Part shown: positions 1-64,000 of the stretch, piece after piece
Numbering within the stretch: the stretch's first letter is position 1
How the letters are laid out: the number at the start of each line of letters is the position of its first letter
Assembly: GCA_016182335.1 (NCBI GenBank)
Contig: JACOXK010000057.1
Coordinates: forward strand, 706 to 64,705
Direction: 5' to 3'
Length of the DNA stretch: 64,000 bases
Source of the DNA: Deltaproteobacteria bacterium
GTDB lineage: Bacteria; Bdellovibrionota; JACOXK01
Notes under the pieces: generated by a model
The model's database searches: none
Told to the model about the DNA's origin: nothing
The model's input: only the letters and a program-made list of their open reading frames with translations
Position numbers and translations under genes: made by a program

Positions 1-1916
1 GAAACCTGAAAGGAAATTCGAGCTGGAAAGTTGGCCTTAATCAGTCCCGTAATGACATCTACAGAAGGTCTTTGCGTTGCTACAATCAAATGAATGCCAG
101 CTGCTCTTGCCATTTGAGCAAGTCTAGTAATGGAAATTTCTACATCTTTAGGAGTGACCATCATAAGATCTGCTAATTCATCGATGATAATAATAATGTA
201 GGGCATTTTTTCAATGTTTTCGCCCTTATCCCCAAGTTTTTCCCTCATTGTACTAATCTCTATTCGTTGATTAAAAGAATCGACATTTCTGGCTCCAATT
301 TTTGCCATAACATCATATCTGCGTTCCATTTCTCGCACAGCCCATTTCAATGTCATGGCTGCTTTTCTTGGATCTGTCACAACAGGAAGAAGAAGGTTTG
401 GGATGTCATCATAATAGGAAAGTTCTAACATTTTTGGATCGATCATAATCATTCGAACATGAGAGGGCTTAAATCGGTAAAGAAGGCTACAAATCAGAGA
501 GTTAACAAAAACTGATTTTCCAGAACCGGTCGCTCCTGCAATGAGAAGGTGTGGCATCCGAAGAAGGTCCGCTACATAAGGGTCTCCCAAAGCTGTTTTT
601 CCAAGGGGCATGGGTATATGATATTTGGGGCTTCTAAAGGCTTGGTTTTCCAGTAGATCTCGAAGGTAAACCATGTGCCGAGTTTCGTTAGGTATTTCGA
701 TGCCGACAACGTTCTTTCCAGGTATGGGAGCAATAATCCGAACACTTAAGGCTGAGAGGGAAAGAGCTAAATCATCAGACAGGCTTGCAATTTTGCTCAC
801 TTTAACGCCACTTGCTGGAGCAAATTCATAAAGTGTAATGACGGGGCCAGGACGCACCTGCGTCACTCTTCCTTCGACCCCAAAATCTTTGAGCTTATCC
901 TCCAGTAACTGTGAGTTTTTGAGTAATAGAGCTTTATTAACGACAAGTTCTCTGGCTGGATTTTCACTCAAGAGTGAAATATCTGGTAGTTTAAAATATT
1001 TAAAATCAGATTTTATTTTAACTTTGACTGGTTCTACCGGTTTAGGAGGCAGTTGCGGTAATTCAGGAAAATTTACAGTTACTTTTTCACCTTCTGCAAT
1101 GGTACTTTTCGCAATATTGAATAGTTTTTTCTTTGGTCCTGAAGGGAGTTTTGCAAGAATCTCTCTGCCGGGTTTCACGGTTAAAGATGCTGGTAAAGAT
1201 TGTTTTTTATTTCTTTTAAAAAAAGAAAAGTGGAGCTGGATTTTTGGCAATGTAAGAAGCGAGGATAAAAATCTTGTTTTTTTTATTGTTGGGAGCGCTG
1301 GAGTAATAATTTGAGTTTTTCCAGAGGGCTTTACGATAAGTAAGAATTTTTTGAATAATAGAGCCAATTTTTGTGATGGATTTTTTAAAAGGGAAAATAG
1401 AGAGATGAAGCGAATTCCTGTAGATAAAGAAAAAAAACTGACTTGCAATGCTAACAATAACAGGAAAGATCCAAAAATATTAACATATTGAACCAGAGAA
1501 CCCGCCGTGAATTTTCCTAGAATTCCTCCTGCGTAAAGTAATGCTCCCCTCACTGTTATTGCTCCAATCATGAGGTCTAAAAGAGAACAGAAACAAATGA
1601 GAAACCCGATAGTTGACAATGTTTTATAGATTTTTTTTGAAATTTGTATACGCGGGAAAAAGGAATAGACAAAAATAATAAAGAAAACCAAGACAAAGAG
1701 AATAGATCCAAATCCAACAAATTGAAGGAGTACATCTGACAAGTAGGAACCAACAATTCCAGTGAGGTTGTGAATAGAAGAATTTGACGAAACAGTATTG
1801 ATAGAAGGATCCTGAGGGTGATACGAGTAAAGACTCACTGAAAAAAAAACACTCAGTGCTAGGAAAAATATCCCTCGAAGTTCCTTGGCCTGGCGAGTAG
1901 GTATGGGATCTATCAT
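1..1916 (-). CDS. ftsK: DNA translocase FtsK/SpoIIIE (3' end runs off window start; N-terminal membrane domain and motor domain present)
   Basis: Minus-strand translation gives a membrane N-terminus, a Pro/Lys-rich linker and an ATPase domain with Walker A GATGSGKS and the ...IIIIDELADLMM... / ...ATQRPSVDVITG... motifs. ATG is at 1916. No stop before coordinate 1. Confidence 0.85.
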   Translation of the reverse strand, partial: MIDPIPTRQAKELRGIFFLALSVFFSVSLYSYHPQDPSINTVSSNSSIHNLTGIVGSYLSDVLLQFVGFGSILFVLVFFIIFVYSFFPRIQISKKIYKTLSTIGFLICFCSLLDLMIGAITVRGALLYAGGILGKFTAGSLVQYVNIFGSFLLLLALQVSFFSLSTGIRFISLFSLLKNPSQKLALLFKKFLLIVKPSGKTQIITPALPTIKKTRFLSSLLTLPKIQLHFSFFKRNKKQSLPASLTVKPGREILAKLPSGPKKKLFNIAKSTIAEGEKVTVNFPELPQLPPKPVEPVKVKIKSDFKYFKLPDISLLSENPARELVVNKALLLKNSQLLEDKLKDFGVEGRVTQVRPGPVITLYEFAPASGVKVSKIASLSDDLALSLSALSVRIIAPIPGKNVVGIEIPNETRHMVYLRDLLENQAFRSPKYHIPMPLGKTALGDPYVADLLRMPHLLIAGATGSGKSVFVNSLICSLLYRFKPSHVRMIMIDPKMLELSYYDDIPNLLLPVVTDPRKAAMTLKWAVREMERRYDVMAKIGARNVDSFNQRIEISTMREKLGDKGENIEKMPYIIIIIDELADLMMVTPKDVEISITRLAQMARAAGIHLIVATQRPSVDVITGLIKANFPARISFQV

Positions 1917-1998
1917 GAGCTTATAAATATACAATATTATTATAGAAATCTCAAAAGTTGTTGTCAATTCAAGTAGCATTGGATACACTGATTCACTC

Positions 1999-2811
1999 AT
2001 GAAAAAAATAGCTATTACAGCAGCTTTAGAAGCAGGATCAATCTTACAAAAGCATTTTGGAAGGCTTAAAAGTGTTGAAAAGAAATTTCAAGCTGGTCTT
2101 GTAACGGTTGCAGATCGAGAGTCCGAGCGCCGAATTGTTCATATCATTTCAAGGGCTTTTCCTAACCATTCCGTTCTTGGCGAGGAAGGCAGTGCCATTG
2201 ACAATAAATCAGATTATAAATGGGTCATCGATCCTCTCGATGGAACGACAAATTTTGTGCATGGATTGCAGTTTTTTTGTGTTTCTATTGGGTTGGAGTT
2301 CAAAAAAGAAATTATATTAGCGGCTCTTTATGCACCATTACTAGGAGAATTTTATTTGGCTTCTAAAAATCAAGGAGCCTATCTTTATTGTTTACCGATG
2401 CATGACAAGAAAAAATTAAGCATTAAAGACTTACGTAGACCCAAAAAACTTCATGTCTCAAGGGCCGTGAAGCTGTCAGAGTCTCTTATGGTGACGGGTT
2501 TTTCTTATCACACTACAAAAGATAAACTGAACAGGGAAATGTCAAACTTTTCAAAAATCATGTCGAAAACAAAAGCCGTTCGGCGTTTAGGGTCGGCAGC
2601 TTTAGATCTTTGTTATGTAGGTCGAGGTATTTTTGATGGTTATTGGGAAAAAGGCCTTTCTCCATGGGACACAGCAGCTGGAATTCTTGTCGTGTCTGAA
2701 GCGGGTGGCAAAGTCTCAGATTATTCAAATAAGAAATACAACTTGTATGGACCCGAAATAGCAGCTTCTAACGGGCCCATTCATAAACAATTGTTAAATC
2801 TTCTTTCCTAG
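1999..2811 (+). CDS. suhB: inositol monophosphatase family protein (SuhB-like)
   Basis: Has the IMPase motifs DPLDGTTNFVHG and WDTAAG. 270 aa. Confidence 0.8.
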   Translation: MKKIAITAALEAGSILQKHFGRLKSVEKKFQAGLVTVADRESERRIVHIISRAFPNHSVLGEEGSAIDNKSDYKWVIDPLDGTTNFVHGLQFFCVSIGLEFKKEIILAALYAPLLGEFYLASKNQGAYLYCLPMHDKKKLSIKDLRRPKKLHVSRAVKLSESLMVTGFSYHTTKDKLNREMSNFSKIMSKTKAVRRLGSAALDLCYVGRGIFDGYWEKGLSPWDTAAGILVVSEAGGKVSDYSNKKYNLYGPEIAASNGPIHKQLLNLLS

Positions 2812-2885
2812 GCTTTCTTGACTTCATAGGTGCTGTTTTGTAGCGATGATGTGCCGTGCAAAAAGCTTGGCAGGAGGCGTATTCT

Positions 2886-3461
2886 ATGAAAAAGTCATTC
2901 ATGATATCTATTTTTTTAAGTGTTTTGTTTCTCTTTTCTTTTCAAATCAGTGCTTTGCCCGATGACGACGAGGCTACAAGCGCTGTTTATTCTGAGCACA
3001 AGTTTTCTTATAAGCTCTTAAAAGATAAAAATGGAAGGACCATTTCTGATGTCAGTGCTTATCTAGAAACTTTAAAAAAGACTTCTGCAACTAATGTCTT
3101 AAAATTTGAAGGATATGAGTATTCCTTGGAATGCGGAAAACTTTCTAATTCAGCTATTTATGTTTACACTCATGACTCTGGAGGCAAAGAAGTTGAAAAA
3201 ATAAAAGCTGTTATCGTGCTGCAATATGTGGAAGTAGAAGGAGATCAACTTTCGCATAAAAAAGAATTACAGCCATTCCTATTTCCTTGCCAAGAAGAAG
3301 GGCCCCTTTTTTTGACTCAAATCCCTACGAAATCATCTTATGTCATCAGTGAAGTTAAGGGAGATGAGATTCATTTTTATGTGCGGTTTGATTATAATCC
3401 TGATTACTTTCGTCTAGAGGAAACCCAGAAATCTAATGAGGTTTTTGTTGATATTCCATAG
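2886..3461 (+). CDS. hypothetical secreted protein
   Basis: AGGAGG lies 8 nt before the ATG at 2886. The N-terminus MKKSFMISIFLSVLFLFSFQISA looks like a signal peptide. No recognisable domain. Confidence 0.45.
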   Translation: MKKSFMISIFLSVLFLFSFQISALPDDDEATSAVYSEHKFSYKLLKDKNGRTISDVSAYLETLKKTSATNVLKFEGYEYSLECGKLSNSAIYVYTHDSGGKEVEKIKAVIVLQYVEVEGDQLSHKKELQPFLFPCQEEGPLFLTQIPTKSSYVISEVKGDEIHFYVRFDYNPDYFRLEETQKSNEVFVDIP

Positions 3462-3522
3462 AGTTTATTGAGAGCCTTTTTTATTTGCCTGGTGACGGAG
3501 AATTCGCTAGATATGGGTAAGC

Positions 3523-5271
3523 ATGGCACAAGTTCAATCCAATGCCGCAGTATCTCAAGAGAAGTCACTGGAAGAGCAAGTTCAGGACAAAGTTTTTCTT
3601 ACAAGCTTAGATAAGCTCGTGAATTGGGGGCGAAAAAATTCACTTTGGCCCATGCCCATGGGTATTTCTTGTTGCGCCATCGAGATGATGGCATTTGTTG
3701 GTCCAAAATTCGACGTAGCACGTTTTGGCTCTGAAGCCTTGCGCTTTTCGCCTCGCCAGGCCGATGTCATGATCGTTGCCGGCACACTTACCTACAAGAT
3801 GGCTCCTATTGTAAGAAGAATTTACGACCAGATGATGGAACCTAAGTGGGTTATTGCCATGGGGGCTTGTCTGCTGACAGGAGGCATGTACGATAGTTAT
3901 TCTGTTGTCCAGGGGTTGGATAAAATCATTCCTGTGGACGTCTATTTACCAGGATGCCCTCCTAGGCCAGAAGCCATCATAGAAGCAGTTCGAGAAACTC
4001 AGAAAAAAGTAGGTAAAATGACTCCTACAAAGGGATACAAACGTGATTTTTATCCTATTAAAGTGCCTGTTCCAAAGGCAGACACACAATTTACTCATAA
4101 AAAACCAAATACGCTAGTTTTAAATATGGGTCCACAACATCCAAGTACGCATGGAGTTCTCCGTGTGGTTTTGGAATTAGATGGAGAAAAAGTTGTGTCG
4201 GCCTATCCTGACATTGGGTACTTGCATCGTGGTTACGAAAAAATTGCTGAAAATAGAACTTATTATCAATACATTCCTTACACGGATCGTCTCGATTATC
4301 TGACAGCGCCTGGCAATAACATTTCTTATTGTATGGCTGTAGAAAAACTTTTGGGAATAGAAACGCCCAAGCGCTGTCAGTATTTACGGGTTCTCATTTA
4401 TGAATTGGCTAGAATTGCAAGCCATCTGGTAGCCATCGGAACTTACAGCCTTGATGTGGGTGCCGCTACAGTATTTTTTCACACGTGGAGTGAGCGAGAA
4501 GAAATTTATGCGCTTTATGAAATGATTTGTGGAGCACGACTGACGACGAGTTTAGCCAGGGTAGGTGGAATGATGCGAGATACAACTCCTGAGTTTATCC
4601 AAGGAGTTCGAAAATTTAGCAATCATTTTTCTAAAAAAATTGATGAGTATGAAAAGCTTCTGTCTAAAAATAGGATTTGGCTCAACAGAACCAAAAATGT
4701 GGGCGTTATTTCAAAAGAATTGGCATTGAGATATTCTCTAACAGGTCCAGTGCTTAGAGCTTCTGGAATCAACTGGGATCTTCGCAAAAACATGCCCTAT
4801 CTTGCCTATTCAGATTTTGATTTTGATGTTCCGCTGGGAGAGAATGGAGATTGTTATGATCGATATCTGGTAAGAATTCAAGAAATGCGTGAAAGTTTAA
4901 AAATTGTTAAGCAAGCGCTTGAAAATTTGCCATCAGGCCCTTTACGTGTCACGGATCGTCCTGACATCGTCATTCCCTCCAAAAAAGACGTTTATACGAA
5001 GATGGAATCTTTGATTTATCATTTTAAAATCATGTCTCAGGGATTTAATGTGCCTTTAGGTGAAGTGTATTTTGCCACTGAAAGTTCTAAAGGAGAGCTT
5101 GGCTGGTACATTCAAAGTGATGGGTCCTCGCATCCAAAAAGGCTTCGCATTCATAGCCCCTCTTTTATGAACATTCAGGTTTTACCAGAAATTGTTGAGG
5201 GAGCCCTCTTTACGGATGTCATTACGACAATTGCAAGTTTAGATCCTGTGATGGGAGAGATTGATAAATAG
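3523..5271 (+). CDS. nuoBD: NuoB-NuoD fusion protein (complex I 20-kDa/PSST + 49-kDa subunits fused, no NuoC domain)
   Basis: Residues ~1-180 are NuoB ([17 protein letters not shown] ... [10 protein letters not shown], carrying the N2 cluster cysteines). After a ~25-aa linker comes NuoD ([17 protein letters not shown] ... C-terminal DPVMGEIDK). There is no space for the ~150-aa NuoC domain. Confidence 0.85.
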
Positions 5272-5273
5272 TT

Positions 5274-7055
5274 ATGCAAATAACAATAAATGATAAAAAA
5301 TTAGAATGTGAAAAAGGTCAGACAATTATTCAGGTGGCTGATCAAAACGACATTAAGATTCCTCGTTTTTGCTATCATCCCAATTTAGAAGTTGTGGCTC
5401 AATGCCGCATGTGTCTTGTAGAAGTTGAAGGTGTAAGAAAACCTCTCGCTGCTTGTTCCACACCTTTGACAGATGGCATGGTCGTGAAAACGGCAAGTCC
5501 ATTAGCCAAAGAAGCACAGGAATCTGTCTTAGAATTTCTTCTCATTAATCACCCGCTTGATTGTCCTATTTGTGACAAAGGTGGAGAGTGCCCTCTTCAA
5601 AATAATGCTTTTGGATATGGTCGGGTTGAGAGTCATATGTTGGACACGAAACGACGTCTTGAGAAGAACAAAGATTTTGGACAGCACATTGTTTTCGACA
5701 CGGAGCGGTGCATTTTGTGTTCTCGATGTGAGCGTTTTTGTAAGGAAATTACGGGAACTGCAGAGATAGGTATTGTTCATCGTGGCTCTAAAAGTGAAAT
5801 AGCTGTTTTTGATGAAAAAGGAGTTGATAACGATTTTAGTTTAAATGTTGTCGATCTTTGTCCTGTTGGGGCTCTAACGAATAAAGATTTTCGTTTTAAA
5901 GCAAGGCCCTGGGAAATGAAAGCGACAAAGAGTTTTTGTCCTTCCTGTCAACTTGGTTGTTCATCGCAGTTTTGGGTGAAGACAAGCTTTAAGGACCAGA
6001 AAATGCTTCGTATGAATTCCCCAGGGGACGCTGATAATTGGCTTTGTGATTACGGTCGTGGAAACTACAAGGTTTTTAATAATCAAGATGTTCATTTGAA
6101 AGAGCCTCAGATTCGGGTGAGGGGGCAGCTTGTAAAGGCTTCTTGGCAGGACGCTTTGCAAAGAGCTCATGAACTTTTATCTGGAGTAGATGTACAGTTT
6201 ATGTTTTCTGGAAATTTAACTAGCGAAGCTCTGGATGAAGTTCTTCCGCTTATTGCTTCCTGTCATCCTGAGGCGAACCAGAAAGAATCACATCCTTTAA
6301 TTAAATCTTGGAAATATTTAAAGGAAAAAGATCTTTTATTATCATTGCGAGGGTCGCATGGCGTCCCATGGCAATCTATATCTTTCAAAAAACTCATTCA
6401 GGTGGAGCAAACCGTCCAAAAATACTTACCGGTTTTTTATTTGGACTTAAGAAAAGCTGGAGTAAGTTTTGAAGAAGTTGGTTCATTGAAAGATGTTGAA
6501 CTGGGTGAAGGAGTGGCTGTGTCTATTCCAGAAAGCATTTTGGGAACCGAGGAAGGTTTTGAATCTGTAAAGAAGATTAAGAGTCCATCGTCAGTTATCC
6601 CTCTTTTTTCAGCTTCAAATACCATAGCACTTCTAGAGAGAGGTTTAATCCCCTGGCAAGTGTTCTATTGTCATCCTGAGCGAGGCCCTTCGCTGTCGCT
6701 CTGGGTAAACTCCGGATCGATATTTCCTTCTTTAGTTAATAGGATTGTGTACTTCACCGGCCGAACATTAAAACAAAATTTTGATTATGCTCCTTTAAAA
6801 AAGGCTTTCGAAGGCTCAAAACTCATTCTTCAAGATACAATTGAAAGTCCGCTGTGTGATATTGCAGAGGTGGTTCTTCCCATGCAGGACTTAGCAGAAT
6901 CGGGTGGGCATTATAGAACTTATTATTCTTTTTGGAAGGGAACAGATGAGGCCCGCTTTGAGAAATGTATGAACCCAGTGGGTGATTCACTCCCTGATTG
7001 GAAGATTTTCCAATCTCTTCAGCATTCCTTATATTCCAAGGCTGAAAACTCATAA
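5274..7055 (+). CDS. nuoG: NuoG-like Fe-S protein (2Fe-2S ferredoxin + 4Fe-4S N-terminal domains of the complex I 75-kDa subunit; divergent C-terminal half)
   Basis: The N-terminus has a 2Fe-2S motif (C..C..C...C in MQITINDKKLECEKG...CRMCLVEV), then HPLDCPICDKGGECPLQ, CILCSRCERFC and CPVGAL. Its start overlaps the nuoBD stop. The C-terminal ~300 aa are not a typical molybdopterin domain. Confidence 0.7.
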   Translation: MQITINDKKLECEKGQTIIQVADQNDIKIPRFCYHPNLEVVAQCRMCLVEVEGVRKPLAACSTPLTDGMVVKTASPLAKEAQESVLEFLLINHPLDCPICDKGGECPLQNNAFGYGRVESHMLDTKRRLEKNKDFGQHIVFDTERCILCSRCERFCKEITGTAEIGIVHRGSKSEIAVFDEKGVDNDFSLNVVDLCPVGALTNKDFRFKARPWEMKATKSFCPSCQLGCSSQFWVKTSFKDQKMLRMNSPGDADNWLCDYGRGNYKVFNNQDVHLKEPQIRVRGQLVKASWQDALQRAHELLSGVDVQFMFSGNLTSEALDEVLPLIASCHPEANQKESHPLIKSWKYLKEKDLLLSLRGSHGVPWQSISFKKLIQVEQTVQKYLPVFYLDLRKAGVSFEEVGSLKDVELGEGVAVSIPESILGTEEGFESVKKIKSPSSVIPLFSASNTIALLERGLIPWQVFYCHPERGPSLSLWVNSGSIFPSLVNRIVYFTGRTLKQNFDYAPLKKAFEGSKLILQDTIESPLCDIAEVVLPMQDLAESGGHYRTYYSFWKGTDEARFEKCMNPVGDSLPDWKIFQSLQHSLYSKAENS

Positions 7056-7362
7056 CAAATTGAATTATTTTGTCCTGTTTCGAGGACCCGAAAGTCGATG
7101 CGGCAAATCAATCGATATTCAGATGAAGTATGCATTGCCTATCATTGCGAAGATCGCGCATCGATCCGTTGTAAGCTACTTTCTTTCATGGTGAACTGTG
7201 CTATAGGGCACATTTCATTTCGAACATCGTCAGATGCGAGGAGGTCCACTTCGTACTGGGGATGATTACAAGGTAAAAGACAGCAAAATAAAATAGACTG
7301 CTGATCATCGATACAGACGGTTCTTAATCAATAATCAACAGTCTATCTCAAAATTGTATGAG

Positions 7363-7671
7363 CTATTCTAACTCCACTCTAACAATATTAGACTTTTCAT
7401 CAAGAGTAACATCGACAGGCAGATTGGAAGCAAAGGCTGTTAATAGTGCATGATAGATATTTTGTGATAAGAAAGCAGATCCCTGATCGTTTCTTAGAAA
7501 TGTTTTTTTTGAATCTCCCTTTTTTTCCACATCTGTAAATGTAACCTCGAATTCAGAAGCAGAAATCTCAAATTTTTTAATTTTGACGCCTCGAAGAGTA
7601 GCATTGCCTTCGGCAAATCCTACTGAAGTGAAAATCATAACGGCTAATAACGATACAACTATACTTTTCAT
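7363..7671 (-). CDS. hypothetical small secreted protein
   Basis: Internal Met start gives MKSIVVSLLAVMIFTSVGFAEG, a signal peptide. 102 aa. The upstream extension of the track ORF is probably non-coding. Confidence 0.4.
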   Translation of the reverse strand: MKSIVVSLLAVMIFTSVGFAEGNATLRGVKIKKFEISASEFEVTFTDVEKKGDSKKTFLRNDQGSAFLSQNIYHALLTAFASNLPVDVTLDEKSNIVRVELE

Positions 7672-7817
7672 AATGACCTCCTGTTTAGACGAGCGCACAA
7701 TGCACTCGAATATAGAGCCAGACTCTAATGGGCTGTTTTTTTTTGCAAGTTTTTTAAATTCACTATAAAGGACTAAAATGAGTTGTAAGAAATCTGTGAT
7801 GTCGATATAAAAATCAT

Positions 7818-8184
7818 ATGGGTGGAGAAAAAATCGCGCTTCCAAAAGAGCTTGTTTATTTGGATACAAATATTATCAGTTTTTACTTTGATGAAGTGTC
7901 TAGATTTGATAAAGAAGATTTCGATTTTACCGGGAGATCATAAGGAAATTGATCAAATTGCAAGATACTATATTGAGCATTACCTAGCACCTAAGGAAGA
8001 CATTGAGGATTTTCGCGGAGATGCCATTCATATGGCAGTTTGTGCTTTTTATAAGGTTGATTATTTGCTAACATGGAATTTGAAGCATTTAGCTAATGTG
8101 AATAAACTGAGACAGCTTAAAATTATGAATGCTAGAATGGCGCTAGCAACTCCACAAATAGTAACGCCAGATCAGTTATTATAA
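7818..8184 (+). pseudogene. PIN-domain (VapC-like) toxin gene interrupted by a frameshift
   Basis: The frame starting at ATG 7818 encodes MGGEKIALPKELVYLDTNIISFYFDE..., a PIN N-terminal (L)DTN motif, and stops at 7941. The +1 frame continues from ~7925 with ...DAIHMAVCAFYKVDYLLTWNLKHLAN, the PIN D-x-H-A / LxTxNxKxF C-terminal motifs. Together they make ~126 aa. Confidence 0.5.
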
Positions 8185-8196
8185 AGAGGAGAGGTT

Positions 8197-8406
8197 ATGA
8201 AAGCCAGTAAAAAAAATGGGGAATTAATTATGGGAAAACATGAAAACCCTGTTGACTTTTTTAGGCGTGTTAGAAGGCAGCTCATGGCAAAATATGACAA
8301 TGACGTTTCAAAATATATGGATTCCATTCGAGAAGAGGAAAAAAAACATAAAAATCGCCTCATTGATCTAAAGACGTTGCCCAAGAGAATCAATATAGAA
8401 AGTTAA
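8197..8406 (+). CDS. hypothetical small basic protein (possible partner of the PIN-like gene)
   Basis: Strong SD AGAGGAGAGG 4 nt before the ATG. 69 aa and Lys/Arg-rich. It lies 13 nt downstream of the PIN-like ORF. Confidence 0.4.
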   Translation: MKASKKNGELIMGKHENPVDFFRRVRRQLMAKYDNDVSKYMDSIREEEKKHKNRLIDLKTLPKRINIES

Positions 8407-8572
8407 AGGTATTTCTCTACCTGTATAGCAATCATTCCAAAGTTACAGTACGTAAGTTACTCTATAATGGATACAAACGTGGCAACCTCCTTGACCTTTT
8501 TGGTCTCGAGGTAAATTACGCACACAATGCGTAATTTATCATGTCGTTTGCAGAGATTACCAAGTAGTCCGT

Positions 8573-9322
8573 TTATGCGCTTAAGAAAATTTTTTTAAAT
8601 TTTCTGGCAATTATATAAATAGGATCATAAAAGCGTGAAACAACTCGTTCTTTCAAAGGGATAATAGCATTGTCGGTGATGACAATCTCTTCAGGGCACA
8701 CCTCAGTACAACACCTTGTAATATTGCAATACCCTACCCCTAAGTGTTCCTTAACAAAAGGTATTCTATCCCTCTTATCCAGTGGATGCATGGCAAGAGA
8801 GGCTGTTCGAACTAAAAAACGAGGCCCACCAAAATTTTGTTTTTGCTGGTGTGCGCGTATGACGTGGCATACATCCTGACAGAGAAAACACTCGATACAC
8901 TTTCGAAACTCTTGAATGCGATCTATATCTTTCTGTTGCATGCGCCACGTTCCATCAACATCACGTTCAATCGGATCAAATGGTGGAATTTTTTTGTTAA
9001 CTTCATAATTCCAAGAAACATCTGTCACAAGATCTTTTATAACGGGAAAAGATTTCATGGGTTCAACTCGGATACTTTTTTGGTCCTTAAAATTATCTAG
9101 TCGGGTCATACAGGTAAGAACTGGTTTTCCGTTAACTTCAGCCGAGCACGAGCCACACTTTCCTGCTTTGCAATTCCATCGAACTGCAAGTGTTGGGTCA
9201 TACTTTGCCTGAACATGATGAATAGCATCCAACACCACCATTCCCGGATGAACAGGTACTGAATAATCTCTAAACTCACCCTTTTCTTTTCCGCGATAAA
9301 TTTGTAAATTAATCTCTTTCAT
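8573..9322 (-). CDS. sdhB: succinate dehydrogenase/fumarate reductase iron-sulfur subunit
   Basis: Has the 2Fe-2S motif CKAGKCGSCSAEVNGKPVLTC and the 4Fe-4S/3Fe-4S motif CIECFLCQDVC ... CCTEVCP. Start taken at MKEINLQIYRG. Confidence 0.85.
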   Translation of the reverse strand: MKEINLQIYRGKEKGEFRDYSVPVHPGMVVLDAIHHVQAKYDPTLAVRWNCKAGKCGSCSAEVNGKPVLTCMTRLDNFKDQKSIRVEPMKSFPVIKDLVTDVSWNYEVNKKIPPFDPIERDVDGTWRMQQKDIDRIQEFRKCIECFLCQDVCHVIRAHQQKQNFGGPRFLVRTASLAMHPLDKRDRIPFVKEHLGVGYCNITRCCTEVCPEEIVITDNAIIPLKERVVSRFYDPIYIIARKFKKIFLSA

Positions 9323-9418
9323 AGGATTGCCACGGTTGCTGCACAACCTCGCAATGACACTATTGATCCTTCGCCTTCCGAAGCTGAAGCTGTGTAAGGC
9401 TCAGGATGACATATCAAC

Positions 9419-11209
9419 TCACATACCAACAAGGAGGGCACTTATCTCCTCTGTCATCTCGGGTAGAGGAATGTGAGAAACTTCCATCTCCTCACCTTTT
9501 TTTCGAATGACGACATTTATTTTAGAAAACTTCTCATCATAGTTTGGAAAATCAACTCTCGTATGCCCACCACGGCTTTCTTTTCGTTCCAAAGCAGCCC
9601 TAGTCATAGCCTCTGAGACGGTCATCAAGGCATAAAGATCCAATGCCTGGTGCCAACCAGGGTTGAAATCACGATTTCCATCTACTTTTACTTGAGGTAA
9701 CTCTTTTTTAAGATTGGCTAAGTCAACCAAAGCTTGCTTCAATTCACTTTCTTCCCTGGCAATATTGACGTTTCTAGACATTGTGTCTTGTAATTTCTCA
9801 AAAACATCGTAAGGATTCAAGCCTTCTGTTTTGTTTAAAGGGGCGAGCATTTCTTGAAACGACTTATCCACTTCTGCTTCATTCACCTTCGTAAAAGTAC
9901 TTTTTTTCTTGGCTGTTTGTGCAGCGAAATAGCCAGCACGCCTTCCAAAGACAAGAAGATCACTTAAAGAATTACCACCCAAACGATTAGCTCCATGCAA
10001 CCCAGCTGAACATTCTCCAGCTGCATAAAGACCTTGTACAGTTGATTCCTGAGTTTCTGCGTCAACTCGCACCCCACCCATCATGTAATGTGCTGTGGGA
10101 GCCACTTCCATAGGTTGTTTGGTAATATCCACATCGGCTAATTTCTTAAATTGATGATACATGCTGGGGAGTTTTTTCTTGATGTAATCAGCAGGTCTGC
10201 GTGACGCAATATCCAAATGAACCCCACCATGGGCAGTTCCACGCCCGCCATTGACTTCTTTCATAATGGCACGGGCAACGACATCTCTTGTTAACAATTC
10301 AGGAGCTCGTCGTGCCCCTTTTTCACCCAGGTACCACCTTTCAGCTTCATCCAATGTGTCTGCTGTATCTTCTTTGTAGGCTTCAGGAATATTCTTAAAC
10401 ATGAATCTCTCACCATGAGAATTTGTAAGAATACCACCTTCCCCTCGAACTGCCTCGGTAATAAGAGTGCCTTTGACGCTTGGCGGCCACACCATTCCCG
10501 TAGGATGAAATTGCATAAACTCTAAATCGATGAGATCGGCACCAGCATGATACGCTAAAGCATGTCCATCTCCTGTGTATTCCCAAGAGTTACTCGATAC
10601 TTTAAAACATTTACCAACACCACCTGTGGCTAAAATAATCGATTTTGCTTTAAATAAGACAAACTTTCCAGAGGGACGCCAATAACCCACGGCTCCACAG
10701 ATACGACCATCATCTATTAATAGTTTTTGAACATTGCATTCCATGTAAACTTCAATGCCTTGATGAATGCCTTTGTCCTGAAGAGTTCGAATTAATTCTA
10801 AACCTGTTCTATCTCCTACGTGAGCTAATCGCGGATATCTGTGTCCACCAAAGTTTCTTTGTAAAATTCTGCCATCTTCTGTGCGGTCAAATACAGCCCC
10901 CCAAGCCTCAAGCTCATTAACTCTCTCTGGAGCTTCTTTCGCGTGGATCTGGGCCATTTTCCAGTTATTAAGCATTTTGCCACCACGCATTGTGTCTCTA
11001 AAATGCACTTGCCAGTTGTCTTCCATTGCTACGTTACCCAAAGCAGCAGCCATGCCGCCTTCGGCCATTACTGTGTGAGCTTTTCCTAGAAGGGATTTAC
11101 AAACAATACCTGTTGAAACTCCGTGAGCAGATGCTTCAATAGCAGCACGCAAGCCAGCACCACCGGCTCCAATGACGAGAACATCATGTTCAACAACTTG
11201 AAAATCCAT
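9419..11209 (-). CDS. sdhA: succinate dehydrogenase/fumarate reductase flavoprotein subunit
   Basis: FAD-binding DVLVIGAGGAGLRAA, HTVMAEGG (covalent-FAD His), and a conserved C-terminal domain. 596 aa. Confidence 0.9.
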   Translation of the reverse strand: MDFQVVEHDVLVIGAGGAGLRAAIEASAHGVSTGIVCKSLLGKAHTVMAEGGMAAALGNVAMEDNWQVHFRDTMRGGKMLNNWKMAQIHAKEAPERVNELEAWGAVFDRTEDGRILQRNFGGHRYPRLAHVGDRTGLELIRTLQDKGIHQGIEVYMECNVQKLLIDDGRICGAVGYWRPSGKFVLFKAKSIILATGGVGKCFKVSSNSWEYTGDGHALAYHAGADLIDLEFMQFHPTGMVWPPSVKGTLITEAVRGEGGILTNSHGERFMFKNIPEAYKEDTADTLDEAERWYLGEKGARRAPELLTRDVVARAIMKEVNGGRGTAHGGVHLDIASRRPADYIKKKLPSMYHQFKKLADVDITKQPMEVAPTAHYMMGGVRVDAETQESTVQGLYAAGECSAGLHGANRLGGNSLSDLLVFGRRAGYFAAQTAKKKSTFTKVNEAEVDKSFQEMLAPLNKTEGLNPYDVFEKLQDTMSRNVNIAREESELKQALVDLANLKKELPQVKVDGNRDFNPGWHQALDLYALMTVSEAMTRAALERKESRGGHTRVDFPNYDEKFSKINVVIRKKGEEMEVSHIPLPEMTEEISALLVGM

Positions 11210-11943
11210 TAGAAAATTCTAAAATCTTTTATAATTCCCATAGAGACAAGACGAACATATAAGTCTGAAAAACCAACCATAAAAAGAGAAAGCCAGGCCC
11301 ACAGCATGTGCTTTTTGTTCAAACAACTCACTACTTCCCATGTTTTGTGTTGAACGTCTCCCGGTGTGCCACATTTTGAAAAACAATCCATTCGTCCACC
11401 GACAAGATGTCTTAAACTATGGCATGAAAAAGTATAAAGAGATAAAAGAGACGTATTAGCAAAAAGAACAAGAGTTCCTGCTCCAATTCCAAAACCATTT
11501 TCAAAACGGGTCGCGTGATAAACATCGATCCAAAGAATTACGATAAAAATAAGCGCAAGATAAAGAAAACAGCGATGAATGTTTTGAAAGATAAAAGGAA
11601 AATTCGTTTCCCCCTTATATTTTCTGATTTTTAAATCTCCCACAGCACAGGCTGGAGGTGAAAGAAAAAATGCCCTGTAATAAGCTTTTCGATAGTAATA
11701 GCAGGTAGCACGAAATCCTGCCGGTGCCCAAAGAATGAGAAAGGCAGGGGACCATTTCCACCAATCGACTACAATTAAAGGGGAGTAAAATGGGGAAAGG
11801 TAAGGCCCCCATTGATAGTGTTCTCCTTGAAATGCGGCCCACGCCGAATAAATGCCAAAAAGACTCAGCCCAATAAAGACAGCTAGCGGGCTCAACCACC
11901 AAAAATCTTTTCGAGATGTTTCAAGAAATTGTTCTTCTCTCAC
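11209..11943 (-). CDS. sdhC: succinate dehydrogenase cytochrome b subunit (single large membrane anchor, type B-like)
   Basis: 244-aa polytopic membrane protein with conserved His residues, directly upstream of and overlapping sdhA (ATGA junction). Confidence 0.6.
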   Translation of the reverse strand: MREEQFLETSRKDFWWLSPLAVFIGLSLFGIYSAWAAFQGEHYQWGPYLSPFYSPLIVVDWWKWSPAFLILWAPAGFRATCYYYRKAYYRAFFLSPPACAVGDLKIRKYKGETNFPFIFQNIHRCFLYLALIFIVILWIDVYHATRFENGFGIGAGTLVLFANTSLLSLYTFSCHSLRHLVGGRMDCFSKCGTPGDVQHKTWEVVSCLNKKHMLWAWLSLFMVGFSDLYVRLVSMGIIKDFRIF

Positions 11944-11982
11944 CTGTAGTTTCTTCGGGCTATCATAGGGTCAAAATCTTAG

Positions 11983-12186
11983 TCAAGTTTCTTCCATCGT
12001 TATTCGATAAGAAGTTTGTTCGTCTATAAATTTCTCATAAACTAAATGCGCAAAATAATACTGATCTTTTACATTGGTATTAGGATCAAGTTCTAAGATG
12101 TATCCTTGTTTTCGAATTTTTTTCATAAGCCTTTTCAATCGAATCTTAATTTTGTCTTGTTGATTCATGATGGCTTGCATAAGCAA
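11983..12186 (-). CDS. hypothetical small protein
   Basis: 67-aa ORF upstream of sdhC. No recognisable motif. Could be non-coding. Confidence 0.2.
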   Translation of the reverse strand: MLMQAIMNQQDKIKIRLKRLMKKIRKQGYILELDPNTNVKDQYYFAHLVYEKFIDEQTSYRITMEET

Positions 12187-12279
12187 CTATGATGCCAAGT
12201 TATATGGAGAAGCCTAAAACGGTCGCGTGCCGAGAAAACACACATCGACATTTCTATCCTGCAGGGCTGGCGACGTGTT

Positions 12280-12684
12280 CTATTTTGGAACAGACTTGAA
12301 TTCGCAAGACAGTTCGCTGAAAGTTTTTTGCCAATAAAAACCGCACTGAGGATTGAAACTTACAGAATCTCTATCAGCAATATCTAGCGGAGTGAGAGGA
12401 AAAAGCTTACAAACCAAAGGCTTGATCTTATTAATAGTACATAATCTTGATTTTGTGTCGTAGGCGGGACACACATAACCAATTTGGCAACAGTTGCCAC
12501 AACGAGTGCAATCGCCCTTTCTTTGAGAAATAAAGAAATCTGTTTTATCGTCTTTGAAGCGAGACCAATAAACTCTTCGAAATTTTCCAAAGAGAGCTGC
12601 TCTTTGTTGCTTGTCGAGATAAAAACAGATAATAATAATAACTCGAATTCCAGCAAGGAATTTCTTATAGTAGAGCTTAACCAT
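12280..12684 (-). CDS. YkgJ-family (UPF0153) Cys-cluster protein
   Basis: Contains CTRCGNCCQIGYVCPAYD...C...C, the CxxCxxCC pattern typical of the YkgJ zinc/iron-chelating domain. Confidence 0.55.
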   Translation of the reverse strand: MVKLYYKKFLAGIRVIIIICFYLDKQQRAALFGKFRRVYWSRFKDDKTDFFISQRKGDCTRCGNCCQIGYVCPAYDTKSRLCTINKIKPLVCKLFPLTPLDIADRDSVSFNPQCGFYWQKTFSELSCEFKSVPK

Positions 12685-12754
12685 CGCAAAGGCTTTACTA
12701 TAGGGGTTTTGCTAGGTCAATAAAAGGGCAGCTAGGGGGAAGAATCAGTATTAT

Positions 12755-13285
12755 ATGAAAAGAATATTTCAAATTATCATCATTGTATTGATTTTAGGAA
12801 TTTGTGCTTATTTCTTTGTGATGAAGGACGAGCGTCTTCCTCACACCTCAGTAAGTGTTGGAAATATGTCACCTGATTTTGAGCTTCAAACACAGGATGG
12901 AAGGTTATTTAAACTTTCCGGGCTTCGGGGAAAAGTCGTCGTTTTAAATTTTTGGGCCACCTGGTGCCATGCCTGTCAGGAAGAAATTCCTTCCATGAAC
13001 GAGTTAGCTGCGGCTTTTGCTTCGAATCAATTGGAAATTGTTGCTGTAAGTCTAGATAATTCCTGGGACGAGATTGATGCATTGTTTAAAAAAATGGGAA
13101 AGCCAAAGTTTCTAGTACTTTTAGACCAAGAGAAAACTGTATTTCAACAGTACGGGGTTCATAGAGTGCCTGAAAGCTTTATTATCAGCCCTGATGGCAC
13201 AATCATAAAACACATTATGGGTACGATTGACTGGAACAGTGACAAAACCAAAAGCCTCATTCGTATTCTGCTAAATAAGAGTTGA
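12755..13285 (+). CDS. TlpA/ResA-like membrane-anchored thiol-disulfide oxidoreductase (thioredoxin fold)
   Basis: N-terminal TM helix. WATWCHACQEEIPSM provides the CxxC active site in a thioredoxin-like context. Confidence 0.75.
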   Translation: MKRIFQIIIIVLILGICAYFFVMKDERLPHTSVSVGNMSPDFELQTQDGRLFKLSGLRGKVVVLNFWATWCHACQEEIPSMNELAAAFASNQLEIVAVSLDNSWDEIDALFKKMGKPKFLVLLDQEKTVFQQYGVHRVPESFIISPDGTIIKHIMGTIDWNSDKTKSLIRILLNKS

Positions 13286-13374
13286 TTAGTTAAATATATT
13301 TTACCGGCCATGCCGTAAGACCCCGACGCTTGCGTCAGGGAGCCTCACTCGCTAATGACAGCAGTAATTTTAGG

Positions 13375-13899
13375 TTAAGATTTGTGAATTTTATTTGAAA
13401 CCCGAAGTCTGTCGGGGAGTCCATCGTGCGAACCACACTCATGTTGTTTGGGGATGTCATGCCACCATGAGTCTTTACATTGTTCCTGTCGACTTGGGTT
13501 GAGCGGATAATATATTTTGTTTTCTTTTTTTGAAGCTTCTCCTACGACCAATAATCTCACATCTGATTCTGTATTATTAATGAAAGTATGACTAATGCCA
13601 GTACCACTTGGAAAACCAACGGCATCTCCTGGTTTTAGAGAATAAATATTTCCATTGATCCAAACATCAGGATTCCCTTCTATAACGTAAACAAATTCTT
13701 CTTCAGCACTTTCCGCATGTGGCCAGGAAGTTCTTCTTCCCGGGGGTAGAAGTTCATGATGAATTCCTAGTTTTTTCAAGCCAAAAGCCCTTCCAAATGG
13801 TGATCCGATGGATAGCAATTCTTTTGAGTTTGGATAGCTACATGAATCTGCTTCTTGGATTTCGGTATAATGTTTAATAAATTCTGGTCGTTGGATCAT
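13375..13899 (-). CDS. cupin domain protein
   Basis: Starts MIQRPEFIKHY.... The cupin motifs are G(D)AVGFPSGTGISHTF and LLVVGE. The longer track ORF (to 14022) simply reads through the tRNA gene. Confidence 0.55.
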   Translation of the reverse strand: MIQRPEFIKHYTEIQEADSCSYPNSKELLSIGSPFGRAFGLKKLGIHHELLPPGRRTSWPHAESAEEEFVYVIEGNPDVWINGNIYSLKPGDAVGFPSGTGISHTFINNTESDVRLLVVGEASKKENKIYYPLNPSRQEQCKDSWWHDIPKQHECGSHDGLPDRLRVSNKIHKS

Positions 13900-13922
13900 A
13901 ATGGAATGGTCCGAAAAAAAAG

Positions 13923-13999
13923 TGGTTGCGGGGGCTGGATTTGAACCAGCGACCTCTGGGTTATGAGCCCAACGAGCTACCAGGCTGCTCCACCCCGCG
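13923..13999 (-). tRNA. initiator tRNA-fMet (anticodon CAT), CCA encoded
   Basis: The reverse complement reads CGCGGGGTGGAGCAGCCTGGTAGCTCGTTGGGCTCATAACCCAGAGGTCGCTGGTTCAAATCCAGCCCCCGCAACCA. It matches the E. coli tRNA-fMet pattern: 3 G-C pairs in the anticodon stem and a C1xA72 mismatch. Confidence 0.9.
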
Positions 14000-14078
14000 T
14001 TAACCATCTTTTCGAAGGACATTTGTTCTTCTTAGAATCAGTTACTTGTAACGTCAGAGCTTCTAACATGTCAAGGCA

Positions 14079-14106
14079 TTGTGAAAAAACAAAAATATGC
14101 TATAAT
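14079..14106 (+). promoter_or_regulatory. sigma70-like promoter with extended -10 (TTGTGA-N16-TGcTATAAT)
   Basis: Read directly from the sequence. It sits ~35 nt upstream of the small ORF at 14140, which has the strong SD AAGGGGG. Confidence 0.3.
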
Positions 14107-14139
14107 TTTGTGCAGTTTTGCTTTAAGGGGGTAATAAAT

Positions 14140-14331
14140 ATGTCAGATATGAACACGAACTCTAGCATTGTGGACCTTTCTCAGAAGAGAAAAACCAAAG
14201 GGGTGGACCCAAAACACTTAAGGCGCCAAAAGGATATTCGTGAATTTTACCAATATATTCATGCAAATAACTTAAGAAAAGAAGCACTGTACCTCATAGA
14301 TGCGCACCTCTATAAGACAAAAATTGCTTAA
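14140..14331 (+). CDS. hypothetical small basic protein (63 aa)
   Basis: Strong SD, a promoter upstream, and a Lys/Arg-rich product (MSDMNTNSSIVDLSQKRKTKGVDPKHLRRQKDIREF...). Confidence 0.3.
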   Translation: MSDMNTNSSIVDLSQKRKTKGVDPKHLRRQKDIREFYQYIHANNLRKEALYLIDAHLYKTKIA

Positions 14332-14338
14332 AGTAGAA

Positions 14339-15352
14339 TCAAGAGTTTCGTGATGAAAGAAAGAGCTTTTCTAACTCTTTGTTAAAAGACGATTTTTTAA
14401 GTTTTTGTAGGTTGCTTTCTCTTTTTTTCCATTCTTTACTGAACGTGCCGTTCTTAATATCTTTTAAAATGACTTTCATCCTCTGTTTTATTTTTTTATC
14501 GCAAACTTTTTGTCCACGAGTTAACGCCCCATAGGAAGCAATGGGACTGATAGCCTCAAACATTCCAGCAACACCCTTTTCTAATAAAATATCTACCATA
14601 AATTTTAATTTATAAAAGCTTTCATAAAAAGCCATTAAGGGTGAAATTCCATTTTCAACCATTGTTTCATAGCCTTGTTTTAAGAGTTCAAGAATGCCGC
14701 CAGGCAAAAGACACTGTTCGCTAAAAAGATTCGAGATAACTTCCTGCTTAAAATTGGCATAAAAAACTTTGTTTTTTGTGCAGCCTAGAGCCTTGGCATA
14801 AGCCAAGGTAAGAGGCTTTAAATTTTTATGAGACCAACTCACAACAACCGGAACTCCACCACCCGAAAGATAAGCTTTGCGCATGGCAATTCCAGTGGCC
14901 TTAGGGGCTACAAGAAAATATTTTAAATTATTAGGCAGTTTAAGGTCTCCCAAAATAAAACTATAGCTATGAGAAAAACCTAGAATAGGATAGATCGCCA
15001 TGGTCGTCTGGATCCCCGCTAGTGCCCTTTGAGCTAAAGGGGGGGATGACAATCGCGATGACAATGATGCAGTAATGACAGAAAAAAGCTCAGAGTGGGT
15101 TTCATCAGGGGTGAGAAACATAAGTATGTCAGCTTTTGTTGCTATTTCCTCAAAAGAATAGCTTTGGAATCCATCTTTGTGGGCGATCTTTCTTGATTGA
15201 CTATTGGATCTTAAACCAATAAAGATTTTAAACCCTGAGTCGCGAAGATTCAAAGCTTGAGCGCGTCCCTGATTTCCATAACCTAAAATACCAATTTTTT
15301 TTAACTTCAAAGGCGCAAGATCAATAGTATTGTTGCTGTGGCTCATGTTCAT
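14339..15352 (-). CDS. ilvC: ketol-acid reductoisomerase (class I KARI)
   Basis: Rossmann N-terminus KIGILGYGNQGRAQALNLRDSG with a conserved KARI central and C-terminal region. 337 aa. Confidence 0.7.
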   Translation of the reverse strand: MNMSHSNNTIDLAPLKLKKIGILGYGNQGRAQALNLRDSGFKIFIGLRSNSQSRKIAHKDGFQSYSFEEIATKADILMFLTPDETHSELFSVITASLSSRLSSPPLAQRALAGIQTTMAIYPILGFSHSYSFILGDLKLPNNLKYFLVAPKATGIAMRKAYLSGGGVPVVVSWSHKNLKPLTLAYAKALGCTKNKVFYANFKQEVISNLFSEQCLLPGGILELLKQGYETMVENGISPLMAFYESFYKLKFMVDILLEKGVAGMFEAISPIASYGALTRGQKVCDKKIKQRMKVILKDIKNGTFSKEWKKRESNLQKLKKSSFNKELEKLFLSSRNS

Positions 15353-15420
15353 AGGCGTTTTTTATACATGGGATTGTTCTGGTTGCATAGTCTACACAAA
15401 TACCTAATAATGGAAGGCAG

Positions 15421-16419
15421 ATGATTCAAATAGTACTTTGGGATGACAGTGGTAATACAACCACAACTCAGGATATTGGCCTTGTTAAAAAGGCCCTTTC
15501 TGAGCAAAAACACCGCTTTTGGGTCGATTTTGATTCACCAACAAAAGAGGAATTATCCCTCCTAGAAGAAATTTTTCATTTTCATCCACTTGCTGTGAAG
15601 GCTGTGCGAGATTTAGTGGGGCTGCCGAAAATTGACTTTTATGAAGACTATCTTTTTCTAGTTCTGCACCGTGTATTTTATCATTTTGAATCTGAAAAAT
15701 GCGAATTAAGAGAGTTTGAAGTTTTTTTCTCTAAGCAATTTGTTGTCACAACTCACCAGGCACACCTATCCAGAACCTTTCACTCAACACGTGAACAGGT
15801 GTGTGAACATCGAATAGAATTAGCTCAGCATGGAACAAGTTATCTTCTTTTCAGGCTTCTGAGCATGGCGTTGCAGGATTATAAACCAGCCATAGAAAAG
15901 TGGCAGGATACGCTTGATGAAATTGAACACAGTGTGTTTGAGAGAAGTAGGAACCAGATTTTGGAAAGAATTTTAGAATTTAAGAAATTGGTTACTCATA
16001 TGCGAAGATCACTCTTACCAGAAAGAGAAGTTCTTATTGAATTGTACGAAAATAGAAATCTTCCTATTTTCGCTAAGGGAACCCATCCTTATTTTAAAGT
16101 GGTTTTGGAGAGCATGAACGTGCTCATGCGGGAGCTTGAAAGTTTGAGAGATCATGCAACTTCTATTTTTGATATTTATACGGCGATGCTTTCGATTCGG
16201 ATGACGGAAACATCCCATAAACTTAATTATGTCATGCAACGATTAACGATGGCCGCTACCATTTTCATGCCTTTGACGTTTATAGTTGGTGTTTATGGAA
16301 TGAATTTTAAATTCATGCCTGAGCTCAACTGGAAATGGGGATATTTTTTGCTCTGGGGATTGATGGTTAGTGTCACCTCTGGAATGGTTTTTTTCTTCAA
16401 GCGAAAAAAATGGTTCTAA
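15421..16419 (+). CDS. corA: magnesium/cobalt transporter CorA
   Basis: C-terminal GVYGMNFKFMPEL (YGMNF motif) followed by two TM helices. 332 aa. Confidence 0.85.
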   Translation: MIQIVLWDDSGNTTTTQDIGLVKKALSEQKHRFWVDFDSPTKEELSLLEEIFHFHPLAVKAVRDLVGLPKIDFYEDYLFLVLHRVFYHFESEKCELREFEVFFSKQFVVTTHQAHLSRTFHSTREQVCEHRIELAQHGTSYLLFRLLSMALQDYKPAIEKWQDTLDEIEHSVFERSRNQILERILEFKKLVTHMRRSLLPEREVLIELYENRNLPIFAKGTHPYFKVVLESMNVLMRELESLRDHATSIFDIYTAMLSIRMTETSHKLNYVMQRLTMAATIFMPLTFIVGVYGMNFKFMPELNWKWGYFLLWGLMVSVTSGMVFFFKRKKWF

Positions 16420-16428
16420 AATAACTCT

Positions 16429-17136
16429 TTAGTCTGCAAAGAGATATTTTCCATCACGAACTTTAGCGAGAGTTTCTTTGAGTCGAAGGACTGTGGCATT
16501 GTAAGCATCATCTGACTTTTCATTTTTTTTCTCTTTTATAAATTCTGAAATCTGCTCACGTAAGGATCTTACAAAATGGAAATAAGGTTCATTGTCTTCA
16601 TCGTATGAAATAAGATCATAAATAAGACCTTTCTTATTAAAATAAAATACAATTTTATATTTAATATCCACTTCCTCCTTGCTTTCGGCTTTGAAAATAG
16701 TCGTCATAGTGACTTTTATGGAGGATTCTTCTCTGTCTACGTGGTCAGAATATTGAATTAAAAAATTAGTTTTTTTGAGGGACTTTTGAACTTGCGGGTA
16801 CGCTATAGCTTCGATGAGTTCTTGAAGTGTTTTTTGAAATTCTTTTTTAGAAGAGCCACTCGTCCAATATTCATTCTTATACCTTTCATGAAGAGCCTGC
16901 TCTGTCATCGTGTTAAAATCAAAATATTTCCTTAATTCGTTAGTGGGGTGCTCTTTTTGTTTCTCGTATTCTAATTTGTTGGTTTTGACTAACGCATATT
17001 CAGGATGTGTTTTAAGAATGTCGATCATTTGTTTAAGCCTTTGCACCTGAATGGGCTCTTGAGCAATGGCGCTGTAGGCAGCAGATACAATCAATGAAAA
17101 AGCATATAAAAACAACAGTTTAGACGTATTTTGCAT
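16429..17136 (-). CDS. hypothetical secreted protein
   Basis: Signal peptide MQNTSKLLFLYAFSLIVSAAYSA. No confident domain. There is a weak resemblance to periplasmic lipid-binding proteins. Confidence 0.35.
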   Translation of the reverse strand: MQNTSKLLFLYAFSLIVSAAYSAIAQEPIQVQRLKQMIDILKTHPEYALVKTNKLEYEKQKEHPTNELRKYFDFNTMTEQALHERYKNEYWTSGSSKKEFQKTLQELIEAIAYPQVQKSLKKTNFLIQYSDHVDREESSIKVTMTTIFKAESKEEVDIKYKIVFYFNKKGLIYDLISYDEDNEPYFHFVRSLREQISEFIKEKKNEKSDDAYNATVLRLKETLAKVRDGKYLFAD

Positions 17137-17167
17137 GAAGACCCCTTTCTTTTTTGGAATACCACAA

Positions 17168-18445
17168 TTATACCATATTTTTTATAATCTCTGTGAAGAC
17201 ATTCATGCTTCTCACATCTTCTAAAATCAACTTTTTGTTTGAGCATAATGGAATTTCCATATGTTCTGGAATGAGGCTGCCGTGAGAAGCCTTGTGCTTA
17301 GGAAACTCAAACTGGTCACGCAAATCGAATCCTTTTTTGGCGCATATGACAACATCACCACATCGAGGGGATTGGAATAATGAGGAAAGTTGAAAGTCCA
17401 TGTCTGGATATTGTGATTGCCACCCTCCCCCTTGTCCCCTCCCATCGATGGAGGGGGGGGCTTCGCTATAATTCAGAGTCACAATGCCTCGTTCTTTAGA
17501 TTTCATTGCAATCCAGTCAACGGCGTCTTGTTCGAGAAGCATTTGTAGAATCCATTTGTGCTCATCAGCGAGAGTTTCGTAAAAAACTCTTTCTTTTCGA
17601 TCTGTAAAATAGAGATGGGCCATGGCATTCCCGGATGGCATCACTGAATACTGAAATTTTTTTCTCCATATTTTTGGATAATAGAAAACTTTTTGTTTCT
17701 GTTTTTCTAAAAACTGGGAAAGATCAAAATGAGAATGAGTATCACTTAAACCATGATCGCTGGTCGCAATAACAAGTGTGTTTTCAAAATGAGGGTCATT
17801 AAGCCTGATGTGTTTATCTAAAATATCTCCAAAATAGTGATCTGCCCGCCTATAAGCCTCTTTTAATTTCTTACTTTGAAGGCCAAAGTGATGAGCCGTG
17901 CCGTCAATTCCAGGAAAGACACAGAACACAAACGTGGGTTTGAGAGGAATTGATTTCAAAAAACTCTGTGAAATTCTTTGATCCACCCACAACCACCGAC
18001 CAGAAAAATGGGCAGTCGGTGAGTAAATAGATTTAATCCAAGAGATTTTATTTTTCGACGAATGAGAAAGACCTAGCGAAATAGGATTGTAAAGATTAAA
18101 GCTATGGTCAAAGTAATGAAAAAGAGACTTAGTATTTTTTGTTATGTCATGATTGATCGAAAAACTGTGATAGCCAACATAGCTTCTTGAAAATCGTTTT
18201 TTTTTTAAATGGTAGGCCTCTTTATCGAACCATCGAATGCCTGGAATGTTACACTCGCCAGGAGTTTTTCCGGTTAAAAAGGGTAAATAGGCTGGACCCG
18301 TTGTCGAGGGAAAGCTTGTATAGATTTTTTTAAATTCACCAGAAGAAAGAAGGTATTTTTGAATATTGGGTAAAGAACCCTGTTCAAGAAGGGCTTTAAA
18401 AAGAGAGTAGGAGGCTCCGTCCCAAAGGAAAAAGAAACAATGTTT
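17168..18445 (-). CDS. alkaline phosphatase superfamily protein (type I phosphodiesterase / nucleotide pyrophosphatase-like)
   Basis: Has FFLWDGASY (metal-ligand region) and LVIATSDHGLSDTHSHFD (the AlkP-superfamily DHG/H motif). Start taken at MKHCFFF. Confidence 0.6.
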   Translation of the reverse strand, partial: KHCFFFLWDGASYSLFKALLEQGSLPNIQKYLLSSGEFKKIYTSFPSTTGPAYLPFLTGKTPGECNIPGIRWFDKEAYHLKKKRFSRSYVGYHSFSINHDITKNTKSLFHYFDHSFNLYNPISLGLSHSSKNKISWIKSIYSPTAHFSGRWLWVDQRISQSFLKSIPLKPTFVFCVFPGIDGTAHHFGLQSKKLKEAYRRADHYFGDILDKHIRLNDPHFENTLVIATSDHGLSDTHSHFDLSQFLEKQKQKVFYYPKIWRKKFQYSVMPSGNAMAHLYFTDRKERVFYETLADEHKWILQMLLEQDAVDWIAMKSKERGIVTLNYSEAPPSIDGRGQGGGWQSQYPDMDFQLSSLFQSPRCGDVVICAKKGFDLRDQFEFPKHKASHGSLIPEHMEIPLCSNKKLILEDVRSMNVFTEIIKNMV

Positions 18446-18480
18446 CATTAATATATATGAAAAAAATATCGATCCCTCGT

Positions 18481-18517
18481 CAAGCTCGGGGTGACAGAAA
18501 ACAAGCTCGGGGTGACA
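18481..18517 (-). promoter_or_regulatory. tandem 16-bp direct repeat (TGTCACCCCGAGCTTG x2, 5-bp spacer) abutting a TTGACG -35-like hexamer upstream of the AlkP-family gene
   Basis: Read directly from the sequence. The TGTCA(C) heptads resemble Pho-box half-sites. Confidence 0.35.
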
Positions 18518-18523
18518 CAAATA

Positions 18524-20293
18524 TTAATAATAAGTATAGTAAAGCTGCGTTTTGCCACCCTGATTTTTCCAAGACAGAAATCTAGAAACATTCAATGACT
18601 CTTCGTAGAGAGTTGATAGAATATTGTCAGCCATAAAAGCATTTGAAATTGAAAATTCAATGGACTGAATACTGTTAGATACAATAAGTTTATACTGCCC
18701 TGCATTTCTAAAGGAAAGAAAACCCCCACCACATACCGAGGTGTGAAGTGTAATGAGATCTGCAGAACTTCCTAATGGCATAGGACGGTGATCCCAGGCG
18801 GAATTTAACTTGGTGAAATTGTCGTTTGTGCTTAAGTAAAACTGACCCTGGTTGTTTTTCCATAATACTTGAGCTGTTTGATCACCCTGGCTTAAACCAA
18901 TGACTGGTTTAAAACTTTTATCCACAACAACACCCAGAGGATTTATCTTGATAGGTTCAGACCAAAGAGTTCCTCCCAAAGAGCTGGAAGAACTCAGCAT
19001 GAACTTAAGATCATCGGCATCATAATAGGCTACAGCGAAATGCTCAGATCCACTTGCGGCATCGAAATGGTTTTTATCAGCAATCACGATGCGTTGTGCC
19101 GCTTGAGTTCGAGGGTCTAGCACAGAAGGGTTAACTGTGAACCTCTGGCTACCCATCAGTTGGACACTCCAGAGCTTTCTGTCTTGATCTACTACACTCA
19201 ACAATCGCAAATTTCCCTGTTTATCTTGCATTATTTTAAGTGTTTCTTGCGGATCCTGCTCAAGACCTTGGGCTAAACCAAAAATGTTTGAGAAGGGAAG
19301 TGTTGAAAATCGAGTTTCATGAGATGAAAAAGTATCAGAGATAAAAATATCGTAGGTGACTGGTTGCTGTTGAGCAGCTTTTCTTTTGACAATACCAACA
19401 AAATAAGTTTCACCGTTATCAAAAAGAGGAAACGTTTGAACTAATTCATAATATCTTTTTTCATAACGTGTTTCCAGTGTGCGGTGTTGAAAAGTGTCTC
19501 TTTCAAAATCATAAAAGGAAAACCCCAATTTGATTTTGTCGTTTGTGCCAGTAGATGTGTGTTCGACATATTCATAGGAAAGAACATAAAGATTTCTAAA
19601 ATCATGCGGAATTTTTGTTATTCCTGGGGCTTCGTAAGATACTCGTGTAATAGTTGTTCCCACAGCTTGTGTGAGGTGAGTTTGAGGTGAAAGTGTGCGC
19701 TGTCTTACATCCATTTGACCAGCAATATTAGGATAAATCTGAACAAGCAGAAGCTCCCCCACATGGGTTGTATCATGACCCAAAAGGGTGATGAGATTGC
19801 CGCGTCCGCCTCTCCACTGGTCTATGCTAATGGTTTTTGTTGCATCAAGATCGCTTAAAAATTCAGGTGGAGGACTGATAATCAAATTAGGTCGAACTGC
19901 AACACTAGCCTGACCTGATATGTGTCCTTTCAAAGTGTCACCACTGACGACGACGGACTCCAGTCCAGACCTCAAAGAAGTTATACAACCCGAGCGTTCA
20001 ATTTCGAGAATGGAGGAAGCTCTTCGTGAAGAGGACGTCAGAGTAGAAAGGGGGCTAAATTGAATGTTCTGGATATTAACGTTGGAATAGGCCATTCCCA
20101 AGAAGTTACCGCGTCCGTCGTAAGTTCCGGGGTAGATTTTCTCAGTAGCTCCTACCGACATTTCAATATTTTGAATTTGTTTTCCAAAAGCATCAGCAGG
20201 CGCTATGGAGCGTGGGAGCTCAACTTTTTGGATGTCACATGACATACAAAAAAACGCGAAAAATAAATATTTTAGTGTGTTTTTTTCCTTCAT
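18524..20293 (-). CDS. hypothetical lipoprotein (589 aa)
   Basis: The N-terminus MKEKNTLKYLFFAFFCMSC carries a lipobox. The rest is a Ser/Thr/Gly-rich extracytoplasmic protein with no confident domain. Confidence 0.5.
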   Translation of the reverse strand: MKEKNTLKYLFFAFFCMSCDIQKVELPRSIAPADAFGKQIQNIEMSVGATEKIYPGTYDGRGNFLGMAYSNVNIQNIQFSPLSTLTSSSRRASSILEIERSGCITSLRSGLESVVVSGDTLKGHISGQASVAVRPNLIISPPPEFLSDLDATKTISIDQWRGGRGNLITLLGHDTTHVGELLLVQIYPNIAGQMDVRQRTLSPQTHLTQAVGTTITRVSYEAPGITKIPHDFRNLYVLSYEYVEHTSTGTNDKIKLGFSFYDFERDTFQHRTLETRYEKRYYELVQTFPLFDNGETYFVGIVKRKAAQQQPVTYDIFISDTFSSHETRFSTLPFSNIFGLAQGLEQDPQETLKIMQDKQGNLRLLSVVDQDRKLWSVQLMGSQRFTVNPSVLDPRTQAAQRIVIADKNHFDAASGSEHFAVAYYDADDLKFMLSSSSSLGGTLWSEPIKINPLGVVVDKSFKPVIGLSQGDQTAQVLWKNNQGQFYLSTNDNFTKLNSAWDHRPMPLGSSADLITLHTSVCGGGFLSFRNAGQYKLIVSNSIQSIEFSISNAFMADNILSTLYEESLNVSRFLSWKNQGGKTQLYYTYY

Positions 20294-20428
20294 GAATTTT
20301 TGTGGGATCGACTCCTATTTTATCGCATCTAGGGTGTTAAAACAATTGGCACAGTTTTTGAAAAGAAAACCGTCAGGCAGGTTTGATAATAAGTGTCTGG
20401 TAGTTTTAAGGTGATTTTGATATAACAT

Positions 20429-22561
20429 ATGAAAATGTCTGAAAAAAACATCAGTTTTGCCATTCAAGGGATGCATTGCGCCTCGTGTGCAGCCAAGATA
20501 GAGAAGACATTCAAAACAAATGCTCAAGTGTCAAACATTTCTGTTAATTTTGCTAGTTCCAGAGCTCTTGTTGAATCAACACTTACTTTTGAAGAGATTA
20601 AAAAGATCATCCAGGATTTGGGTTACCAAGCCTATTCTCTTCAAGAAAAAAACACTCAAGACCAGGATTTGGAAGCTCGCAAAAATGAAATACTGATAGC
20701 TTTGTCCTGCAGTTTTGTAGTTTTTCTCATCTCCATGGTTTTTCACATCGAAACCCTTTGGGGTTTTACAGTGCAAGCTCTTTTATCTTCTATCGTTCTT
20801 TTTTATCCAGGAAGGTATTTTTTTATTTCTGCTTGGAAAAATCTTAAAAAACTTTCAACTAATATGGACACTCTTATCGCATTGGGTTCCGGGTCTGCCT
20901 ATGGCTATAGTTTTATGGCTCTATTTCAAGACGAGCCTTTGTATTTCGAAACAGCTTCTCTGATTATATCCTTTGTTTTAGTTGGAAATTATTTAGAAAG
21001 AAAATCTAAACAAAAATCTAATGAAGCATTGAACCAATTAATTCAAATGACTCCACAGGTGGGCCGTGTCATCAAAGGGAAAGAAGAACAAGTCGTCCCC
21101 ATTTCTGAAATACATGTGGGAGATCATTTATTGATTAAACCTGGGGAGCACATTCCACTGGATGGGAAAGTTGTCGAAGGTATTTCTTCTATTGATGAGT
21201 CCACGATGACGGGAGAAAGCCTTCCCTCTGAAAAAAAAGAAGGAGATTATGTCTATGCCGCTACAATCAACAAAAGTGGGGCTTTGCATATTGAAGTTAC
21301 AAAAAAAAATACAGAAACTCTTTTTGCAAAACTAATTGAACTTGTAGATCGGGCCCAGAGCTCTAAGGGGCGTTATCAGAGGTTGGCTGATGTTGTATCT
21401 TCTTACTTTGTTCCAGCCATCTGTGTTCTATCGGTTCTCACTTTTGTAGGATGGTTTTTGAATGATGATGTATCGTTAGCATTGAAGTATGCCATTGCTG
21501 TTCTTGTCATTGCCTGCCCTTGTGCTTTGGGATTGGCAACCCCAATAGCAGTTGTCACTGCTGTGGGTCAGGCGGCCAGGCGTGGAATTCTCTTCAAAAA
21601 TGCTGAAGTTCTCAATCTTCTTTCTAAAACAAAAGTTCTTTTTTTTGATAAAACAGGGACTATTACAAGGGCTCACCCTGTAGTTCATCAAGTCGTTCCA
21701 CTTTCTAAAAAGTTTACAGTAAAGGACATATTAAAACTTGCCTCTGCCGGTGAAAAAAAGTCAGAGCATCCACTGAGCATTGCCGTTGTAGAAAGAGCGA
21801 AAGCCTTGTCTCTAGAGATTGATTCAGCTTTGCATTTTAAAAATTTTGAGGGAAAAGGGATTTCTTTTCAAGTTGCAAGTAGGTCCTTGCTCGTAGGAAA
21901 TGAGGTATTTATGAAGGAAAATAATATCCCTCTAGAAAATTCCCAAAGAACTCTTGAAGAGTTTAAAAATTTTGCTTTTACGACTGTGTTTGTTTCCATT
22001 GATGGCGTTTTGGAGGGGGTTTTACTTATCTCAGATGAAATTCGTGAAAATGTGAGAGAAACAATTCAAAAGTTAAAACAACTTTCTATTCATCCTATGA
22101 TGGTAACAGGGGATAATCCCCAAACAGCTAAAGCTGTTGCAGCAATTATTGGTGTTGAAGATACTTTTGCGAACTTAAAACCTGATGAAAAATTAGAGAA
22201 AATCAAAGAATATCAAAGAAGAGGTCATGTAACTGCCATGGTTGGAGATGGTGTGAATGATGCTCCAGCTCTTGCCACTTCTGATGTTGGCATTGCTGTT
22301 GAGGGCGGCAGCCACATAGCGCTTGAATCGGCTGATGTAACACTCCTCAAGGGAGATTTTTCAAGGATTGTCTCTGTTTTTGAAATTGCAAGGAAATCAG
22401 TGCGGATTATGAAGCAAAACTTATTTTGGGCTTTCTTTTATAATGTTGTCGCTATTCCCTTTGCAGCGCTTGGGTATCTTCATCCGGTGCTTGCGGCAGC
22501 GGCTATGTCGGCTAGCTCATTGACTGTAGTTTTCAATGCATTAAGACTCAGGAAATCTTGA
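20429..22561 (+). CDS. copA: copper-translocating P1B-type ATPase
   Basis: HMA domain [12 protein letters not shown], the CPC motif [27 protein letters not shown]. 710 aa. Confidence 0.9.
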
Positions 22562-24354
22562 CCACAGCACACATTCGAAATTTTTGTATTATTGCTCACA
22601 TTGATCATGGAAAGTCTACGCTTGCAGACAGAATTCTGGACCTGACCCAAGCCATTACAGAAAGGGAGAAGCGGGATCAGTACCTGGATACCATGGAACT
22701 GGAGCAAGAACGTGGCATTACTATTAAGGCTCAAAGTGTTCGACTCAAATATAAGGCCAACGACGGGCAAGAGTATTACTTCAATTTGATTGATACGCCA
22801 GGACACGTCGATTTTACCTACGAGGTTTCAAAAAGTCTTTCAGCTTGTGAGGGAGCTATTCTCATTGTGGATGCTGCTCAGGGTGTTGAAGCTCAAACTG
22901 TAGCAAATCTTTACCTTGCTCTGGATAATAATCTTACAATTATTCCAGTGGTTAATAAAATCGACTTACCCAATGCCGATATTGAAAGGGCTAAATTAGA
23001 ACTTGAAGACTTAGGTGTTGATTCTTCAGATGCGGTTTGCATTAGCGCCAAAACGGGTTTGAACGTTGAGAAGGTTTTAGAGGCAGTCGTAAAAATTATT
23101 CCTCCCCCCTCCGACATGAGCCAAAAGCCCCTGAAAGCTCTCATTTTCGACAGTTGGTACGACTCTTATAAAGGCGTTATTGTGCTTACTCGAGTTTTCG
23201 AAGGAAAAATTCAAAAGGGGCAAAAAATCAGACTTGTGGCATCGCAGCGAACTTACGAAGTACAAGAATTGGGGTTTTTTACTCCCAAACCTATACCCGT
23301 TGTAGAGTTATGCTCAGGAGAAGTAGGTTTTGTGATCTGTGCTATTAAAAATATTGGTGATACAAAAGTCGGGGAAACAATTACGGACGAAGAACACCCG
23401 TGTGAAAAACCTTTACCAGACTTTAAAGATGTTAAACCCCTTGTCTACAGTGGATTCTTTCCAACGTCTGCCAAGGAGTTTGATCCCCTGCGTGACGCGT
23501 TAGAAAAGCTTCAGCTTAATGATTATTCTTTTTGTTTTGAACCAGAATCTTCTGTAGCTCTTGGATCTGGTTTTCGGTGTGGTTTCTTAGGCCTTCTTCA
23601 TATGGAAATTATTCAGCAACGTCTTGAGCGAGAATATAATTTGAACCTGATCGCAACGGCCCCATCGGTTGTATACGAGATTATTCTTAATAATAAGGAC
23701 ATGATTCACATTGAGAATCCCTCAGAACTACCGGATCCAACCAAAATAGATGAAATTCGTGAACCTATGGTCGAAGTTCACATCCACACTCCCCCCGATT
23801 ATATCGGAGCGCTGATTACATTGTGTATTGACAGACGGGGAATTCAAAAGAAAATTGAATATTTATCAGATCGAAGAGCCGTTCTTTCTTTTAACCTTCC
23901 ATTTAACGAAATTATTTTTGATTTTTATGACAAGCTCAAATCCATTTCTCAAGGATATGCCTCTATGGATTACAACGTCATAGGCTATCAAACCTCTGAT
24001 CTTGTAAAGCTTGATATTTTGGTTAACGGAAAGCCAGTCGATGCGCTATCATTTATAGTCCATCGCACTCGGGCTTTTCATAAAGGGCGGGAACTTGTGA
24101 AAAAGATGCGAGAAGTGATTCCTCGCCAAATGTTTGAAGTAGCGCTTCAAGCAGCTATTGGCTCGCGCGTCATAGCTCGTGAAAGTGTCAAAGCTTTGCG
24201 AAAAAATGTTACGGCAAAGTGTTACGGGGGCGATATTACAAGGAAAAGAAAACTGCTAGAAAAACAAAAGGCTGGCAAAAAGAAGATGAAAATGATAGGA
24301 AATGTGGAAATCCCTCAAGAAGCGTTTCTTGCTATTTTGAAGGTAGAAGATTAA
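22558..24354 (+). CDS. lepA: elongation factor 4 (LepA)
   Basis: [34 protein letters not shown] and the LepA-specific C-terminal domain. TTG start overlapping the copA stop. Confidence 0.95.
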
Positions 24355-24360
24355 CTTGTT

Positions 24361-25185
24361 ATGGTAATGCAGAAGATCGATCAACCTAAAAAAAGCGGGC
24401 ACAAAAGAGAAGCTTTTGAAGCCATTTTCGTGGCCCTCCTTATCGCCGTCCTTTTAAGGGCTTTTATTGTTGAAGCCTTTGTTATTCCCTCACCCTCCAT
24501 GGTTCCCACCCTTTTAGAAGGAGATTTTATACTTGTTAATAAGTTTGCTTATGGTTTGAGAATTCCTTTTACAAAAAAGAGGGTTCTTTATCAGGGGCGC
24601 ACTCCAAAACCTGGAGAAATTATAATTTTCATGTTCCCATGGGAGCAGGCCCCTATTTTCCAAAGAGACTACAAGGGTAAAGATTTCATTAAACGTGTTG
24701 TAGGGGTTCCAGGAGATAGAATACGAGTAGGGGATTATAAGAAAACACTACCTGATGGAAGTGAAGTTCTTGTTGAAGGTCAGCTTTTTGTGAACGATCA
24801 ACCTGTCCAGAAGGTAAAAATTTCTGATTTAGAAGACCTTGAAGATTTTTCCGGACCAGCTTCGCTCTTTGAAGAAGAGATTCAAGGTATTAAACACATG
24901 ATTCGTGAAAAAAAGAATAAAGCATTTTCTGGAGGAAAATACTACCCAAGACCTGGAGAAGAAAGCTATTTTACAGTCCCGCAGAACTCCTTGTTTGTCA
25001 TGGGAGACAATCGCGATAACAGTTCTGATAGCCGCTCCTGGGGTGTCGTCCCTATGGAGAATTTAAAAGGCACAGCTCTTTTTATATGGATGTCAGTAGA
25101 ACTGGGAGAAAGTAGCAATTTTTTCATGCGCCTTATCAAGTCGAAAGGAGTCCGGTGGAATAGAATATCCAAAATCATTCTATGA
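24361..25185 (+). CDS. lepB: signal peptidase I
   Basis: S26 motifs SPSMVPTL, GDNRDNSSDSRSWG. N-terminal TM. Confidence 0.85.
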   Translation: MVMQKIDQPKKSGHKREAFEAIFVALLIAVLLRAFIVEAFVIPSPSMVPTLLEGDFILVNKFAYGLRIPFTKKRVLYQGRTPKPGEIIIFMFPWEQAPIFQRDYKGKDFIKRVVGVPGDRIRVGDYKKTLPDGSEVLVEGQLFVNDQPVQKVKISDLEDLEDFSGPASLFEEEIQGIKHMIREKKNKAFSGGKYYPRPGEESYFTVPQNSLFVMGDNRDNSSDSRSWGVVPMENLKGTALFIWMSVELGESSNFFMRLIKSKGVRWNRISKIIL

Positions 25186-26129
25186 AGCACTTACTGGGAG
25201 TTAAAGAACTTGATACGGCAACCATTAAATCTATCCTGAAAGAAGCTTTTTATTTCAAAAAACAAGTCGAAAAAAAAGATCCAAAGTTATCAACTCTGCT
25301 CAAAAATGACGTTGTAGCCAATGTTTTTTTTGAGCCAAGCACACGAACCCGTGTTTCATTCGAAATTGCAGCAAAAAAATTAGGAGCCTCGGTTATTAAC
25401 GTATTGGCAGAATCTTCTAGTATTGTTAAGGGCGAGACTATTTTTGATACTCTTTTAAACCTTGAAGCTATGGGGGTCGATTTATTTATTTTAAGACACA
25501 ATCAGTCCGGAATGCCACATTATCTGTCTAAATACTTGAAAACTCCTGTCATTAACGCAGGGGATGGCTCTCATGAACACCCAACGCAGGCTCTTTTAGA
25601 CCTTATGACAATAGTTGAATACAAGAAGAATTTGAAAAATCTTAAAGTCGTGATTGTTGGAGATATCTTGCACAGTCGTGTTGCGCGATCCAATATTTTT
25701 TGTCTTTCGAAATTTGTATCTCAAGTCACTCTATGTAGTCTTCCAACCTTAATACCTAAAGGATTTTCAGAATTGGATGTTTCCATATCTTACAATTTAC
25801 AAGAATCTGTTAAAGATGCAGACATTATAATGGTGTTAAGGCTTCAGAAAGAACGCCATGAACAAAATGATATCCCCTCTATCAAAGAATATATTAAATA
25901 CTGTCAACTTAATGAGAAATTAAAGTTTCCAAAAGATGCCTTGATTATGCACCCAGGCCCGGTAAATAGAAATGTAGAAATGAGTGATGGGCTTTATCAC
26001 TCGTCTCAGTCGGTTGTTCTTTCACAGGTGCGAAACGGATTACCAATGCGGATGGCACTCATTTCGCGTTTTCTGAATAAAGACCATAAAAAAATAAAAA
26101 CTAAAAAATTAACAGCATATGACGGGTAG
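25182..26129 (+). CDS. pyrB: aspartate carbamoyltransferase catalytic subunit
   Basis: FFEPSTRTRVSFE, HPTQALLD, HPGP. Confidence 0.9.
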   Translation: MKHLLGVKELDTATIKSILKEAFYFKKQVEKKDPKLSTLLKNDVVANVFFEPSTRTRVSFEIAAKKLGASVINVLAESSSIVKGETIFDTLLNLEAMGVDLFILRHNQSGMPHYLSKYLKTPVINAGDGSHEHPTQALLDLMTIVEYKKNLKNLKVVIVGDILHSRVARSNIFCLSKFVSQVTLCSLPTLIPKGFSELDVSISYNLQESVKDADIIMVLRLQKERHEQNDIPSIKEYIKYCQLNEKLKFPKDALIMHPGPVNRNVEMSDGLYHSSQSVVLSQVRNGLPMRMALISRFLNKDHKKIKTKKLTAYDG

Positions 26130-27420
26130 AAAAATGGTTACATTAATTAAAAATCTAAAAATATTTAATCCAGGACACAAAATTTTTGAAGGGTCGATAG
26201 TTCTCAAAGAAGGGAAAATTGCTGATATTATTAAAAATAAAAGTCAGAAGTGGGACGATTCTCATTTTGAGAAAGTCATCGACGGAAAGGGGCTTCATTG
26301 TTTTCCTGGTTTTATTGATCTGCACAGTCACCTAAGGGAACCTGGTTTTGAAGAATGTGAAACCATTGAATCGGGCTCGAAATCTGCTGCTGCAGGTGGT
26401 TTTACAACGGTGTGTTGTATGCCCAATACGAATCCTGTAAACGATCATCCTCGAGTGACTCATCTGATTCAAGAAAAAATTCAAAACCATGCTGTCATAA
26501 AAGTTTTTCCTATTGGAGCTATTTCAGAAGGCTTAGAAGGTAAGAAACTAGCCCATATCGGTTTGTGTATTGAAGAAGGAATCGTTGCCATTTCTGATGA
26601 CGGACGTTGTGTGACTTCAACTGCCTTTATGCAAAAGGCCTTAGCCTATTCCAGGCAGTTTGAAATTCCCGTTGTTGTGCATGCTGAGGATCCAGAACTT
26701 GTTTATGATGCTGGTATTCATACGGGTAGACGCGCTTCTCTCTTGGGACTCAAGGGAAGCCCTGCTTTAGCTGAAGAGGTTATTGTTTCCCGAGATATTA
26801 TTCTTGCAGAAAGGAGTCGTGCCAAACTTCACATTGCCCATGTTTCGTCGTGGCAGGCTCTCAAACATATTGAGCGGGCAAAAGATAGAGGAGTTTCTGT
26901 TACCTGTGAGGTGTGTCCGCATCATCTTGTTCTTACTGAAAAAGCAGCGGATGATTTTAACACTTTGGCGAAAGTGGCCCCTCCTTTGCGGACTGAAAAA
27001 CATCAGATTGCTTTACGCAAGGCCTTGAAAGACGGTGTTATTGATGCCATCGCAACGGATCACGCCCCGTGGGCAGAGAAATATAAGGATCTTCCTTTTC
27101 AAGAAGCCGCGTGCGGTATTGCTGGGTTTGAGACGGCTTTTGCTTTGAGTTATTCGCTAGTTTTAAAAAAAGTCATAAGTCTTGATCAATTGATATCTAA
27201 GCTTACGGTTGAGCCAGCTCGCATTTTTGGGTTTAAGAAACCAGAAATTAAAAAAGCACAGAGCGCTGATCTCACACTTGTAAACCTTTCGCAGAAATAT
27301 CAAATTGATTCACAACAATTTCTTTCGAAATCAAGAAACACTCCCTTTCATGGAATGAAAGTTCAGGGAAAAATTAAATATACTTTTTGTCGCGGTGCAC
27401 TTGTTTATGGCGACATCTGA
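26119..27420 (+). CDS. pyrC: dihydroorotase (class I, ~430 aa)
   Basis: GFIDLHSHLREPG metal-binding motif and amidohydrolase fold. Lies between pyrB and carA. Confidence 0.8.
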   Translation: MTGRKMVTLIKNLKIFNPGHKIFEGSIVLKEGKIADIIKNKSQKWDDSHFEKVIDGKGLHCFPGFIDLHSHLREPGFEECETIESGSKSAAAGGFTTVCCMPNTNPVNDHPRVTHLIQEKIQNHAVIKVFPIGAISEGLEGKKLAHIGLCIEEGIVAISDDGRCVTSTAFMQKALAYSRQFEIPVVVHAEDPELVYDAGIHTGRRASLLGLKGSPALAEEVIVSRDIILAERSRAKLHIAHVSSWQALKHIERAKDRGVSVTCEVCPHHLVLTEKAADDFNTLAKVAPPLRTEKHQIALRKALKDGVIDAIATDHAPWAEKYKDLPFQEAACGIAGFETAFALSYSLVLKKVISLDQLISKLTVEPARIFGFKKPEIKKAQSADLTLVNLSQKYQIDSQQFLSKSRNTPFHGMKVQGKIKYTFCRGALVYGDI

Positions 27421-28504
27421 AGCATTTCTTTTTCTTGAAGATGGGACGTTAATTCATGGAAAATCTTGTGGAGCCAGAGGAACCTCTGTAGGAGAGCTCG
27501 TCTTTAACACCTCTATGTCGGGTTACCAGGAGATTTTAACGGACCCTTCTTATTATGGGCAAATTATCACAATGACGTTTCCTCATATTGGCAACTATGG
27601 CACCTCACCTCTTGATGACGAATCTGACAAAGTGTGGGCCAAAGGTCTTGTTGTCAAAGATATGTGTGAAAAGCCTCGATTGAGAGCCACTCTGTCTCTG
27701 CCTAGTTACTTAGCAAACAACAATACGGTTGCCATTAGTGGGATTGATACAAGAAAACTGACAAGAAAGTTAAGATCACAAGGTTCTTTGAAGGCCGTCA
27801 TCACAACAGAATCAACTAATTCAAAGAATTTATTCAAAATTCTTGAGAAAGAGCCCCCGATGCTGGGAAGAAATTTAAGCTTTGATGTCAGTTGTAAAAA
27901 ACACTATAGAATTGAAAATAAGCAAGCACAGTGGCGAATTGTCGCAATCGATTTTGGGATTAAAAAATCAATTTTAAAATATCTGAAAGAGAGAGGTTGT
28001 GAAATACACGTCGTTCCAGCCTGGTCCACGGCGGAGGAGATCTTATCGCTTCACCCACAGGCTCTCTTTCTTTCCAATGGGCCTGGAGATCCTGCTGCTG
28101 TTACGACCGCCATTGAAACGATTCGTAACCTCGTAGGAACTATGCCTATTTTTGGGATTTGTCTTGGACATCAGCTCTTATGCCTAGCCCTTGGCGCCAC
28201 AACGTATAAGCTCAAATTCGGTCATCGGGGCGCAAACCATCCGGTATTAAATCCTGCTAAAAACAGTGTTGAAATAACGACTCATAATCATGGATTCGCT
28301 GTCAATCATCCTGGAGCTTCGAAAAGCGAAGGATCTCATGAAGTGAGCATTCAAAATCTCAACGACCATACTCTTGAAGGAATTTATGATCCAAAAAATT
28401 TTCTGCTTTCGATTCAGTACCATCCAGAGTCTTCCCCAGGCCCACTGGACTCCCTTTACTTATTTGATAAGTTTGTTGAAATGATGAGGGGGTTTCACAA
28501 ATGA
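27395..28504 (+). CDS. carA: carbamoyl-phosphate synthase small (glutaminase) subunit
   Basis: CPSase small-subunit N-domain and a GATase catalytic triad region GICLGHQLL. Confidence 0.9.
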   Translation: MHLFMATSEAFLFLEDGTLIHGKSCGARGTSVGELVFNTSMSGYQEILTDPSYYGQIITMTFPHIGNYGTSPLDDESDKVWAKGLVVKDMCEKPRLRATLSLPSYLANNNTVAISGIDTRKLTRKLRSQGSLKAVITTESTNSKNLFKILEKEPPMLGRNLSFDVSCKKHYRIENKQAQWRIVAIDFGIKKSILKYLKERGCEIHVVPAWSTAEEILSLHPQALFLSNGPGDPAAVTTAIETIRNLVGTMPIFGICLGHQLLCLALGATTYKLKFGHRGANHPVLNPAKNSVEITTHNHGFAVNHPGASKSEGSHEVSIQNLNDHTLEGIYDPKNFLLSIQYHPESSPGPLDSLYLFDKFVEMMRGFHK

Positions 28505-29136
28505 TTGCTGAGCAGTATTTAGATCGCATTATCGAAACTTATACGACCGGAAAATATGAGCAACAGGTTCGACATGCTAAGGGAGAGTTTTTTAAATTAA
28601 CAGGTGTTGTTTTTGAAAATGACCCTTTTTTTGAAGAAAGAATGGATTTATTTCTTGAATGGTACCTCTTTACAAGGCCTTTAGACAATCACGATATGCC
28701 CCCGGTTAAACTATTTTATTTAGAGGGAGAAAAAAAGTTTAATCATGAAGAACGAGATGTTTATTTTGGATTAACGCAAATTCTCCACAGTCTATTTCAA
28801 CTTAAAAAAATTAAGAAAAATATTTTTTATTTGAAAGATTTTTTTATGGATAAAGCGGTTCAAGTTTGTGTGACTGATACTTTAACTCTGAGTTGTGGAG
28901 ATATATTCGAAGCGCGTCTCATACCGTATCAGGGAAAATATTATTTTGGAAAAGGTTTTTGTTATCATTCCCCTCAAACTAAAACTTTTATAGAACAGAG
29001 AATTAAAAAGATTAAACATCTTGATGAAACCTTCAAACAAAAATTGCTTTTGGATTTAGCTTCGATGAGATTAAAGCATGATCGCTACCCGCACATTGAT
29101 CTTAAACATATTTACTCGCTTGATTCTAAAATTTAA
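28501..29136 (+). CDS. hypothetical protein translationally coupled between carA and carB
   Basis: 211 aa with no recognisable motif. Its start overlaps the carA stop and its stop overlaps the carB start (TAATG). Confidence 0.5.
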
Positions 29137-32100
29137 TGCCAAAGCGAACTGACATTCATAAAATTTTAATTATCGGATCTGGCCCCATCGTGATTGGTCA
29201 GGCCTGTGAGTTTGATTACTCTGGAACACAAGCCTGTAAAGCGCTTAAAAAAGAAGGTTTCGAAATTGTTCTTGTCAATTCGAACCCTGCAACCATTATG
29301 ACAGACCCGCAAGTGGCAGATAGAACTTATATTGAACCACTAAATATTTCGTTTCTTGAAAAAATTATTGAAAAAGAAAAACCAGATGCGCTTTTACCAA
29401 CATTGGGAGGTCAAACAGCGCTTAATTTAGCAAGAGCCCTTGCTAAAAGTTCATTTCTACAAAAACATGGAGTGTCACTTTTAGGGGCAAGTCTCTCTGC
29501 TATCGAAAAAGCGGAAGATAGAGAGCTCTTTAAAAAGGCCATGCAAGAAATTGGTCTTCAGGTACCCCATAGCTTTACTGTTAAGTCTCTGGCTGAGGCT
29601 TATCGTGCGTTAAATCATTTAAACTTTCCTCTCGTTATCAGGCCTTCTTACACGTTGGGAGGTATGGGTGGCAGTATTGTTTATAATTCACAGGAGTTTA
29701 GTGAATATCTTCAATGGGGATTTAATCAAAGTCCTGTTCACGAAGTTTTAGTAGAGGAATCAGTTTTAGGATGGAAAGAATTTGAGCTCGAAGTCATGCG
29801 CGATAAAGCAGACAATGTCATTATTGTTTGTTCTATTGAAAACTTTGATCCGATGGGTGTTCACACGGGGGATAGTATTACGATTGCACCCCAGCAAACG
29901 CTGTCGGACAAAGAATATCAAGTTTTAAGAGAGGCTGCTAAAAAAATTATACGAAAAATTGGTGTTGAAACGGGTGGATCTAACATTCAATTCGCTGTGC
30001 ATCCAGAAACAGGAAAAATGGTTGTGATTGAAATGAATCCCAGGGTTTCTAGAAGCTCTGCTTTGGCCTCTAAGGCTACAGGCTTTCCGATTGCTAAAAT
30101 CGCAGCTTTGTTAGCTGTGGGGTACACCCTGCCGGAAATTCAAAATGATATTACATTGAAAACGCCTGCGTGTTTTGAGCCTGTATTGGATTACGTAGTA
30201 ACTAAAATTCCTAGGTTTAATTTCGAAAAATTTCCTCTGACCCCACAAGTGCTGACGACTCAAATGAAATCAGTGGGAGAAGTGATGGCAATAGGGCGGA
30301 CATTTAAGGAATCACTTGGTAAGGCGCTTCAATCTTTGGAAGTAAGTGTTCCCTCTTTTTGCGACCTGTCCAAGAATCAGATTAAAGAGCAATTGAACAT
30401 TCCTAGTCATAAAAGAATTTGGCTTATCTATGAAGCGTTTCGAAAGGGGGTTTCAGTCGAAGAGGTAGCACATCTTTCAAAAATTGATCCCTGGTTTTTG
30501 TATCATGTTGAAGAATGTGTGGGGTTAGAAAATGTCATTGCCCATCACAAAATCTGTAGGGATTGGAAAGATATTTTTGCTCACTCAGACAGCGCTCCTC
30601 GGGAGCGACACTCAAGGTCTCTCCCTGCGGTGCGAACTCGCCGCAAAAACACTTCCCAATCCTTTTCAAATTTTGTTAGTCTTTTAAAACAAGCCAAGCA
30701 GTGGGGGTTTTCAGACGCTCATGTTGCAAAACTTTGTCATCAATCACCACAAGACATCGAAAGCTTAAGAATTTGCGAAAACATTCAGCCTGTTTATAAA
30801 GTTATTGATACATGCGCTGGAGAGTTTGAATCTTACACGCCTTACTTATACTCAACTTATGACGATGAAGACGAATCGAAAATAAGTTCAAAAGAGAAAG
30901 TTGTTATTATCGGAAGTGGTCCCAATAGAATTGGTCAGGGAATAGAATTTGATTATTGCTGTGTTCATGCAGTGATGGCATTGAAGGGCATGGGTTACGA
31001 AACGATTATGATCAATTGTAATCCAGAAACTGTGAGCACTGATTATGATACAGCGGATAAGCTTTATTTCGAGCCCTTAACGTTTGAGCATGTTCTTCCC
31101 ATTTTAAAGTTGGAAAATCCTTGTGGAGTTATTGTTCAATTAGGAGGGCAAACCCCTTTGAAACTAGCACAAGAAATTGAAAGGGCTGGATTTAAAATTT
31201 TGGGAACAACGGTGGCAACAATTATGTCTTGTGAAAATCGTGAGTTTTTTTCAAGTATTGTGGAAGAGCTAGGCTTGCGACAGCCTCAACATGAAACGGC
31301 GACTTCAAAAGAGCAAGCTTGCGATGCTGCAGAAAAACTTGCTTTTCCACTTGTGGTGAGGCCCTCTTTTGTTTTGGGCGGGCAATCGATGGAAATCATT
31401 TATGACATGGACAATATGAAACGATATTTGTCTGTCGCCTTTGAAGGGTCCTCTGACAATCCTCTTCTGCTTGATCGCTACATTGAAAATGCAACGGAGG
31501 TTGATGTTGATGTCCTGTGTGATGGAAAAGATGTTTATATTGCTGGGGTTTTAGAACACGTGGAAGAAGCGGGGGTTCACTCAGGTGATAGTAGTTGTTC
31601 GCTTCCCGGGTTTAGTCTTTCTGAAAGTAAAATTAAAAAATTGGAAGAACAAGCAACAGCCATTGCCAAAAAACTACAGATTTGCGGATTGATGAATATT
31701 CAGTTTGCTCTACTGAGTGATTCAATTTATGTCCTGGAAGTTAATCCCAGAGCTTCTCGTACGATTCCATTTATTGCCAAGGTGACAGGTCTTCCCCTTG
31801 TTAAAATAGCTACTGAACTGATGATGGGTAGACCATTGTCATTGCGAGGAGTTCCTTGGGCGACGCGGGAATCTATTCCTTTCTTTGCTGTTAAGCGCTC
31901 TGTATTTCCCTTTATAAAATATCCTCATGAAGACTGTATTTTAGGCCCTCAGATGAAATCTACAGGTGAAATCATGGCGATTGAAAAAAGTTTTCCAATG
32001 GCCTTTGCAAAGGCTGCACAGGCTGTTGATTCCCCACTTCCATCTGAAGGTGCGGTTTTTATAAGTGTTAAGAATGAGGATAAATCACAAGCGTTTGAAG

Positions 32101-32453
32101 TGGCAGCCGAACTTTTGAAATTAGGTTTTTCAATTACAGCAACCCGGGGTACGTGCGAGTATTTTAAGAGCAAAGGGTTACACAGTGTTGCTTCAATTAA
32201 TAAAGTTCTTGAAGGACGTCCTCATATTGTGGATGCGTTGAAAAGTCGGGCACTTCATTTAGTGATTAATACGACAAAAGGTGAGCAAGCTTTGAGGGAT
32301 TCATTTGATATTCGAAGATGTTCTTTGGAACTAAATATTCCTTATTTTACAACTATTTCAGCTGGACTGTGTGCCGTTCAAGCCATTCAGGCAATGAAGC
32401 AAAGAGATTTTGAGATATTTTGCCTGCAGGATCTGCATACCCTTACCTACTAA
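29136..32453 (+). CDS. carB: carbamoyl-phosphate synthase large subunit
   Basis: Two ATP-grasp halves ([22 protein letters not shown] ... [23 protein letters not shown]) and an MGS-like C-terminal domain. 1105 aa. Confidence 0.95.
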
Positions 32454-32565
32454 GGGGGATATTGATTCTTGTTTATGGAGAAAAAACTCATTTTGTGACC
32501 TATGATTTTTTCAGAGAGAAAAGCAAGTAGAAAGGCAAAAATAAATCTTAATGGAACGACTATCA
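32452..32565. repeat. left copy (R1) of a ~110-bp direct repeat; degenerate duplicate of the 3' end of the gene at 33878..34810
   Basis: It is ~93% identical to 33863-33978 (7 mismatches and 1 indel over 108 bp). The reading frame decays, so it is non-coding here. Confidence 0.7.
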
Positions 32566-32577
32566 TACAAGAAATAC

Positions 32578-32606
32578 TTGCTGTGCCATTTGCTTGAAGC
32601 TATATT
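32578..32606 (+). promoter_or_regulatory. sigma70-like promoter TTGCTG-N17-TATATT upstream of the cassette gene
   Basis: Read directly from the sequence, ~40 nt upstream of the ATG at 32649 (preceded by GGAAAG). Confidence 0.3.
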
Positions 32607-32648
32607 TATTCTGTTTTGATTTCTTTAAAAGTGAAGAATTGGAAAGAA

Positions 32649-33317
32649 ATGAACGAGAATAAGAGTATAAGATCCATGCTGTGGTTCATCGTGTTTTTAT
32701 TCACTATGCTGTTAAATAACACAGCTCTGGGAAAAACTCCGAAGGAGTGTGTAGATTTATTTGATCGGAAAATCAAGCACTTAAAAGGAAAACCAGAATG
32801 CCTATCTTCTTGTCTCGCTGTAACAGTAGATATGGGGACTTTTCTTTGTACATCTACCAATTCTTATTGTCAGGAATATTGCACTCCATGCAAAGATCCT
32901 ATTCTTATTCATTTTGACGGGAAAAATCTCAAAATTATTCGAAATTGCTCCAAAGTTCTGGGTGCATGGAAAGCTGTATCTGGGGGAGCAAATGGAAGTG
33001 AAGTCATTTTTCCGTGGACTAAAATCCAAGGCGGGCCGGTACCGAAAGGCAGGTGCTTCATTAATCCGAAGGAAATAACCGAACCCTCACTTAAAAGACC
33101 TATTTTCTTTTTTAGTCAAGCATCATGGGGGAAATTTAGAGTTCCGTTACACCCGGAGAAAGAAATGAATGTCTTCGGAAGGGGTGGTTTTTTCATTCAT
33201 GGAGGTAGAGAGTATGGAAGCGCAGGCTGTATTGATCTTGATGATCACGAGCTACCCTTTTTTACTTGGCTCAAAAAACAGACTGGCATTATCCCAGTTG
33301 AGATCAAATATGAGTAG
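32649..33317 (+). CDS. secreted Cys-rich protein with L,D-transpeptidase-like (YkuD/DUF2778-like) C-terminal domain
   Basis: Signal peptide MNENKSIRSMLWFIVFLFTMLLNNTALG, then a Cys-rich segment with 10 Cys in ~60 aa. The C-terminal FFIHGGREYGSAGCIDL matches the His...Gly-Cys catalytic signature of L,D-transpeptidase-fold enzymes. Confidence 0.5.
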   Translation: MNENKSIRSMLWFIVFLFTMLLNNTALGKTPKECVDLFDRKIKHLKGKPECLSSCLAVTVDMGTFLCTSTNSYCQEYCTPCKDPILIHFDGKNLKIIRNCSKVLGAWKAVSGGANGSEVIFPWTKIQGGPVPKGRCFINPKEITEPSLKRPIFFFSQASWGKFRVPLHPEKEMNVFGRGGFFIHGGREYGSAGCIDLDDHELPFFTWLKKQTGIIPVEIKYE

Positions 33318-33843
33318 TTCATGGAAACTCTTAATCTTCTTTTTTTTTATGTCGCCATTGCCAATCACGACTATTTACGCAAAAGATCCTGCATTATTAA
33401 GTCCCAGTGAAGTACTCAGCCTTAAACCTGGTACAAAGGAATTAAAACAAAGGCTCATGTGGGAATATCCAAAACTGACTGATCCAAATGAACTTTATTC
33501 CGGAATGCTCGACGTTTTAAAATGGTATCCCAATGACCAAGAGTGGATTAACCTTTTTGGGAAACTACTTCGTGATAAGAAAAGAAGAATCTACGCCATG
33601 ATAGCTCTTGGCAAATATAAATCTCGAAAATATGAAAAACAAATTTATGCCATTTGTATTGATAAAGGGAAAGTAGTCTGGGAAGCATTTCAAAGTTTAT
33701 TTGAAATGAATTCTCCCTATCTGTTAAAAGCTGTGGAAAAGGCAAAAAGCCAGGCTTCAAATGAAACAAACATTAAAGAATCTAGAAAACTTCTCGAGAC
33801 TATTGAAAAGAAATATTATGAGCGCCAGAGGCGCCCAAAATGA
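33310..33843 (+). CDS. secreted HEAT/PBS-lyase-repeat-like protein (candidate immunity/partner protein)
   Basis: Starts at ATG 33310 (MSSSWKLLIFFFFMSPLPITTIYA is a signal peptide), overlapping the stop of the upstream gene by 8 nt. The rest is helical repeat-like. The N-terminal part of the track ORF is out of the real gene. Confidence 0.45.
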   Translation: MSSSWKLLIFFFFMSPLPITTIYAKDPALLSPSEVLSLKPGTKELKQRLMWEYPKLTDPNELYSGMLDVLKWYPNDQEWINLFGKLLRDKKRRIYAMIALGKYKSRKYEKQIYAICIDKGKVVWEAFQSLFEMNSPYLLKAVEKAKSQASNETNIKESRKLLETIEKKYYERQRRPK

Positions 33844-33862
33844 CAAAGCAGTTCTACTCCCG

Positions 33863-33978
33863 CTAAGCCGATATTGATTACTGTTTATGGAGAAAAAACC
33901 TCATTTTGTCACCTATGATTTTTTCAGAGAGAAAAACAAGTAAAAAAGCAAAAATAAATCTTAATGGAACGACGATCA
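33863..33978. repeat. right copy (R2) of the ~110-bp direct repeat; constitutes the genuine 3' end of the gene at 33878..34810
   Basis: See R1. Here the repeat is in frame and encodes the C-terminal ...LVFLSEKIIGDKMRFFLHKQ. Confidence 0.7.
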
Positions 33979-34810
33979 GAAAAGGAGCGCCTATCATCAT
34001 TACAAGAGCACTGTCCTCAATGTAGCTATGCGAAATACCCAGTAATAAATGGGAAAAAAGGATTTCTCTATGAGTGATTGCTCCTGAATGAGATTGCTCA
34101 ATGATGAGACCACCGCCATAGGCAAGACCAAGAGTCAATCCAATGACAACAGTGGGGATAGCGTGCGACCCAATTCCAAGAGGTTTTAAAACTGGATGAA
34201 GAAAACGGGTTAAATATTTTGTAAAACCTAAAAGTTCTAGAATATTGAGAACCCCAACAAGCAGGGTGATGATGAGAAAAATAAGAAATAGCTGCCATGC
34301 TTGGTGAAGCACCGTATTGAATAATGGAGATGAGACCCACAGGGCTTGTGAAACTTTCCAAGTAATAACGGTTGAGTCTTGAAATAACCCTAACTTTTTA
34401 AAAATGAGAGAGGCAAACATTCCAAAAAGAAATGAAGAAAAAATTCTAAAGAATAAAATGGGAAGTATCTTTAAACCTGATTTATGTGCAATTTTGATCT
34501 CAACGAGTAAATTGTGTGCCATAAGCATCATCGTTCCTAGAATGCCAACCTCAGCAGCATTGAGAGGCGCATGGCTCGCTATTGTTGCATAAGCTGTAAT
34601 ACCCCCGTAAATATTGGTAATCATTGCTGAAGCCAATACAATCCCCATGTCTCCAGAGAGCCCAACGATATTCATGAGAGGAGAAAGAAGATTTCCTAAT
34701 ATTTCTATGGCACCTATGCGTTTTAAAATCTCAATAATGAAAATAAGTGGAATAAGGATTTTATAGAGTGAAAAAGTAATACGCCAAGATTTGTGTAGCC
34801 AGAGTTTCAT
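33878..34810 (-). CDS. polytopic membrane protein, nucleoside-recognition (Gate) domain family
   Basis: 310 aa with ~8 predicted TM helices. Gly-rich membrane segments typical of Gate-domain (YjiH/SpmA-like) proteins. Confidence 0.45.
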   Translation of the reverse strand: MKLWLHKSWRITFSLYKILIPLIFIIEILKRIGAIEILGNLLSPLMNIVGLSGDMGIVLASAMITNIYGGITAYATIASHAPLNAAEVGILGTMMLMAHNLLVEIKIAHKSGLKILPILFFRIFSSFLFGMFASLIFKKLGLFQDSTVITWKVSQALWVSSPLFNTVLHQAWQLFLIFLIITLLVGVLNILELLGFTKYLTRFLHPVLKPLGIGSHAIPTVVIGLTLGLAYGGGLIIEQSHSGAITHREILFSHLLLGISHSYIEDSALVMMIGAPFLIVVPLRFIFAFLLVFLSEKIIGDKMRFFLHKQ

Positions 34811-34812
34811 TA

Positions 34813-37800
34813 TTATATTTTTTCAAGTGACAGCTCAATTTTTTCACCATCAATTTCAAAAGTCTCAGTGTGTTGCAGCCCTGTTTTTTCAACGGCATTG
34901 ATAGAACGGGCAAGGACCTGGGACTGGATATAATTTTTATTTTTTTCAATGGCCTCTGCCAGACGGTTAGTACCTCTGTATTGAAGCTGAATGCGATCAT
35001 CCAGGTTCAAGTTTGCATTTTTTCTCATTTTTTGAATGCGACTGACAATCTCTCTGCTCTGCCCCTCAAGAATTTGTTCTTGATCGATAGTTGGATCTAA
35101 ATCAATAGTAATAAATTGATTAGAAGAAGACATTTCATGTCCTTTTTGTTGTTGTCTTTGAATCTGAATATCGTTTGATGATATTTTTTCGCCAGAAATA
35201 GTGAGAACCTCTCCAGCTTCTAATTTCAAAATATCTTCGTGTGAAAGGGTTGAGAGAGACTTGATGATGTTCTTCATTTTTGAGCCGAATCTGGGGCCTA
35301 AGATTTTGTGATTGGGGGTAGCCTGAAGTTTGATAAACATCGATTCATGTGAGTCGTAGACGATAGTTTTAACATTTAATTCTTCTCTGATAGCTTCTTC
35401 AAGTTCTGAATACCTCTGTGAAAAGAGCTTTAATACACTTGGGTCTCTATGAATAATCGTTAAGCTTTTCAATGGAATTTTAATTTTAGCTCCAATTTTT
35501 TCTCTGAGATTGCGTCCCATGACTAAAATATTTTGCATGCGTGCTATGGTATTTTCTAAATCTAAATCAATAAGATCAGTTTTTCTCTGCGGCACAAAAT
35601 CTAAGTGGACACTAGTTTTTTTCTCACTCGCTGCAATCCAAAGTTGTTGGTAAATTCTTTCACTGAGGAAAGGCGTAAATGGAGCCATAATTTTTGTAAA
35701 TTGAAGAAGTACTTCATACAAAGTTTCAAAAGCACATTTTTTATCTTCAGAGGCTTCTTCAGACCAAAATCTTTTGCGATTAATTCTTATATAAGTGTTT
35801 GTAAGTTCTTCAATAAAATCCAGAAGAATAGGTACGACATTATAAACATGGTATTTTTCCATTTCCTCTTGATAACGCTGAATGAGAGTTTGAAGACGAG
35901 ACAAGATCCAGCGATCAAAGATATTTAATACCCTCTCCCCTTGAGGCAGTGGGCTAGGGTGAGGGGTGAACTTCTCTATCTGTGCATAACTCATGAAAAA
36001 AGAATAACTATTCCACCACTTGAGCAGTACCCTTCGGACAACATCCTCAACTCCTTTTTCGCTGAATCGAAACTCTTCAGCACGTACTGCTGGTGAGTTA
36101 ATCAGGTAAAGTCTCAAGGCATCAGCTCCGTATTTTTCTAATACCAGAGAAGGATCTGGGTAGTTTTTCAGACGTTTGCTCATCTTCTTGCCATCTTCAG
36201 CAAGAAGAAGGCCGTTCACAATGACGTTTTTGAAGGGAGATTTTTTAAAGAGAATACTTCCAAGAACGGAAAGCGTATAAAACCAGCCACGCGTTTGATC
36301 GAGTCCTTCAGCGATAAAGTCAGCAGGAAAGTTTTTTTCAAAATCTTTTTTATTTTCAAAAGGATAGTGCGCTTGGGCATAGGGCATGGAGCCGCTTTCA
36401 AACCAACAATCAAGAACCTCAGAGACTCTTTTATAAACACCTTTTTCTCCATTGATGGAGAAAGAAGCTGTATCGATAAAGTGTCTATGAATGTCAGAAA
36501 ACTTTCTTTGGGTGCGTTTTTCAAGTTCTTCGAGAGACCCAATGCAGATGGTTTTTCCTGATACTTCATTTTTCCACACAGGTATGGGACAACCCCAATA
36601 GCGGTTTCTAGAAATGGCCCAGTCTCTAGCGCCTTCCAACCACTTTCCAAAACGTCCTAATTTAAGATGCTCTGGAACCCAATTTGTTTTTCCATTGCAT
36701 TCAATAAGTAGCTTTTTTATTTCTTCAACTTTAATAAACCAAGAACAAATAGCTCGATAGATAAGGGGTGTTTCTGATCTCCAGCAAAAAGGATAGCTAT
36801 GTTGAATGGTTTCTTGACGGAGGAGCAGGCCTCTTTCCTTCAATATCTGAATAATGCTTTTATCAGTATCTTTAACATACATTCCCTTGTAATGAAAAAC
36901 CTCTTGAGTAAATTTGCCATCGTCATCGATGGGGCACACAATGGGGATGTTATTCTTCTGACATACCTGAAAATCATCCTCACCAAAACCGGGCGCCATG
37001 TGTACGATGCCCGTTCCATCTTCCATAGTGACAAACTCAGCTGAAAGAATTGCAAATGCATTTTCAGTTTTTACAAAATAAGGGAAAAGGGGTTTGTATC
37101 CCCTCCCTACTAGTTTTTTTCCAGGGAATTTTTCTTTGATTTCAAAGAGATCTGAATCTGGATAGTAAATAGAAAGCCGCTTATGTGCCAAAATAAAATT
37201 TTTAGAGAGTTTTTTATCATAAATTTCAATGTATTCTTCTTCAGGGTGAACAGTTAACGCTAGATTGCTAGGAAGTGTCCAGGGTGTTGTCGTCCAAGCC
37301 AAGAAGAAAGTATTATCCTGTTCAACACTTTCGAACAGAACAGTTAATGAGGGACTTTGAATTTCTTTATAATTCAAATTTGCTTCAAAATTAGAAAGTG
37401 GGGTTGTACAGGCTGTTGAATAAGGCATTACTTTATAACCTTCATAAATCAGCCCTTGGTTCCAAATTGATTTAAAAACCCACCATACGGATTCCATATA
37501 TTTCAAATCCATTGTTTTGTAGGAGTTATTAAAGTTGACCCATCGGCCTATTCGACGAATTGTTTTTTCCCACTCTTGCGTATATTTCAACACAATGCTT
37601 CGGCAGGATTCGTTGTATTTATCGATACCAAAGTCTTCGATAGCTTTGCGACTTTCTAATCCCAGAGATTTATCGATTTCATGTTCCACTGGTAAGCCAT
37701 GACAGTCCCACCCAAAGCGCCTTTCAACTCGATAGCCTTTCATGGTCCAGTAACGAGGTATAACGTCTTTTAAAATGTTTGGAATAAAATGACCGTAATG

Positions 37801-37962
37801 GGGAAGACCCGTGGCAAATGGAGGACCGTCAAAAAAAACAAACTGTTGAGAAGTAGGACGCTCTTCAACGCTTTTTTCAAAAATGTGTTCTTTGTCCCAA
37901 AAATCAAGTATTTCGTGTTCGGCTTTCGGGAAGTCTATGGATGGGGCGAATTTATCTATCAT
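34813..37962 (-). CDS. ileS: isoleucyl-tRNA synthetase, type 2 (eukaryote/archaeal-like)
   Basis: FVFFDGPPFATGLPHYGH (the HYGH form of the HIGH motif, typical of type-2 IleRS), KMSKRLKN (KMSKS), editing domain. 1049 aa. Confidence 0.95.
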   Translation of the reverse strand: MIDKFAPSIDFPKAEHEILDFWDKEHIFEKSVEERPTSQQFVFFDGPPFATGLPHYGHFIPNILKDVIPRYWTMKGYRVERRFGWDCHGLPVEHEIDKSLGLESRKAIEDFGIDKYNESCRSIVLKYTQEWEKTIRRIGRWVNFNNSYKTMDLKYMESVWWVFKSIWNQGLIYEGYKVMPYSTACTTPLSNFEANLNYKEIQSPSLTVLFESVEQDNTFFLAWTTTPWTLPSNLALTVHPEEEYIEIYDKKLSKNFILAHKRLSIYYPDSDLFEIKEKFPGKKLVGRGYKPLFPYFVKTENAFAILSAEFVTMEDGTGIVHMAPGFGEDDFQVCQKNNIPIVCPIDDDGKFTQEVFHYKGMYVKDTDKSIIQILKERGLLLRQETIQHSYPFCWRSETPLIYRAICSWFIKVEEIKKLLIECNGKTNWVPEHLKLGRFGKWLEGARDWAISRNRYWGCPIPVWKNEVSGKTICIGSLEELEKRTQRKFSDIHRHFIDTASFSINGEKGVYKRVSEVLDCWFESGSMPYAQAHYPFENKKDFEKNFPADFIAEGLDQTRGWFYTLSVLGSILFKKSPFKNVIVNGLLLAEDGKKMSKRLKNYPDPSLVLEKYGADALRLYLINSPAVRAEEFRFSEKGVEDVVRRVLLKWWNSYSFFMSYAQIEKFTPHPSPLPQGERVLNIFDRWILSRLQTLIQRYQEEMEKYHVYNVVPILLDFIEELTNTYIRINRKRFWSEEASEDKKCAFETLYEVLLQFTKIMAPFTPFLSERIYQQLWIAASEKKTSVHLDFVPQRKTDLIDLDLENTIARMQNILVMGRNLREKIGAKIKIPLKSLTIIHRDPSVLKLFSQRYSELEEAIREELNVKTIVYDSHESMFIKLQATPNHKILGPRFGSKMKNIIKSLSTLSHEDILKLEAGEVLTISGEKISSNDIQIQRQQQKGHEMSSSNQFITIDLDPTIDQEQILEGQSREIVSRIQKMRKNANLNLDDRIQLQYRGTNRLAEAIEKNKNYIQSQVLARSINAVEKTGLQHTETFEIDGEKIELSLEKI

Positions 37963-38031
37963 GAATAGTGTCGAGACCTAACAGGCACAGATCTTGTTGT
38001 CATCTTATAGAAAGAATGTAAGATAAAAGAT

Positions 38032-38526
38032 ATGAGAATTCAATACCTTATCCTATTAACACTGTCTGGCTTCGTTGTAGCACTTGATCAAGTAACAAAA
38101 CTTTATGTTTCATCTCATTATCTACTTGGACAGACATTAGTTATCCTTGAGAACGTACTTCATGTAACTTACAGCAAGAATGTTGCTGGGATGTTTGATA
38201 TGTTTCAAAGTGTTTCTGAAGGGATACGTCTTTTTTTCTTTCTTCTGATTCCAGCCATAGCAATTGTCTTTATTTTAGGTGTGGTTATTAAGTATAAAAA
38301 TCTAGCTCTTGGATCAACGATTGGTTTTTCTCTCATTGTAGGTGGTGCTTTGGGAAATATGTTAGATCGAATTCGATTTCAATCGGTGATTGGTTTTCTT
38401 GATTTTGCATTTTTACCAAAAAGACATCCTATGAATGTGGCTGATTTCTTCCTTCTTTTGGGAGGAGCCATTTTGTTTGTTTGTATTGTGCGATCAAAAT
38501 TTTTAGCACAAGATAAAATCTTATGA
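38032..38526 (+). CDS. lspA: lipoprotein signal peptidase II paralog
   Basis: LspA boxes VALDQVTK, NVAGMFDMF (N-x-G-x-x-F), IGFLDFAF, MNVADFFLLLG (FNVAD-like). 164 aa with 4 TM. Confidence 0.65.
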   Translation: MRIQYLILLTLSGFVVALDQVTKLYVSSHYLLGQTLVILENVLHVTYSKNVAGMFDMFQSVSEGIRLFFFLLIPAIAIVFILGVVIKYKNLALGSTIGFSLIVGGALGNMLDRIRFQSVIGFLDFAFLPKRHPMNVADFFLLLGGAILFVCIVRSKFLAQDKIL

Positions 38527-39029
38527 AAAAAACATATTTTCTTATACCGTGGGTTTCTTTTTGGGTGGTTTTAGATCAAGTTACCAAGTATTTGATTAGC
38601 GTTAAACTAGAGTTACACGAATCTCTCGCTCTCATTCCGGGTTTTTTAAGTTTTACATTTATTTATAATGAGGGTGGAGCTTTTGGTTTTCTATCAGGGC
38701 AATCTGAAGTGTTAAGAAATCTTATTTTTGTACTCATTCCTATTTTCGTTATTGGACTGATTGTTTACCTGTGCATCAAAGCACCTTCCCACCAAAAGTT
38801 GCATATTGTAAGTCTTGGACTTGTTTTGGCTGGGGCTTTTGGGAATATGATTGATCGTTTATGGTTAGGAAAGGTTCGGGATTTCATTGATTTTGACTTA
38901 AGTTTTATCCTTGGTTTTTTCTACCATTGGCCTGCTTTCAATGTTGCAGATTCGACGATCTGTGTTGGGGTTTTTCTCTTGGCGTATCACATGCTTTTTC
39001 TTGATAAGAAAGACTCTGCATCCTTATGA
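38523..39029 (+). CDS. lspA: lipoprotein signal peptidase II
   Basis: VVLDQVTK, IYNEGGAFGF, VRDFIDFDL, FNVADSTICVG are the canonical LspA motifs. 168 aa. Confidence 0.8.
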   Translation: MKKTYFLIPWVSFWVVLDQVTKYLISVKLELHESLALIPGFLSFTFIYNEGGAFGFLSGQSEVLRNLIFVLIPIFVIGLIVYLCIKAPSHQKLHIVSLGLVLAGAFGNMIDRLWLGKVRDFIDFDLSFILGFFYHWPAFNVADSTICVGVFLLAYHMLFLDKKDSASL

Positions 39030-39823
39030 TTCCAGTTTTGTTTAAAATCCCTCTTCCTTTTTTAAATCAACCGTTTGAAGTAAGAGCCTATGGGGTTCTC
39101 ATAGCCCTTGGTTTTCTATTGATATTGCCATTAGCTATTCGTCAGGCGCGCAAAGAGGGAATTTCTTCAAATACAATTATCGATGTTGGTTTTTGGGGGC
39201 TTTTAATGGGCCTCATTGGTGCCAGGGTTCTTTACATTGTAACGGAATGGGAAGCTTATAAAGCAGATCTGGTTTCAATTTTTTACCTTTGGGAAGGTGG
39301 GCTTGTATTTTACGGAGGGTTACTTGCTGGTTGTGCAACCCTTATTTTTTACGCAAAGAAGAAACACATACCTTTAGGAAAACTCTTAGATGTAGGTGCT
39401 CCCGCAGTTGCTTTTGTGCACTTCTTTGGTCGACTTGGTTGCTTAGCAGCAGGTTGTTGTTTTGGTAAGCCAACACAACTTCCATGGGGGATATTTTTTA
39501 AAAATCCGGAGGCCTTTGCACGGCCTTTAAACACCCCTCTTCATCCTACACAGATATATGAAATGGGAGGGCTTCTTTTTTTGTTTGTATTTCTCTATTT
39601 TGTATTAAGCAAATATAAGAAATTTGATGGGCAGCTGGCCTTGTCGTATTTGATTCTTTATTCCGTGTTTCGTTTTGTGGTAGAGTTTTTCAGAGGGGAT
39701 GATATTCGAGGGTTTGTCATACCCAATCTTATTTCCACTTCTCAGTTTGTGAGTCTTGTAATTTTTCTTGTAACTGTACCCGTCTTTATTTATTTTTATA
39801 AGAAGGCCAAAATTAAGCGATAG
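39026..39823 (+). CDS. lgt: prolipoprotein diacylglyceryl transferase
   Basis: Lgt signature GARVLYIV ... FGRLGCLAAGCCFGKPT in a polytopic membrane protein. 265 aa. Confidence 0.85.
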   Translation: MIPVLFKIPLPFLNQPFEVRAYGVLIALGFLLILPLAIRQARKEGISSNTIIDVGFWGLLMGLIGARVLYIVTEWEAYKADLVSIFYLWEGGLVFYGGLLAGCATLIFYAKKKHIPLGKLLDVGAPAVAFVHFFGRLGCLAAGCCFGKPTQLPWGIFFKNPEAFARPLNTPLHPTQIYEMGGLLFLFVFLYFVLSKYKKFDGQLALSYLILYSVFRFVVEFFRGDDIRGFVIPNLISTSQFVSLVIFLVTVPVFIYFYKKAKIKR

Positions 39824-39875
39824 GAAAAAGCCCTCTTCTTGACTATACTCCGAAAATTGACGACAATATCGGAGT

Positions 39876-41039
39876 ATGTTCCGTAGAGTAATAAAACTTA
39901 GTCATTCCAATAGCTTCTTCCTGTTTGGCCCGAGGGGAACTGGCAAAACAACACTCATAAAACAGCTCTTTTCAAATGATCATGTTTTATGGATAGATTT
40001 ACTCAAAGATGAAGATGAAGAAAAATTTCGAATTAATCCAGACCTACTATCTGAAATTTTGGCAAATAATCCTTATGAATGGGTTGTTATTGATGAGGTT
40101 CAGAAGATTCCAAAGCTGCTAGACATCATACACCTGGAAATTGAAAAGAAAAAAACGAAGTTTGTCTTGACCGGATCTAGCGCTCGAAAGCTTAAAAGAG
40201 GAGCTGCGAATCTCCTGGCAGGTAGAGCATTTACCTATCAACTCTATCCACTGTGCCACATAGAACTTGGTGATTCTTTTCAATTGGAAGATCTGCTTCA
40301 ATTTGGGTCCCTACCTCATCTCTATGAACTTACAACAAAACAAGATCGTATAGAATTTTTGAGAAGTTATGTAAAAACCTATTTGAAAGAAGAAATTTTG
40401 TCAGAGCAGCTGATAAGAAAAGTCGATCCTTTCCGAGATTTTTTGGAAGTTTCTGCACAAACTAATGGACAAATTATTAGCTACGAAAAAATAGCGGATG
40501 ATCTTGGGGTGGATGGGAAAACTGTTCAGACTTATTTTCAAATCCTTGAAGATACTTTGTTAGGATTTAAACTGGAATCCTATCATCGATCTGTCAGAAA
40601 GAGGCAGAGGGTTGCCCCTAAATTTTATCTTTTTGATCTTGGTATCAAGCGTGCTTTAGATCATTCCATGAAGCAAGAACTACAGCCTGAAACTTATGAT
40701 TTCGGGCAAGCTTTTGAGCACTTTATTATTTTGGAGACACAAAGATTGAATGAATATTTTCGGCTTGATTTTAAGATGTCTTATTTACGTACTAAAGACG
40801 GAGCCGAAATTGATCTTATTATTGAAAGACCTGGTGAAGCAACCATTTTAGTAGAAATTAAATCAACAAAAAATACAACGAGTCGACATACATCTCATTT
40901 GGAACGATTTTATAAAGATTGGGGAAAGACTGTGGAAGCACATCTTTGGTCCCTCGACCCGCATGAAAAGAAAATTGGAAATGTCATTTGTCTTCCGTGG
41001 AAGAAAGGCCTCAGCGCTGCAGGTTTTAGACAGAATTAA
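39876..41039 (+). CDS. AAA+ ATPase with C-terminal DUF4143-like (restriction-endonuclease-fold) domain
   Basis: Walker A FLFGPRGTGKTTL, Walker B VVIDEVQ, C-terminal ...EIDLIIERPGEATILVEIKSTKN. 387 aa. Confidence 0.7.
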   Translation: MFRRVIKLSHSNSFFLFGPRGTGKTTLIKQLFSNDHVLWIDLLKDEDEEKFRINPDLLSEILANNPYEWVVIDEVQKIPKLLDIIHLEIEKKKTKFVLTGSSARKLKRGAANLLAGRAFTYQLYPLCHIELGDSFQLEDLLQFGSLPHLYELTTKQDRIEFLRSYVKTYLKEEILSEQLIRKVDPFRDFLEVSAQTNGQIISYEKIADDLGVDGKTVQTYFQILEDTLLGFKLESYHRSVRKRQRVAPKFYLFDLGIKRALDHSMKQELQPETYDFGQAFEHFIILETQRLNEYFRLDFKMSYLRTKDGAEIDLIIERPGEATILVEIKSTKNTTSRHTSHLERFYKDWGKTVEAHLWSLDPHEKKIGNVICLPWKKGLSAAGFRQN

Positions 41040-41060
41040 TTTGTACAATATAAACCTTGT

Positions 41061-42575
41061 TTATTTCTCCTCTGGCCAGTTGATATAAAACTTTGCTCTC
41101 CTAAAATAATTTGGGCTTTCTGGGTCTCTGGAATTGAACTCGAAATCTAGGTCATGCCCAATTGCATCTTCAATCCAGATACTATCAATAGGCACGATTA
41201 CTTTCTTTTGCCCAATCTTACGCCCCAACCAATTTCTCATGCCTATACATCCATCAAAATTAAAAGGCGCAGAGATAACATTTTTTTTCTTCATGACCCA
41301 TGATCCAATGCGTCTTTGACAATCCTCAGAGTATTTATCTCCAAATTTAATTCGCGCATTCTCGTAACGCACCTCCGAAAGATCGTCTAGCTCAAGGGTC
41401 ACTTCAATATTCTCTCCAACTCCTCCAACTATGAATGTTTTATCAAAATAGGCATCGATAATTTTAGGTGCCTCTAAATCCTGTTGATAATCATCTCTCT
41501 CTGGATCAACAATTTCCACTTGAGCAGAGGGTATTGTGCCTGAATTTTGACCATCCCTACGGCTATCAGGATCATACACTAAGTAAAAATCAAGCCACTC
41601 GTGGCTGAAATTCGAGTCCTTTAGTGGGTCCCCGATTGGATCAAGCCACTTCCCCGACCATAAATGCATCTTCATTCTAGTTTCATTTCCAAAATAATCC
41701 TGAACTGAGAGATTATTCATAACTATCTTTCCCAAAGGTGCGTAAAGAGGGATATTTAACTCGTAAAAGTATGTATCATCACCTCTGTACTTAAAATGAT
41801 TGTATTGGAAAGGAAAAGCGCCCAAGAACTCAGGAAAGGCGCCTACTCGATCAAATTCCAGGCCAAAGTGTTGTGGTGAGAGTTTGTAGCCAAGGAAATT
41901 TCCCATGCCAATTCTGTTGATGCCACTCAATTTGTCTCTCATTTTCACAAAAAGAATAAGATTTTCCCCAGGTTTTACTGTTTTTTTATCGAACCAAACT
42001 TTTTCAACTTCTGGAGCCTCCTCATCTATAAACATTGATCTCATAATGCCCTTGATGATGTGTTCACCAATGATTCCGCGCTTAAATCGATACTGAACTT
42101 TTAAAATAAAGGAGTTAGAGTCATAAACATAATATTCCCCAATTTCAAACATGCCTTGAGTCTCAACCCAGTAGAAAGTATTGTTGCTAAGCATTAATAC
42201 TTCTTCCCATTCTTTGGCGGGTTGTTCTTTCCTAAGATGAATTTTAAGTTTATCAAAATTATCAAATCTCTTGCCATCAAGATTTGTGAGATAGGAAAAA
42301 GAAAGTGTAGAGGTTTCTTCATCAACTTTTGTAATAGGCTTGTCATCTATTATTACATTCTTTTTGTCTTCAGATTCGTTTAAATTCCAATTTTCTGGAT
42401 ATTCAAACTTAATACCCATGAGATTATTTTCATAATGCTTCATGCCAGCATTGCCTTGTTCAACACCCGATATCCCTGGATCATTTGATCCGTTATTCAA
42501 AGGATCAAAAATACTTTTTTCGCCACAGGATAAAACGCCAAATAGAAGAACACACAACAACATCCTAATTTTCAT
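41061..42575 (-). CDS. hypothetical lipoprotein (~505 aa)
   Basis: The N-terminus MKIRMLLCVLLFGVLSCGEKS carries a lipobox. No confident domain. Confidence 0.5.
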   Translation of the reverse strand: MKIRMLLCVLLFGVLSCGEKSIFDPLNNGSNDPGISGVEQGNAGMKHYENNLMGIKFEYPENWNLNESEDKKNVIIDDKPITKVDEETSTLSFSYLTNLDGKRFDNFDKLKIHLRKEQPAKEWEEVLMLSNNTFYWVETQGMFEIGEYYVYDSNSFILKVQYRFKRGIIGEHIIKGIMRSMFIDEEAPEVEKVWFDKKTVKPGENLILFVKMRDKLSGINRIGMGNFLGYKLSPQHFGLEFDRVGAFPEFLGAFPFQYNHFKYRGDDTYFYELNIPLYAPLGKIVMNNLSVQDYFGNETRMKMHLWSGKWLDPIGDPLKDSNFSHEWLDFYLVYDPDSRRDGQNSGTIPSAQVEIVDPERDDYQQDLEAPKIIDAYFDKTFIVGGVGENIEVTLELDDLSEVRYENARIKFGDKYSEDCQRRIGSWVMKKKNVISAPFNFDGCIGMRNWLGRKIGQKKVIVPIDSIWIEDAIGHDLDFEFNSRDPESPNYFRRAKFYINWPEEK

Positions 42576-43278
42576 TTTCCTCTCCTTTGAGTTCGAATAA
42601 CTGCACATTTAATTGATAAACTTTCGTTTTTTCTCCGGTTTCTAAAAACTGCATAAGCTCCCTTGAGAATTTCTGAATTCTTTGTTTAGCATCAGGTATT
42701 TTTTTAGGATCAACCGCCATCGTCATTCCTGTAATGTTTCTATTTTCAATATTCTGATGAAAAAGTGCTACAAGTGCTTTTCTGATTAATTGCCCATGCA
42801 AACTGACAAGCCCCCTATTGAGAACTTCAGTAGGTGTAGCCAGCAACCCATTATTTTTTCTTAAATAAGTATTTCCCTTTTTCTTGATAAGGTCCAACTT
42901 GAGAAGTCGTTCGCAGCGAATTCTTACATCATGTGTTTTCAGATTTAATTTCTTTGCGATGTTCTTTGATGTTTTTTCAGTTAGATCATCTAAGAGAAGG
43001 GCTTCAAGAATAGCACTATAATGCCAATCTGAAATGATATGTAATAATTCGATGGTAAGGTCTGTTACCCCTTTTTCTTTCTTCAAACTCTCAAGTTTGC
43101 CAGAATAAAACTCTTTAATTTCGTCGGCTTGTGCTGTTTCTTTTTCTATTAACAAAGAAACGTACTTTTTTTCATCTTCATTGAATATGTTGGATTGAAA
43201 TAACTTATCTATCATGCGTTGAGTTGGGGGCCTTTTGTTACTTAGGAATAAACTCAAATAGGATTTACTCATTCCCAA
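42565..43278 (-). CDS. HTH-domain protein of unknown function (TIGR02147-like architecture)
   Basis: The N-terminal 30 aa (MSKSYLSLFLSNKRPPTQRMIDKL) look like an XRE-type HTH, followed by a ~200-aa helical domain. Overlaps the start of the downstream lipoprotein gene. Confidence 0.4.
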   Translation of the reverse strand: MGMSKSYLSLFLSNKRPPTQRMIDKLFQSNIFNEDEKKYVSLLIEKETAQADEIKEFYSGKLESLKKEKGVTDLTIELLHIISDWHYSAILEALLLDDLTEKTSKNIAKKLNLKTHDVRIRCERLLKLDLIKKKGNTYLRKNNGLLATPTEVLNRGLVSLHGQLIRKALVALFHQNIENRNITGMTMAVDPKKIPDAKQRIQKFSRELMQFLETGEKTKVYQLNVQLFELKGEENEN

Positions 43279-43560
43279 TTAATTGGCAAAAGCAGCTGCA
43301 GAATAAAGAGGATTCAGCTGGACTCGCCGTTTTAGTTAAGCTCTCAAAAAATCGCGAGAGCTTTTGTACGGGTAGATCATGAAATAAACCTTAATAAAGT
43401 GACTTAGGTTTGTCGATGCGATTTGAAAATTATGTGTTTACATAGTTGTAAACCTAGATCCTTCGGCAAACTACATTATCCCCATCTCAGGATGACAGGC
43501 TCGGCCAATTAATAACTAAATTGTGCTTGGGATTATCATTTGCTACCATAACAAATGTAG

Positions 43561-44127
43561 ATGAAGTTTTTAAATATTTTCAAAAATAAAGAAGTACGTT
43601 GTGAATCCTGCCAAAAAATCTTTCCAGAAAATCAGTTAAATCAATACGATTCAACCATTCGTGACGAAATTGAAGATGGCATTATCAAGCACTTGTGCAG
43701 AAACTGTCTGAAGCTAGAACTGCAGACTTATTTAAGGGGATATAAAGGCAAGGCCGTGATGGTTTATCCCTTGCAGAAGTATAATGGGCTTGCCTATCAT
43801 TTCTATCCCTTTGGAGAAATGCAAGAATATGAATGGACTTCTGATCAAATTGAGAAACTCCGAAAATATTTACCCCTGGAGGATACTCAATGTGAAAAAT
43901 GTAAGGTGAGAAAAGCCCAGATCAATTGGTGCTCTCCTGAAATTTATAATTTTAATCCGTTTTTGGAAAAAATTAATGAACAAGGACATTTTGAGCAGAA
44001 GAAATTATGCCCTCAATGTTGGGTTCTTGAATTTATTAAAAAAATCGAAGAAGAAAACATAGTTTTTAATATTGAATTTTTACCCCCGTATAACTCCGAC
44101 GGGTTCGGAACTTCTTTTGAAGCTTAA
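43561..44127 (+). CDS. hypothetical Cys-rich (zinc-ribbon-like) protein
   Basis: CxxC pairs: CESCQ ... CRNC ... CEKCK ... CPQCW. 188 aa. Confidence 0.4.
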   Translation: MKFLNIFKNKEVRCESCQKIFPENQLNQYDSTIRDEIEDGIIKHLCRNCLKLELQTYLRGYKGKAVMVYPLQKYNGLAYHFYPFGEMQEYEWTSDQIEKLRKYLPLEDTQCEKCKVRKAQINWCSPEIYNFNPFLEKINEQGHFEQKKLCPQCWVLEFIKKIEEENIVFNIEFLPPYNSDGFGTSFEA

Positions 44128-44130
44128 TAA

Positions 44131-44247
44131 AGGCTGTTCAAAAAAGTTTAGATGCTAGGCGCCTGAGGAGGCACGACCGAGACGTACTTAAGAGTACGTT
44201 GATGGAGAGCCGACGAGGGCAACGACGCAGATGACTTTTTTCAACAG
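44131..44247. repeat. long imperfect inverted repeat (17-bp arms AGGCTGTTCAAAAAAGT / ACTTTTTTCAACAGCCT) enclosing an ~83-bp GC-rich core; bidirectional terminator or small structured element
   Basis: Seen directly in the sequence between the convergent genes 43561..44127 (+) and asnS (-). The core is ~60% GC against a ~37% background. Confidence 0.4.
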
Positions 44248-44254
44248 CCTGCAG

Positions 44255-45556
44255 CTAGGGCCTAAGTCGCTCAAGCATTCTAGGGAACGGTATAGTTTCT
44301 CGCACATGAGGCAGGCCACAAATCCAGGCCAGTGCCCTCTCAATGCCTAAGCCAAAACCAGCGGTAGGAACACTTCCGTATTTTCGTAAATCAAAATACC
44401 AACCAAAGTCTTCTTCACGTAGCCCGTGTCTCTCAACCTCTTTTCTTAAGATTTCAAGATTTTCTTCTCGTGCTCCACCTCCTATTATTTCTCCATAGCC
44501 TTCAGGGGCCAATAAATCACAGCTTAAAGAAAGTGTTGGATCTTTTGGGTCCTGTTTCATGTAAAAGGCTTTGATTTTTTTGGGAAATCGATGAACAAAA
44601 AAAGGTTTATGATAGTGCTGGCACAGAAAGCTCTCATCAGGGGCTCCAAAATCATTACCGTAAACAAAACCCGTATCGCTTTTTTTGAGTCTTTCTGCCG
44701 CATCATTGTAATGGAGGCGGTCAAAAGGGGTTTTGATGATTTTAAGCCTTTCGATGTCTCTTTCTAAAGATTTAATTTCTTCTTCTTTTTCTTCTAAATT
44801 TTTTTGAACAATGTATTCAATGAAATTTTCTGCAAGTTCCATGTTGTCTTCTAATGAGGCAAAGGCCACTTCAGGTTCTAACATCCAAAACTCTGTCAGG
44901 TGTTTTCTTGTTTTTGACTTCTCAGCTCGAAATGTTGGACCAAAGCAATAAACTTTTCCAAAGGCTCTGGCAGTAGCTTCGTTGTACAGTTGACCACTCT
45001 GAGACAGATAGGCTTTTTCTTCAAAATATTGAGTTTCAAATAAAGTTGTTGTTCCTTCACAGGCGGATGGGGTCAGAATCGGTGCATCGCAAAGGATAAA
45101 ACCATTTATATCGAAAAAATCTCTGCAATGTTTGATGAGGCTTGCTCTCACTCTTAAAATGGCGTGTTGTCTTTTGGAACGAATCCACAAATGTCTATGC
45201 TCCATGAGGAACCCAACACCATGTTCTTTAGGGCTAATAGGATAATCAAGCGTTTTATGAACAATTTCAAAAGATTTGAGTCCAAGCTCAAAACCGCCTG
45301 TGGATCGTTTTTCTACGCGCGGGACACCGGAAATAATAACGGATGTTTCCTGTGTTAAATCCGAAAATAAGTCTAAAAATTTTCGATCTGTTTCTCCAGG
45401 AAAAAGCACACATTGAAGAAGCCCTGTACCGTCTCGAAAAACAAGAAATTTAATCTTCCCACTGGACCTGGTGTGATACACCCACCCTTTCAGTGTAATT
45501 TCTTGTCCAACATACTTTCCAATATCTTCTATATAAACTCGCATCTTATACCTCAA
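44255..45556 (-). CDS. asnS: asparaginyl-tRNA synthetase
   Basis: Class IIb motifs: AYLSQSGQLY (SGQL is AsnRS-type), FRAEKSKTRKHLTEFWMLEPEVAF, GGGAREE...R, C-terminal IPFPR. 433 aa. Confidence 0.8.
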   Translation of the reverse strand: MRYKMRVYIEDIGKYVGQEITLKGWVYHTRSSGKIKFLVFRDGTGLLQCVLFPGETDRKFLDLFSDLTQETSVIISGVPRVEKRSTGGFELGLKSFEIVHKTLDYPISPKEHGVGFLMEHRHLWIRSKRQHAILRVRASLIKHCRDFFDINGFILCDAPILTPSACEGTTTLFETQYFEEKAYLSQSGQLYNEATARAFGKVYCFGPTFRAEKSKTRKHLTEFWMLEPEVAFASLEDNMELAENFIEYIVQKNLEEKEEEIKSLERDIERLKIIKTPFDRLHYNDAAERLKKSDTGFVYGNDFGAPDESFLCQHYHKPFFVHRFPKKIKAFYMKQDPKDPTLSLSCDLLAPEGYGEIIGGGAREENLEILRKEVERHGLREEDFGWYFDLRKYGSVPTAGFGLGIERALAWICGLPHVRETIPFPRMLERLRP

Positions 45557-45584
45557 CCACCTGAGTAAAACTCACAATTACAGA

Positions 45585-45680
45585 GATTAGGCAGTGTCTT
45601 TTCGGCGAGTTCGCACCGCAGGGCTACTGCCCGAGGAGCGCTGTCTGAGCAAGAAAAGATACTGCCTAATCTCATGTACT
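45585..45680. repeat. long inverted repeat (~21-bp arms AGAGATTAGGCAGTGTCTTTTC / GAAAAGATACTGCCTAATCTC) enclosing a ~50-bp GC-rich core
   Basis: Seen directly in the sequence in the 123-bp spacer between the end of the opp permease gene and the start of asnS (both minus strand). Confidence 0.4.
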
Positions 45681-46789
45681 TAAGTTTTTGGATCAAGAGC
45701 GTCCCTTAACCCATCTCCTAACAAATTAAACATCATGACTGCAAGAAAAATAAAAAAACCAGGGATTAAAATCCATGGATGAAACTGGATTTCCGAAATA
45801 GCCATGGCCTCCGAAAGCATGTTTCCCCAACTAGCGTCAGGGTCCATGATTCCTAATCCCAAGAGGGAAAGAGCGCTCTCACCAAGAATATAGGAAGGAA
45901 TACCTATGGTCAGAGAGATAATGGCGTAGGAAAATGTATTGGGTAAAATATGTTTGACCATAATAAAAAAGCTGTTAACTCCTAACGCTTTTGCTGCAAG
46001 AACATATTCCTTTCGAGCCTCCGCTAATACCATTCCGCGTATGACGCGTGCCAGCCCAGCCCAACCAATAAAAGCAAGGATGATTGTGATGCCAAAGAAT
46101 ACTTGAATCGAAGATAGATTAACGGGAAGGGCAGCTCTCAATGCCAGTAATAAATAAAAAGAGGGGGCCATCATAAAAATTTCGCATATTCTCATAATAA
46201 TATTATCAGTTCGACCACCGTAGTATCCGGCGATAGCACCCATCATCATTCCTAAGATAAACACAATGAAAGAACCTAAAAGCCCTATGGATAGAGAAAC
46301 ACGGGAGCCAAAAAGAAGCCTTGAAAAAACATCACGTCCTTTTTCATCAGCACCAAAGAAATAAAAACGTCCAGGAAATTCTACACCAAACAATCTTAAA
46401 TTTGTTTTAAAAAGCCCCAGAAATGAGTAGTTATCATCAACAAGTTTCTGCTGGCGTGAGTCCCATATTTTTTTCTTATTAAAAAGTTTAAGGTGATATT
46501 TTTTTGACGTATCTTCGACACGAATTCGATTATAGAATGAGTCAAACTGGTACGTGTAATTGTAAATGTATGGATTCCATTGTCCTTCATCCAACCAATG
46601 AATAGAACTGGGGGGCTGATAAGATGTGGAGCGGTCTTCTTCATCAAGGCTATAGGGAGCCAGAAAATTAGCAAAAACAGCACACAAATAAAAAGTTAAA
46701 AGGCCAATCAAAGCCAAAACAGCAAGGTTATGTTTTTTAAACTTTGTCCATGATCGACCTTTACTAAAAGCTACTTTTTCTTCAGCCAT
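45680..46789 (-). CDS. ABC transporter permease (OppC/DppC family, long N-terminal extension)
   Basis: C-terminal BPD-transporter inner-membrane domain with an EAA-like loop (LAAKALGVNSFFIMVKHILPN). 369 aa. Confidence 0.8.
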   Translation of the reverse strand: MAEEKVAFSKGRSWTKFKKHNLAVLALIGLLTFYLCAVFANFLAPYSLDEEDRSTSYQPPSSIHWLDEGQWNPYIYNYTYQFDSFYNRIRVEDTSKKYHLKLFNKKKIWDSRQQKLVDDNYSFLGLFKTNLRLFGVEFPGRFYFFGADEKGRDVFSRLLFGSRVSLSIGLLGSFIVFILGMMMGAIAGYYGGRTDNIIMRICEIFMMAPSFYLLLALRAALPVNLSSIQVFFGITIILAFIGWAGLARVIRGMVLAEARKEYVLAAKALGVNSFFIMVKHILPNTFSYAIISLTIGIPSYILGESALSLLGLGIMDPDASWGNMLSEAMAISEIQFHPWILIPGFFIFLAVMMFNLLGDGLRDALDPKT

Positions 46790-47750
46790 AACGAATTCTT
46801 GGGTCTATAGTTGCTAGCAAAATATCAGCAATGAGATTACCTAAAACCAAAAGCACACCGGCAATCAACATATTAGCCATAACAAGATAGATGTCCTTAC
46901 TTCGAACAGCTTCAAGCATTAAAGAGCCGATTCCTGGCCAGGAGCAGATAATTTCAGTAAGAGCAGCGCCACTTAAAATTCCTGAAAGTTGATATCCAAA
47001 GATAGTAATCATGGGGTTAATGGCATTGCGCAAAGCATGGCGATAAATAACGCGATTCTCTGGTAAGCCTTTGGCCCGGGCTGTCATCAAATACTGGGAT
47101 CGTAAAACCTCAAGCATGTTACCTCGCATCACTCTTTGTAAAAAAGCCATGGATGCCGTTGAGATGACAAAGACAGGAATGATGAGGTGTTTAACAACAT
47201 CAAATATTTTTCCCAAAAGACCAAGACTTCTAAAATTTCCTGAATACATCCCCCCGATGGGCAAGATATCCAAGTAAGAACCCAAAATATAAAGGAGTAA
47301 GAGCGCAAAAAAGAAGTTAGGTGTTGATAAACCTATATAGGAAAGAACTGAGAAAATTTTATCTCCCCATTTATATTGTTTCACAGCGCAGTAAATTCCA
47401 ATGGGTATAGCGAAAAGCCACGTGAAAAAGATACTGCAAAGAGAGAGCAGAAGAGTATTCCACACTCTACTTTGAATCACTTTTAAAACTGGTTCATCAT
47501 TATCAAAAGAGTGTCCCCAATCTAAAGTGACAATTCCCTTAAGCCAATGAACATATTGTACAACCCAAGGTTGATCGAGGTGGTATTGTTTTTCATATCG
47601 CTCGATCACATCTTTAGAGATCTGAGGATTGAGTTTTAATTGATCAAAATAATTTCCTGGGGCCAGTTGTAGAACCCCAAAAGTCATAAAGGAAATAGCT
47701 ATGAGAAGAGGAACAGAAATAATCAATCTTCTCAGAGCATAAGTCCACAA
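46782..47750 (-). CDS. ABC transporter permease (OppB/DppB family)
   Basis: BPD-transporter permease topology with an EAA-like loop (YLMTARAKGLPENRVIYRHALRNA). 322 aa. Confidence 0.8.
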   Translation of the reverse strand: MWTYALRRLIISVPLLIAISFMTFGVLQLAPGNYFDQLKLNPQISKDVIERYEKQYHLDQPWVVQYVHWLKGIVTLDWGHSFDNDEPVLKVIQSRVWNTLLLSLCSIFFTWLFAIPIGIYCAVKQYKWGDKIFSVLSYIGLSTPNFFFALLLLYILGSYLDILPIGGMYSGNFRSLGLLGKIFDVVKHLIIPVFVISTASMAFLQRVMRGNMLEVLRSQYLMTARAKGLPENRVIYRHALRNAINPMITIFGYQLSGILSGAALTEIICSWPGIGSLMLEAVRSKDIYLVMANMLIAGVLLVLGNLIADILLATIDPRIRYG

Positions 47751-47753
47751 GGG

Positions 47754-49521
47754 CTAATCCATTTTTTTTACAAACATTCTTTCAATATTGTGAAACATTT
47801 CTCCAACAGGAGTTGGATAAGTATTTCCAAATTTATTATGAATGGCGTACAAAGCCGCTGGAAGAACTGTGTAAATCATCGGAACTTGATCAGATACAAT
47901 TTTTTGCCAACGATCATAGAGTTTTTTTCGTTTTTTCAGATCCAATTCGCTAACACCTTTTTCAAAAATGTTATCAATTTCTTTTTCCCACTCTGTGGCT
48001 GGGGCTTCTTGGCTTGGATACCACATATGAAGGTGACCGCTGCTTTTCCAAACATTGGCACCAAAATGAGGTTCCATGCTACCGGTAAGAGCAATAAGAA
48101 CAGCGTCGTAATCAAACGTGGAATTTAGTTTTGTTATCATAAGTATTGAATTCCATAAGTGTGAAATGTACCCGGATACCTATATTCTCAAAATCTTTTC
48201 GAAGTAATTCACAGATTCTCTTGCGAACCGTATTTCCTGCATTCGTAACCAAACTAAATTCAATGGCTCGTCCTTCTGCGTCCTCTAAGATGCCATCCCC
48301 ATTTGTATCTTTAAAGCCCTCATGAGCAAGAAGACTTCTGGCCTTTTGGGGGTCAAAAGAATAGGACGTTACATCGGGATTATAAAATGTTTCAGCTGAG
48401 GGGCTTAATGGCCCCCATTGATAATATCCAAGTCCATTTAATGCGATGTCTATAATAGATTTTCTATCAATAGCATAAGATAAAGCTTTTCTAAAATTTG
48501 GATTTGTAAACAGTCTGAGTTTATGTTCTTCGATGTAATAACTTCCATTTTCTTTTTTTCGTTGATTTTGATTGAGAACTAGAAAAGAAGACCCAAATGC
48601 CGGACCAGCATTAAAAATTGAGTATTGACCTTCTTTTTCAAGAGGTTTCAGAATTGGAAAATCTTGTCCTCTTAACTCATAGTAATCGATCTCCCCTTTT
48701 TGAAATTTCAGCATTGAAATATCTTGGCTCTGAACAACATAAAACTCCATTTTGTCCAAGTAAGGCAGAGTATTGCCTTTCTCATCCTTTTTCCAATAGT
48801 GAGGGTTACGTTTCAAAACTACTTTTTGTCCCAAAACATATTCTTCAAGCATAAAAGGGCCAGTCCCAATGATTTCAGAAGGAGGGGTGCTCACAGACCA
48901 CGTCGTATTAAAAGTATTATTATTTACTTTTGCTTCCAAAGCATGTTTGGGTTGTATTCGAACTCCAGCCAGTATCATAAGAAACGGGGCAAATTTTACG
49001 GGTAGTTTCATTTGAACTGTAAAGGTATCCAACTTTGTAACTTCAATATCTTTTTCGGCAATGCGTAAAATATCGCTCGTCGATGAGGGAATGTTTTTAT
49101 TGTAGATAATATCTTTGAAGGTGAAAACGACGTCATCCGCTGTGAAAGGTTTTCCATCAAACCATTGGACATCTTCTCTTAAATGAAATGTCCAGCTCAG
49201 CCCATCACCAGATACTTCCCAGGATTTTGCAAGCGCTGATTTAACTTCGGTTGTAATGCCATCCACATCAGTGAGACCTTCAAAAAACCATTGTGTGATA
49301 TCAGTGGAAGATGTTTCTTTAGCTATTACATGATTAAAAGTTTTTGGAGGGGAAATGGTAGCTTGTCGAAGAACCCCGCCATACGTTCCAATGACAGGTT
49401 TGTATTCCGGCCTTTGGACTTGCGCCCCTCCAGTCTGTGATAGGTCCTGTTTTTTGGTGCAAGAGAATAAGAATATAAAGGCGCCCAATAGCAGAAAAGT
49501 TAAAAGATAATGTCTCATCAT
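47754..49521 (-). pseudogene. family-5 solute-binding lipoprotein (OppA/DppA-like) split by an apparent frameshift near 48112-48140
   Basis: The upstream ORF (start at MMRHYLLTFLLLGAFIFLFSC, a lipobox; SD AGAGGGAGGG) ends at 48112. The downstream 128-aa ORF, in another frame, continues the SBP_bac_5 C-terminal region (FDYDAVLIALTGSMEPHFGANVWKS...). The junction is in an A-rich stretch. This could be a sequencing error. Confidence 0.55.
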
Positions 49522-49716
49522 AAGAACCCTCCCTCTTGAACGGCCTGCAACTCTGGTAACACAAATGCATCCAGGGTACAAGGCTGTCCTGAAATATGGT
49601 ACAATAAAGGAAGTTTTAGTCGCTCGTAAGATTTCAGAATAATATTCAAGTATTAGATTCACATAATATAAAATATTGATCCCTCGCCTGACGGCTTGGG
49701 ATGACAGGTAGTTTTC

Positions 49717-50316
49717 ATGAAGAACCATCAAACAAGAAAGAAATTTCTGATCCATCATAAGTTTCAATTGAAGTACAGTCTTGGCTTTGCTTCCATTGTT
49801 GCACTTACAGCTGTCCTCTTTGGATACCTTGCCCAGAATTCAATTGAGAAGACTCTGATGGGTGCCATTCGCACTGGCGCAGTAGATTCCCCAGTGATTT
49901 CAAGTCTTTTTGAAGGACAAGCAGCATGGATATCCATTCATATTTTTATGCTTTTGAGTTTGCTGTGTCTAGTGCTCGTCATCTTAGGAGTGTTGGCAAC
50001 TCATCGTATTGCTGGCCCCCTTTTCTCGCTCAACAGAAGGATGCAGGAGACGGCCTTGGGCAAGTATTTTGAAAAACCCTTGCAGTTTAGAAAAACTGAT
50101 GAATTTCAAGAACTTGCGAAGTCTTATAATAAGCTTATGAGTTCTCTTCAATCAAAACGGAAGCAAGAATTACAGTTTGTCCATGATGAGCTTAAAAGTA
50201 TTTTAGATAATTTTCAGAAGTCCGATAAGAGGGATGAAGAAGTTCATCACCTGGAAGAAACTCTTCATAAAATTGAAAAACAATTATCAATGAGAAGTGA
50301 TTATGAAGGAAAATAA
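49717..50316 (+). CDS. membrane protein with HAMP-like linker domain
   Basis: Two TM segments followed by RIAGPLFSLNRRMQETALGKY (HAMP-like amphipathic region) and a coiled-coil tail. 199 aa. Confidence 0.45.
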   Translation: MKNHQTRKKFLIHHKFQLKYSLGFASIVALTAVLFGYLAQNSIEKTLMGAIRTGAVDSPVISSLFEGQAAWISIHIFMLLSLLCLVLVILGVLATHRIAGPLFSLNRRMQETALGKYFEKPLQFRKTDEFQELAKSYNKLMSSLQSKRKQELQFVHDELKSILDNFQKSDKRDEEVHHLEETLHKIEKQLSMRSDYEGK

Positions 50317-51601
50317 ATTAAGTTTGTTTTTTGTAGTTCTCTTTTTAGGCGTTGTAGGCATGGCTGTGTACTATGGTTTAACCTCTCAACAGGAAAATCT
50401 TTATTACGCTACATTGCAAAATACGGCTTTAATTCTCGACGAAGAAAGTTTTAATGAAAGTCGGCTTTTTGAAAGGGCCTCATTGATTGCCTCCCAGCGA
50501 ATTTATGCAAAGAAAAAAATAGCAAGCTCAAAGCTTCCGATCGAGGCGTTTATATCACTGAATCATAATAGTTTTTACTACTCGCATGGACCTGATCTGA
50601 TTAAACTTCACAATAAAAAAGAAACAAATATTACGTTGAATTTACAGAACGCTGAGTTCATTCGCGGTTTGGCTGTCGTAAATTCACAAGAGAGTCAACT
50701 GTGGGCCATTACTTCCTTAAGAAGACTTGTGAAAATTTCGATAGTGAATGTGCGGGCACAAGTTTCCACTATCTTTGAAAATTTCTTACCCAATAATATG
50801 GATGTAGAAGCCTTTTGGATTCATCCCAAAACGTCTCATCTTACTTTTGCTACCCATAACGAGAAAGATTCTTACATTGTTGAGTATGATCCAGAACATC
50901 TTGAAATTCCTTTTCAAGAACTCACACTACGCGGAATTGTGATGACGACAGGGTTTGATATGACAAGCCATTACAAGGCCCTTATTTCCAGAGAGGGCAC
51001 GCTGTACGTTTTGAACTGGGAGAAGAAAGAGATCTTTCATGCCTATAGGCAGGATTCAAAACAAATTGTTCAAAAGACTGAGCAGCCCTATGAGATTCAT
51101 TTAAGCAATGCGGGTCTTTTTATCACTCGCGAAAACCCGTCGTCCCAAAATTTTGAAATTTTAAGCCTTGGATGGGAAAAGTCATCAGACATTCTGGCGA
51201 TTCATACGCACATGTCGGATACAGCTGCCCTTAAAATTCAGTGGAAGTTTTTTAATAAAGCATTGAATTTTAAAGACCATCGTTTTTTTGTGTATTTGCA
51301 AGTAAAACCTAATGATCTACATCAAACATCAGTTGTAGGATTGGGACCGCTGAATACACAAGAAGTGGTGCTTCCATTGACGACAAAGTTTGAGGATATG
51401 AAAATGGCCAAGGTCCATCCAAACATGAGTCAGTTTACGCTGTCGCAGGTGCTTCACTATCAAAAAGAAATTCTCATGAAAGTAGCAGCCTTTGATCAAG
51501 CTGGGCGTGGAATTGCAAGTGTTCAAAATTTTCCATTAGGAAGAGAGCTAACAAGTGCTATGGCTGTTCCTAGCATTGTGAGGAGGCTCTTTTTACAATG
51601 A
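50297..51601 (+). CDS. hypothetical membrane-anchored protein (434 aa)
   Basis: One N-terminal TM helix (LSLFFVVLFLGVVGMAVYYGL). No recognisable domain. Overlaps both neighbours. Confidence 0.4.
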   Translation: MIMKENKLSLFFVVLFLGVVGMAVYYGLTSQQENLYYATLQNTALILDEESFNESRLFERASLIASQRIYAKKKIASSKLPIEAFISLNHNSFYYSHGPDLIKLHNKKETNITLNLQNAEFIRGLAVVNSQESQLWAITSLRRLVKISIVNVRAQVSTIFENFLPNNMDVEAFWIHPKTSHLTFATHNEKDSYIVEYDPEHLEIPFQELTLRGIVMTTGFDMTSHYKALISREGTLYVLNWEKKEIFHAYRQDSKQIVQKTEQPYEIHLSNAGLFITRENPSSQNFEILSLGWEKSSDILAIHTHMSDTAALKIQWKFFNKALNFKDHRFFVYLQVKPNDLHQTSVVGLGPLNTQEVVLPLTTKFEDMKMAKVHPNMSQFTLSQVLHYQKEILMKVAAFDQAGRGIASVQNFPLGRELTSAMAVPSIVRRLFLQ

Positions 51602-51984
51602 TTCAGACGGCTTTGCATCCGCACTTTTACATGGCTCTATTTGCTCTCGTGACTTTGGGTGTTATCGGCATTTTATTCTCTTTTGCACTTTCAAGAAGGA
51701 AAAGTTTATTTAAAAATAAAGCTCATTTTTTAAATAAACCAGTTTCTTTATCAGAGCAGCAACAAGAGTTTAAGAAAACCATTGACGAGTCAAATCCTTT
51801 TGAGCTGCTGGGAGTGAGCGCTTCTTCAAATAGAGAGCATATTTTAAAAGCGTATAGAAAAAAACTAAAACTTTATCATCCAGATACTGTTTCTCACAAA
51901 GGTAAAAATTATAGCGAATTTGCAAAACAAAAAACGATACAATTGCAAAAGGCAAAAGAAGAACTTTTAAAAAAGTTAGGTTAA
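51598..51984 (+). CDS. membrane-anchored J-domain (DnaJ-like) protein
   Basis: N-terminal TM helix. The C-terminal J-domain is NPFELLGVSASSNREHILKAYRKKLKLYHPD (HPD tripeptide). Confidence 0.6.
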   Translation: MIQTALHPHFYMALFALVTLGVIGILFSFALSRRKSLFKNKAHFLNKPVSLSEQQQEFKKTIDESNPFELLGVSASSNREHILKAYRKKLKLYHPDTVSHKGKNYSEFAKQKTIQLQKAKEELLKKLG

Positions 51985-52014
51985 TGAACCAATTGACAAA
52001 AGGAGGTTATTGTC

Positions 52015-52398
52015 ATGAATACGAGAAAAATATGGGATAATTTTGTGAAAAATGCAAAAAAGGTGGGAGATAAAACCTGGGGGTTTTCCAAAATTGCTGG
52101 AACTCGTGCAGTCGAGTTTGAGAAGATGAGCCCACTTCTGGCCAAGAAATTTAACATCAATAGAAATATGCATAAGCACTATGAACAACTTGGGCAAATG
52201 ACCTACGAAGTGTCAAAATTAAGAGAAGGAACGCAAGTACCACAAAATCCAGAAGTAAAGGAATTGCTTCATGAGCTTTCGGCATTAGAAAATGAACTTG
52301 AGGGAATTGAGAATCAAATCGATAAGCTCAAAATGCAGTATGATAAAAAAGTAATAGACCTTAAGTCAGACCAAAACAATAAAAAGTATTTTGGATAG
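52015..52398 (+). CDS. hypothetical coiled-coil protein
   Basis: 127 aa, helical and charged. SD AAGGAGG upstream. Confidence 0.3.
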   Translation: MNTRKIWDNFVKNAKKVGDKTWGFSKIAGTRAVEFEKMSPLLAKKFNINRNMHKHYEQLGQMTYEVSKLREGTQVPQNPEVKELLHELSALENELEGIENQIDKLKMQYDKKVIDLKSDQNNKKYFG

Positions 52399-52406
52399 AA
52401 ATAGGA

Positions 52407-52800
52407 CTAAGAGAGCCACCTTGTAAGCCGGGTTCTGTTTCCCTTGATTCAAGGGAGACAATCATCTATCTGGAGAAGTCATTACTGACCTCTTCTTGCG
52501 GACGACCCAAAGAGATAGGAACGAGCAGCTCCCGGGGGTTAACCCTCTCTTTCGTTTGCCCTTGCACCAGGTGGGGTTTACCATGCCAAGTGAGTCACCC
52601 CACTTGCGGTGAGCTCTTACCTCGCCGTTTCACCTTTACCACACTAAATACAAACCCAAGCTGGGATGACCTTAATGTGGAAGTCTATTCTCTGTGGCAC
52701 TTTCCTTCAGGTTACCCTGACTGGACGTTATCCAGCACCCTGCTCTACGGAGCCCGGACTTTCCTCTAGAAATTCTAGCGATCGTCACCAGTAGCTCTCT
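52407..52800 (-). ncRNA. rnpB: RNase P RNA (bacterial type A)
   Basis: The minus strand contains GGAAAGTCCGGGCTCC (P4 5' strand), ...GGTAAGAGCTCACCGCAAG..., ...GGTAAACCCCACCTGGTGCAAGGGCAAA..., and the 3' ACAGAACCCGGCTTA (P4 3' strand). Terminal P1 pairing is AGAGAGC / GGCTCTCT. ~395 nt. Ends are approximate. Confidence 0.85.
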
Positions 52801-53209
52801 TATCCAATTTAAAAGCAAGATTGGCGAGTCTATCAGCTTCGCTGTTAAGACTGCGCTCAATATGCTCAATCTTTATCGATGTAAAAAGAGTAAACTTCCT
52901 TCTAACCTCAAGATACAAAGGAAGCAAGCCCTCGTTTTTAATCTTATAAGCTCCGTTCAGTTGCATGACAATGAGCTCACTATCCATTCTAATAGATAAA
53001 TCCTTTATTCCCATCTCCAAAGCTCTTTCTAAGCCTAAAATCAACGCATTATATTCAGCCTGATTATTAGTCATTGTTCCCAAAAAAATGGATCCTTCAG
53101 AAAGAATATCTTTTTTAACGTTATAAAGAACAAATCCAGCGGCAGATGGTCCTGGGTTACCTTTGCACGCCCCATCAGTATATAGAATTGCTTTTTTAAT
53201 TTTTTTCAT
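52775..53209 (-). CDS. rnhA: ribonuclease HI
   Basis: MKKIKKAILYTDGACKGNPGPSAAG...NNQAEYNALILGL...SELIV is the RNase H catalytic DEDD context. Its last ~8 codons and stop lie inside the 5' end of rnpB. Confidence 0.85.
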   Translation of the reverse strand: MKKIKKAILYTDGACKGNPGPSAAGFVLYNVKKDILSEGSIFLGTMTNNQAEYNALILGLERALEMGIKDLSIRMDSELIVMQLNGAYKIKNEGLLPLYLEVRRKFTLFTSIKIEHIERSLNSEADRLANLAFKLDKRATGDDR

Positions 53210-54300
53210 ACAACTCTCCATGGACTTTTCTTTTCTGTGAAGGAGAAAACTGGAACATCAATTATTTTTTTAAGAACTTGAGCCAGAAAGTTTGCATATT
53301 CTTTTTCTGATGTAAAATGGTCCAATTCGATAAGATTATAGTGTCCTTCTATGGCACCCTGTACATCATGGTATTTTAGGTCTCCAGTGATGAATGTATC
53401 AATTCCCTGGCTAAGTGCTTCTTGGATGAGACTTGAACCACTGCCTGTACAAATACCAACTTTTTTCACAGTGGGAAGTCCGAAAGCCCCTCTTATCTGT
53501 TTTAATTCCCATATTTTTTTAACATGATTAAGAAAAGCTTTTACAGATACTTTTTTTGAAAGTTCGCCAAAACGACCCAATCCCTCCTTTTCTGAAAAAG
53601 ATTTCAACGGATAAACGTCGTAGGCCATTTCTTCATAAGGGTGCGCGTTCTTTGCTGCTTCTACGATGCAACTTAAAAGTTGTTTTGGTATTCGAAATTC
53701 CATCCTAATTTCGCAAACTTCTTCTCTTCTGCCACGGCTACCTAAATAAGGATTACTTCCTTCGAGGGGACAGAAAGTGCCGATGCCATCAATATTGTAA
53801 GAGCATTGAGAATAATTTCCAACTCCACCGCCACCAGCGGTAAAAATGGCAGATCTTACTTTTTCAGCATGAGAATGAGGGACAAAGATGACGAATTTAA
53901 AGTAATAATCCTTTTCAGGTCTGATGGGGGCAACATTTTTAAGGCCCAACTTTTGAGCGTAATTATCGGACAATGTTGGATATGCTTTATCAAGATTAGT
54001 ATGAAAACTTGCGACAGTTAAATCATGATCAAAAATAGTTTTTAATAGAAAATATTTAGGATGTTGAGAGTCCATTTTTTTTAATGGGTGGAAAAAAAGA
54101 GGGTGGTGCGAGAGAATAAGATTTGCATTTTTTGTTAGGGCATATTTTAAAGAGGATTTTGTTACATCAAGACAGGTTACAACCCCTTTAACTTTTGATT
54201 GGGTGTTGCCCATCTGAAGCCCCACATTATCCCAACTTTCAGCTAAAGAAAACGGGGCTATTTTTTCTGAAATTAAATTTATGAAATGTCCTACTTCCAT
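53206..54300 (-). CDS. Nif3-family dinuclear-metal-centre protein (YqfO/YbgI-like, with central insert)
   Basis: N-terminal WDNVGLQMG...VTCLDVT...ILSHHPLFF and a C-terminal conserved half. 364 aa. Confidence 0.8.
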   Translation of the reverse strand: MEVGHFINLISEKIAPFSLAESWDNVGLQMGNTQSKVKGVVTCLDVTKSSLKYALTKNANLILSHHPLFFHPLKKMDSQHPKYFLLKTIFDHDLTVASFHTNLDKAYPTLSDNYAQKLGLKNVAPIRPEKDYYFKFVIFVPHSHAEKVRSAIFTAGGGGVGNYSQCSYNIDGIGTFCPLEGSNPYLGSRGRREEVCEIRMEFRIPKQLLSCIVEAAKNAHPYEEMAYDVYPLKSFSEKEGLGRFGELSKKVSVKAFLNHVKKIWELKQIRGAFGLPTVKKVGICTGSGSSLIQEALSQGIDTFITGDLKYHDVQGAIEGHYNLIELDHFTSEKEYANFLAQVLKKIIDVPVFSFTEKKSPWRVV

Positions 54301-54394
54301 TTTGAAGTGTGTATAACATTACTGGCACTCTGTCATCCATTGGTCTCCCACTCTCGTTTGACAGAAAATATAATAAAGATATTATTTCTATATT

Positions 54395-54667
54395 GTGGTC
54401 TTTGAGTGGAATCCAGAAAAATCAAAGAAAAATAAAAAGAAACATGGCGTTAGTTTTTATGAAGCTAAAGAAATATGGCAGTGGAAGAGATTGGATTTTC
54501 CAAACATTGCTTACTCTAAAGAGGGTGAAGCACGATCTGCTACGATAGGATTTGTAAAAGGAATCTTATACACAGCTATTTGGACAGCGAGGGGGACATG
54601 TATTCGACTTATATGTGTAAGGAGGGCACGAGATGGTGAAAAAAAAGCATTTTTTGAAAAAATTTGA
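54395..54667 (+). CDS. brnT: BrnT-family (DUF497) type II toxin
   Basis: (V)FEWNPEKSKKNKKKHGVSFYEA...ISARRARDGEKK matches the BrnT/DUF497 pattern. GTG start. 90 aa. Confidence 0.65.
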   Translation: MVFEWNPEKSKKNKKKHGVSFYEAKEIWQWKRLDFPNIAYSKEGEARSATIGFVKGILYTAIWTARGTCIRLICVRRARDGEKKAFFEKI

Positions 54668-54899
54668 ATCGACTGAAGAAATGGATAGGTTTTTAGAAAC
54701 TCACGATTTAGGAGATTATGTAAAAAAATATGGGAAAATAACGTATCCTAAAATCAAAAAAATTAATCTTGATCTTCCTGAGTGGTTTCTTAAAGAACTT
54801 GAATTAGAAGCATCTCGAGCTGGAATTGCAAGGCAGCCGCTGATTAAATTATGGCTTTTACAAAAACTGGATGAGGAGAGGAAAAAAAGGGGCACATAA
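54633..54899 (+). CDS. brnA: BrnA-like antitoxin (ribbon-helix-helix C-terminus)
   Basis: Overlaps the brnT 3' end by 35 nt. The C-terminal ...INLDLPEWFLKELELEASRAGIARQPLIKLWLLQKL is RHH-like. 88 aa. Confidence 0.6.
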   Translation: MVKKKHFLKKFESTEEMDRFLETHDLGDYVKKYGKITYPKIKKINLDLPEWFLKELELEASRAGIARQPLIKLWLLQKLDEERKKRGT

Positions 54900-54925
54900 A
54901 AATAAAGAAAAAAAGAGCCCGCAGA

Positions 54926-55567
54926 TTATATTCCTAAAATAGATGATTCTTTTTGGAACCAAGCATTGTTCGAAAATGAGTATTCTGTAATTTTCCCTTC
55001 ACAATAATGCTCTGGATTAACCTCGTAAATTTTCCATTTTATAGGTGAACACATGACAACACCGTGTCCAGAAGAGCGCAGAGAAAGATCTATATTGCTA
55101 TCGTTATTGCCAATGTCATCCCCGCCTTTAGCCGTAGGCAATAGCGGGGATCCAGAGCGTGGCAATCTTATCCTTTCATACTTCTTATACTCCCTTAAAG
55201 ATATTTTCTTCTCACTCAACCAATAGGCAAGTCGAACTTCCTCTCGAGAAGAGAGCCACAGTGTTTGGAGGATTTCGTTATTATTTTGAATGAGCTGTGC
55301 TGGCCCCTCCCATCGAAATTGGATCATCTGTACCATGTCAAAATAGCAGCCGGATACAGAGAGATTATGCACAAGATCTTTCCATTTGTTTGATTCAACG
55401 TGCGCATTAAAGGCCATGGAGTTCTGTTCCTTAATATAGTGGCAATGAACAGTTCGCACTTGGGGATGGTCATGTTCATCAACTGTTGCCACTTGTCCAT
55501 AGGCGGGTAGGTCCTGACTGCAAAAGGCTCCAATGACTTGATTTTTGATTTCAAATGGTAATAGCAT
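54926..55567 (-). CDS. pyridoxamine 5'-phosphate oxidase-like FMN-binding protein
   Basis: PNPOx-fold pattern ATVDEHDHPQVRTVHCHYI...SNKWKDLVHN..VSGCYFD...QFRWEGPAQ. 213 aa. Confidence 0.5.
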   Translation of the reverse strand: MLLPFEIKNQVIGAFCSQDLPAYGQVATVDEHDHPQVRTVHCHYIKEQNSMAFNAHVESNKWKDLVHNLSVSGCYFDMVQMIQFRWEGPAQLIQNNNEILQTLWLSSREEVRLAYWLSEKKISLREYKKYERIRLPRSGSPLLPTAKGGDDIGNNDSNIDLSLRSSGHGVVMCSPIKWKIYEVNPEHYCEGKITEYSFSNNAWFQKESSILGI

Positions 55568-55777
55568 TGTGAAGCCCTGTGCAGATCAACTATCAATGCG
55601 TACCTCAATTGTCCATCACATATTCTAGAGCGCAGTCGCGGCACCGAAGTTCTTATGACTTCCAGGTGATACTGATAATTGAAAAATCTGCCCCCACAGA
55701 GCGTATTTATACACCATGTTGCGATGTGGAGCACATATTGCGGTCGTTCAGTTTCATGATTTGATAATCTATTAAGA

Positions 55778-56209
55778 CTATTTAATTTCGCAAATCACTA
55801 GAACTTGAATATTCTTAAGACTTTTGCCATCTTTTTTTGCAGCAACAAATTTTGAGTCTACTGGTGTATAAACACTGAGGACTGCTCGTTTTCCGTCGGA
55901 ACTGGAAATGTAATTATAAGGAATGCCGATATTCATGAATATCTCGATACCGCCTTTTTCGCGTGCATTGATATTCACCGGACCCAAAGTCCAGGAAGAT
56001 TTAAAAAGCTCCGAGTCAATGGCAGCACTTACCTTAGCTTCTTTGAAGTCAAATAATAAAGTTTTGGTTCCTTCTCCTTCTTGTTGATTATCGGAATAGA
56101 CAACCTTGTCTTCGTATTGACATTCAAGAACACTGGCAGCAGCATTGGCCACTTGCAGACAAAAACTTCCCAGCGCCAAGGTTAAAACTAGATACTTGTG
56201 TAAAATCAT
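55778..56209 (-). CDS. hypothetical secreted protein
   Basis: Signal peptide MILHKYLVLTLALGSFCLQVANA. 143 aa. Confidence 0.4.
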   Translation of the reverse strand: MILHKYLVLTLALGSFCLQVANAAASVLECQYEDKVVYSDNQQEGEGTKTLLFDFKEAKVSAAIDSELFKSSWTLGPVNINAREKGGIEIFMNIGIPYNYISSSDGKRAVLSVYTPVDSKFVAAKKDGKSLKNIQVLVICEIK

Positions 56210-56393
56210 ACGACCTCCTGTTTAGTTAAAATACACCTGACGCATATCTATTGAGGGGCCATTAACGTGTCAATACGAAAGAATAAAAAAAAAGACAACT
56301 AATAAGCAATTTCCTCAAAGAATCTAGCAATTGAATGCGCTTGACATCAACCTCTGGCAGCGCGACAAGTGCTAGAAATTAAGGAGCAAATAA

Positions 56394-56762
56394 GTGGGAA
56401 AATTTGCAACTCATTATACTGATGAAGAGCTTGCTACTATCAAAGAGAAATGGCTCAAAGATAAAGAGCAAGTTGATAAAGAATATGAAGGCCAATATCA
56501 TTGGGATAGAGATAAGGCTTATGAGAAATATCTGAATAATGCAAATCTTAGGGCACTATTTAGATTTGCAGCATTTCTTTATAAAGGAATTTTTGAAACA
56601 GGTGATCTTAAATTATTTCCCAATGAACATCCAAAGATCATTGATGCCTATAGGAGGGTATTAGCAAATGGTTACTACGATCAATCCAAGATCCGTGAAA
56701 AAGAAGTCCGCAGGCACTTCGGAAATGCGGTCAAACGACAATATCGACCAAAAAATAAATAG
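56394..56762 (+). CDS. hypothetical protein
   Basis: GTG start with a perfect SD TAAGGAG. 122 aa, charged/aromatic. No recognisable domain. Confidence 0.3.
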   Translation: MGKFATHYTDEELATIKEKWLKDKEQVDKEYEGQYHWDRDKAYEKYLNNANLRALFRFAAFLYKGIFETGDLKLFPNEHPKIIDAYRRVLANGYYDQSKIREKEVRRHFGNAVKRQYRPKNK

Positions 56763-56982
56763 TGATGAATACATAATTGAGGGGCGCATAGTAAAAGTTC
56801 CTCCTGAATCTAAGGAAGTGCTTGAAATGAGTGACGATGACCCCGGTCTTCGCCAATGGATGCAGGAGCAGGAAGAAAAATGGAAAAAGAAACATCCGAA
56901 TCTTACTCGAGAAGAAATGGATAAAAAAATTGATGCAATTCTAGAATCCGAAAAAGAGCTTCGAAAAAAATCGAAATACTAA
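56725..56982 (+). CDS. hypothetical acidic/basic small protein (overlaps previous ORF in another frame)
   Basis: Internal Met of the track ORF 56668..56982. The product is low-complexity and Lys/Glu-rich. It could alternatively be a frameshifted continuation of the previous gene. Confidence 0.2.
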   Translation: MRSNDNIDQKINSDEYIIEGRIVKVPPESKEVLEMSDDDPGLRQWMQEQEEKWKKKHPNLTREEMDKKIDAILESEKELRKKSKY

Positions 56983-57135
56983 CATTCATCTGTTTCCATG
57001 CCTTTCAGTCTTCTCCTAAATTCTCCACTGCTACCAGATATCCGAACGGTCGTTTTTGCAGCGTAATCAGATTCAATGTCTGGACTATGCGGAACTACAC
57101 AGCGTGAGATTTTTGTATGAACCAATGCCAATTTT

Positions 57136-57179
57136 ATTTTAAATTCCCATTTATAAATAAATGGGCCCAGTAGGACTTG
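57136..57179. repeat. 44-bp direct duplicate of the tRNA-Met 3' end (17-18 nt) plus its 3' flank hairpin
   Basis: ATTTTAAATTCCCATTTATAAATAAATGGGCCCAGTAGGACTTG occurs here and again at 57317-57360. The second copy overlaps the tRNA 3' end. The two copies bracket a 130-bp GC-rich segment with three perfect palindromes. Confidence 0.65.
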
Positions 57180-57342
57180 GTCACTGGTCAAAATTTGCGG
57201 CGCAAATTTTGCCATCGACCCCGACTCGCCGACCACCCACAAGTGGGTACCCGGTCAGCTCCGTCTTTCAAGTCCTGCTGTAAAGTTGCCAACGCTGCGC
57301 TTGCTCGCGTTGGCTTTATTTAAATTCCCATTTATAAATAAA

Positions 57343-57416
57343 TGGGCCCAGTAGGACTTGAACCTACGACCCACCGGTTATGAGCCGGTTGCTCTAACCA
57401 ACTGAGCTATGGGCCC
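57343..57416 (-). tRNA. tRNA-Met (anticodon CAT; elongator Met or lysidine-modified Ile2 type), no encoded CCA
   Basis: The reverse complement reads GGGCCCATAGCTCAGTTGGTTAGAGCAACCGGCTCATAACCGGTGGGTCGTAGGTTCAAGTCCTACTGGGCCCA. It folds as a cloverleaf. 74 nt. Confidence 0.85.
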
Positions 57417-57434
57417 CTCACAAAAATCCCTCGG

Positions 57435-59390
57435 TTAAGATTCGGTATTGCTACTACCCCCGCCTGTATTTTCATCTTCAAGAAAAGCTCGAAGTTTTTT
57501 ACTGCGGCTAGGATGTCGAAGTTTTCTCAATGCCTTAGCCTCAATCTGACGAATCCTCTCTCGAGTAACATTAAAGTCTTTACCGACCTCCTCTAAAGTA
57601 TGATCTGATTCTTCTCCAATTCCAAAACGCATACGCAAAACCTTCTCTTCACGGGGAGTTAATGTCGACAATATCCTTCTTGTTTGTTCTGAGAGAGAAA
57701 GGTTCATCATAGCTGTCGATGGGTTCACAACTTTTTTGTCTTCAATAAAATCACCTAAATGGCTGTCCTCTTCTTCGCCAATAGGTGTTTCTAAAGAAAT
57801 AGGTTCTTTTGCAATTTTCAAAACATTTCGCACTTTGTCCACAGGTAAGTCCATTTTTTGAGAAATTTCTTCTGGTGTTGGCTCACGCCCTAATTCTTGC
57901 ACCAAAATTCGAGAAGTACGAATGAGCTTATTGAGAGTTTCAATCATGTGAACTGGAATACGAATTGTTCGAGCTTGATCAGCAATGGCCCGAGTAATAG
58001 CTTGCCTAATCCACCAGGTCGCATAAGTACTAAACTTATAACCTCTTCTGTATTCAAATTTATCAACAGCTTTCATAAGGCCAATATTGCCTTCCTGGAT
58101 AAGATCTAAAAACTGCAAGCCCCTGTTTGTGTATTTTTTGGCAATACTTACAACCAAACGAAGATTTGCCTCAATTAATTCATTTTTAGCAATGTCTGCT
58201 TTTTGCTCAGCCGTTTTAATTCTGACATAAGTGTCTTTAAGTTTATCAATGGGTAAATTAGCTTCAACTTCGATTTGCTTAAAATCTTTTCTGATATTTT
58301 TTTTCTTTTTATCAAGTTGTAAAATTTTTTCCTCTGATAACTTTGTTCTGGCAAGGTGCTTTTGCACGTTTTTATCATCAGAACTTACAATTTTAATAAA
58401 CTGTCGAAACTCTAATTCGTTTTTAAATCGCGCCTTTCGCAGACAGTTTTGAATTTCCCTCTCACCATTGTTGATGACAGTTACATAATCTCGAAATTTA
58501 TCGACAATTTTGTTGATAGTCTTACGGTTCAAATTCAGTTTGCGAAATACTTTAACGACTTCTATCCTTTCTTCTGCAAGCTGGCTTCGCAAATCCAGGA
58601 GTTGCTTTTTCTTAAGACTGCGAATCGACATTTTGTTTTCAATTTCAGCGATTCGGTCCTGATAAGATTCAAGTTTTTTGATAGCTTTTAATGTTTTGTT
58701 AACATAGGTGTCTTCGTTCTCCATGCTGTCTTCTTCATCAACATCACGCAGAATATCTCGAATGCGAATCTTTCTTTTTTTAAGTCTTTCGCCCAAGTGT
58801 AAAATTTCATTGATGCCGATTGTGGAGCCCAAAACGATGTCCAAAACTTCAATTTCACCTTCTTCAATTTTTTTCGCAATATCGACTTCCCCAGTTCGAG
58901 TGAGGAGTGAAACAGATCCCATTTTCTTTAAGTAAAGTCGGACCGGGTCATTGGATTTTGCAGAAGTATCCTCTTCATACTCATAAACTTCTTCTGTTTC
59001 TGCAGCGTCATCCTTTGTTTTTTCAAATTCATCTTCACTTTCAACGACGTTGATCTCCATTTCATCAAACATATGCATAACTTCATCAAGGGCCTCTGTG
59101 GAATCAACATCCTCGGGCAAGGCTTTATCGATTTCGTCATAGGTGAGAAACTTCTTCTCTTTTCCAAGGTCGACTAACTTTTGAAGGTTTTTGCTTTTTT
59201 TGAAATCAAGAAGTCCCTTGGATTTTTCCCCTTGGGCTCCAAGATCTTGTTTTTTACCCACTTGCAATGGATCCTTCTCTTTTGAAATTTTTCCTTTCTT
59301 TTCATGGGAAGTTTTTGTAGAGTTTTTTTCGTTCTTTTTGTTAATCTTCACCGTGTGAGCTCCTATTTTTTTCTTTTTTGTTTCTTTCAT
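57435..59390 (-). CDS. rpoD: RNA polymerase sigma factor RpoD (sigma-70), Lys/Glu-rich N-terminus
   Basis: Region 2 is [71 protein letters not shown]. Region 4 is [28 protein letters not shown]. 651 aa. Confidence 0.95.
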
Positions 59391-61159
59391 AATTTTTTTT
59401 GAGTTTTACCTTCCTCCTTTAATTTTTTTTGCTGCAAAACCAAATTCTGATAGGCCTGCAATATTTTAGGATCATCCTCTTTTTTCAATTCTGTAAGTAG
59501 TTGGCTTTGTACACGAATCAAAAATCGCAAGCGAATTTTTTTACAACAATCATTAACCAGTCTTTCGCCAAGGCTTTGAAGAGATGCCTCCAGGAGAAGA
59601 CGTGCAACAAAAGATGGTTGATCACAGAGCCCTACTATATCGGAACTTTTGAAATTTTCTTTTTCAACATAAAGTTTCATGAGAAGCTCAGCCACCCGTC
59701 TTAATTCTGAGTGAGAAATCAAATCAATAATATCCGCCTCCCGAATCAAGTCGATAAACTTTTTATCTTGAAGCAAGGCTAGCACAACTGTTTTTTCTGA
59801 CATATCCATTGAATTAACTTCAGATTTTGGAATAGATTTGCTCTCGGGCAGTCGCTGGCTGTGTTTCATTCGATCCATTAACAGATGAACCCTATTTTCT
59901 TCAATGTCTAATCTTTCTGCAATTTCTTTAATATAGAGATTTCTCTGAATGAGGTGGGGGACCTCTTGAACATAAGGTAAAATTTCATCTAAAACTTTTG
60001 ATTTTCCAGTAATAGAATTTCCACAGTCTTGTGACAATGAATCAAGCAGATAGAGCACATAATCTTTTGAGTTCTTAATTAATTTCAAGAGTTTTTCTGC
60101 GCCATATTTTTTAATGTAATCGTCTGGGTCCAAGCTATCAGGAAGAATAACAATTTGTCCGCTCATTTCTTCTTTTAATAAAAGGCTTAAACTGCGTTTT
60201 ACAGCTTCAATACCTGCCTTATCGCCATCAAAAAGCATTATGATGCTACGAGTATAACGTTTGATCAACCGGATTTGATCTTGTGTCAAAGCCGTGCCTA
60301 AGGGAGCCACAACGTTTTTAATGCCTTTGTCGTAAAGGGAAAGAACGTCAAAATATCCTTCGACAACGATCACAGAATCATTTTCAGCAATATGTGCTCT
60401 GGCCTGTGCCAATCCGTACAGATTAAGACTTTTATTATAAACGGGAGAATCCTTAGAATTGAGGTATTTTGGCTGCCCTTCTTTTTCTAGTGTTCTTGCA
60501 CCAAAGCCCACAATATTTAGGTGAGTATTCTGAATGGGAAACATAAGCCTATTTCGAAAGTAATCATAGATGTTATCATTATTTTTTGACACAGCAGCTA
60601 ACCCTGATTCTAAGATAAGGTCACGAGAAACTTTCTTTTTCAAAAGAGCTCCCGATAAAAACTGCCACAAATTTGGAGAAAAGCCCAGTTTAAATTCTTC
60701 TCTTGTCTTCATTCCAATGCCTCGGTTTTCAAGGTAATGCCTGGGCTCTAAGGCGTTTGCATCCTTCATAAGGTATCGGTGATATTGTTCCATTCCCCAT
60801 CGATTCATTTTTAAAATGGTTTCTTTTTTGTTCTGAGTTTCTGTTTGTTTCTTTTCATTTCTATCGTCGTTTTCAATTTTAACCCCTGCCTTGGGTGCCA
60901 GTTTTTTCACTGCTTCCACAAAAGAAAGGGATTCAACTTTCATGAGAAATGTAAAAACATTACCCCCTGCACCACAGCCAAAACAATGAAAAATCTGCTT
61001 TTCAGAGCTTACTACGAAGGACGGAGTCTTTTCGCCATGGAAGGGGCATAGTCCCTTAGAGTTTCTCCCCGCCGATTTCAAACTTATGTATTCAGAGATC
61101 ACATCGACAATATCAAGTCGCTCTTTGATAAGATCAATTTGATCTTCTGGTATCATCAT
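59387..61159 (-). CDS. dnaG: DNA primase
   Basis: Zinc ribbon [38 protein letters not shown], a TOPRIM domain ([18 protein letters not shown]). 590 aa. Overlaps the rpoD start. Confidence 0.95.
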
Positions 61160-61198
61160 TATTAATTACTTAATGATTTATTTTTTTTGATGAATTAA

Positions 61199-61432
61199 TT
61201 AATAAAACGTTTTTTTCTTTTTAAGAGCGCGTTTTATGGCAGCTACGGCTTTTTTCTTTTTTCGAACACTGGGCTTTTCATAGTGTTCTCTTTTTCGAAT
61301 CTCTGAAAGTATTCCAGCTTTCTCACATTGTTTCTTAAATCTTTTAAGAGCTCCTTCAAAGGATTCTCCTTCTTTGATTTTTATTCCAGGCATGCGTTTC
61401 TCTCCCCTCCAATTTGAAGCATTAGATTTCAC
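61199..61432 (-). CDS. rpsU: 30S ribosomal protein S21
   Basis: [48 protein letters not shown]... is a canonical S21. It heads the rpsU-dnaG-rpoD operon. Confidence 0.9.
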
Positions 61433-61657
61433 GACTACTAAAGGCCTAAAATAAAGTCAATTTATTCATCCTTTTAGAATACCTTGGGCTTTACGCCCAA
61501 GGACTAATGATGCGAATAACCCCGAGTCTCGTCGAAGCGTAGCGGCGACGGACGAGAGGGTCTCCTGCGTAAATGACGTGGATTCATTTGCCTTAATAGT
61601 AGCCATGTGTTAGGGATTCCCCACCGCTTTTTATGCGTGCATCATAGGAACTTATTC

Positions 61658-62932
61658 ATGAAAAAAATTGCTTTATTCGCCTTGGTGACAGTACTACTTT
61701 TTATGGGCTGCAGGTCCTCTTCACCAGAGTTTGATTCAAGCAATGAAGCCATAGCGACTGAAGCAAAAAACATCTTATCTTCTGAATATTATTTTCCTGA
61801 TGGACAAGCTAAGAGGCTTTCAGGGCTTCGAGATGCCTACGTGAGAAATGTTCTTGAAGAAGCACGAAGGGAACTAAATTCTTATACAGCTAGTGGTGAT
61901 GAGCAGCGATTACAAAAGGCCCAATGCCTTATTGAGAATGCCAAAAAAATCTCTGATGCCACCTATATTTCTCCCAATAGTTTGGGGAGTGAGCCTGAAA
62001 TAAATTTTCAACAAGGTGTAAAACATGTCAATTTTGATTGGCAATGGCCTGCAACGAACTATTGGGTCTATATAAACCCAGATGATCCAAATAATAGATT
62101 TAATAATGATTCCAAGACTACCGTGTTTTCAGATTTTCTTATTTATGGGAGTATTTCAGTCATTGGGTCACCCATCTTTTTACCCTTGCTGGTTGTTATA
62201 TCATCAACGTGTGCTAGCTTTGATGTCATCTATAGCTTTCTCTCTTGGGATACAGAGCCTGGGGACCCTGCTTTCATCCCACTTTCACCCATCGATCAAA
62301 GTTTAAAAATTAAATTAGCTGCTTTTGATAGCCAGATTTTGGGTGCGCAATCTTCACAATTTTCTTCTGAGAACTCACAACTGAATAACACAACTGGTGA
62401 ATTAGGCACTGGCAATGGTTCCTCCACTTTTGAACTCGTTATGACGTACACAGTTGAAGCATTGGGCGAGCTTGAAAATGCCTTTCGAGGAACTATTCTC
62501 TTGGATATTCCAGAAATTATTCACCCAACAGAAAAAAGCGTGTGGTCACCTTCTACGTGGTTTTCTTCAGATAGTGAAAGTGTTTACAGCCTTTGGGCAA
62601 AGGCCTGTAGTTTTGTTGATCGTCATTATAGTACATTTTCAGGTCGTGAAATTTTTGATGTGTATGATCACGTTAGCGTCGATGGGAAAAACTCTGCCAT
62701 CATAAGGCTTAGAAAAATATATGAAGTGGGCCCTGATTCTTTAAAAAAAGAGTCCGTGGGCTTTATTAATTTCAAACTGAAGGATTTTGAGATGCCGGGT
62801 GTGCATCTTCAAATAAGACAAGTTTTAGATACATCTGTGCAGAATAATGAAAGTTTCCAAGAAGCACCTGAATCTGCTGTGCAGGATCCACTTTTAGAGG
62901 GATATAAGTATTTGGGGGGGGAGAAGAATTGA
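61658..62932 (+). CDS. hypothetical lipoprotein (~424 aa)
   Basis: Internal Met start gives MKKIALFALVTVLLFMGCRSS, a lipobox. No confident domain. Confidence 0.5.
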   Translation: MKKIALFALVTVLLFMGCRSSSPEFDSSNEAIATEAKNILSSEYYFPDGQAKRLSGLRDAYVRNVLEEARRELNSYTASGDEQRLQKAQCLIENAKKISDATYISPNSLGSEPEINFQQGVKHVNFDWQWPATNYWVYINPDDPNNRFNNDSKTTVFSDFLIYGSISVIGSPIFLPLLVVISSTCASFDVIYSFLSWDTEPGDPAFIPLSPIDQSLKIKLAAFDSQILGAQSSQFSSENSQLNNTTGELGTGNGSSTFELVMTYTVEALGELENAFRGTILLDIPEIIHPTEKSVWSPSTWFSSDSESVYSLWAKACSFVDRHYSTFSGREIFDVYDHVSVDGKNSAIIRLRKIYEVGPDSLKKESVGFINFKLKDFEMPGVHLQIRQVLDTSVQNNESFQEAPESAVQDPLLEGYKYLGGEKN

Positions 62933-63048
62933 TGAATTATATTGTCGCGGGTCCTGCCTGCCTTCACCCCCAACCGACGGCTTCGGCCAGTAGGCCTGCA
63001 GGCGCTCGTTGGGGGACCCCCTACGGCAGTCACCCGCTTCTAATATAT

Positions 63049-64000
63049 GTGTTTTTTAGTATTTTGGTTGGGTGGTCGTTTGCAAGGGGGGAGAAAACGA
63101 ATGTTGAGCTTGTTCAGGAAGGCCTGATAGAAAGTATTACCCTTCTTAAAGATCCCAAACCTACAACATTAAAATTTGAAAAATCTGTAAAAAACTTTCG
63201 AAATATTCTCTCGACAATGAGAGAAAATTGCACCCAGAATAATCCTGTCCAAGCTATCGAACTTGTTGATTTTGGGCTCGACCTTGTCCATTTAGCTTTG
63301 TGGGAGATAGAAAAGAGTGAATCAGATCAAGCTTTGTTTGATAAAAAATGGGGACGTGGGTTTTTTGCCTATTTTAAAGTTTTAAGTAATGCGTTGGCTG
63401 GGATAGAAAAAACGCATGAAATTAAAAATTTCGTTCGCGTGCGCACAAGTACAGGAGACATTATAGATTCCAAGGGTAGGCAACAACACGATTGGTCTGT
63501 GCAGAAAATTTACAATAGCTTTCTCGCATTTAAATCATGCCCTAATGATTTTGACCATAGAGAGCGTGTACAAGATTGTCTTAATGCTTTTTTGAGAACG
63601 CTTGAAAATGAAAAACAATTTCTCAGAGGCCCAGCCTCGTTTCTTCCTGAATACCGTAAGGCCCAGGGTGAAAAGATTGAGGTAGAACTAACAAAATTTA
63701 TTTCTTCCGGTAAGGCATATTGGCAATATCCGATTGATTCAATTGAGAGGTTTAAATCCTTATGGGAAGATCTTATTTTGAAAGTTTTAAAATTCCCTCT
63801 AGATTCTTTTCCTTTGGTTTTAAACTCTGAAAATACGTTTTATTCTCAACCTTGCAATATGATAAATCTCGCTACCCTCCTCCAAGAATCTTACGAAACC
63901 TATAAAAAAGAGGGTTTAGAAGACAATGGAATCTATTCACTCAAGGCTCTTAACAGTTTTACAATGTGGGGAGTGAAAAAAATCTTGAATGATGAAAACA
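63049..64000 (+). CDS. hypothetical protein, 3' end beyond window
   Basis: Open frame from a GTG/TTG start (63049 or 63064), after a TAATAT -10-like hexamer, to the window end with no stop (more than 310 aa). No recognisable domain. Confidence 0.3.
   Translation, partial: MFFSILVGWSFARGEKTNVELVQEGLIESITLLKDPKPTTLKFEKSVKNFRNILSTMRENCTQNNPVQAIELVDFGLDLVHLALWEIEKSESDQALFDKKWGRGFFAYFKVLSNALAGIEKTHEIKNFVRVRTSTGDIIDSKGRQQHDWSVQKIYNSFLAFKSCPNDFDHRERVQDCLNAFLRTLENEKQFLRGPASFLPEYRKAQGEKIEVELTKFISSGKAYWQYPIDSIERFKSLWEDLILKVLKFPLDSFPLVLNSENTFYSQPCNMINLATLLQESYETYKKEGLEDNGIYSLKALNSFTMWGVKKILNDEN

Follow-up and report, generated by a model that had tools for sequence, protein, structure and literature searches.

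A NuoB-NuoD fusion protein without NuoC, encoded beside a compact NuoG, in Bdellovibrionota-like bacteria

A single gene in the 64-kb stretch of DNA analysed here (the window) encodes a 582-aa polypeptide that joins a complete NuoB to a complete NuoD, keeping all the cysteines of cluster N2 and the His, Tyr and Asp of the quinone site. No NuoC is found in this chain. The next gene encodes a compact NuoG. The pair (BD-G) is conserved in Bdellovibrionota-like bacteria and is not peculiar to the source genome. It is probably the peripheral-arm core of a complex-I-type quinone reductase, the genes of which are dispersed around the chromosome.

The nuoBD gene occupies 3523..5271 on the + strand, stop codon included, and is supported by its open reading frame, Pfam and NCBIfam matches, homologous fusions, and purifying selection. 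A first-pass annotation had read it as a complete NuoB fused to a complete NuoD, and Pfam, NCBIfam, and structure alignments, in which the N2 cysteines align, bear this out. The NuoB domain (residues 1-165, 3523..4017, +) matches PF01058 over residues 50-157 with 92.8 bits against a cut-off of 27, and passes the models TIGR01957 (225 bits against 142.7, residues 24-164) and NF005012 (241.9 bits against 116). It aligns without gaps to E. coli NuoB and, over residues 13-164, to residues 8-159 of T. thermophilus Nqo6; C50, C51, C116, and C145 are thereby the equivalents of the Nqo6 N2 ligands C45, C46, C111, and C140. The NuoD domain (residues 197-582, 4111..5268, +) matches PF00346 over residues 311-582 and passes TIGR01962 (548.2 bits against 459.35, residues 197-582) and NF004739 (526.8 bits against 360). 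In the alignment of residues 194-582 to Nqo4 22-409 there is one gap, of a single residue, and H210, Y259, and D311 correspond to the quinone-site residues H38, Y87, and D139. The model of this domain superposes on the 49-kDa subunits of complex I with a target-normalised TM of 0.94-0.96 and an rmsd of 1.8-2.0 Å. Among 64 members of the BD family, C50, C51, C116, H210, Y259, and D311 are invariant and C145 is nearly so (at least 90%). The motif GPQHPSTHG of the beta1-beta2 loop is also invariant.

Judged by its sequence, the NuoD part is not the large subunit of a group 4 membrane-bound [NiFe] hydrogenase, as the first-pass annotation also held. It contains no NiFe-ligand cysteines at the positions of either the N-terminal or the C-terminal CxxC motif, QHPSTHG and the C-terminal DPVMGEIDK both being free of cysteine, and hydrogenase models match the fusion at E 1e-4 or worse in an NCBIfam profile search.

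To our knowledge, NuoC is a core subunit in every characterised complex I. In the fusion, the site that NuoC would hold in B-C-D fusions is a linker of about 30 residues (residues 166-196, 4018..4110, +). In the model, about residues 165-196 are predicted coil without secondary structure, and the segment is poorly conserved across the BD family. The spacing between the DNA for GCPP and that for GPQHP is 165-174 nt in fused loci, as against at least 618 nt in canonical operons. That the fusion lacks NuoC had been proposed together with a sensitive profile search as the test able to refute it, and this search was negative: when the BD family was compared by hhalign with a NuoC profile built from 20 sequences, the probability was 0.5%, i.e. 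no NuoC signal. Pfam likewise finds no match to the NuoC domain PF00329 in the 582-aa protein. The B/C/D fusion model NF009808 scores 697.5 bits and misses its cut-off of 1156; its match falls into two stretches, and the middle, NuoC part of the model is skipped. Nor does the fusion have an insertion able to stand in for NuoC, the single-residue gap relative to Nqo4 being the sole one.

A NuoC hidden nearby was looked for as well, and profile comparison with hhalign found none in the NuoG protein or in the ORFs flanking the pair. The 201-aa upstream ORF was rejected as a candidate, being a secreted-looking protein with an hhalign probability below 0.4% against NuoC, as was the 168-aa downstream ORF, which has an internal signal-like start and is also below 0.4%. 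The genes that recur upstream in relatives, among which none resembles NuoC, were rejected too. They encode a small 'TLWDAAQLQ' protein, a metallo-beta-lactamase-like protein (recognised by eye only), a GTP cyclohydrolase I-like protein, and a DUF4340 protein.

The second gene (5274-7055, +) starts 2 nt past the nuoBD stop and encodes 593 aa. Its N-terminal half (residues 1-320, 5274..6233, +) holds motifs for the 2Fe-2S cluster N1b, for N5 and N4, and for an N7-like cluster; one 2Fe-2S and three 4Fe-4S motifs had been noticed there at first pass. Pfam finds the domains Fer2_4, NADH-G_4Fe-4S_3, and Fer4_Nqo3, and 75-kDa subunits in the PDB match residues 2-303 with E 9e-80. The N1b, N5, and N4 ligand sets C33/44/47/61, H93/C97/C100/C106, and C146/149/152/196 are invariant in 56 sequences, and an N7-like CxxCxxxC...C motif is present at 222/225/229/258. 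The equivalog model TIGR01973 scores 380.7 bits, below its cut-off of 470.05, and covers residues 3-319 only, that is, positions 1-318 of the model's 606. The C-terminal half (residues 321-593 plus stop, 6234..7055, +) had been called atypical, which its predicted fold does not support. In the AlphaFold model (pLDDT 87, pTM 0.86) it is a compact, fast-evolving, molybdopterin-oxidoreductase-like domain, and the model matches NuoG/75-kDa chains over the whole length with a query-normalised TM of 0.72-0.77. The NuoG of Aquifex, with 626 residues, is similarly compact (target-normalised TM 0.70). The C-terminal half is about 47-49% identical to its closest relatives, and purifying selection is still evident in it. 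The second protein is thus, on its predicted structure, a genuine, compact NuoG, the C-terminal half of which has diverged in sequence and not in fold.

Fusions of NuoB to NuoD without NuoC had been thought unusual. The fusion is real, but it is not a one-off: more than 120 clusters at 90% identity combine PF01058 and PF00346 without PF00329. The homologous fusions are 527-605 aa long, mostly 568-587, and form one tight clade that is present across several named phyla. A DNA pattern specific to the short B-D junction, which tells fused from canonical loci, yielded 47 further fused loci from metagenomes, and 57 fused loci were examined. Chromosome-scale contigs with the fusion include ERZ25039603 contig_1130, ERZ21831104 ctg97474c, and ERZ19399042 scaffold_1; the source MAG contains the protein records MBI2026728.1 and MBI2026729.1. 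A scan of GTDB genomes with NuoB and NuoD peptides listed almost exclusively canonical B-C-D operons, and the best identity among the matches listed was 58% (locus L001). The closest named relatives of BD, of NuoG, and of the LepA encoded in the window are Bdellovibrionota MAGs, the window LepA being 74% identical to that of the nearest one.

The two genes mostly stay together. NuoG lies directly downstream of BD in 24 of the 30 loci that have at least 1 kb of downstream sequence; at locus L088 BD stands alone. At three loci (L084, L085, L001) the protein after NuoG passes the NuoI model TIGR01971, with 122-128 bits against 113, and at L111 a stretch of 9 kb that includes Fe-S assembly genes separates NuoI from BD. 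The family member P0393 has a 140-aa N-terminal extension that makes it a NuoI-NuoB-NuoD fusion; an alternative reading of the extension as NuoA was rejected. A candidate NuoI at L099 was rejected as well, as it is only a generic 2x[4Fe-4S] ferredoxin. Four ORFs of 683, 535, 444, and 100 aa downstream of BD at L111, suggestive by size of NuoL, M, N, and K, proved to be an HdrD/DsrK-like protein, a Pup ligase, an aconitase-family protein, and proteins of no known function, and were rejected.

The rest of complex I is not in the neighbourhood. As first noted, the 64-kb window contains none of NuoA, C, E, F, H, I, J, K, L, M, and N, according to tblastn with all ORFs of 10 canonical nuo loci as queries and to Pfam scans of most larger window ORFs. 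None of NuoA, C, E, F, H, and J-N occurs within 10 kb of the fused BD at any of the 57 loci. Nor do the membrane-arm subunits NuoA, H, and J-N lie next to a fused BD in the 10-kb flanks of eight family members, four of which sit on contigs of 0.5-3.6 Mb, or in 118 metagenome stretches. Gene dispersal is usual in the BD clade; therefore, missing neighbours are weak evidence for missing subunits.

In domains, cluster ligands, quinone-site residues, and folds, the two proteins are the same as canonical NuoB/Nqo6, NuoD/Nqo4, and NuoG/Nqo3 (T. thermophilus 4HEA; Aquifex aeolicus 7Q5Y). They differ from canonical complex I in that B and D form one chain, with no NuoC between or beside them, and in that the BD-G genes lie apart from nuoA, C, E, F, H, I, and J-N. 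Ech-type group 4 [NiFe] hydrogenase, with a NuoB-like EchC, a NuoD-like EchE, and no recognisable NuoC homologue, shows that a NuoB/NuoD-type module can function in the absence of NuoC. Ech, however, keeps the NiFe cysteines and makes H2, whereas BD has no such cysteines and keeps the quinone-site residues. The complex I of Campylobacter and Helicobacter retains NuoG but lacks NuoE and NuoF; two other genes stand at the E and F positions, in a single operon with NuoC. The NuoG described here resembles it in that neither NuoE nor NuoF is seen alongside, which leaves room for an electron donor other than NADH; it differs in that it follows BD after 2 nt, with no local replacement for E or F.

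Triple NuoBCD fusions, represented by NF009808 and by the 'NUO12' operons described in some deltaproteobacteria (PMC4758237, PMC4453560), also hold NuoB and NuoD in one polypeptide and in the same order, but where they have a NuoC block of about 200 residues the present fusion has a coil of about 30. The BCD fusions at loci L103 and L184 belong to another NuoD clade than BD, and their operons contain nuoA, E, and F. At locus L207 the arrangement is A-C-H. Split nuo sets, in which the genes of the membrane arm and those of the peripheral arm occupy separate loci, are described for Bdellovibrio (PMC4758237), for Bdellovibrionota (PMC13147790), and as partial nuoAHJKLMN in Streptomyces; the organism studied here appears to be of the same phylum as the first two. 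The accessible text of these papers describes neither a C-less B-D fusion nor a BD-G pair, and a literature search for a nuoBD fusion or for statements of NuoC absence returned nothing relevant.

The first-pass annotation had left two possibilities, a stand-alone electron-transfer module and a split complex I. The evidence favours the split enzyme over the stand-alone module because of the invariant quinone and N2 residues, the NuoI that follows NuoG in relatives, the scattered module genes, and the reported nuoAHJKLMN cluster. The nuo operon of Bdellovibrio is described as split (PMC4758237), and a separate nuoAHJKLMN cluster, which includes no B, D, G, or I, is reported in all Bdellovibrionota (PMC13147790). 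Taken together, these reports point to BD-G as the peripheral-arm half of a complex I with dispersed genes. The enzyme would work as follows. The nuoBD and nuoG genes, with their 2-nt spacer, would form a translationally coupled operon. NuoG would carry clusters N1b, N4, and N5 and an N7-like cluster, and NuoBD would combine N2 and the quinone headgroup site in one chain. From NuoG, electrons would move by way of NuoI (N6a/N6b), encoded at a separate site, to N2 in NuoBD, and from there to quinone at the interface with NuoH of the separately encoded membrane arm (nuoAHJKLMN), which would pump protons. The nuoI gene is presumably located elsewhere in the source genome, and residue conservation together with the two papers suggests that BD docks on NuoH and the other membrane-arm subunits. 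Counted against a dispersed complex I are the lack of any membrane-arm gene, NuoC, NuoE, or NuoF in the window or in the flanks of the 57 loci, the rnf operon beside the module in one lineage, the loose taxonomic placement of the source organism at a LepA identity of 74%, and the fact that NuoC is a core subunit elsewhere, yet BD has no insertion to replace it.

It is possible, though we hold this only tentatively, that the complex I of this clade truly does without NuoC, NuoE, and NuoF and consists of A, BD, G, H, I, J, K, L, M, and N. The B-D fusion might then serve as a NuoC-like scaffold, and the N1b/N4 end of NuoG might dock a donor other than NuoEF, e.g. ferredoxin or flavodoxin. A ferredoxin-type donor of such an enzyme would fit the rnf operon that neighbours the module in one lineage.

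A second explanation, which we regard as unlikely, is that the genome also carries a full canonical nuoA-N operon, B, C, D, and G included, and that BD-G is an alternative or redundant isoform of the Q-module. A second nuo set besides nuoAHJKLMN, reported in predatory Bdellovibrionota (PMC13147790), speaks for such a spare set, as does L085, where a further NuoB paralog stands by itself at a distance of 5 kb from the module. On the other hand, the universal nuoAHJKLMN cluster of that report is without B, D, G, and I, which some other source has to provide. Moreover, one BD clade, under strong constraint and present across several named phyla, is not what one would expect of a redundant copy.

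Less probable still is a stand-alone Fe-S oxidoreductase, either soluble or loosely attached to the membrane, made of NuoBD and NuoG, with NuoI in some lineages and no Nuo membrane arm, that passes electrons to a soluble acceptor or, for example, to Rnf. That membrane-arm genes adjoin none of the 57 fused loci is in its favour, and in Krumholzibacteriia-type loci BD-G-I lies immediately upstream of rnfA/E-B-C-D-G-E on the same strand. The rnf adjacency, however, is limited to one lineage, the upstream genes being identical at L084, L086, and L087. The invariance of the His/Tyr/Asp triad and of the GPQHPSTHG loop also argues against this explanation; the triad and the beta1-beta2 loop of complex I make a quinone site only jointly with NuoH. 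Without NuoI, the gap from N5 to N2 exceeds the range of electron transfer, and NuoI is not adjacent in the subclade of the window, which means that indispensable partners have to be encoded at other loci whichever explanation holds.

The weakest explanation, that the fusion is an assembly or frameshift error or includes an untranslated NuoB relic ahead of a real 417-aa NuoD, has in its favour that GenBank annotates only that NuoD part, from an internal Met, in at least two MAGs, but it is refuted, as far as sequence evidence can go, by selection and cysteine conservation: the identical in-frame fusion recurs in dozens of independent assemblies with a junction constant to about 3 codons, no segment is more constrained than the NuoB half (90% amino-acid identity, pN 0.06-0.075) despite saturated synonymous sites (pS about 0.7), and the four N2 cysteines are kept family-wide. 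Overall, nuoBD is under strong purifying selection, with pN of 0.06-0.14 across the B and D parts and about 0.23 in the linker.

The public annotation names the fused genes "NuoD", leaves the NuoB half hidden, and labels the NuoG gene "(2Fe-2S)-binding protein". As a result, automated metabolic reconstructions will score complex I as incomplete or absent in Bdellovibrionota and related MAGs. NuoC (NDUFS3 in humans) belongs to the 14 core subunits of complex I, and assembly of the Q-module depends on it. If NuoC, NuoE, and NuoF are merely encoded elsewhere, the finding shrinks to an unusual gene fusion in a scattered operon. If a widespread lineage does run complex I with a B-D fusion and no NuoC, the minimal Q-module would be redefined, and the C-less enzyme would offer a simpler system for studies of quinone reduction and assembly.

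The gene nuoBD (3523–5271, + strand) is an open reading frame of 582 aa, in which Pfam places PF01058 (NuoB) at residues 50–157 and PF00346 (NuoD) at residues 311–582 and finds no PF00329 (NuoC). The product, BD, scores above the NCBIfam cut-offs for NuoB (TIGR01957; 225 bits, cut-off 143, residues 24–164) and NuoD (TIGR01962; 548 bits, cut-off 459, residues 197–582). Its score with the B/C/D fusion model, NF009808, is 697 bits (cut-off 1156), from two aligned stretches that skip the middle NuoC part of the model; the NuoC block that defines the known NuoBCD family was tested for and is absent, and BD is therefore not a member. On the solved Thermus thermophilus structure, Nqo6 8–159 aligns gap-free with BD residues 13–164, and Nqo4 22–409 aligns with residues 194–582 with a single one-residue gap. 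The interdomain linker (~165–196), a predicted coil (model pLDDT 77.5, pTM 0.81), is too short to leave room for NuoC, and BD has no insertion able to cover the NuoC-binding face. Pfam, NCBIfam, and structure alignments agree with the first-pass annotation, which had read the gene as a B-D fusion without NuoC, and a sensitive profile search for a hidden NuoC was negative (profile-profile probability 0.5% for a 64-sequence BD family alignment against a 20-sequence NuoC alignment).

The N2-cluster ligands of BD are C50, C51, C116, and C145 (Nqo6 C45, C46, C111, and C140), and quinone-site residues His38, Tyr87, and Asp139 of Nqo4 correspond to H210, Y259, and D311, both by direct counting in the alignment. 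The roles of these Nqo6 and Nqo4 residues are established from the Thermus structure. As had been claimed, the NuoD half is not a hydrogenase large subunit: the NiFe-binding cysteine motifs are not present in BD, which reads QHPSTHG and, at the C-terminus, DPVMGEIDK. The modeled D domain superposes on 49-kDa subunits with a target-normalised TM of 0.94–0.96 and an rmsd of ~2 Å. The two parts belong to the NuoB and NuoD families and keep every residue needed for holding N2 and binding the quinone headgroup.

The next gene, nuoG (5274–7055, + strand, 593 aa; GenBank MBI2026729.1, '(2Fe-2S)-binding protein'), starts 2 nt after the nuoBD stop. The N-terminal 320 residues carry Fer2_4, NADH-G_4Fe-4S_3, and Fer4_Nqo3 domains (Pfam) and are similar to the 75-kDa subunits of complex I (E 9e-80). 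The ligands of N1b (C33/C44/C47/C61), N5 (H93/C97/C100/C106), and N4 (C146/C149/C152/C196) do not vary across 56 aligned sequences. The spacing of a fourth motif, C222-x2-C225-x3-C229-x28-C258, is that of cluster N7 in Nqo3 and E. coli NuoG. The curated NuoG model gives 380.7 bits, below its cut-off of 470; this shortfall, like the earlier label of 'atypical', is due to the C-terminal half. That half is fast-evolving (47–49% identity to the nearest relatives vs 74–75% for the N-terminal half), yet under purifying selection. The AlphaFold model (pLDDT 87, pTM 0.86) matches NuoG/75-kDa chains, a 626-residue Aquifex NuoG among them, over its entire length (query-normalised TM 0.72–0.77). Thus the protein belongs to the NuoG family by ligands and fold, not by equivalog score, and its C-terminal half, in the predicted structure, is a compact NuoG domain and nothing new.

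In GenBank, BD is represented by a PGAP call of a 417-aa 'NuoD' (MBI2026728.1) starting at internal Met166. The NuoB half (3523–4017; also 462–990 in L208, a related MAG contig) is intact but unannotated, and the same truncated call occurs in GCA_035290925.1, where the actual ORF is 593 aa. Compared with three relatives, synonymous sites of nuoBD are saturated (pS ~0.7), so that dN/dS for nuoBD and nuoG is only rough. Non-synonymous divergence is 0.06–0.075 in the NuoB half, 0.10–0.14 in the NuoD half, and ~0.23 in the linker, which makes the unannotated half the segment of nuoBD under the strongest constraint.

The first-pass annotation had seen no other nuo genes in the 64-kb window, and this stands: tblastn with all ORFs (≥70 aa) of ten canonical nuo loci (subunit labels checked by Pfam on one, L046) matched only the NuoB, NuoD, and NuoG regions, and Pfam scans of most larger ORFs found no nuo gene among housekeeping genes such as ftsK, inositol monophosphatase, sdh, ilvC, corA, copA, lepA, lepB, pyrB, pyrC, carAB, ileS, two lspA, lgt, opp, rpoD, and dnaG. 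On the − strand, a succinate dehydrogenase/fumarate reductase operon (8573–11943) runs towards nuoG. The first gene of this operon (244 aa) is without a Pfam or NCBIfam match, and sdhB is followed by a small ORF (7363–7869, − strand) whose internal start resembles that of a signal peptide. Two tandem overlapping lspA genes (signal peptidase II; 38032–38526 and 38523–39029) precede lgt (39026–39823). There is one AAA_14/DUF4143 ATPase gene (39876–41039); L208 has three within 9 kb downstream of nuoG (4996–6162, 8883–10010, and 10976–12127).

Among 5.8 billion clustered proteins searched, >120 clusters are BD fusions (527–605 aa, mostly 568–587; 55–84% identity), all with PF01058 and PF00346 and none with PF00329; at 50% clustering one representative covers the whole family. 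Named hosts are MAGs of Bdellovibrionota/Bdellovibrionales, 'Deltaproteobacteria', Krumholzibacteriia, 'Nitrospirae', and 'Pseudomonadota'. A junction DNA pattern (MGxC, 81 nt, GCPP, 150–180 nt, GPxHP) caught 118 metagenome stretches; the GCPP-to-GPxHP gap is 165–174 nt in fused genes, and in 79 canonical operons it is never under 618 nt. Labelling ORFs by BLAST against validated references gave 57 fused loci, the window included and not de-replicated. Thirty of these loci extend at least 1 kb downstream, and in 24 of the thirty NuoG directly follows BD. None of the 57 loci showed NuoA, C, E, F, H, J, K, L, M, or N, relatives being read up to 10 kb around each match.

The surroundings of BD vary. 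L081 (BD 84% identical) has BD-G, an inserted hicAB pair, and then sdh, in the layout of the window; L082, a 2.08-Mb scaffold, has BD-G only, and L085, a 2.9-Mb contig, BD-G-I. In L084, L085, and L001, NuoG is followed by a protein that scores 122–128 bits with TIGR01971, above the NuoI cut-off of 113 bits. In the Krumholzibacteriia-type loci L084 (14206–18508), L086 (14550–19660), and L087, nuoBD-nuoG-nuoI is followed by a same-strand rnfA/E-B-C-D-G-E operon and an oppositely oriented apbE, which sets two ion-pumping redox systems side by side; a SnoaL-like gene precedes rnf in L086/L087. In L088, BD stands alone, its start overlapped by a NifU-like 81-aa Fe-S assembly gene (9763–10008). In L111 (7503–10064), an IscA-like carrier and an Mrp/NUBPL-type P-loop NTPase, both of Fe-S assembly, follow BD with other genes, and NuoI is 9 kb off; NUBPL is a mitochondrial complex I Fe-S assembly factor. 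L085 also carries a lone 166-aa NuoB paralog (PF01058; 16745–17245), 5 kb from BD-G-I and next to a FAD_binding_4/FAD-oxidase_C gene. Throughout the 568-aa subclade, the gene just before nuoBD, in the same orientation, encodes a small protein of ~115–135 aa that conserves the motif '...TLWDAAQLQ...' (L082 9615–9986; L113, L115, L116, L128, L136, L138, L147, L150, L156, L180, L185, L189, L200); its annotated 67-aa form in L082 has no NCBIfam or precomputed Pfam match, and it is absent from the window's subclade. Other single-chain variants (P0393, P0438, P0485) are a triple fusion of NuoI, NuoB, and NuoD in that order (668 aa), an archaeal-like BD fusion (553 aa), and a BD-like protein (507 aa) with N2 cysteines apparently lost.

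In a neighbour-joining tree of NuoD domains, crude and without support values, all fused genes form one clade inside bacterial NuoD together with L001, an unfused B-D-G-I locus (58% identity). Loci of other types in which nuoB adjoins nuoD were picked up by the junction pattern as well: hot-spring archaeal-like (M-L-M-)I-H-A-B-D, where the opposite strand bears a second, divergent nuoB-nuoC pair (L094, L107, L110, L123, L130, L175, L181, L206), I..B-D-F-G (L158, L162, L176, L194, L205), and G..B-D-I-A-C-H-J-K-L (L126, L146, L190, L207). Their NuoDs fall in separate clades outside the fused one; nuoC has thus departed from its place between nuoB and nuoD on several occasions, and at least one type (L207, L146) shows it simply relocated between nuoA and nuoH.

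The first-pass annotation left two options, a stand-alone soluble module or a split complex I. We regard the second as probable: BD-G would belong to a complex-I-type enzyme with dispersed genes, as its peripheral-arm half. NuoG would take up the electrons, NuoI would relay them to N2 in BD, and quinone would be reduced where BD meets NuoH. The quinone site of complex I arises only at the contact with NuoH, and the distance from N5 in NuoG to N2 is too long without N6a/N6b; NuoI is not adjacent to BD-G in the window's subclade, so these essential partners must be encoded elsewhere, NuoI presumably in the same genome. Scattering of the BD, G, and I genes is routine among relatives. Docking on a membrane arm is suggested by residue conservation and two papers. 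Among named organisms, Bdellovibrionota MAGs are the closest (LepA 74%, NuoG 60%, BD 57–64% identity). Split nuo gene sets are already known in Bdellovibrio, whose operon is listed as 'split' in PMC4758237. PMC13147790 reports that all Bdellovibrionota, predatory or not, have a nuoAHJKLMN cluster; this membrane arm itself includes no B, D, G, or I.

That BD-G is a spare paralogous set alongside a complete nuoA-N operon is unlikely, as it fits poorly with such a membrane cluster and with the strong constraint on BD. A stand-alone soluble module is still less likely: its quinone site is invariant, distant partners are needed in any case, and rnf adjacency is confined to one lineage. An artefact or pseudogene is refuted by the selection and recurrence data.

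NuoC was not found in BD, NuoG, neighbouring ORFs, or any flank examined, and PMC13147790 gives the membrane cluster without C. True absence of NuoC is nevertheless less likely than not: nothing inserted in BD could cover the face that NuoC binds, and nuoC could be a lone gene or lie beside nuoA as in L207. NuoE and NuoF were not found near any fused locus; either both are encoded elsewhere or another donor takes the place of NuoF, which normally passes electrons to NuoG, as happens in Campylobacter and Helicobacter. A NuoB/NuoD module free of NuoC has a precedent in Ech-type hydrogenases. Our literature search found no description of a C-less B-D fusion with a conserved NuoG partner, and NCBIfam has no dedicated model for such a fusion.

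Follow-up and report, generated by a model that had tools for sequence, protein, structure and literature searches.

Positions 32572–33869 of the window, by which we mean the whole 64-kb stretch of DNA analyzed here, are best explained as an accessory two-gene module. With rather better than even probability, the module encodes a Sec-exported peptidoglycan toxin (gene A) and its periplasmic immunity protein (gene B) and was placed in the 3' end of a neighboring Gate-domain gene by a recombination event that left that gene with either a second tail or a new one. The established part of this reading comprises the direct repeat around the module, the domain relationships of its products, the conserved pairing of A with B, and the different contexts in which their homologs occur.

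Locus Organization and the Flanking Repeat

The A-B module lies between two core housekeeping operons. With its left repeat copy, it directly follows the stop codon of carB (29136–32453, plus strand; from the ORF list, the exact protein being named carbamoyl-phosphate synthase large subunit in NCBI), the final gene of a pyrB-pyrC-carA-ORF-carB run in which the neighboring pyr genes were recognized by Pfam. On the other side is the gene of a 310-residue membrane protein with a Gate (nucleoside-recognition, PF07670) domain (33878–34810, minus strand; Pfam Gate, 1.2e-10), which has the same direction as ileS (34813–37962, minus strand) and lies 2 nt downstream of it; the ileS-Gate order is retained in L004, a relative with 74% identity. 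A G+C-rich hairpin followed by a T-rich tract at 33819–33837 on the minus strand, within the 3' end of gene B, is a terminator-like site for the ileS-Gate transcript.

The module, a 1,298-bp insert (32572–33869) that holds genes A and B only, is enclosed by a direct repeat of ~114 nt (32458–32571 and 33870–33984) that is 91–93% identical with one indel. MAFFT aligns the copies as a single continuous repeat with nine mismatches and one indel across 114 columns, six and one of these in the first 103 (~93%); a repeat finder divided it into two blocks (32481–32571 with 33894–33984, 91 nt, 91%; 32458–32487 with 33870–33899, 30 nt, 93%) because the 1-nt indel separates them. The ~110-bp direct repeat that the initial annotation had placed around a two-gene unit is thus real, with ends that move by 6–7 nt on alignment. 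Two stretches of 24 and 26 nt that the copies share without a mismatch each occur at these two sites in the 64-kb window and at no others, and neither appeared in any of 100 shuffled sequences; no third copy of the Gate tail peptide was found by tblastn. Within the window, the repeat therefore has two copies only, equal to the Gate tail, rather than being a common multi-copy intergenic element.

The right copy (33870–33984) comprises 8 nt past the stop codon and the final 35 codons, still functional, of the Gate gene, which ends in SEKIIGDKMRFFLHKQ and the stop. The left copy (32458–32571), which begins 4 nt past the carB stop codon (32451–32453), is a decayed, displaced duplicate of the last ~32–35 Gate codons with 8 nt of downstream sequence. 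It reads IVVPLRFIFAFLLAFLSEKIIGHKMSFF before a frameshift due to a 1-nt deletion, and its stop codon has been lost (TAA to GAA); both changes bear out the earlier proposal that the right copy is the true 3' end of the Gate gene and the left copy a decayed one. The left copy possibly extends to the CTAAG at 32450–32454, taking in the carB stop codon. The two copies diverge by four synonymous and four to five non-synonymous differences and one frameshift, a pattern that does not discriminate between models of their origin. Polarization of the differences with L004 was rejected, the tail of that sequence being too diverged for reliable alignment. The junction that runs from the Gate gene through the right repeat copy and gene B to the 3' part of gene A is confirmed by an independent Logan assembly of run SRR12113430, which matches window positions 34877–33189 with 100% identity over 1,689 nt.

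No terminal inverted repeats were found at the cassette ends, and the left copy with the region upstream of A folds as RNA no better than shuffled sequence (z +0.25). The cassette contains no recombinase, as the initial annotation had stated, and a Pfam scan of the 34 larger ORFs of the window also identified no recombinase, transposase, or integrase; secretion-system genes, including T6SS families, were likewise absent from the 34 ORFs scanned. In GC content, GC3, and codon usage, A and B are unremarkable for the window (z −0.88 and +0.50), so that compositional foreignness was rejected as a mark of the module; with such native composition, the insertion is either ancient, derived from a closely related donor, or not the result of horizontal transfer. 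Upstream of gene A, at 32578–32606 on the plus strand, is the sequence TTGCTG-N17-TATATT, a candidate promoter that matches the consensus at eight of 12 positions (three of six and five of six). The description of the cassette as promoter-equipped is not supported beyond this match, which is weak; the site is absent from the list of a consensus promoter scan, and shuffled sequence yields promoter-like sites as often as the region does.

Relationship of Gene A to Tlde1-type Toxin Domains

Gene A (32649–33317, plus strand) encodes 222 residues; the NCBI model starts instead at GTG 32631 and has 228. Residues 1–28 (32649–32732) form a predicted Sec signal peptide, judged by eye, which is followed by a helical N-domain with eight conserved Cys (residues ~29–83) and a Tlde1/YkuD-fold domain (residues ~84–222). 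LysM and PG_binding domains are absent by Pfam, the N-domain being an unrelated Cys-rich helical bundle. The catalytic motif FFIHGGREYGSAGCIDL (33189–33239, plus strand) was aligned to that of Tlde1a (PMC9638812): His184 and Cys194 correspond to H121 and C131, and Ala192 takes the place of H129. His184 and Cys194 are invariant across 16 aligned sequences, 15 of which, including A, have S-A-G-C, the exception being P0002 with S-E-G-C. The His-to-Cys spacing of 10 residues is short, as in Tlde1a, and is not that of the canonical HXX14-17(S/T)HGChN signature.

The HMM comparison that had been suggested for gene A gave a divided result: YkuD (PF03734) scored 25.0 bits against a cut-off of 23.4 and was the sole Pfam family above its cut-off, and Tlde1_dom (PF10908, DUF2778) fell just below its own, at 24.5 bits against 30.1. 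The AF2 model (pLDDT 80.8) matched Tlde1a best in Foldseek (1.6e-5), followed by LdtMt2, Ldt_Mab2, and Ldt_fm (E 1e-4 to 4e-3), and Tlde1a was also the best solved-structure match of the A-family profile in the PDB (5.4e-9). Only one full-length homolog was found (49% identical), and all 14 more distant homologs carry PF10908; precomputed PF10908 matches are present in the homologs P0002–P0016. In eight homologs, at Rhs C-termini, an Rhs-type ...DPxGL junction lies directly ahead of the A-homologous region, which implies that the domain boundary in A is that of a polymorphic-toxin module. Small genes lie close behind the distant homologs, an arrangement like that of toxin-immunity bicistrons, and the neighbors of distant Tlde1-domain genes encode mostly multi-TM proteins. 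No informative match to gene A or B came from PHROGs, PADLOC, or NCBIfam; a plasmid collection returned only two distant Ralstonia matches, and viral contigs 14 distant (30–57%) Tlde1-like matches with no close relative.

Together, the sequence and model comparisons support the placement of gene A with Tlde1/DUF2778-type toxin domains and not with housekeeping Ldt enzymes. Its earlier assignment to the YkuD fold that Tlde1/DUF2778 effectors also use is upheld by the PF10908 homologs, the Rhs junctions, and the profile and fold matches to Tlde1a; the nearest relatives are PF10908 toxin domains.

Gene B and Its Pairing with Gene A

Gene B (33310–33843, plus strand; 177 residues) overlaps gene A by 8 nt (ATGAGTAG). 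It has a predicted signal peptide (residues 1–24) that is kept in its homologs, and the remainder is predicted to fold as an all-helical, HEAT-like solenoid of paired antiparallel helices, in agreement with its initial description as a secreted helical-repeat protein overlapping A. Pfam returned no HEAT family at E<=1 and no other family match, and in sequence B resembles none of the known immunity families. Comparison by hhalign with a weakly HEAT_2-like neighbor of a distant A homolog gave a probability of 0.4%; the neighbors of distant Tlde1-domain genes show no similarity to B by BLASTP or hhalign, and no relationship was detectable with the putative immunity gene beside the distant A homolog in L007. 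A search of 5.8 billion proteins yielded two matches to B, and one of 1.84 billion representatives also yielded two. This near-absence of relatives would fit fast-evolving immunity genes.

Wherever upstream sequence is available, members of the B family adjoin an A homolog. Intact overlapping pairs (8- or 11-nt stop/start overlap) are present in the window and in L001/L002, and L005 has a decayed A remnant immediately upstream of B; in one homolog pair, the A side looks decayed and B is largely retained. The pairing conserved in L001/L002 speaks against the possibility that B homologs are never found beside A. B homologs have four different neighbors: the Gate gene, a hisC-like start, a lipoprotein-like gene, and unknown sequence. 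We designate gene B a putative periplasmic immunity protein or inhibitor of A. The effector-immunity pair put forward in the initial annotation is favored by the Tlde1-type character of A and by the conserved A-B pair, but A, because it has its own signal peptide, does not strictly qualify as a Tlde1 effector of the T6SS type.

Relatives of the Locus

An empty site was not found in the collections searched, from which close relatives were likewise absent. Scanning genome contigs with the Gate protein returned only a 36%-identical Desulfuromonadales locus that lacks carB, and scans of metagenome contigs with the Gate alignment and with the B alignment returned nothing; at 90% identity, carB, ileS, and the 211-aa ORF each form a cluster with no other member. 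L004, the only close relative, keeps ileS-Gate and has different genes downstream, two unrelated convergent ORFs of which one has a PHROG family match; its contig stops before the far side. Between the window and L004, the Gate proteins share ~78% identity through residue 281 and ~24% beyond it, and this break in similarity coincides with the inner repeat boundary. The divergence at the C terminus could reflect ordinary variability of the tail.

Origin of the Cassette

In the preferred reading, the product of gene A would be a Sec-exported, disulfide-rich protein with a C-terminal L,D-carboxypeptidase/transpeptidase of the Tlde1/DUF2778 ('Tox-LD-peptidase') type that works in the periplasm on the stem peptides of peptidoglycan. 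The 8-nt overlap would couple the translation of gene B to that of A, and the product of B, a periplasmic HEAT-like solenoid, would bind and block A in the producer, thus conferring immunity. The module would have entered by a single recombination of the Campbell type, possibly mediated by an integrase in trans, between the Gate tail and a molecule with a near-identical tail, with the crossover around Gate codons 279–281 (ATC GTC GTT). Gate would thereby have retained a working tail, the right copy, and the displaced tail would have been stranded beside carB as the left copy, which would since have lost its stop codon and reading frame. The duplication of a gene's 3' end as the footprint of insertion, invoked in the initial annotation, is found in the same form in E. 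coli K-12 where prophage e14 adjoins icd. Enzymatic activity, toxicity, immunity, and the route of A to its targets are points that we infer, together with the identity of the original copy and the mechanism of recombination. Against this reading is the signal peptide of gene A itself, which would flood the periplasm of the producer with toxin and offers no evident route into another cell. The missing recombinase and inverted repeats, the native composition, and the failure to find an empty site in the collections searched also count against it, as do the sub-threshold Tlde1_dom score, the lack in A of the Tlde1a capping insertion and of H129, and the dissimilarity of B to known immunity families.

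The same two genes could also have been captured at the carB/Gate junction when a staggered break was repaired or when replication switched templates, with no site-specific mechanism or mobile element. We consider this unlikely, although it is the most probable of the alternatives. Fill-in of ~114–122 nt of local sequence would then have produced a long target duplication, of which the unused left copy decayed. The absence of a recombinase and of inverted repeats, the native composition, and the inactivating changes in the left copy, as expected from neutral decay, all speak for such an event. The CTAAG ahead of the right copy (33862–33866) equals the stop context of carB (CTAAG, 32450–32454) and may point to the local junction of carB stop and Gate tail as the block that was duplicated, but a match of only 5 nt may be due to chance. 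Target duplications of >100 nt are unusual in bacteria, which counts against capture by break repair. Synonymous changes make up four of the ~9 differences as compared with ~25% expected under pure neutral decay, a departure that is not significant, and the similarity break at the same codon in L004 favors a preferred crossover point.

Less probable again is that A-B serves no offensive purpose and that A is an endogenous periplasmic peptidoglycan-remodeling enzyme (an L,D-carboxypeptidase/transpeptidase) that is inherited vertically with a regulatory or inhibitory partner, the repeat being the scar of an old local rearrangement. Such an enzyme would have a Sec signal peptide, as A and the housekeeping Ldt enzymes do, and YkuD as the sole Pfam family above cut-off, the native composition, the site between core housekeeping operons, and the absence of secretion-system genes among the scanned window ORFs are in keeping with it. 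However, the closest relatives of A are DUF2778 toxin modules, including Rhs C-termini, and not housekeeping Ldts; the short His-Cys spacing is of the Tlde1 type, and a PG-binding domain is absent. In addition, the A+B family is extremely rare, its context differs from genome to genome, and the homolog pair in which A has apparently decayed has kept most of B.

An extension of the toxin-immunity reading, which we regard as improbable, would make Gate codons ~279–281 a dedicated attachment site for mini-cassettes that lack a recombinase and are mobilized in trans, each bringing a surrogate tail and a small secreted payload (the LD-peptidase toxin and HEAT-immunity protein in the window and a different two-gene cassette in L004); A itself would be a diffusible, Sec-exported, disulfide-rich 'LD-peptidase bacteriocin' that enters its targets by means of the Cys-rich N-domain. 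Finally, the source is a MAG contig and the independent assembly covers the right junction only, but it is very improbable that an assembler joined two strain variants at shared sequence and so simulated the duplication, since the copies differ at ~9 positions and are each set in unique sequence, the left junction (from the tail into the region upstream of A) has no k-mer in common with the right copy for a false join, and the Logan assembly repeats the right junction.

Significance

Should A and B prove to be toxin and immunity protein, the known range of the Tlde1/DUF2778 peptidoglycan-toxin domain would grow to include an architecture that is Sec-exported and independent of T6SS, in an uncultured lineage of 'Deltaproteobacteria'; B would represent a HEAT-like immunity family that is all but without relatives in public data. 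The repeat would be a clean, datable scar which indicates that a toxin-immunity cassette of minimal size can insert at a junction of the core genome with preservation of the target gene, and it bears on how small cassettes spread without a recombinase of their own. As an insertion footprint it is tidy and not unprecedented, and the A-B cassette does not overturn current understanding.

Comparison with Known Systems

The L,D-transpeptidase-derived fold of gene A is shared with the T6SS effectors of the DUF2778 (PF10908) family, Tlde1/Tldi1, which were first named Tae5/Tai5. The toxicity of Tlde1 is confined to the periplasm, and a Sec-exported immunity protein neutralizes it; Rhs proteins also contain DUF2778 domains, which occur in the vicinity of other secretion systems as well (bioRxiv 10.1101/2020.02.18.954545). 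The bicistron with a Sec-exported partner and the periplasmic action of the toxin are likewise predicted for A-B. In Tlde1a of Salmonella Typhimurium (PDB 7UMA/7UO3) and in A, the catalytic His and Cys are 10 residues apart (H121/C131 and H184/C194). In contrast to the T6SS effectors, A begins with a signal peptide of its own, followed by a helical N-domain with eight Cys, and no T6SS context was seen among the window ORFs scanned. The S-H-G-C of Tlde1a is S-A-G-C in gene A; the H129A mutant of Tlde1a keeps D-amino-acid exchange and loses cross-linking activity (PMC9638812). The ~23-residue insertion that forms the capping subdomain of Tlde1a (β6-7, α1, η2) is absent from the A-family profile. 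The partner gene of Tlde1 is upstream, whereas gene B is downstream and has no Pfam match, so that it is not identified as DUF2195. The Tlde1 superfamily has been reported in the α, β, and γ classes, and the host of A-B, a 'Deltaproteobacteria' MAG, lies outside that range.

Tox-LD-peptidase toxins with signal peptides and the Imm-HEAT class of immunity proteins have already been described (Zhang et al. 2012, PMC3482391). The Tox-LD-peptidase modules resemble A-B in having a C-terminal toxin behind a variable trafficking N terminus and a linked downstream immunity gene, and they are listed with a signal peptide ('T2SS'), which A also has, with T6SS, and with Rhs (PMC3482391). No relationship of B to their immunity proteins, Imm16 and Imm57, was detected by Pfam. 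Imm-HEAT is a recognized immunity class with HEAT repeats, described with Ntox34 and Tox-REase-7 and not with LD-peptidase (PMC3482391). Gene B, by comparison, is HEAT-like by predicted fold only.

The DD-endopeptidase Bd3459 of Bdellovibrio is accompanied by an ankyrin-repeat self-protection protein, Bd3460. That pair, like A-B as predicted, combines a Sec-exported peptidoglycan-modifying enzyme with an adjacently encoded, secreted helical-repeat inhibitor, but both the enzyme fold and the type of repeat are different, and the likeness is no sign that the organism of the MAG is a predator.

The closest parallel to the insertion footprint is prophage e14 in the icd gene of E. coli K-12, where the 3' end of icd comes from the element. 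Element e14 is 15.2 kb long and carries intE/xisE, whereas the cassette described here is 1.3 kb without a recombinase, and its displaced copy is decayed. In both, the 3' end of the target gene is present as a direct repeat (165 nt, ~92% identical, for icd and 114 nt, ~92%, for Gate), one copy completes the gene while the other is a stranded fragment across the insert (the icdC pseudogene in E. coli), and the homology ends just past the stop codon.

Direct Repeats Flanking the Cassette

The 1,298-bp cassette that carries genes A and B (32572-33869) lies between two copies of a direct repeat. Exact-seed repeat finding over 31500-35000 gave two adjacent direct families with spacings of 1413 nt (32481-32571 and 33894-33984) and 1412 nt (32458-32487 and 33870-33899). 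MAFFT alignment joined these into one continuous repeat, 32458-32571 versus 33870-33984, with 9 mismatches and a single 1-nt indel in 114 columns; the first 103 columns contain 6 of the mismatches and the indel (~93%). The right copy (33870-33984) consists of the final 35 codons of ORF 33878-34810 on the minus strand, together with 8 nt past its stop. This ORF is a nucleoside-recognition membrane protein gene (Pfam Gate/PF07670, 1.2e-10), and its product has the C terminus ...IVVPLRFIFAFLLVFLSEKIIGDKMRFFLHKQ*. The left copy (32458-32571) begins 4 nt past the carB stop; its minus-strand reading, ...IVVPLRFIFAFLLAFLSEKIIGHKMSFF, is then shifted in frame by a 1-nt deletion, and the former stop codon is now GAA. 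The initial annotation, which described ~110-bp repeats consisting of the true 3' end of the Gate gene and a decayed duplicate after carB, is thus confirmed. The differences between the copies (4 synonymous, 4-5 non-synonymous, one frameshift, and one stop loss) fit two once-functional alleles and a duplication followed by decay alike and do not decide between them.

A multi-copy intergenic repeat is ruled out because the 24- and 26-nt sub-patterns common to both copies have no other site in the 64-kb window (0 of 100 shuffles) and tblastn detected no third copy of the Gate tail peptide. The junction of Gate, right copy, B, and the 3' end of A is independently confirmed by a Logan assembly of run SRR12113430, which matches 34877-33189 at 100% identity. 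This confirmation covers the right junction; at the left junction, a false join in the assembly is unlikely because it has no long k-mer in common with the right copy.

Genomic Setting and Expression Signals

The window is core genome, with the order copA-like ATPase, lepA, lepB, pyrB, pyrC, carA, a 211-aa ORF, carB, A, and B, followed by the convergent Gate and ileS genes and then lspA, lspA, and lgt. The GC, GC3, and codon usage of A and B are ordinary for the window. The 211-aa ORF (28501-29136, plus strand) sits inside the carAB operon, with a 4-nt overlap at the carA stop and a 1-nt overlap at the carB start; no gene in the neighborhood is lower in GC (0.316), and the ORF has no match in Pfam, NCBIfam, or PHROG. 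The lspA (signal peptidase II) genes are tandem overlapping paralogues of 164 and 168 aa that precede lgt (38032-39823, plus strand). Next to these is an AAA_14/DUF4143 ATPase (39876-41039, plus strand) whose PADLOC match is the candidate defence family PDC-S01 (6e-65). It is followed by a 515-aa ORF that matches nothing in Pfam and by a DUF4423 protein. The minus strand also encodes two tRNA-Met(CAT) (13923-13999 and 57343-57416) and a class-A RNase P RNA (52408-52798). The six-frame ORF 13375-14022 is probably spurious because it overlaps the first tRNA.

The cassette had been described as promoter-equipped. A candidate sequence is present at 32578-32606, but it is an 8/12 match and is missing from the promoter scan output; read-through from carB is equally possible. 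A strong GC-rich hairpin (GGGCGCC-UCU-GGCGCUC) with a T-rich tract (33819-33837, minus strand) lies inside the last codons of B (ERQRRP) and is not kept in the B homologue of contig L008. This terminator-like element may now end the convergent ileS-Gate transcript.

Gene A Encodes a YkuD-type Protein

Gene A (32649-33317, plus strand; NCBI start GTG 32631, protein P0001) has an N terminus that, as judged by eye, is signal-peptide-like (MNENKSIRSMLWFIVFLFTMLLNNTALG followed by KTP). The ~55-residue region after the leader forms three helices in an AlphaFold2 model and contains 8 Cys, 8/8 of which are kept in P0002, the only full-length homologue (49% identity). The C-terminal ~140 residues score 25.0 bits against Pfam YkuD (cut-off 23.4), but their score against Tlde1_dom, 24.5 bits, is below the cut-off of 30.1. 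A search of 5.8 billion proteins returned 16 matches including the protein itself and P0002; the other 14 all contain PF10908 (DUF2778/Tlde1_dom) and are 32-45% identical over the C-terminal part. In eight matches (P0003-7, P0009, P0011, and P0016) an Rhs-type ...NDPxxxxDPxGL junction directly precedes the A-homologous stretch, indicating that the boundary of the A domain is that of a polymorphic-toxin module.

When the A-family profile was compared with the PDB, Salmonella Tlde1a was found at 5.4e-9, with GFFIHGG...GSAGCI of gene A aligned to GFYIHDSTKGYSHGCI; relative to the profile, Tlde1a has a ~23-residue insertion at its capping subdomain. The AlphaFold2 model (pLDDT 80.8) has Tlde1a as its best fold match (E 1.6e-5), followed by LdtMt2 and then other L,D-transpeptidases, in agreement with the YkuD-type fold initially proposed. 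The catalytic pocket of Tlde1a consists of H121, H129, and C131 (PMC9638812), which correspond to H184, Ala192, and C194 of gene A, respectively. The H129A mutant of Tlde1a retains wild-type D-amino-acid exchange and loses most cross-linking and part of its carboxypeptidase activity (PMC9638812). By analogy, the natural Ala in the A subfamily is compatible with the predicted activity and may shift it.

Gene B and Its Pairing with Gene A

Gene B (33310-33843, plus strand) overlaps gene A by 8 nt (ATGAGTAG). Read from an upstream ATG, its product begins with MSSSWKLLIFFFFMSPLPITTIYA followed by KDP; the hydrophobic leader and (K/R)DP are kept in the homologues of contigs L005 (P0138, 75% identity) and L001 (52%), which supports the long start over the NCBI 164-aa call. 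B has no match in Pfam, NCBIfam, PHROG, or PADLOC; the searches for relatives gave only one further protein among the 5.8 billion and a single 79-aa fragment in a set of 1.84 billion representatives. The designation HEAT-like is supported by the predicted fold, an all-helical AlphaFold2 model (pLDDT 76.8) built from two sequences only, but not by sequence matches.

In every case where upstream sequence exists, an A homologue lies upstream of the B homologue. In L001 and L002 the two overlap by 11 nt. In L005 (1-1201), the A remnant is 5'-truncated, starting at the equivalent of residue ~120 after 125 nt of G-rich sequence that is unrelated, and has a frameshift within a poly-A run; the B homologue remains intact as far as residue ~148 and then diverges completely. 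The pair may represent a toxin remnant whose immunity was retained, or the metagenome contig may itself be chimeric or erroneous. L008 contains the B 3' end only. The neighbors of B differ in the four contexts: the Gate gene in the window, a convergent lipoprotein-like ORF in L001, unrelated sequence in L005, and a hisC-like start in L008. The Gate tail is absent from the latter three. Homology, architecture, and conserved pairing make the predicted effector/immunity reading of A-B, as first suggested, well supported.

Proposed Insertion at the Gate Terminus

The only close relative found is L004, a Rifle groundwater scaffold on which ileS is likewise followed by Gate (74% identical protein). 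Downstream of Gate it has two unrelated convergent ORFs (1631-2394, minus strand), one encoding a secreted 153-aa protein (phrog_20092, 2.5e-15) with an end that reaches 33 nt into the Gate tail; the pair may be a different cassette occupying the same position. DNA similarity ends at window position 33968, inside the right repeat, and identity between the Gate proteins drops from ~78% through residue 281 to ~24% in the final 29 residues. The switch occurs at codons ATC GTC GTT (I-V-V), where the left and right copies start matching, which suggests a preferred crossover point, although the divergence could be ordinary C-terminal variability.

The observed structure is exactly what would arise if the chromosomal Gate tail had recombined once with a molecule that contained A-B and a similar tail. 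The footprint and the variable contexts support insertion into a gene terminus; no empty site was found and, as initially noted for the cassette interior, there is no recombinase, with integrase and transposase families absent from the 34 larger window ORFs scanned. The initial observation is therefore confirmed and its interpretation partly supported. The E. coli K-12 prophage e14 is a comparable case: the icd 3' end, which came from e14, and the displaced icdC form a 165-nt direct repeat (~92% identity) with homology that stops just past the stop codon. Both systems have a direct repeat of the target gene 3' end and a displaced fragment stranded beyond the insert, but e14 is 15.2 kb and encodes intE/xisE, whereas the insert here is 1.3 kb without a recombinase. 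The cassette may be a remnant of a larger element or may have been mobilized in trans. A further possibility is a capture that was not site-specific and left a long target duplication; CTAAG before the right copy, mirroring the carB stop context, is a hint of it. Inverted repeats are absent from the cassette ends.

Relationship to Known Toxin Systems

Distant Tlde1-domain genes have various small, closely linked genes on their 3' side: multi-TM proteins are encoded there in L006, L010, L011, and L025, and in L007 the product weakly resembles HEAT_2. This matches the diversity of immunity proteins in the DUF2778 superfamily, which include DUF2195, unannotated Sec-exported, and TM proteins; other locations of the domain are Rhs proteins and genes adjoining other secretion systems (bioRxiv 10.1101/2020.02.18.954545). 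Distant Tlde1-like domains (30-57%) are encoded on 14 viral or prophage contigs from IMG/VR (L010-L023), so that the toxin domain is also carried by phage-like elements. At least two of these (L010 and L011) have a small hydrophobic ORF as the next gene; in others a larger ORF whose N terminus is hydrophobic, or nothing obvious, follows.

Gene A differs from the Tlde1 T6SS effectors in its signal peptide, its S-A-G-C motif, the missing capping insertion, and its sub-threshold Pfam score, and for these reasons does not strictly qualify as a Tlde1 effector of the T6SS. Trafficking by signal peptide ("T2SS"), T6SS, and Rhs is listed for Tox-LD-peptidase, and Imm-HEAT is a recognized immunity class for other toxins (PMC3482391). 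The most fitting classification of gene A is a Sec-exported module of the Tox-LD-peptidase/DUF2778 type whose partner belongs to a new HEAT-like family.
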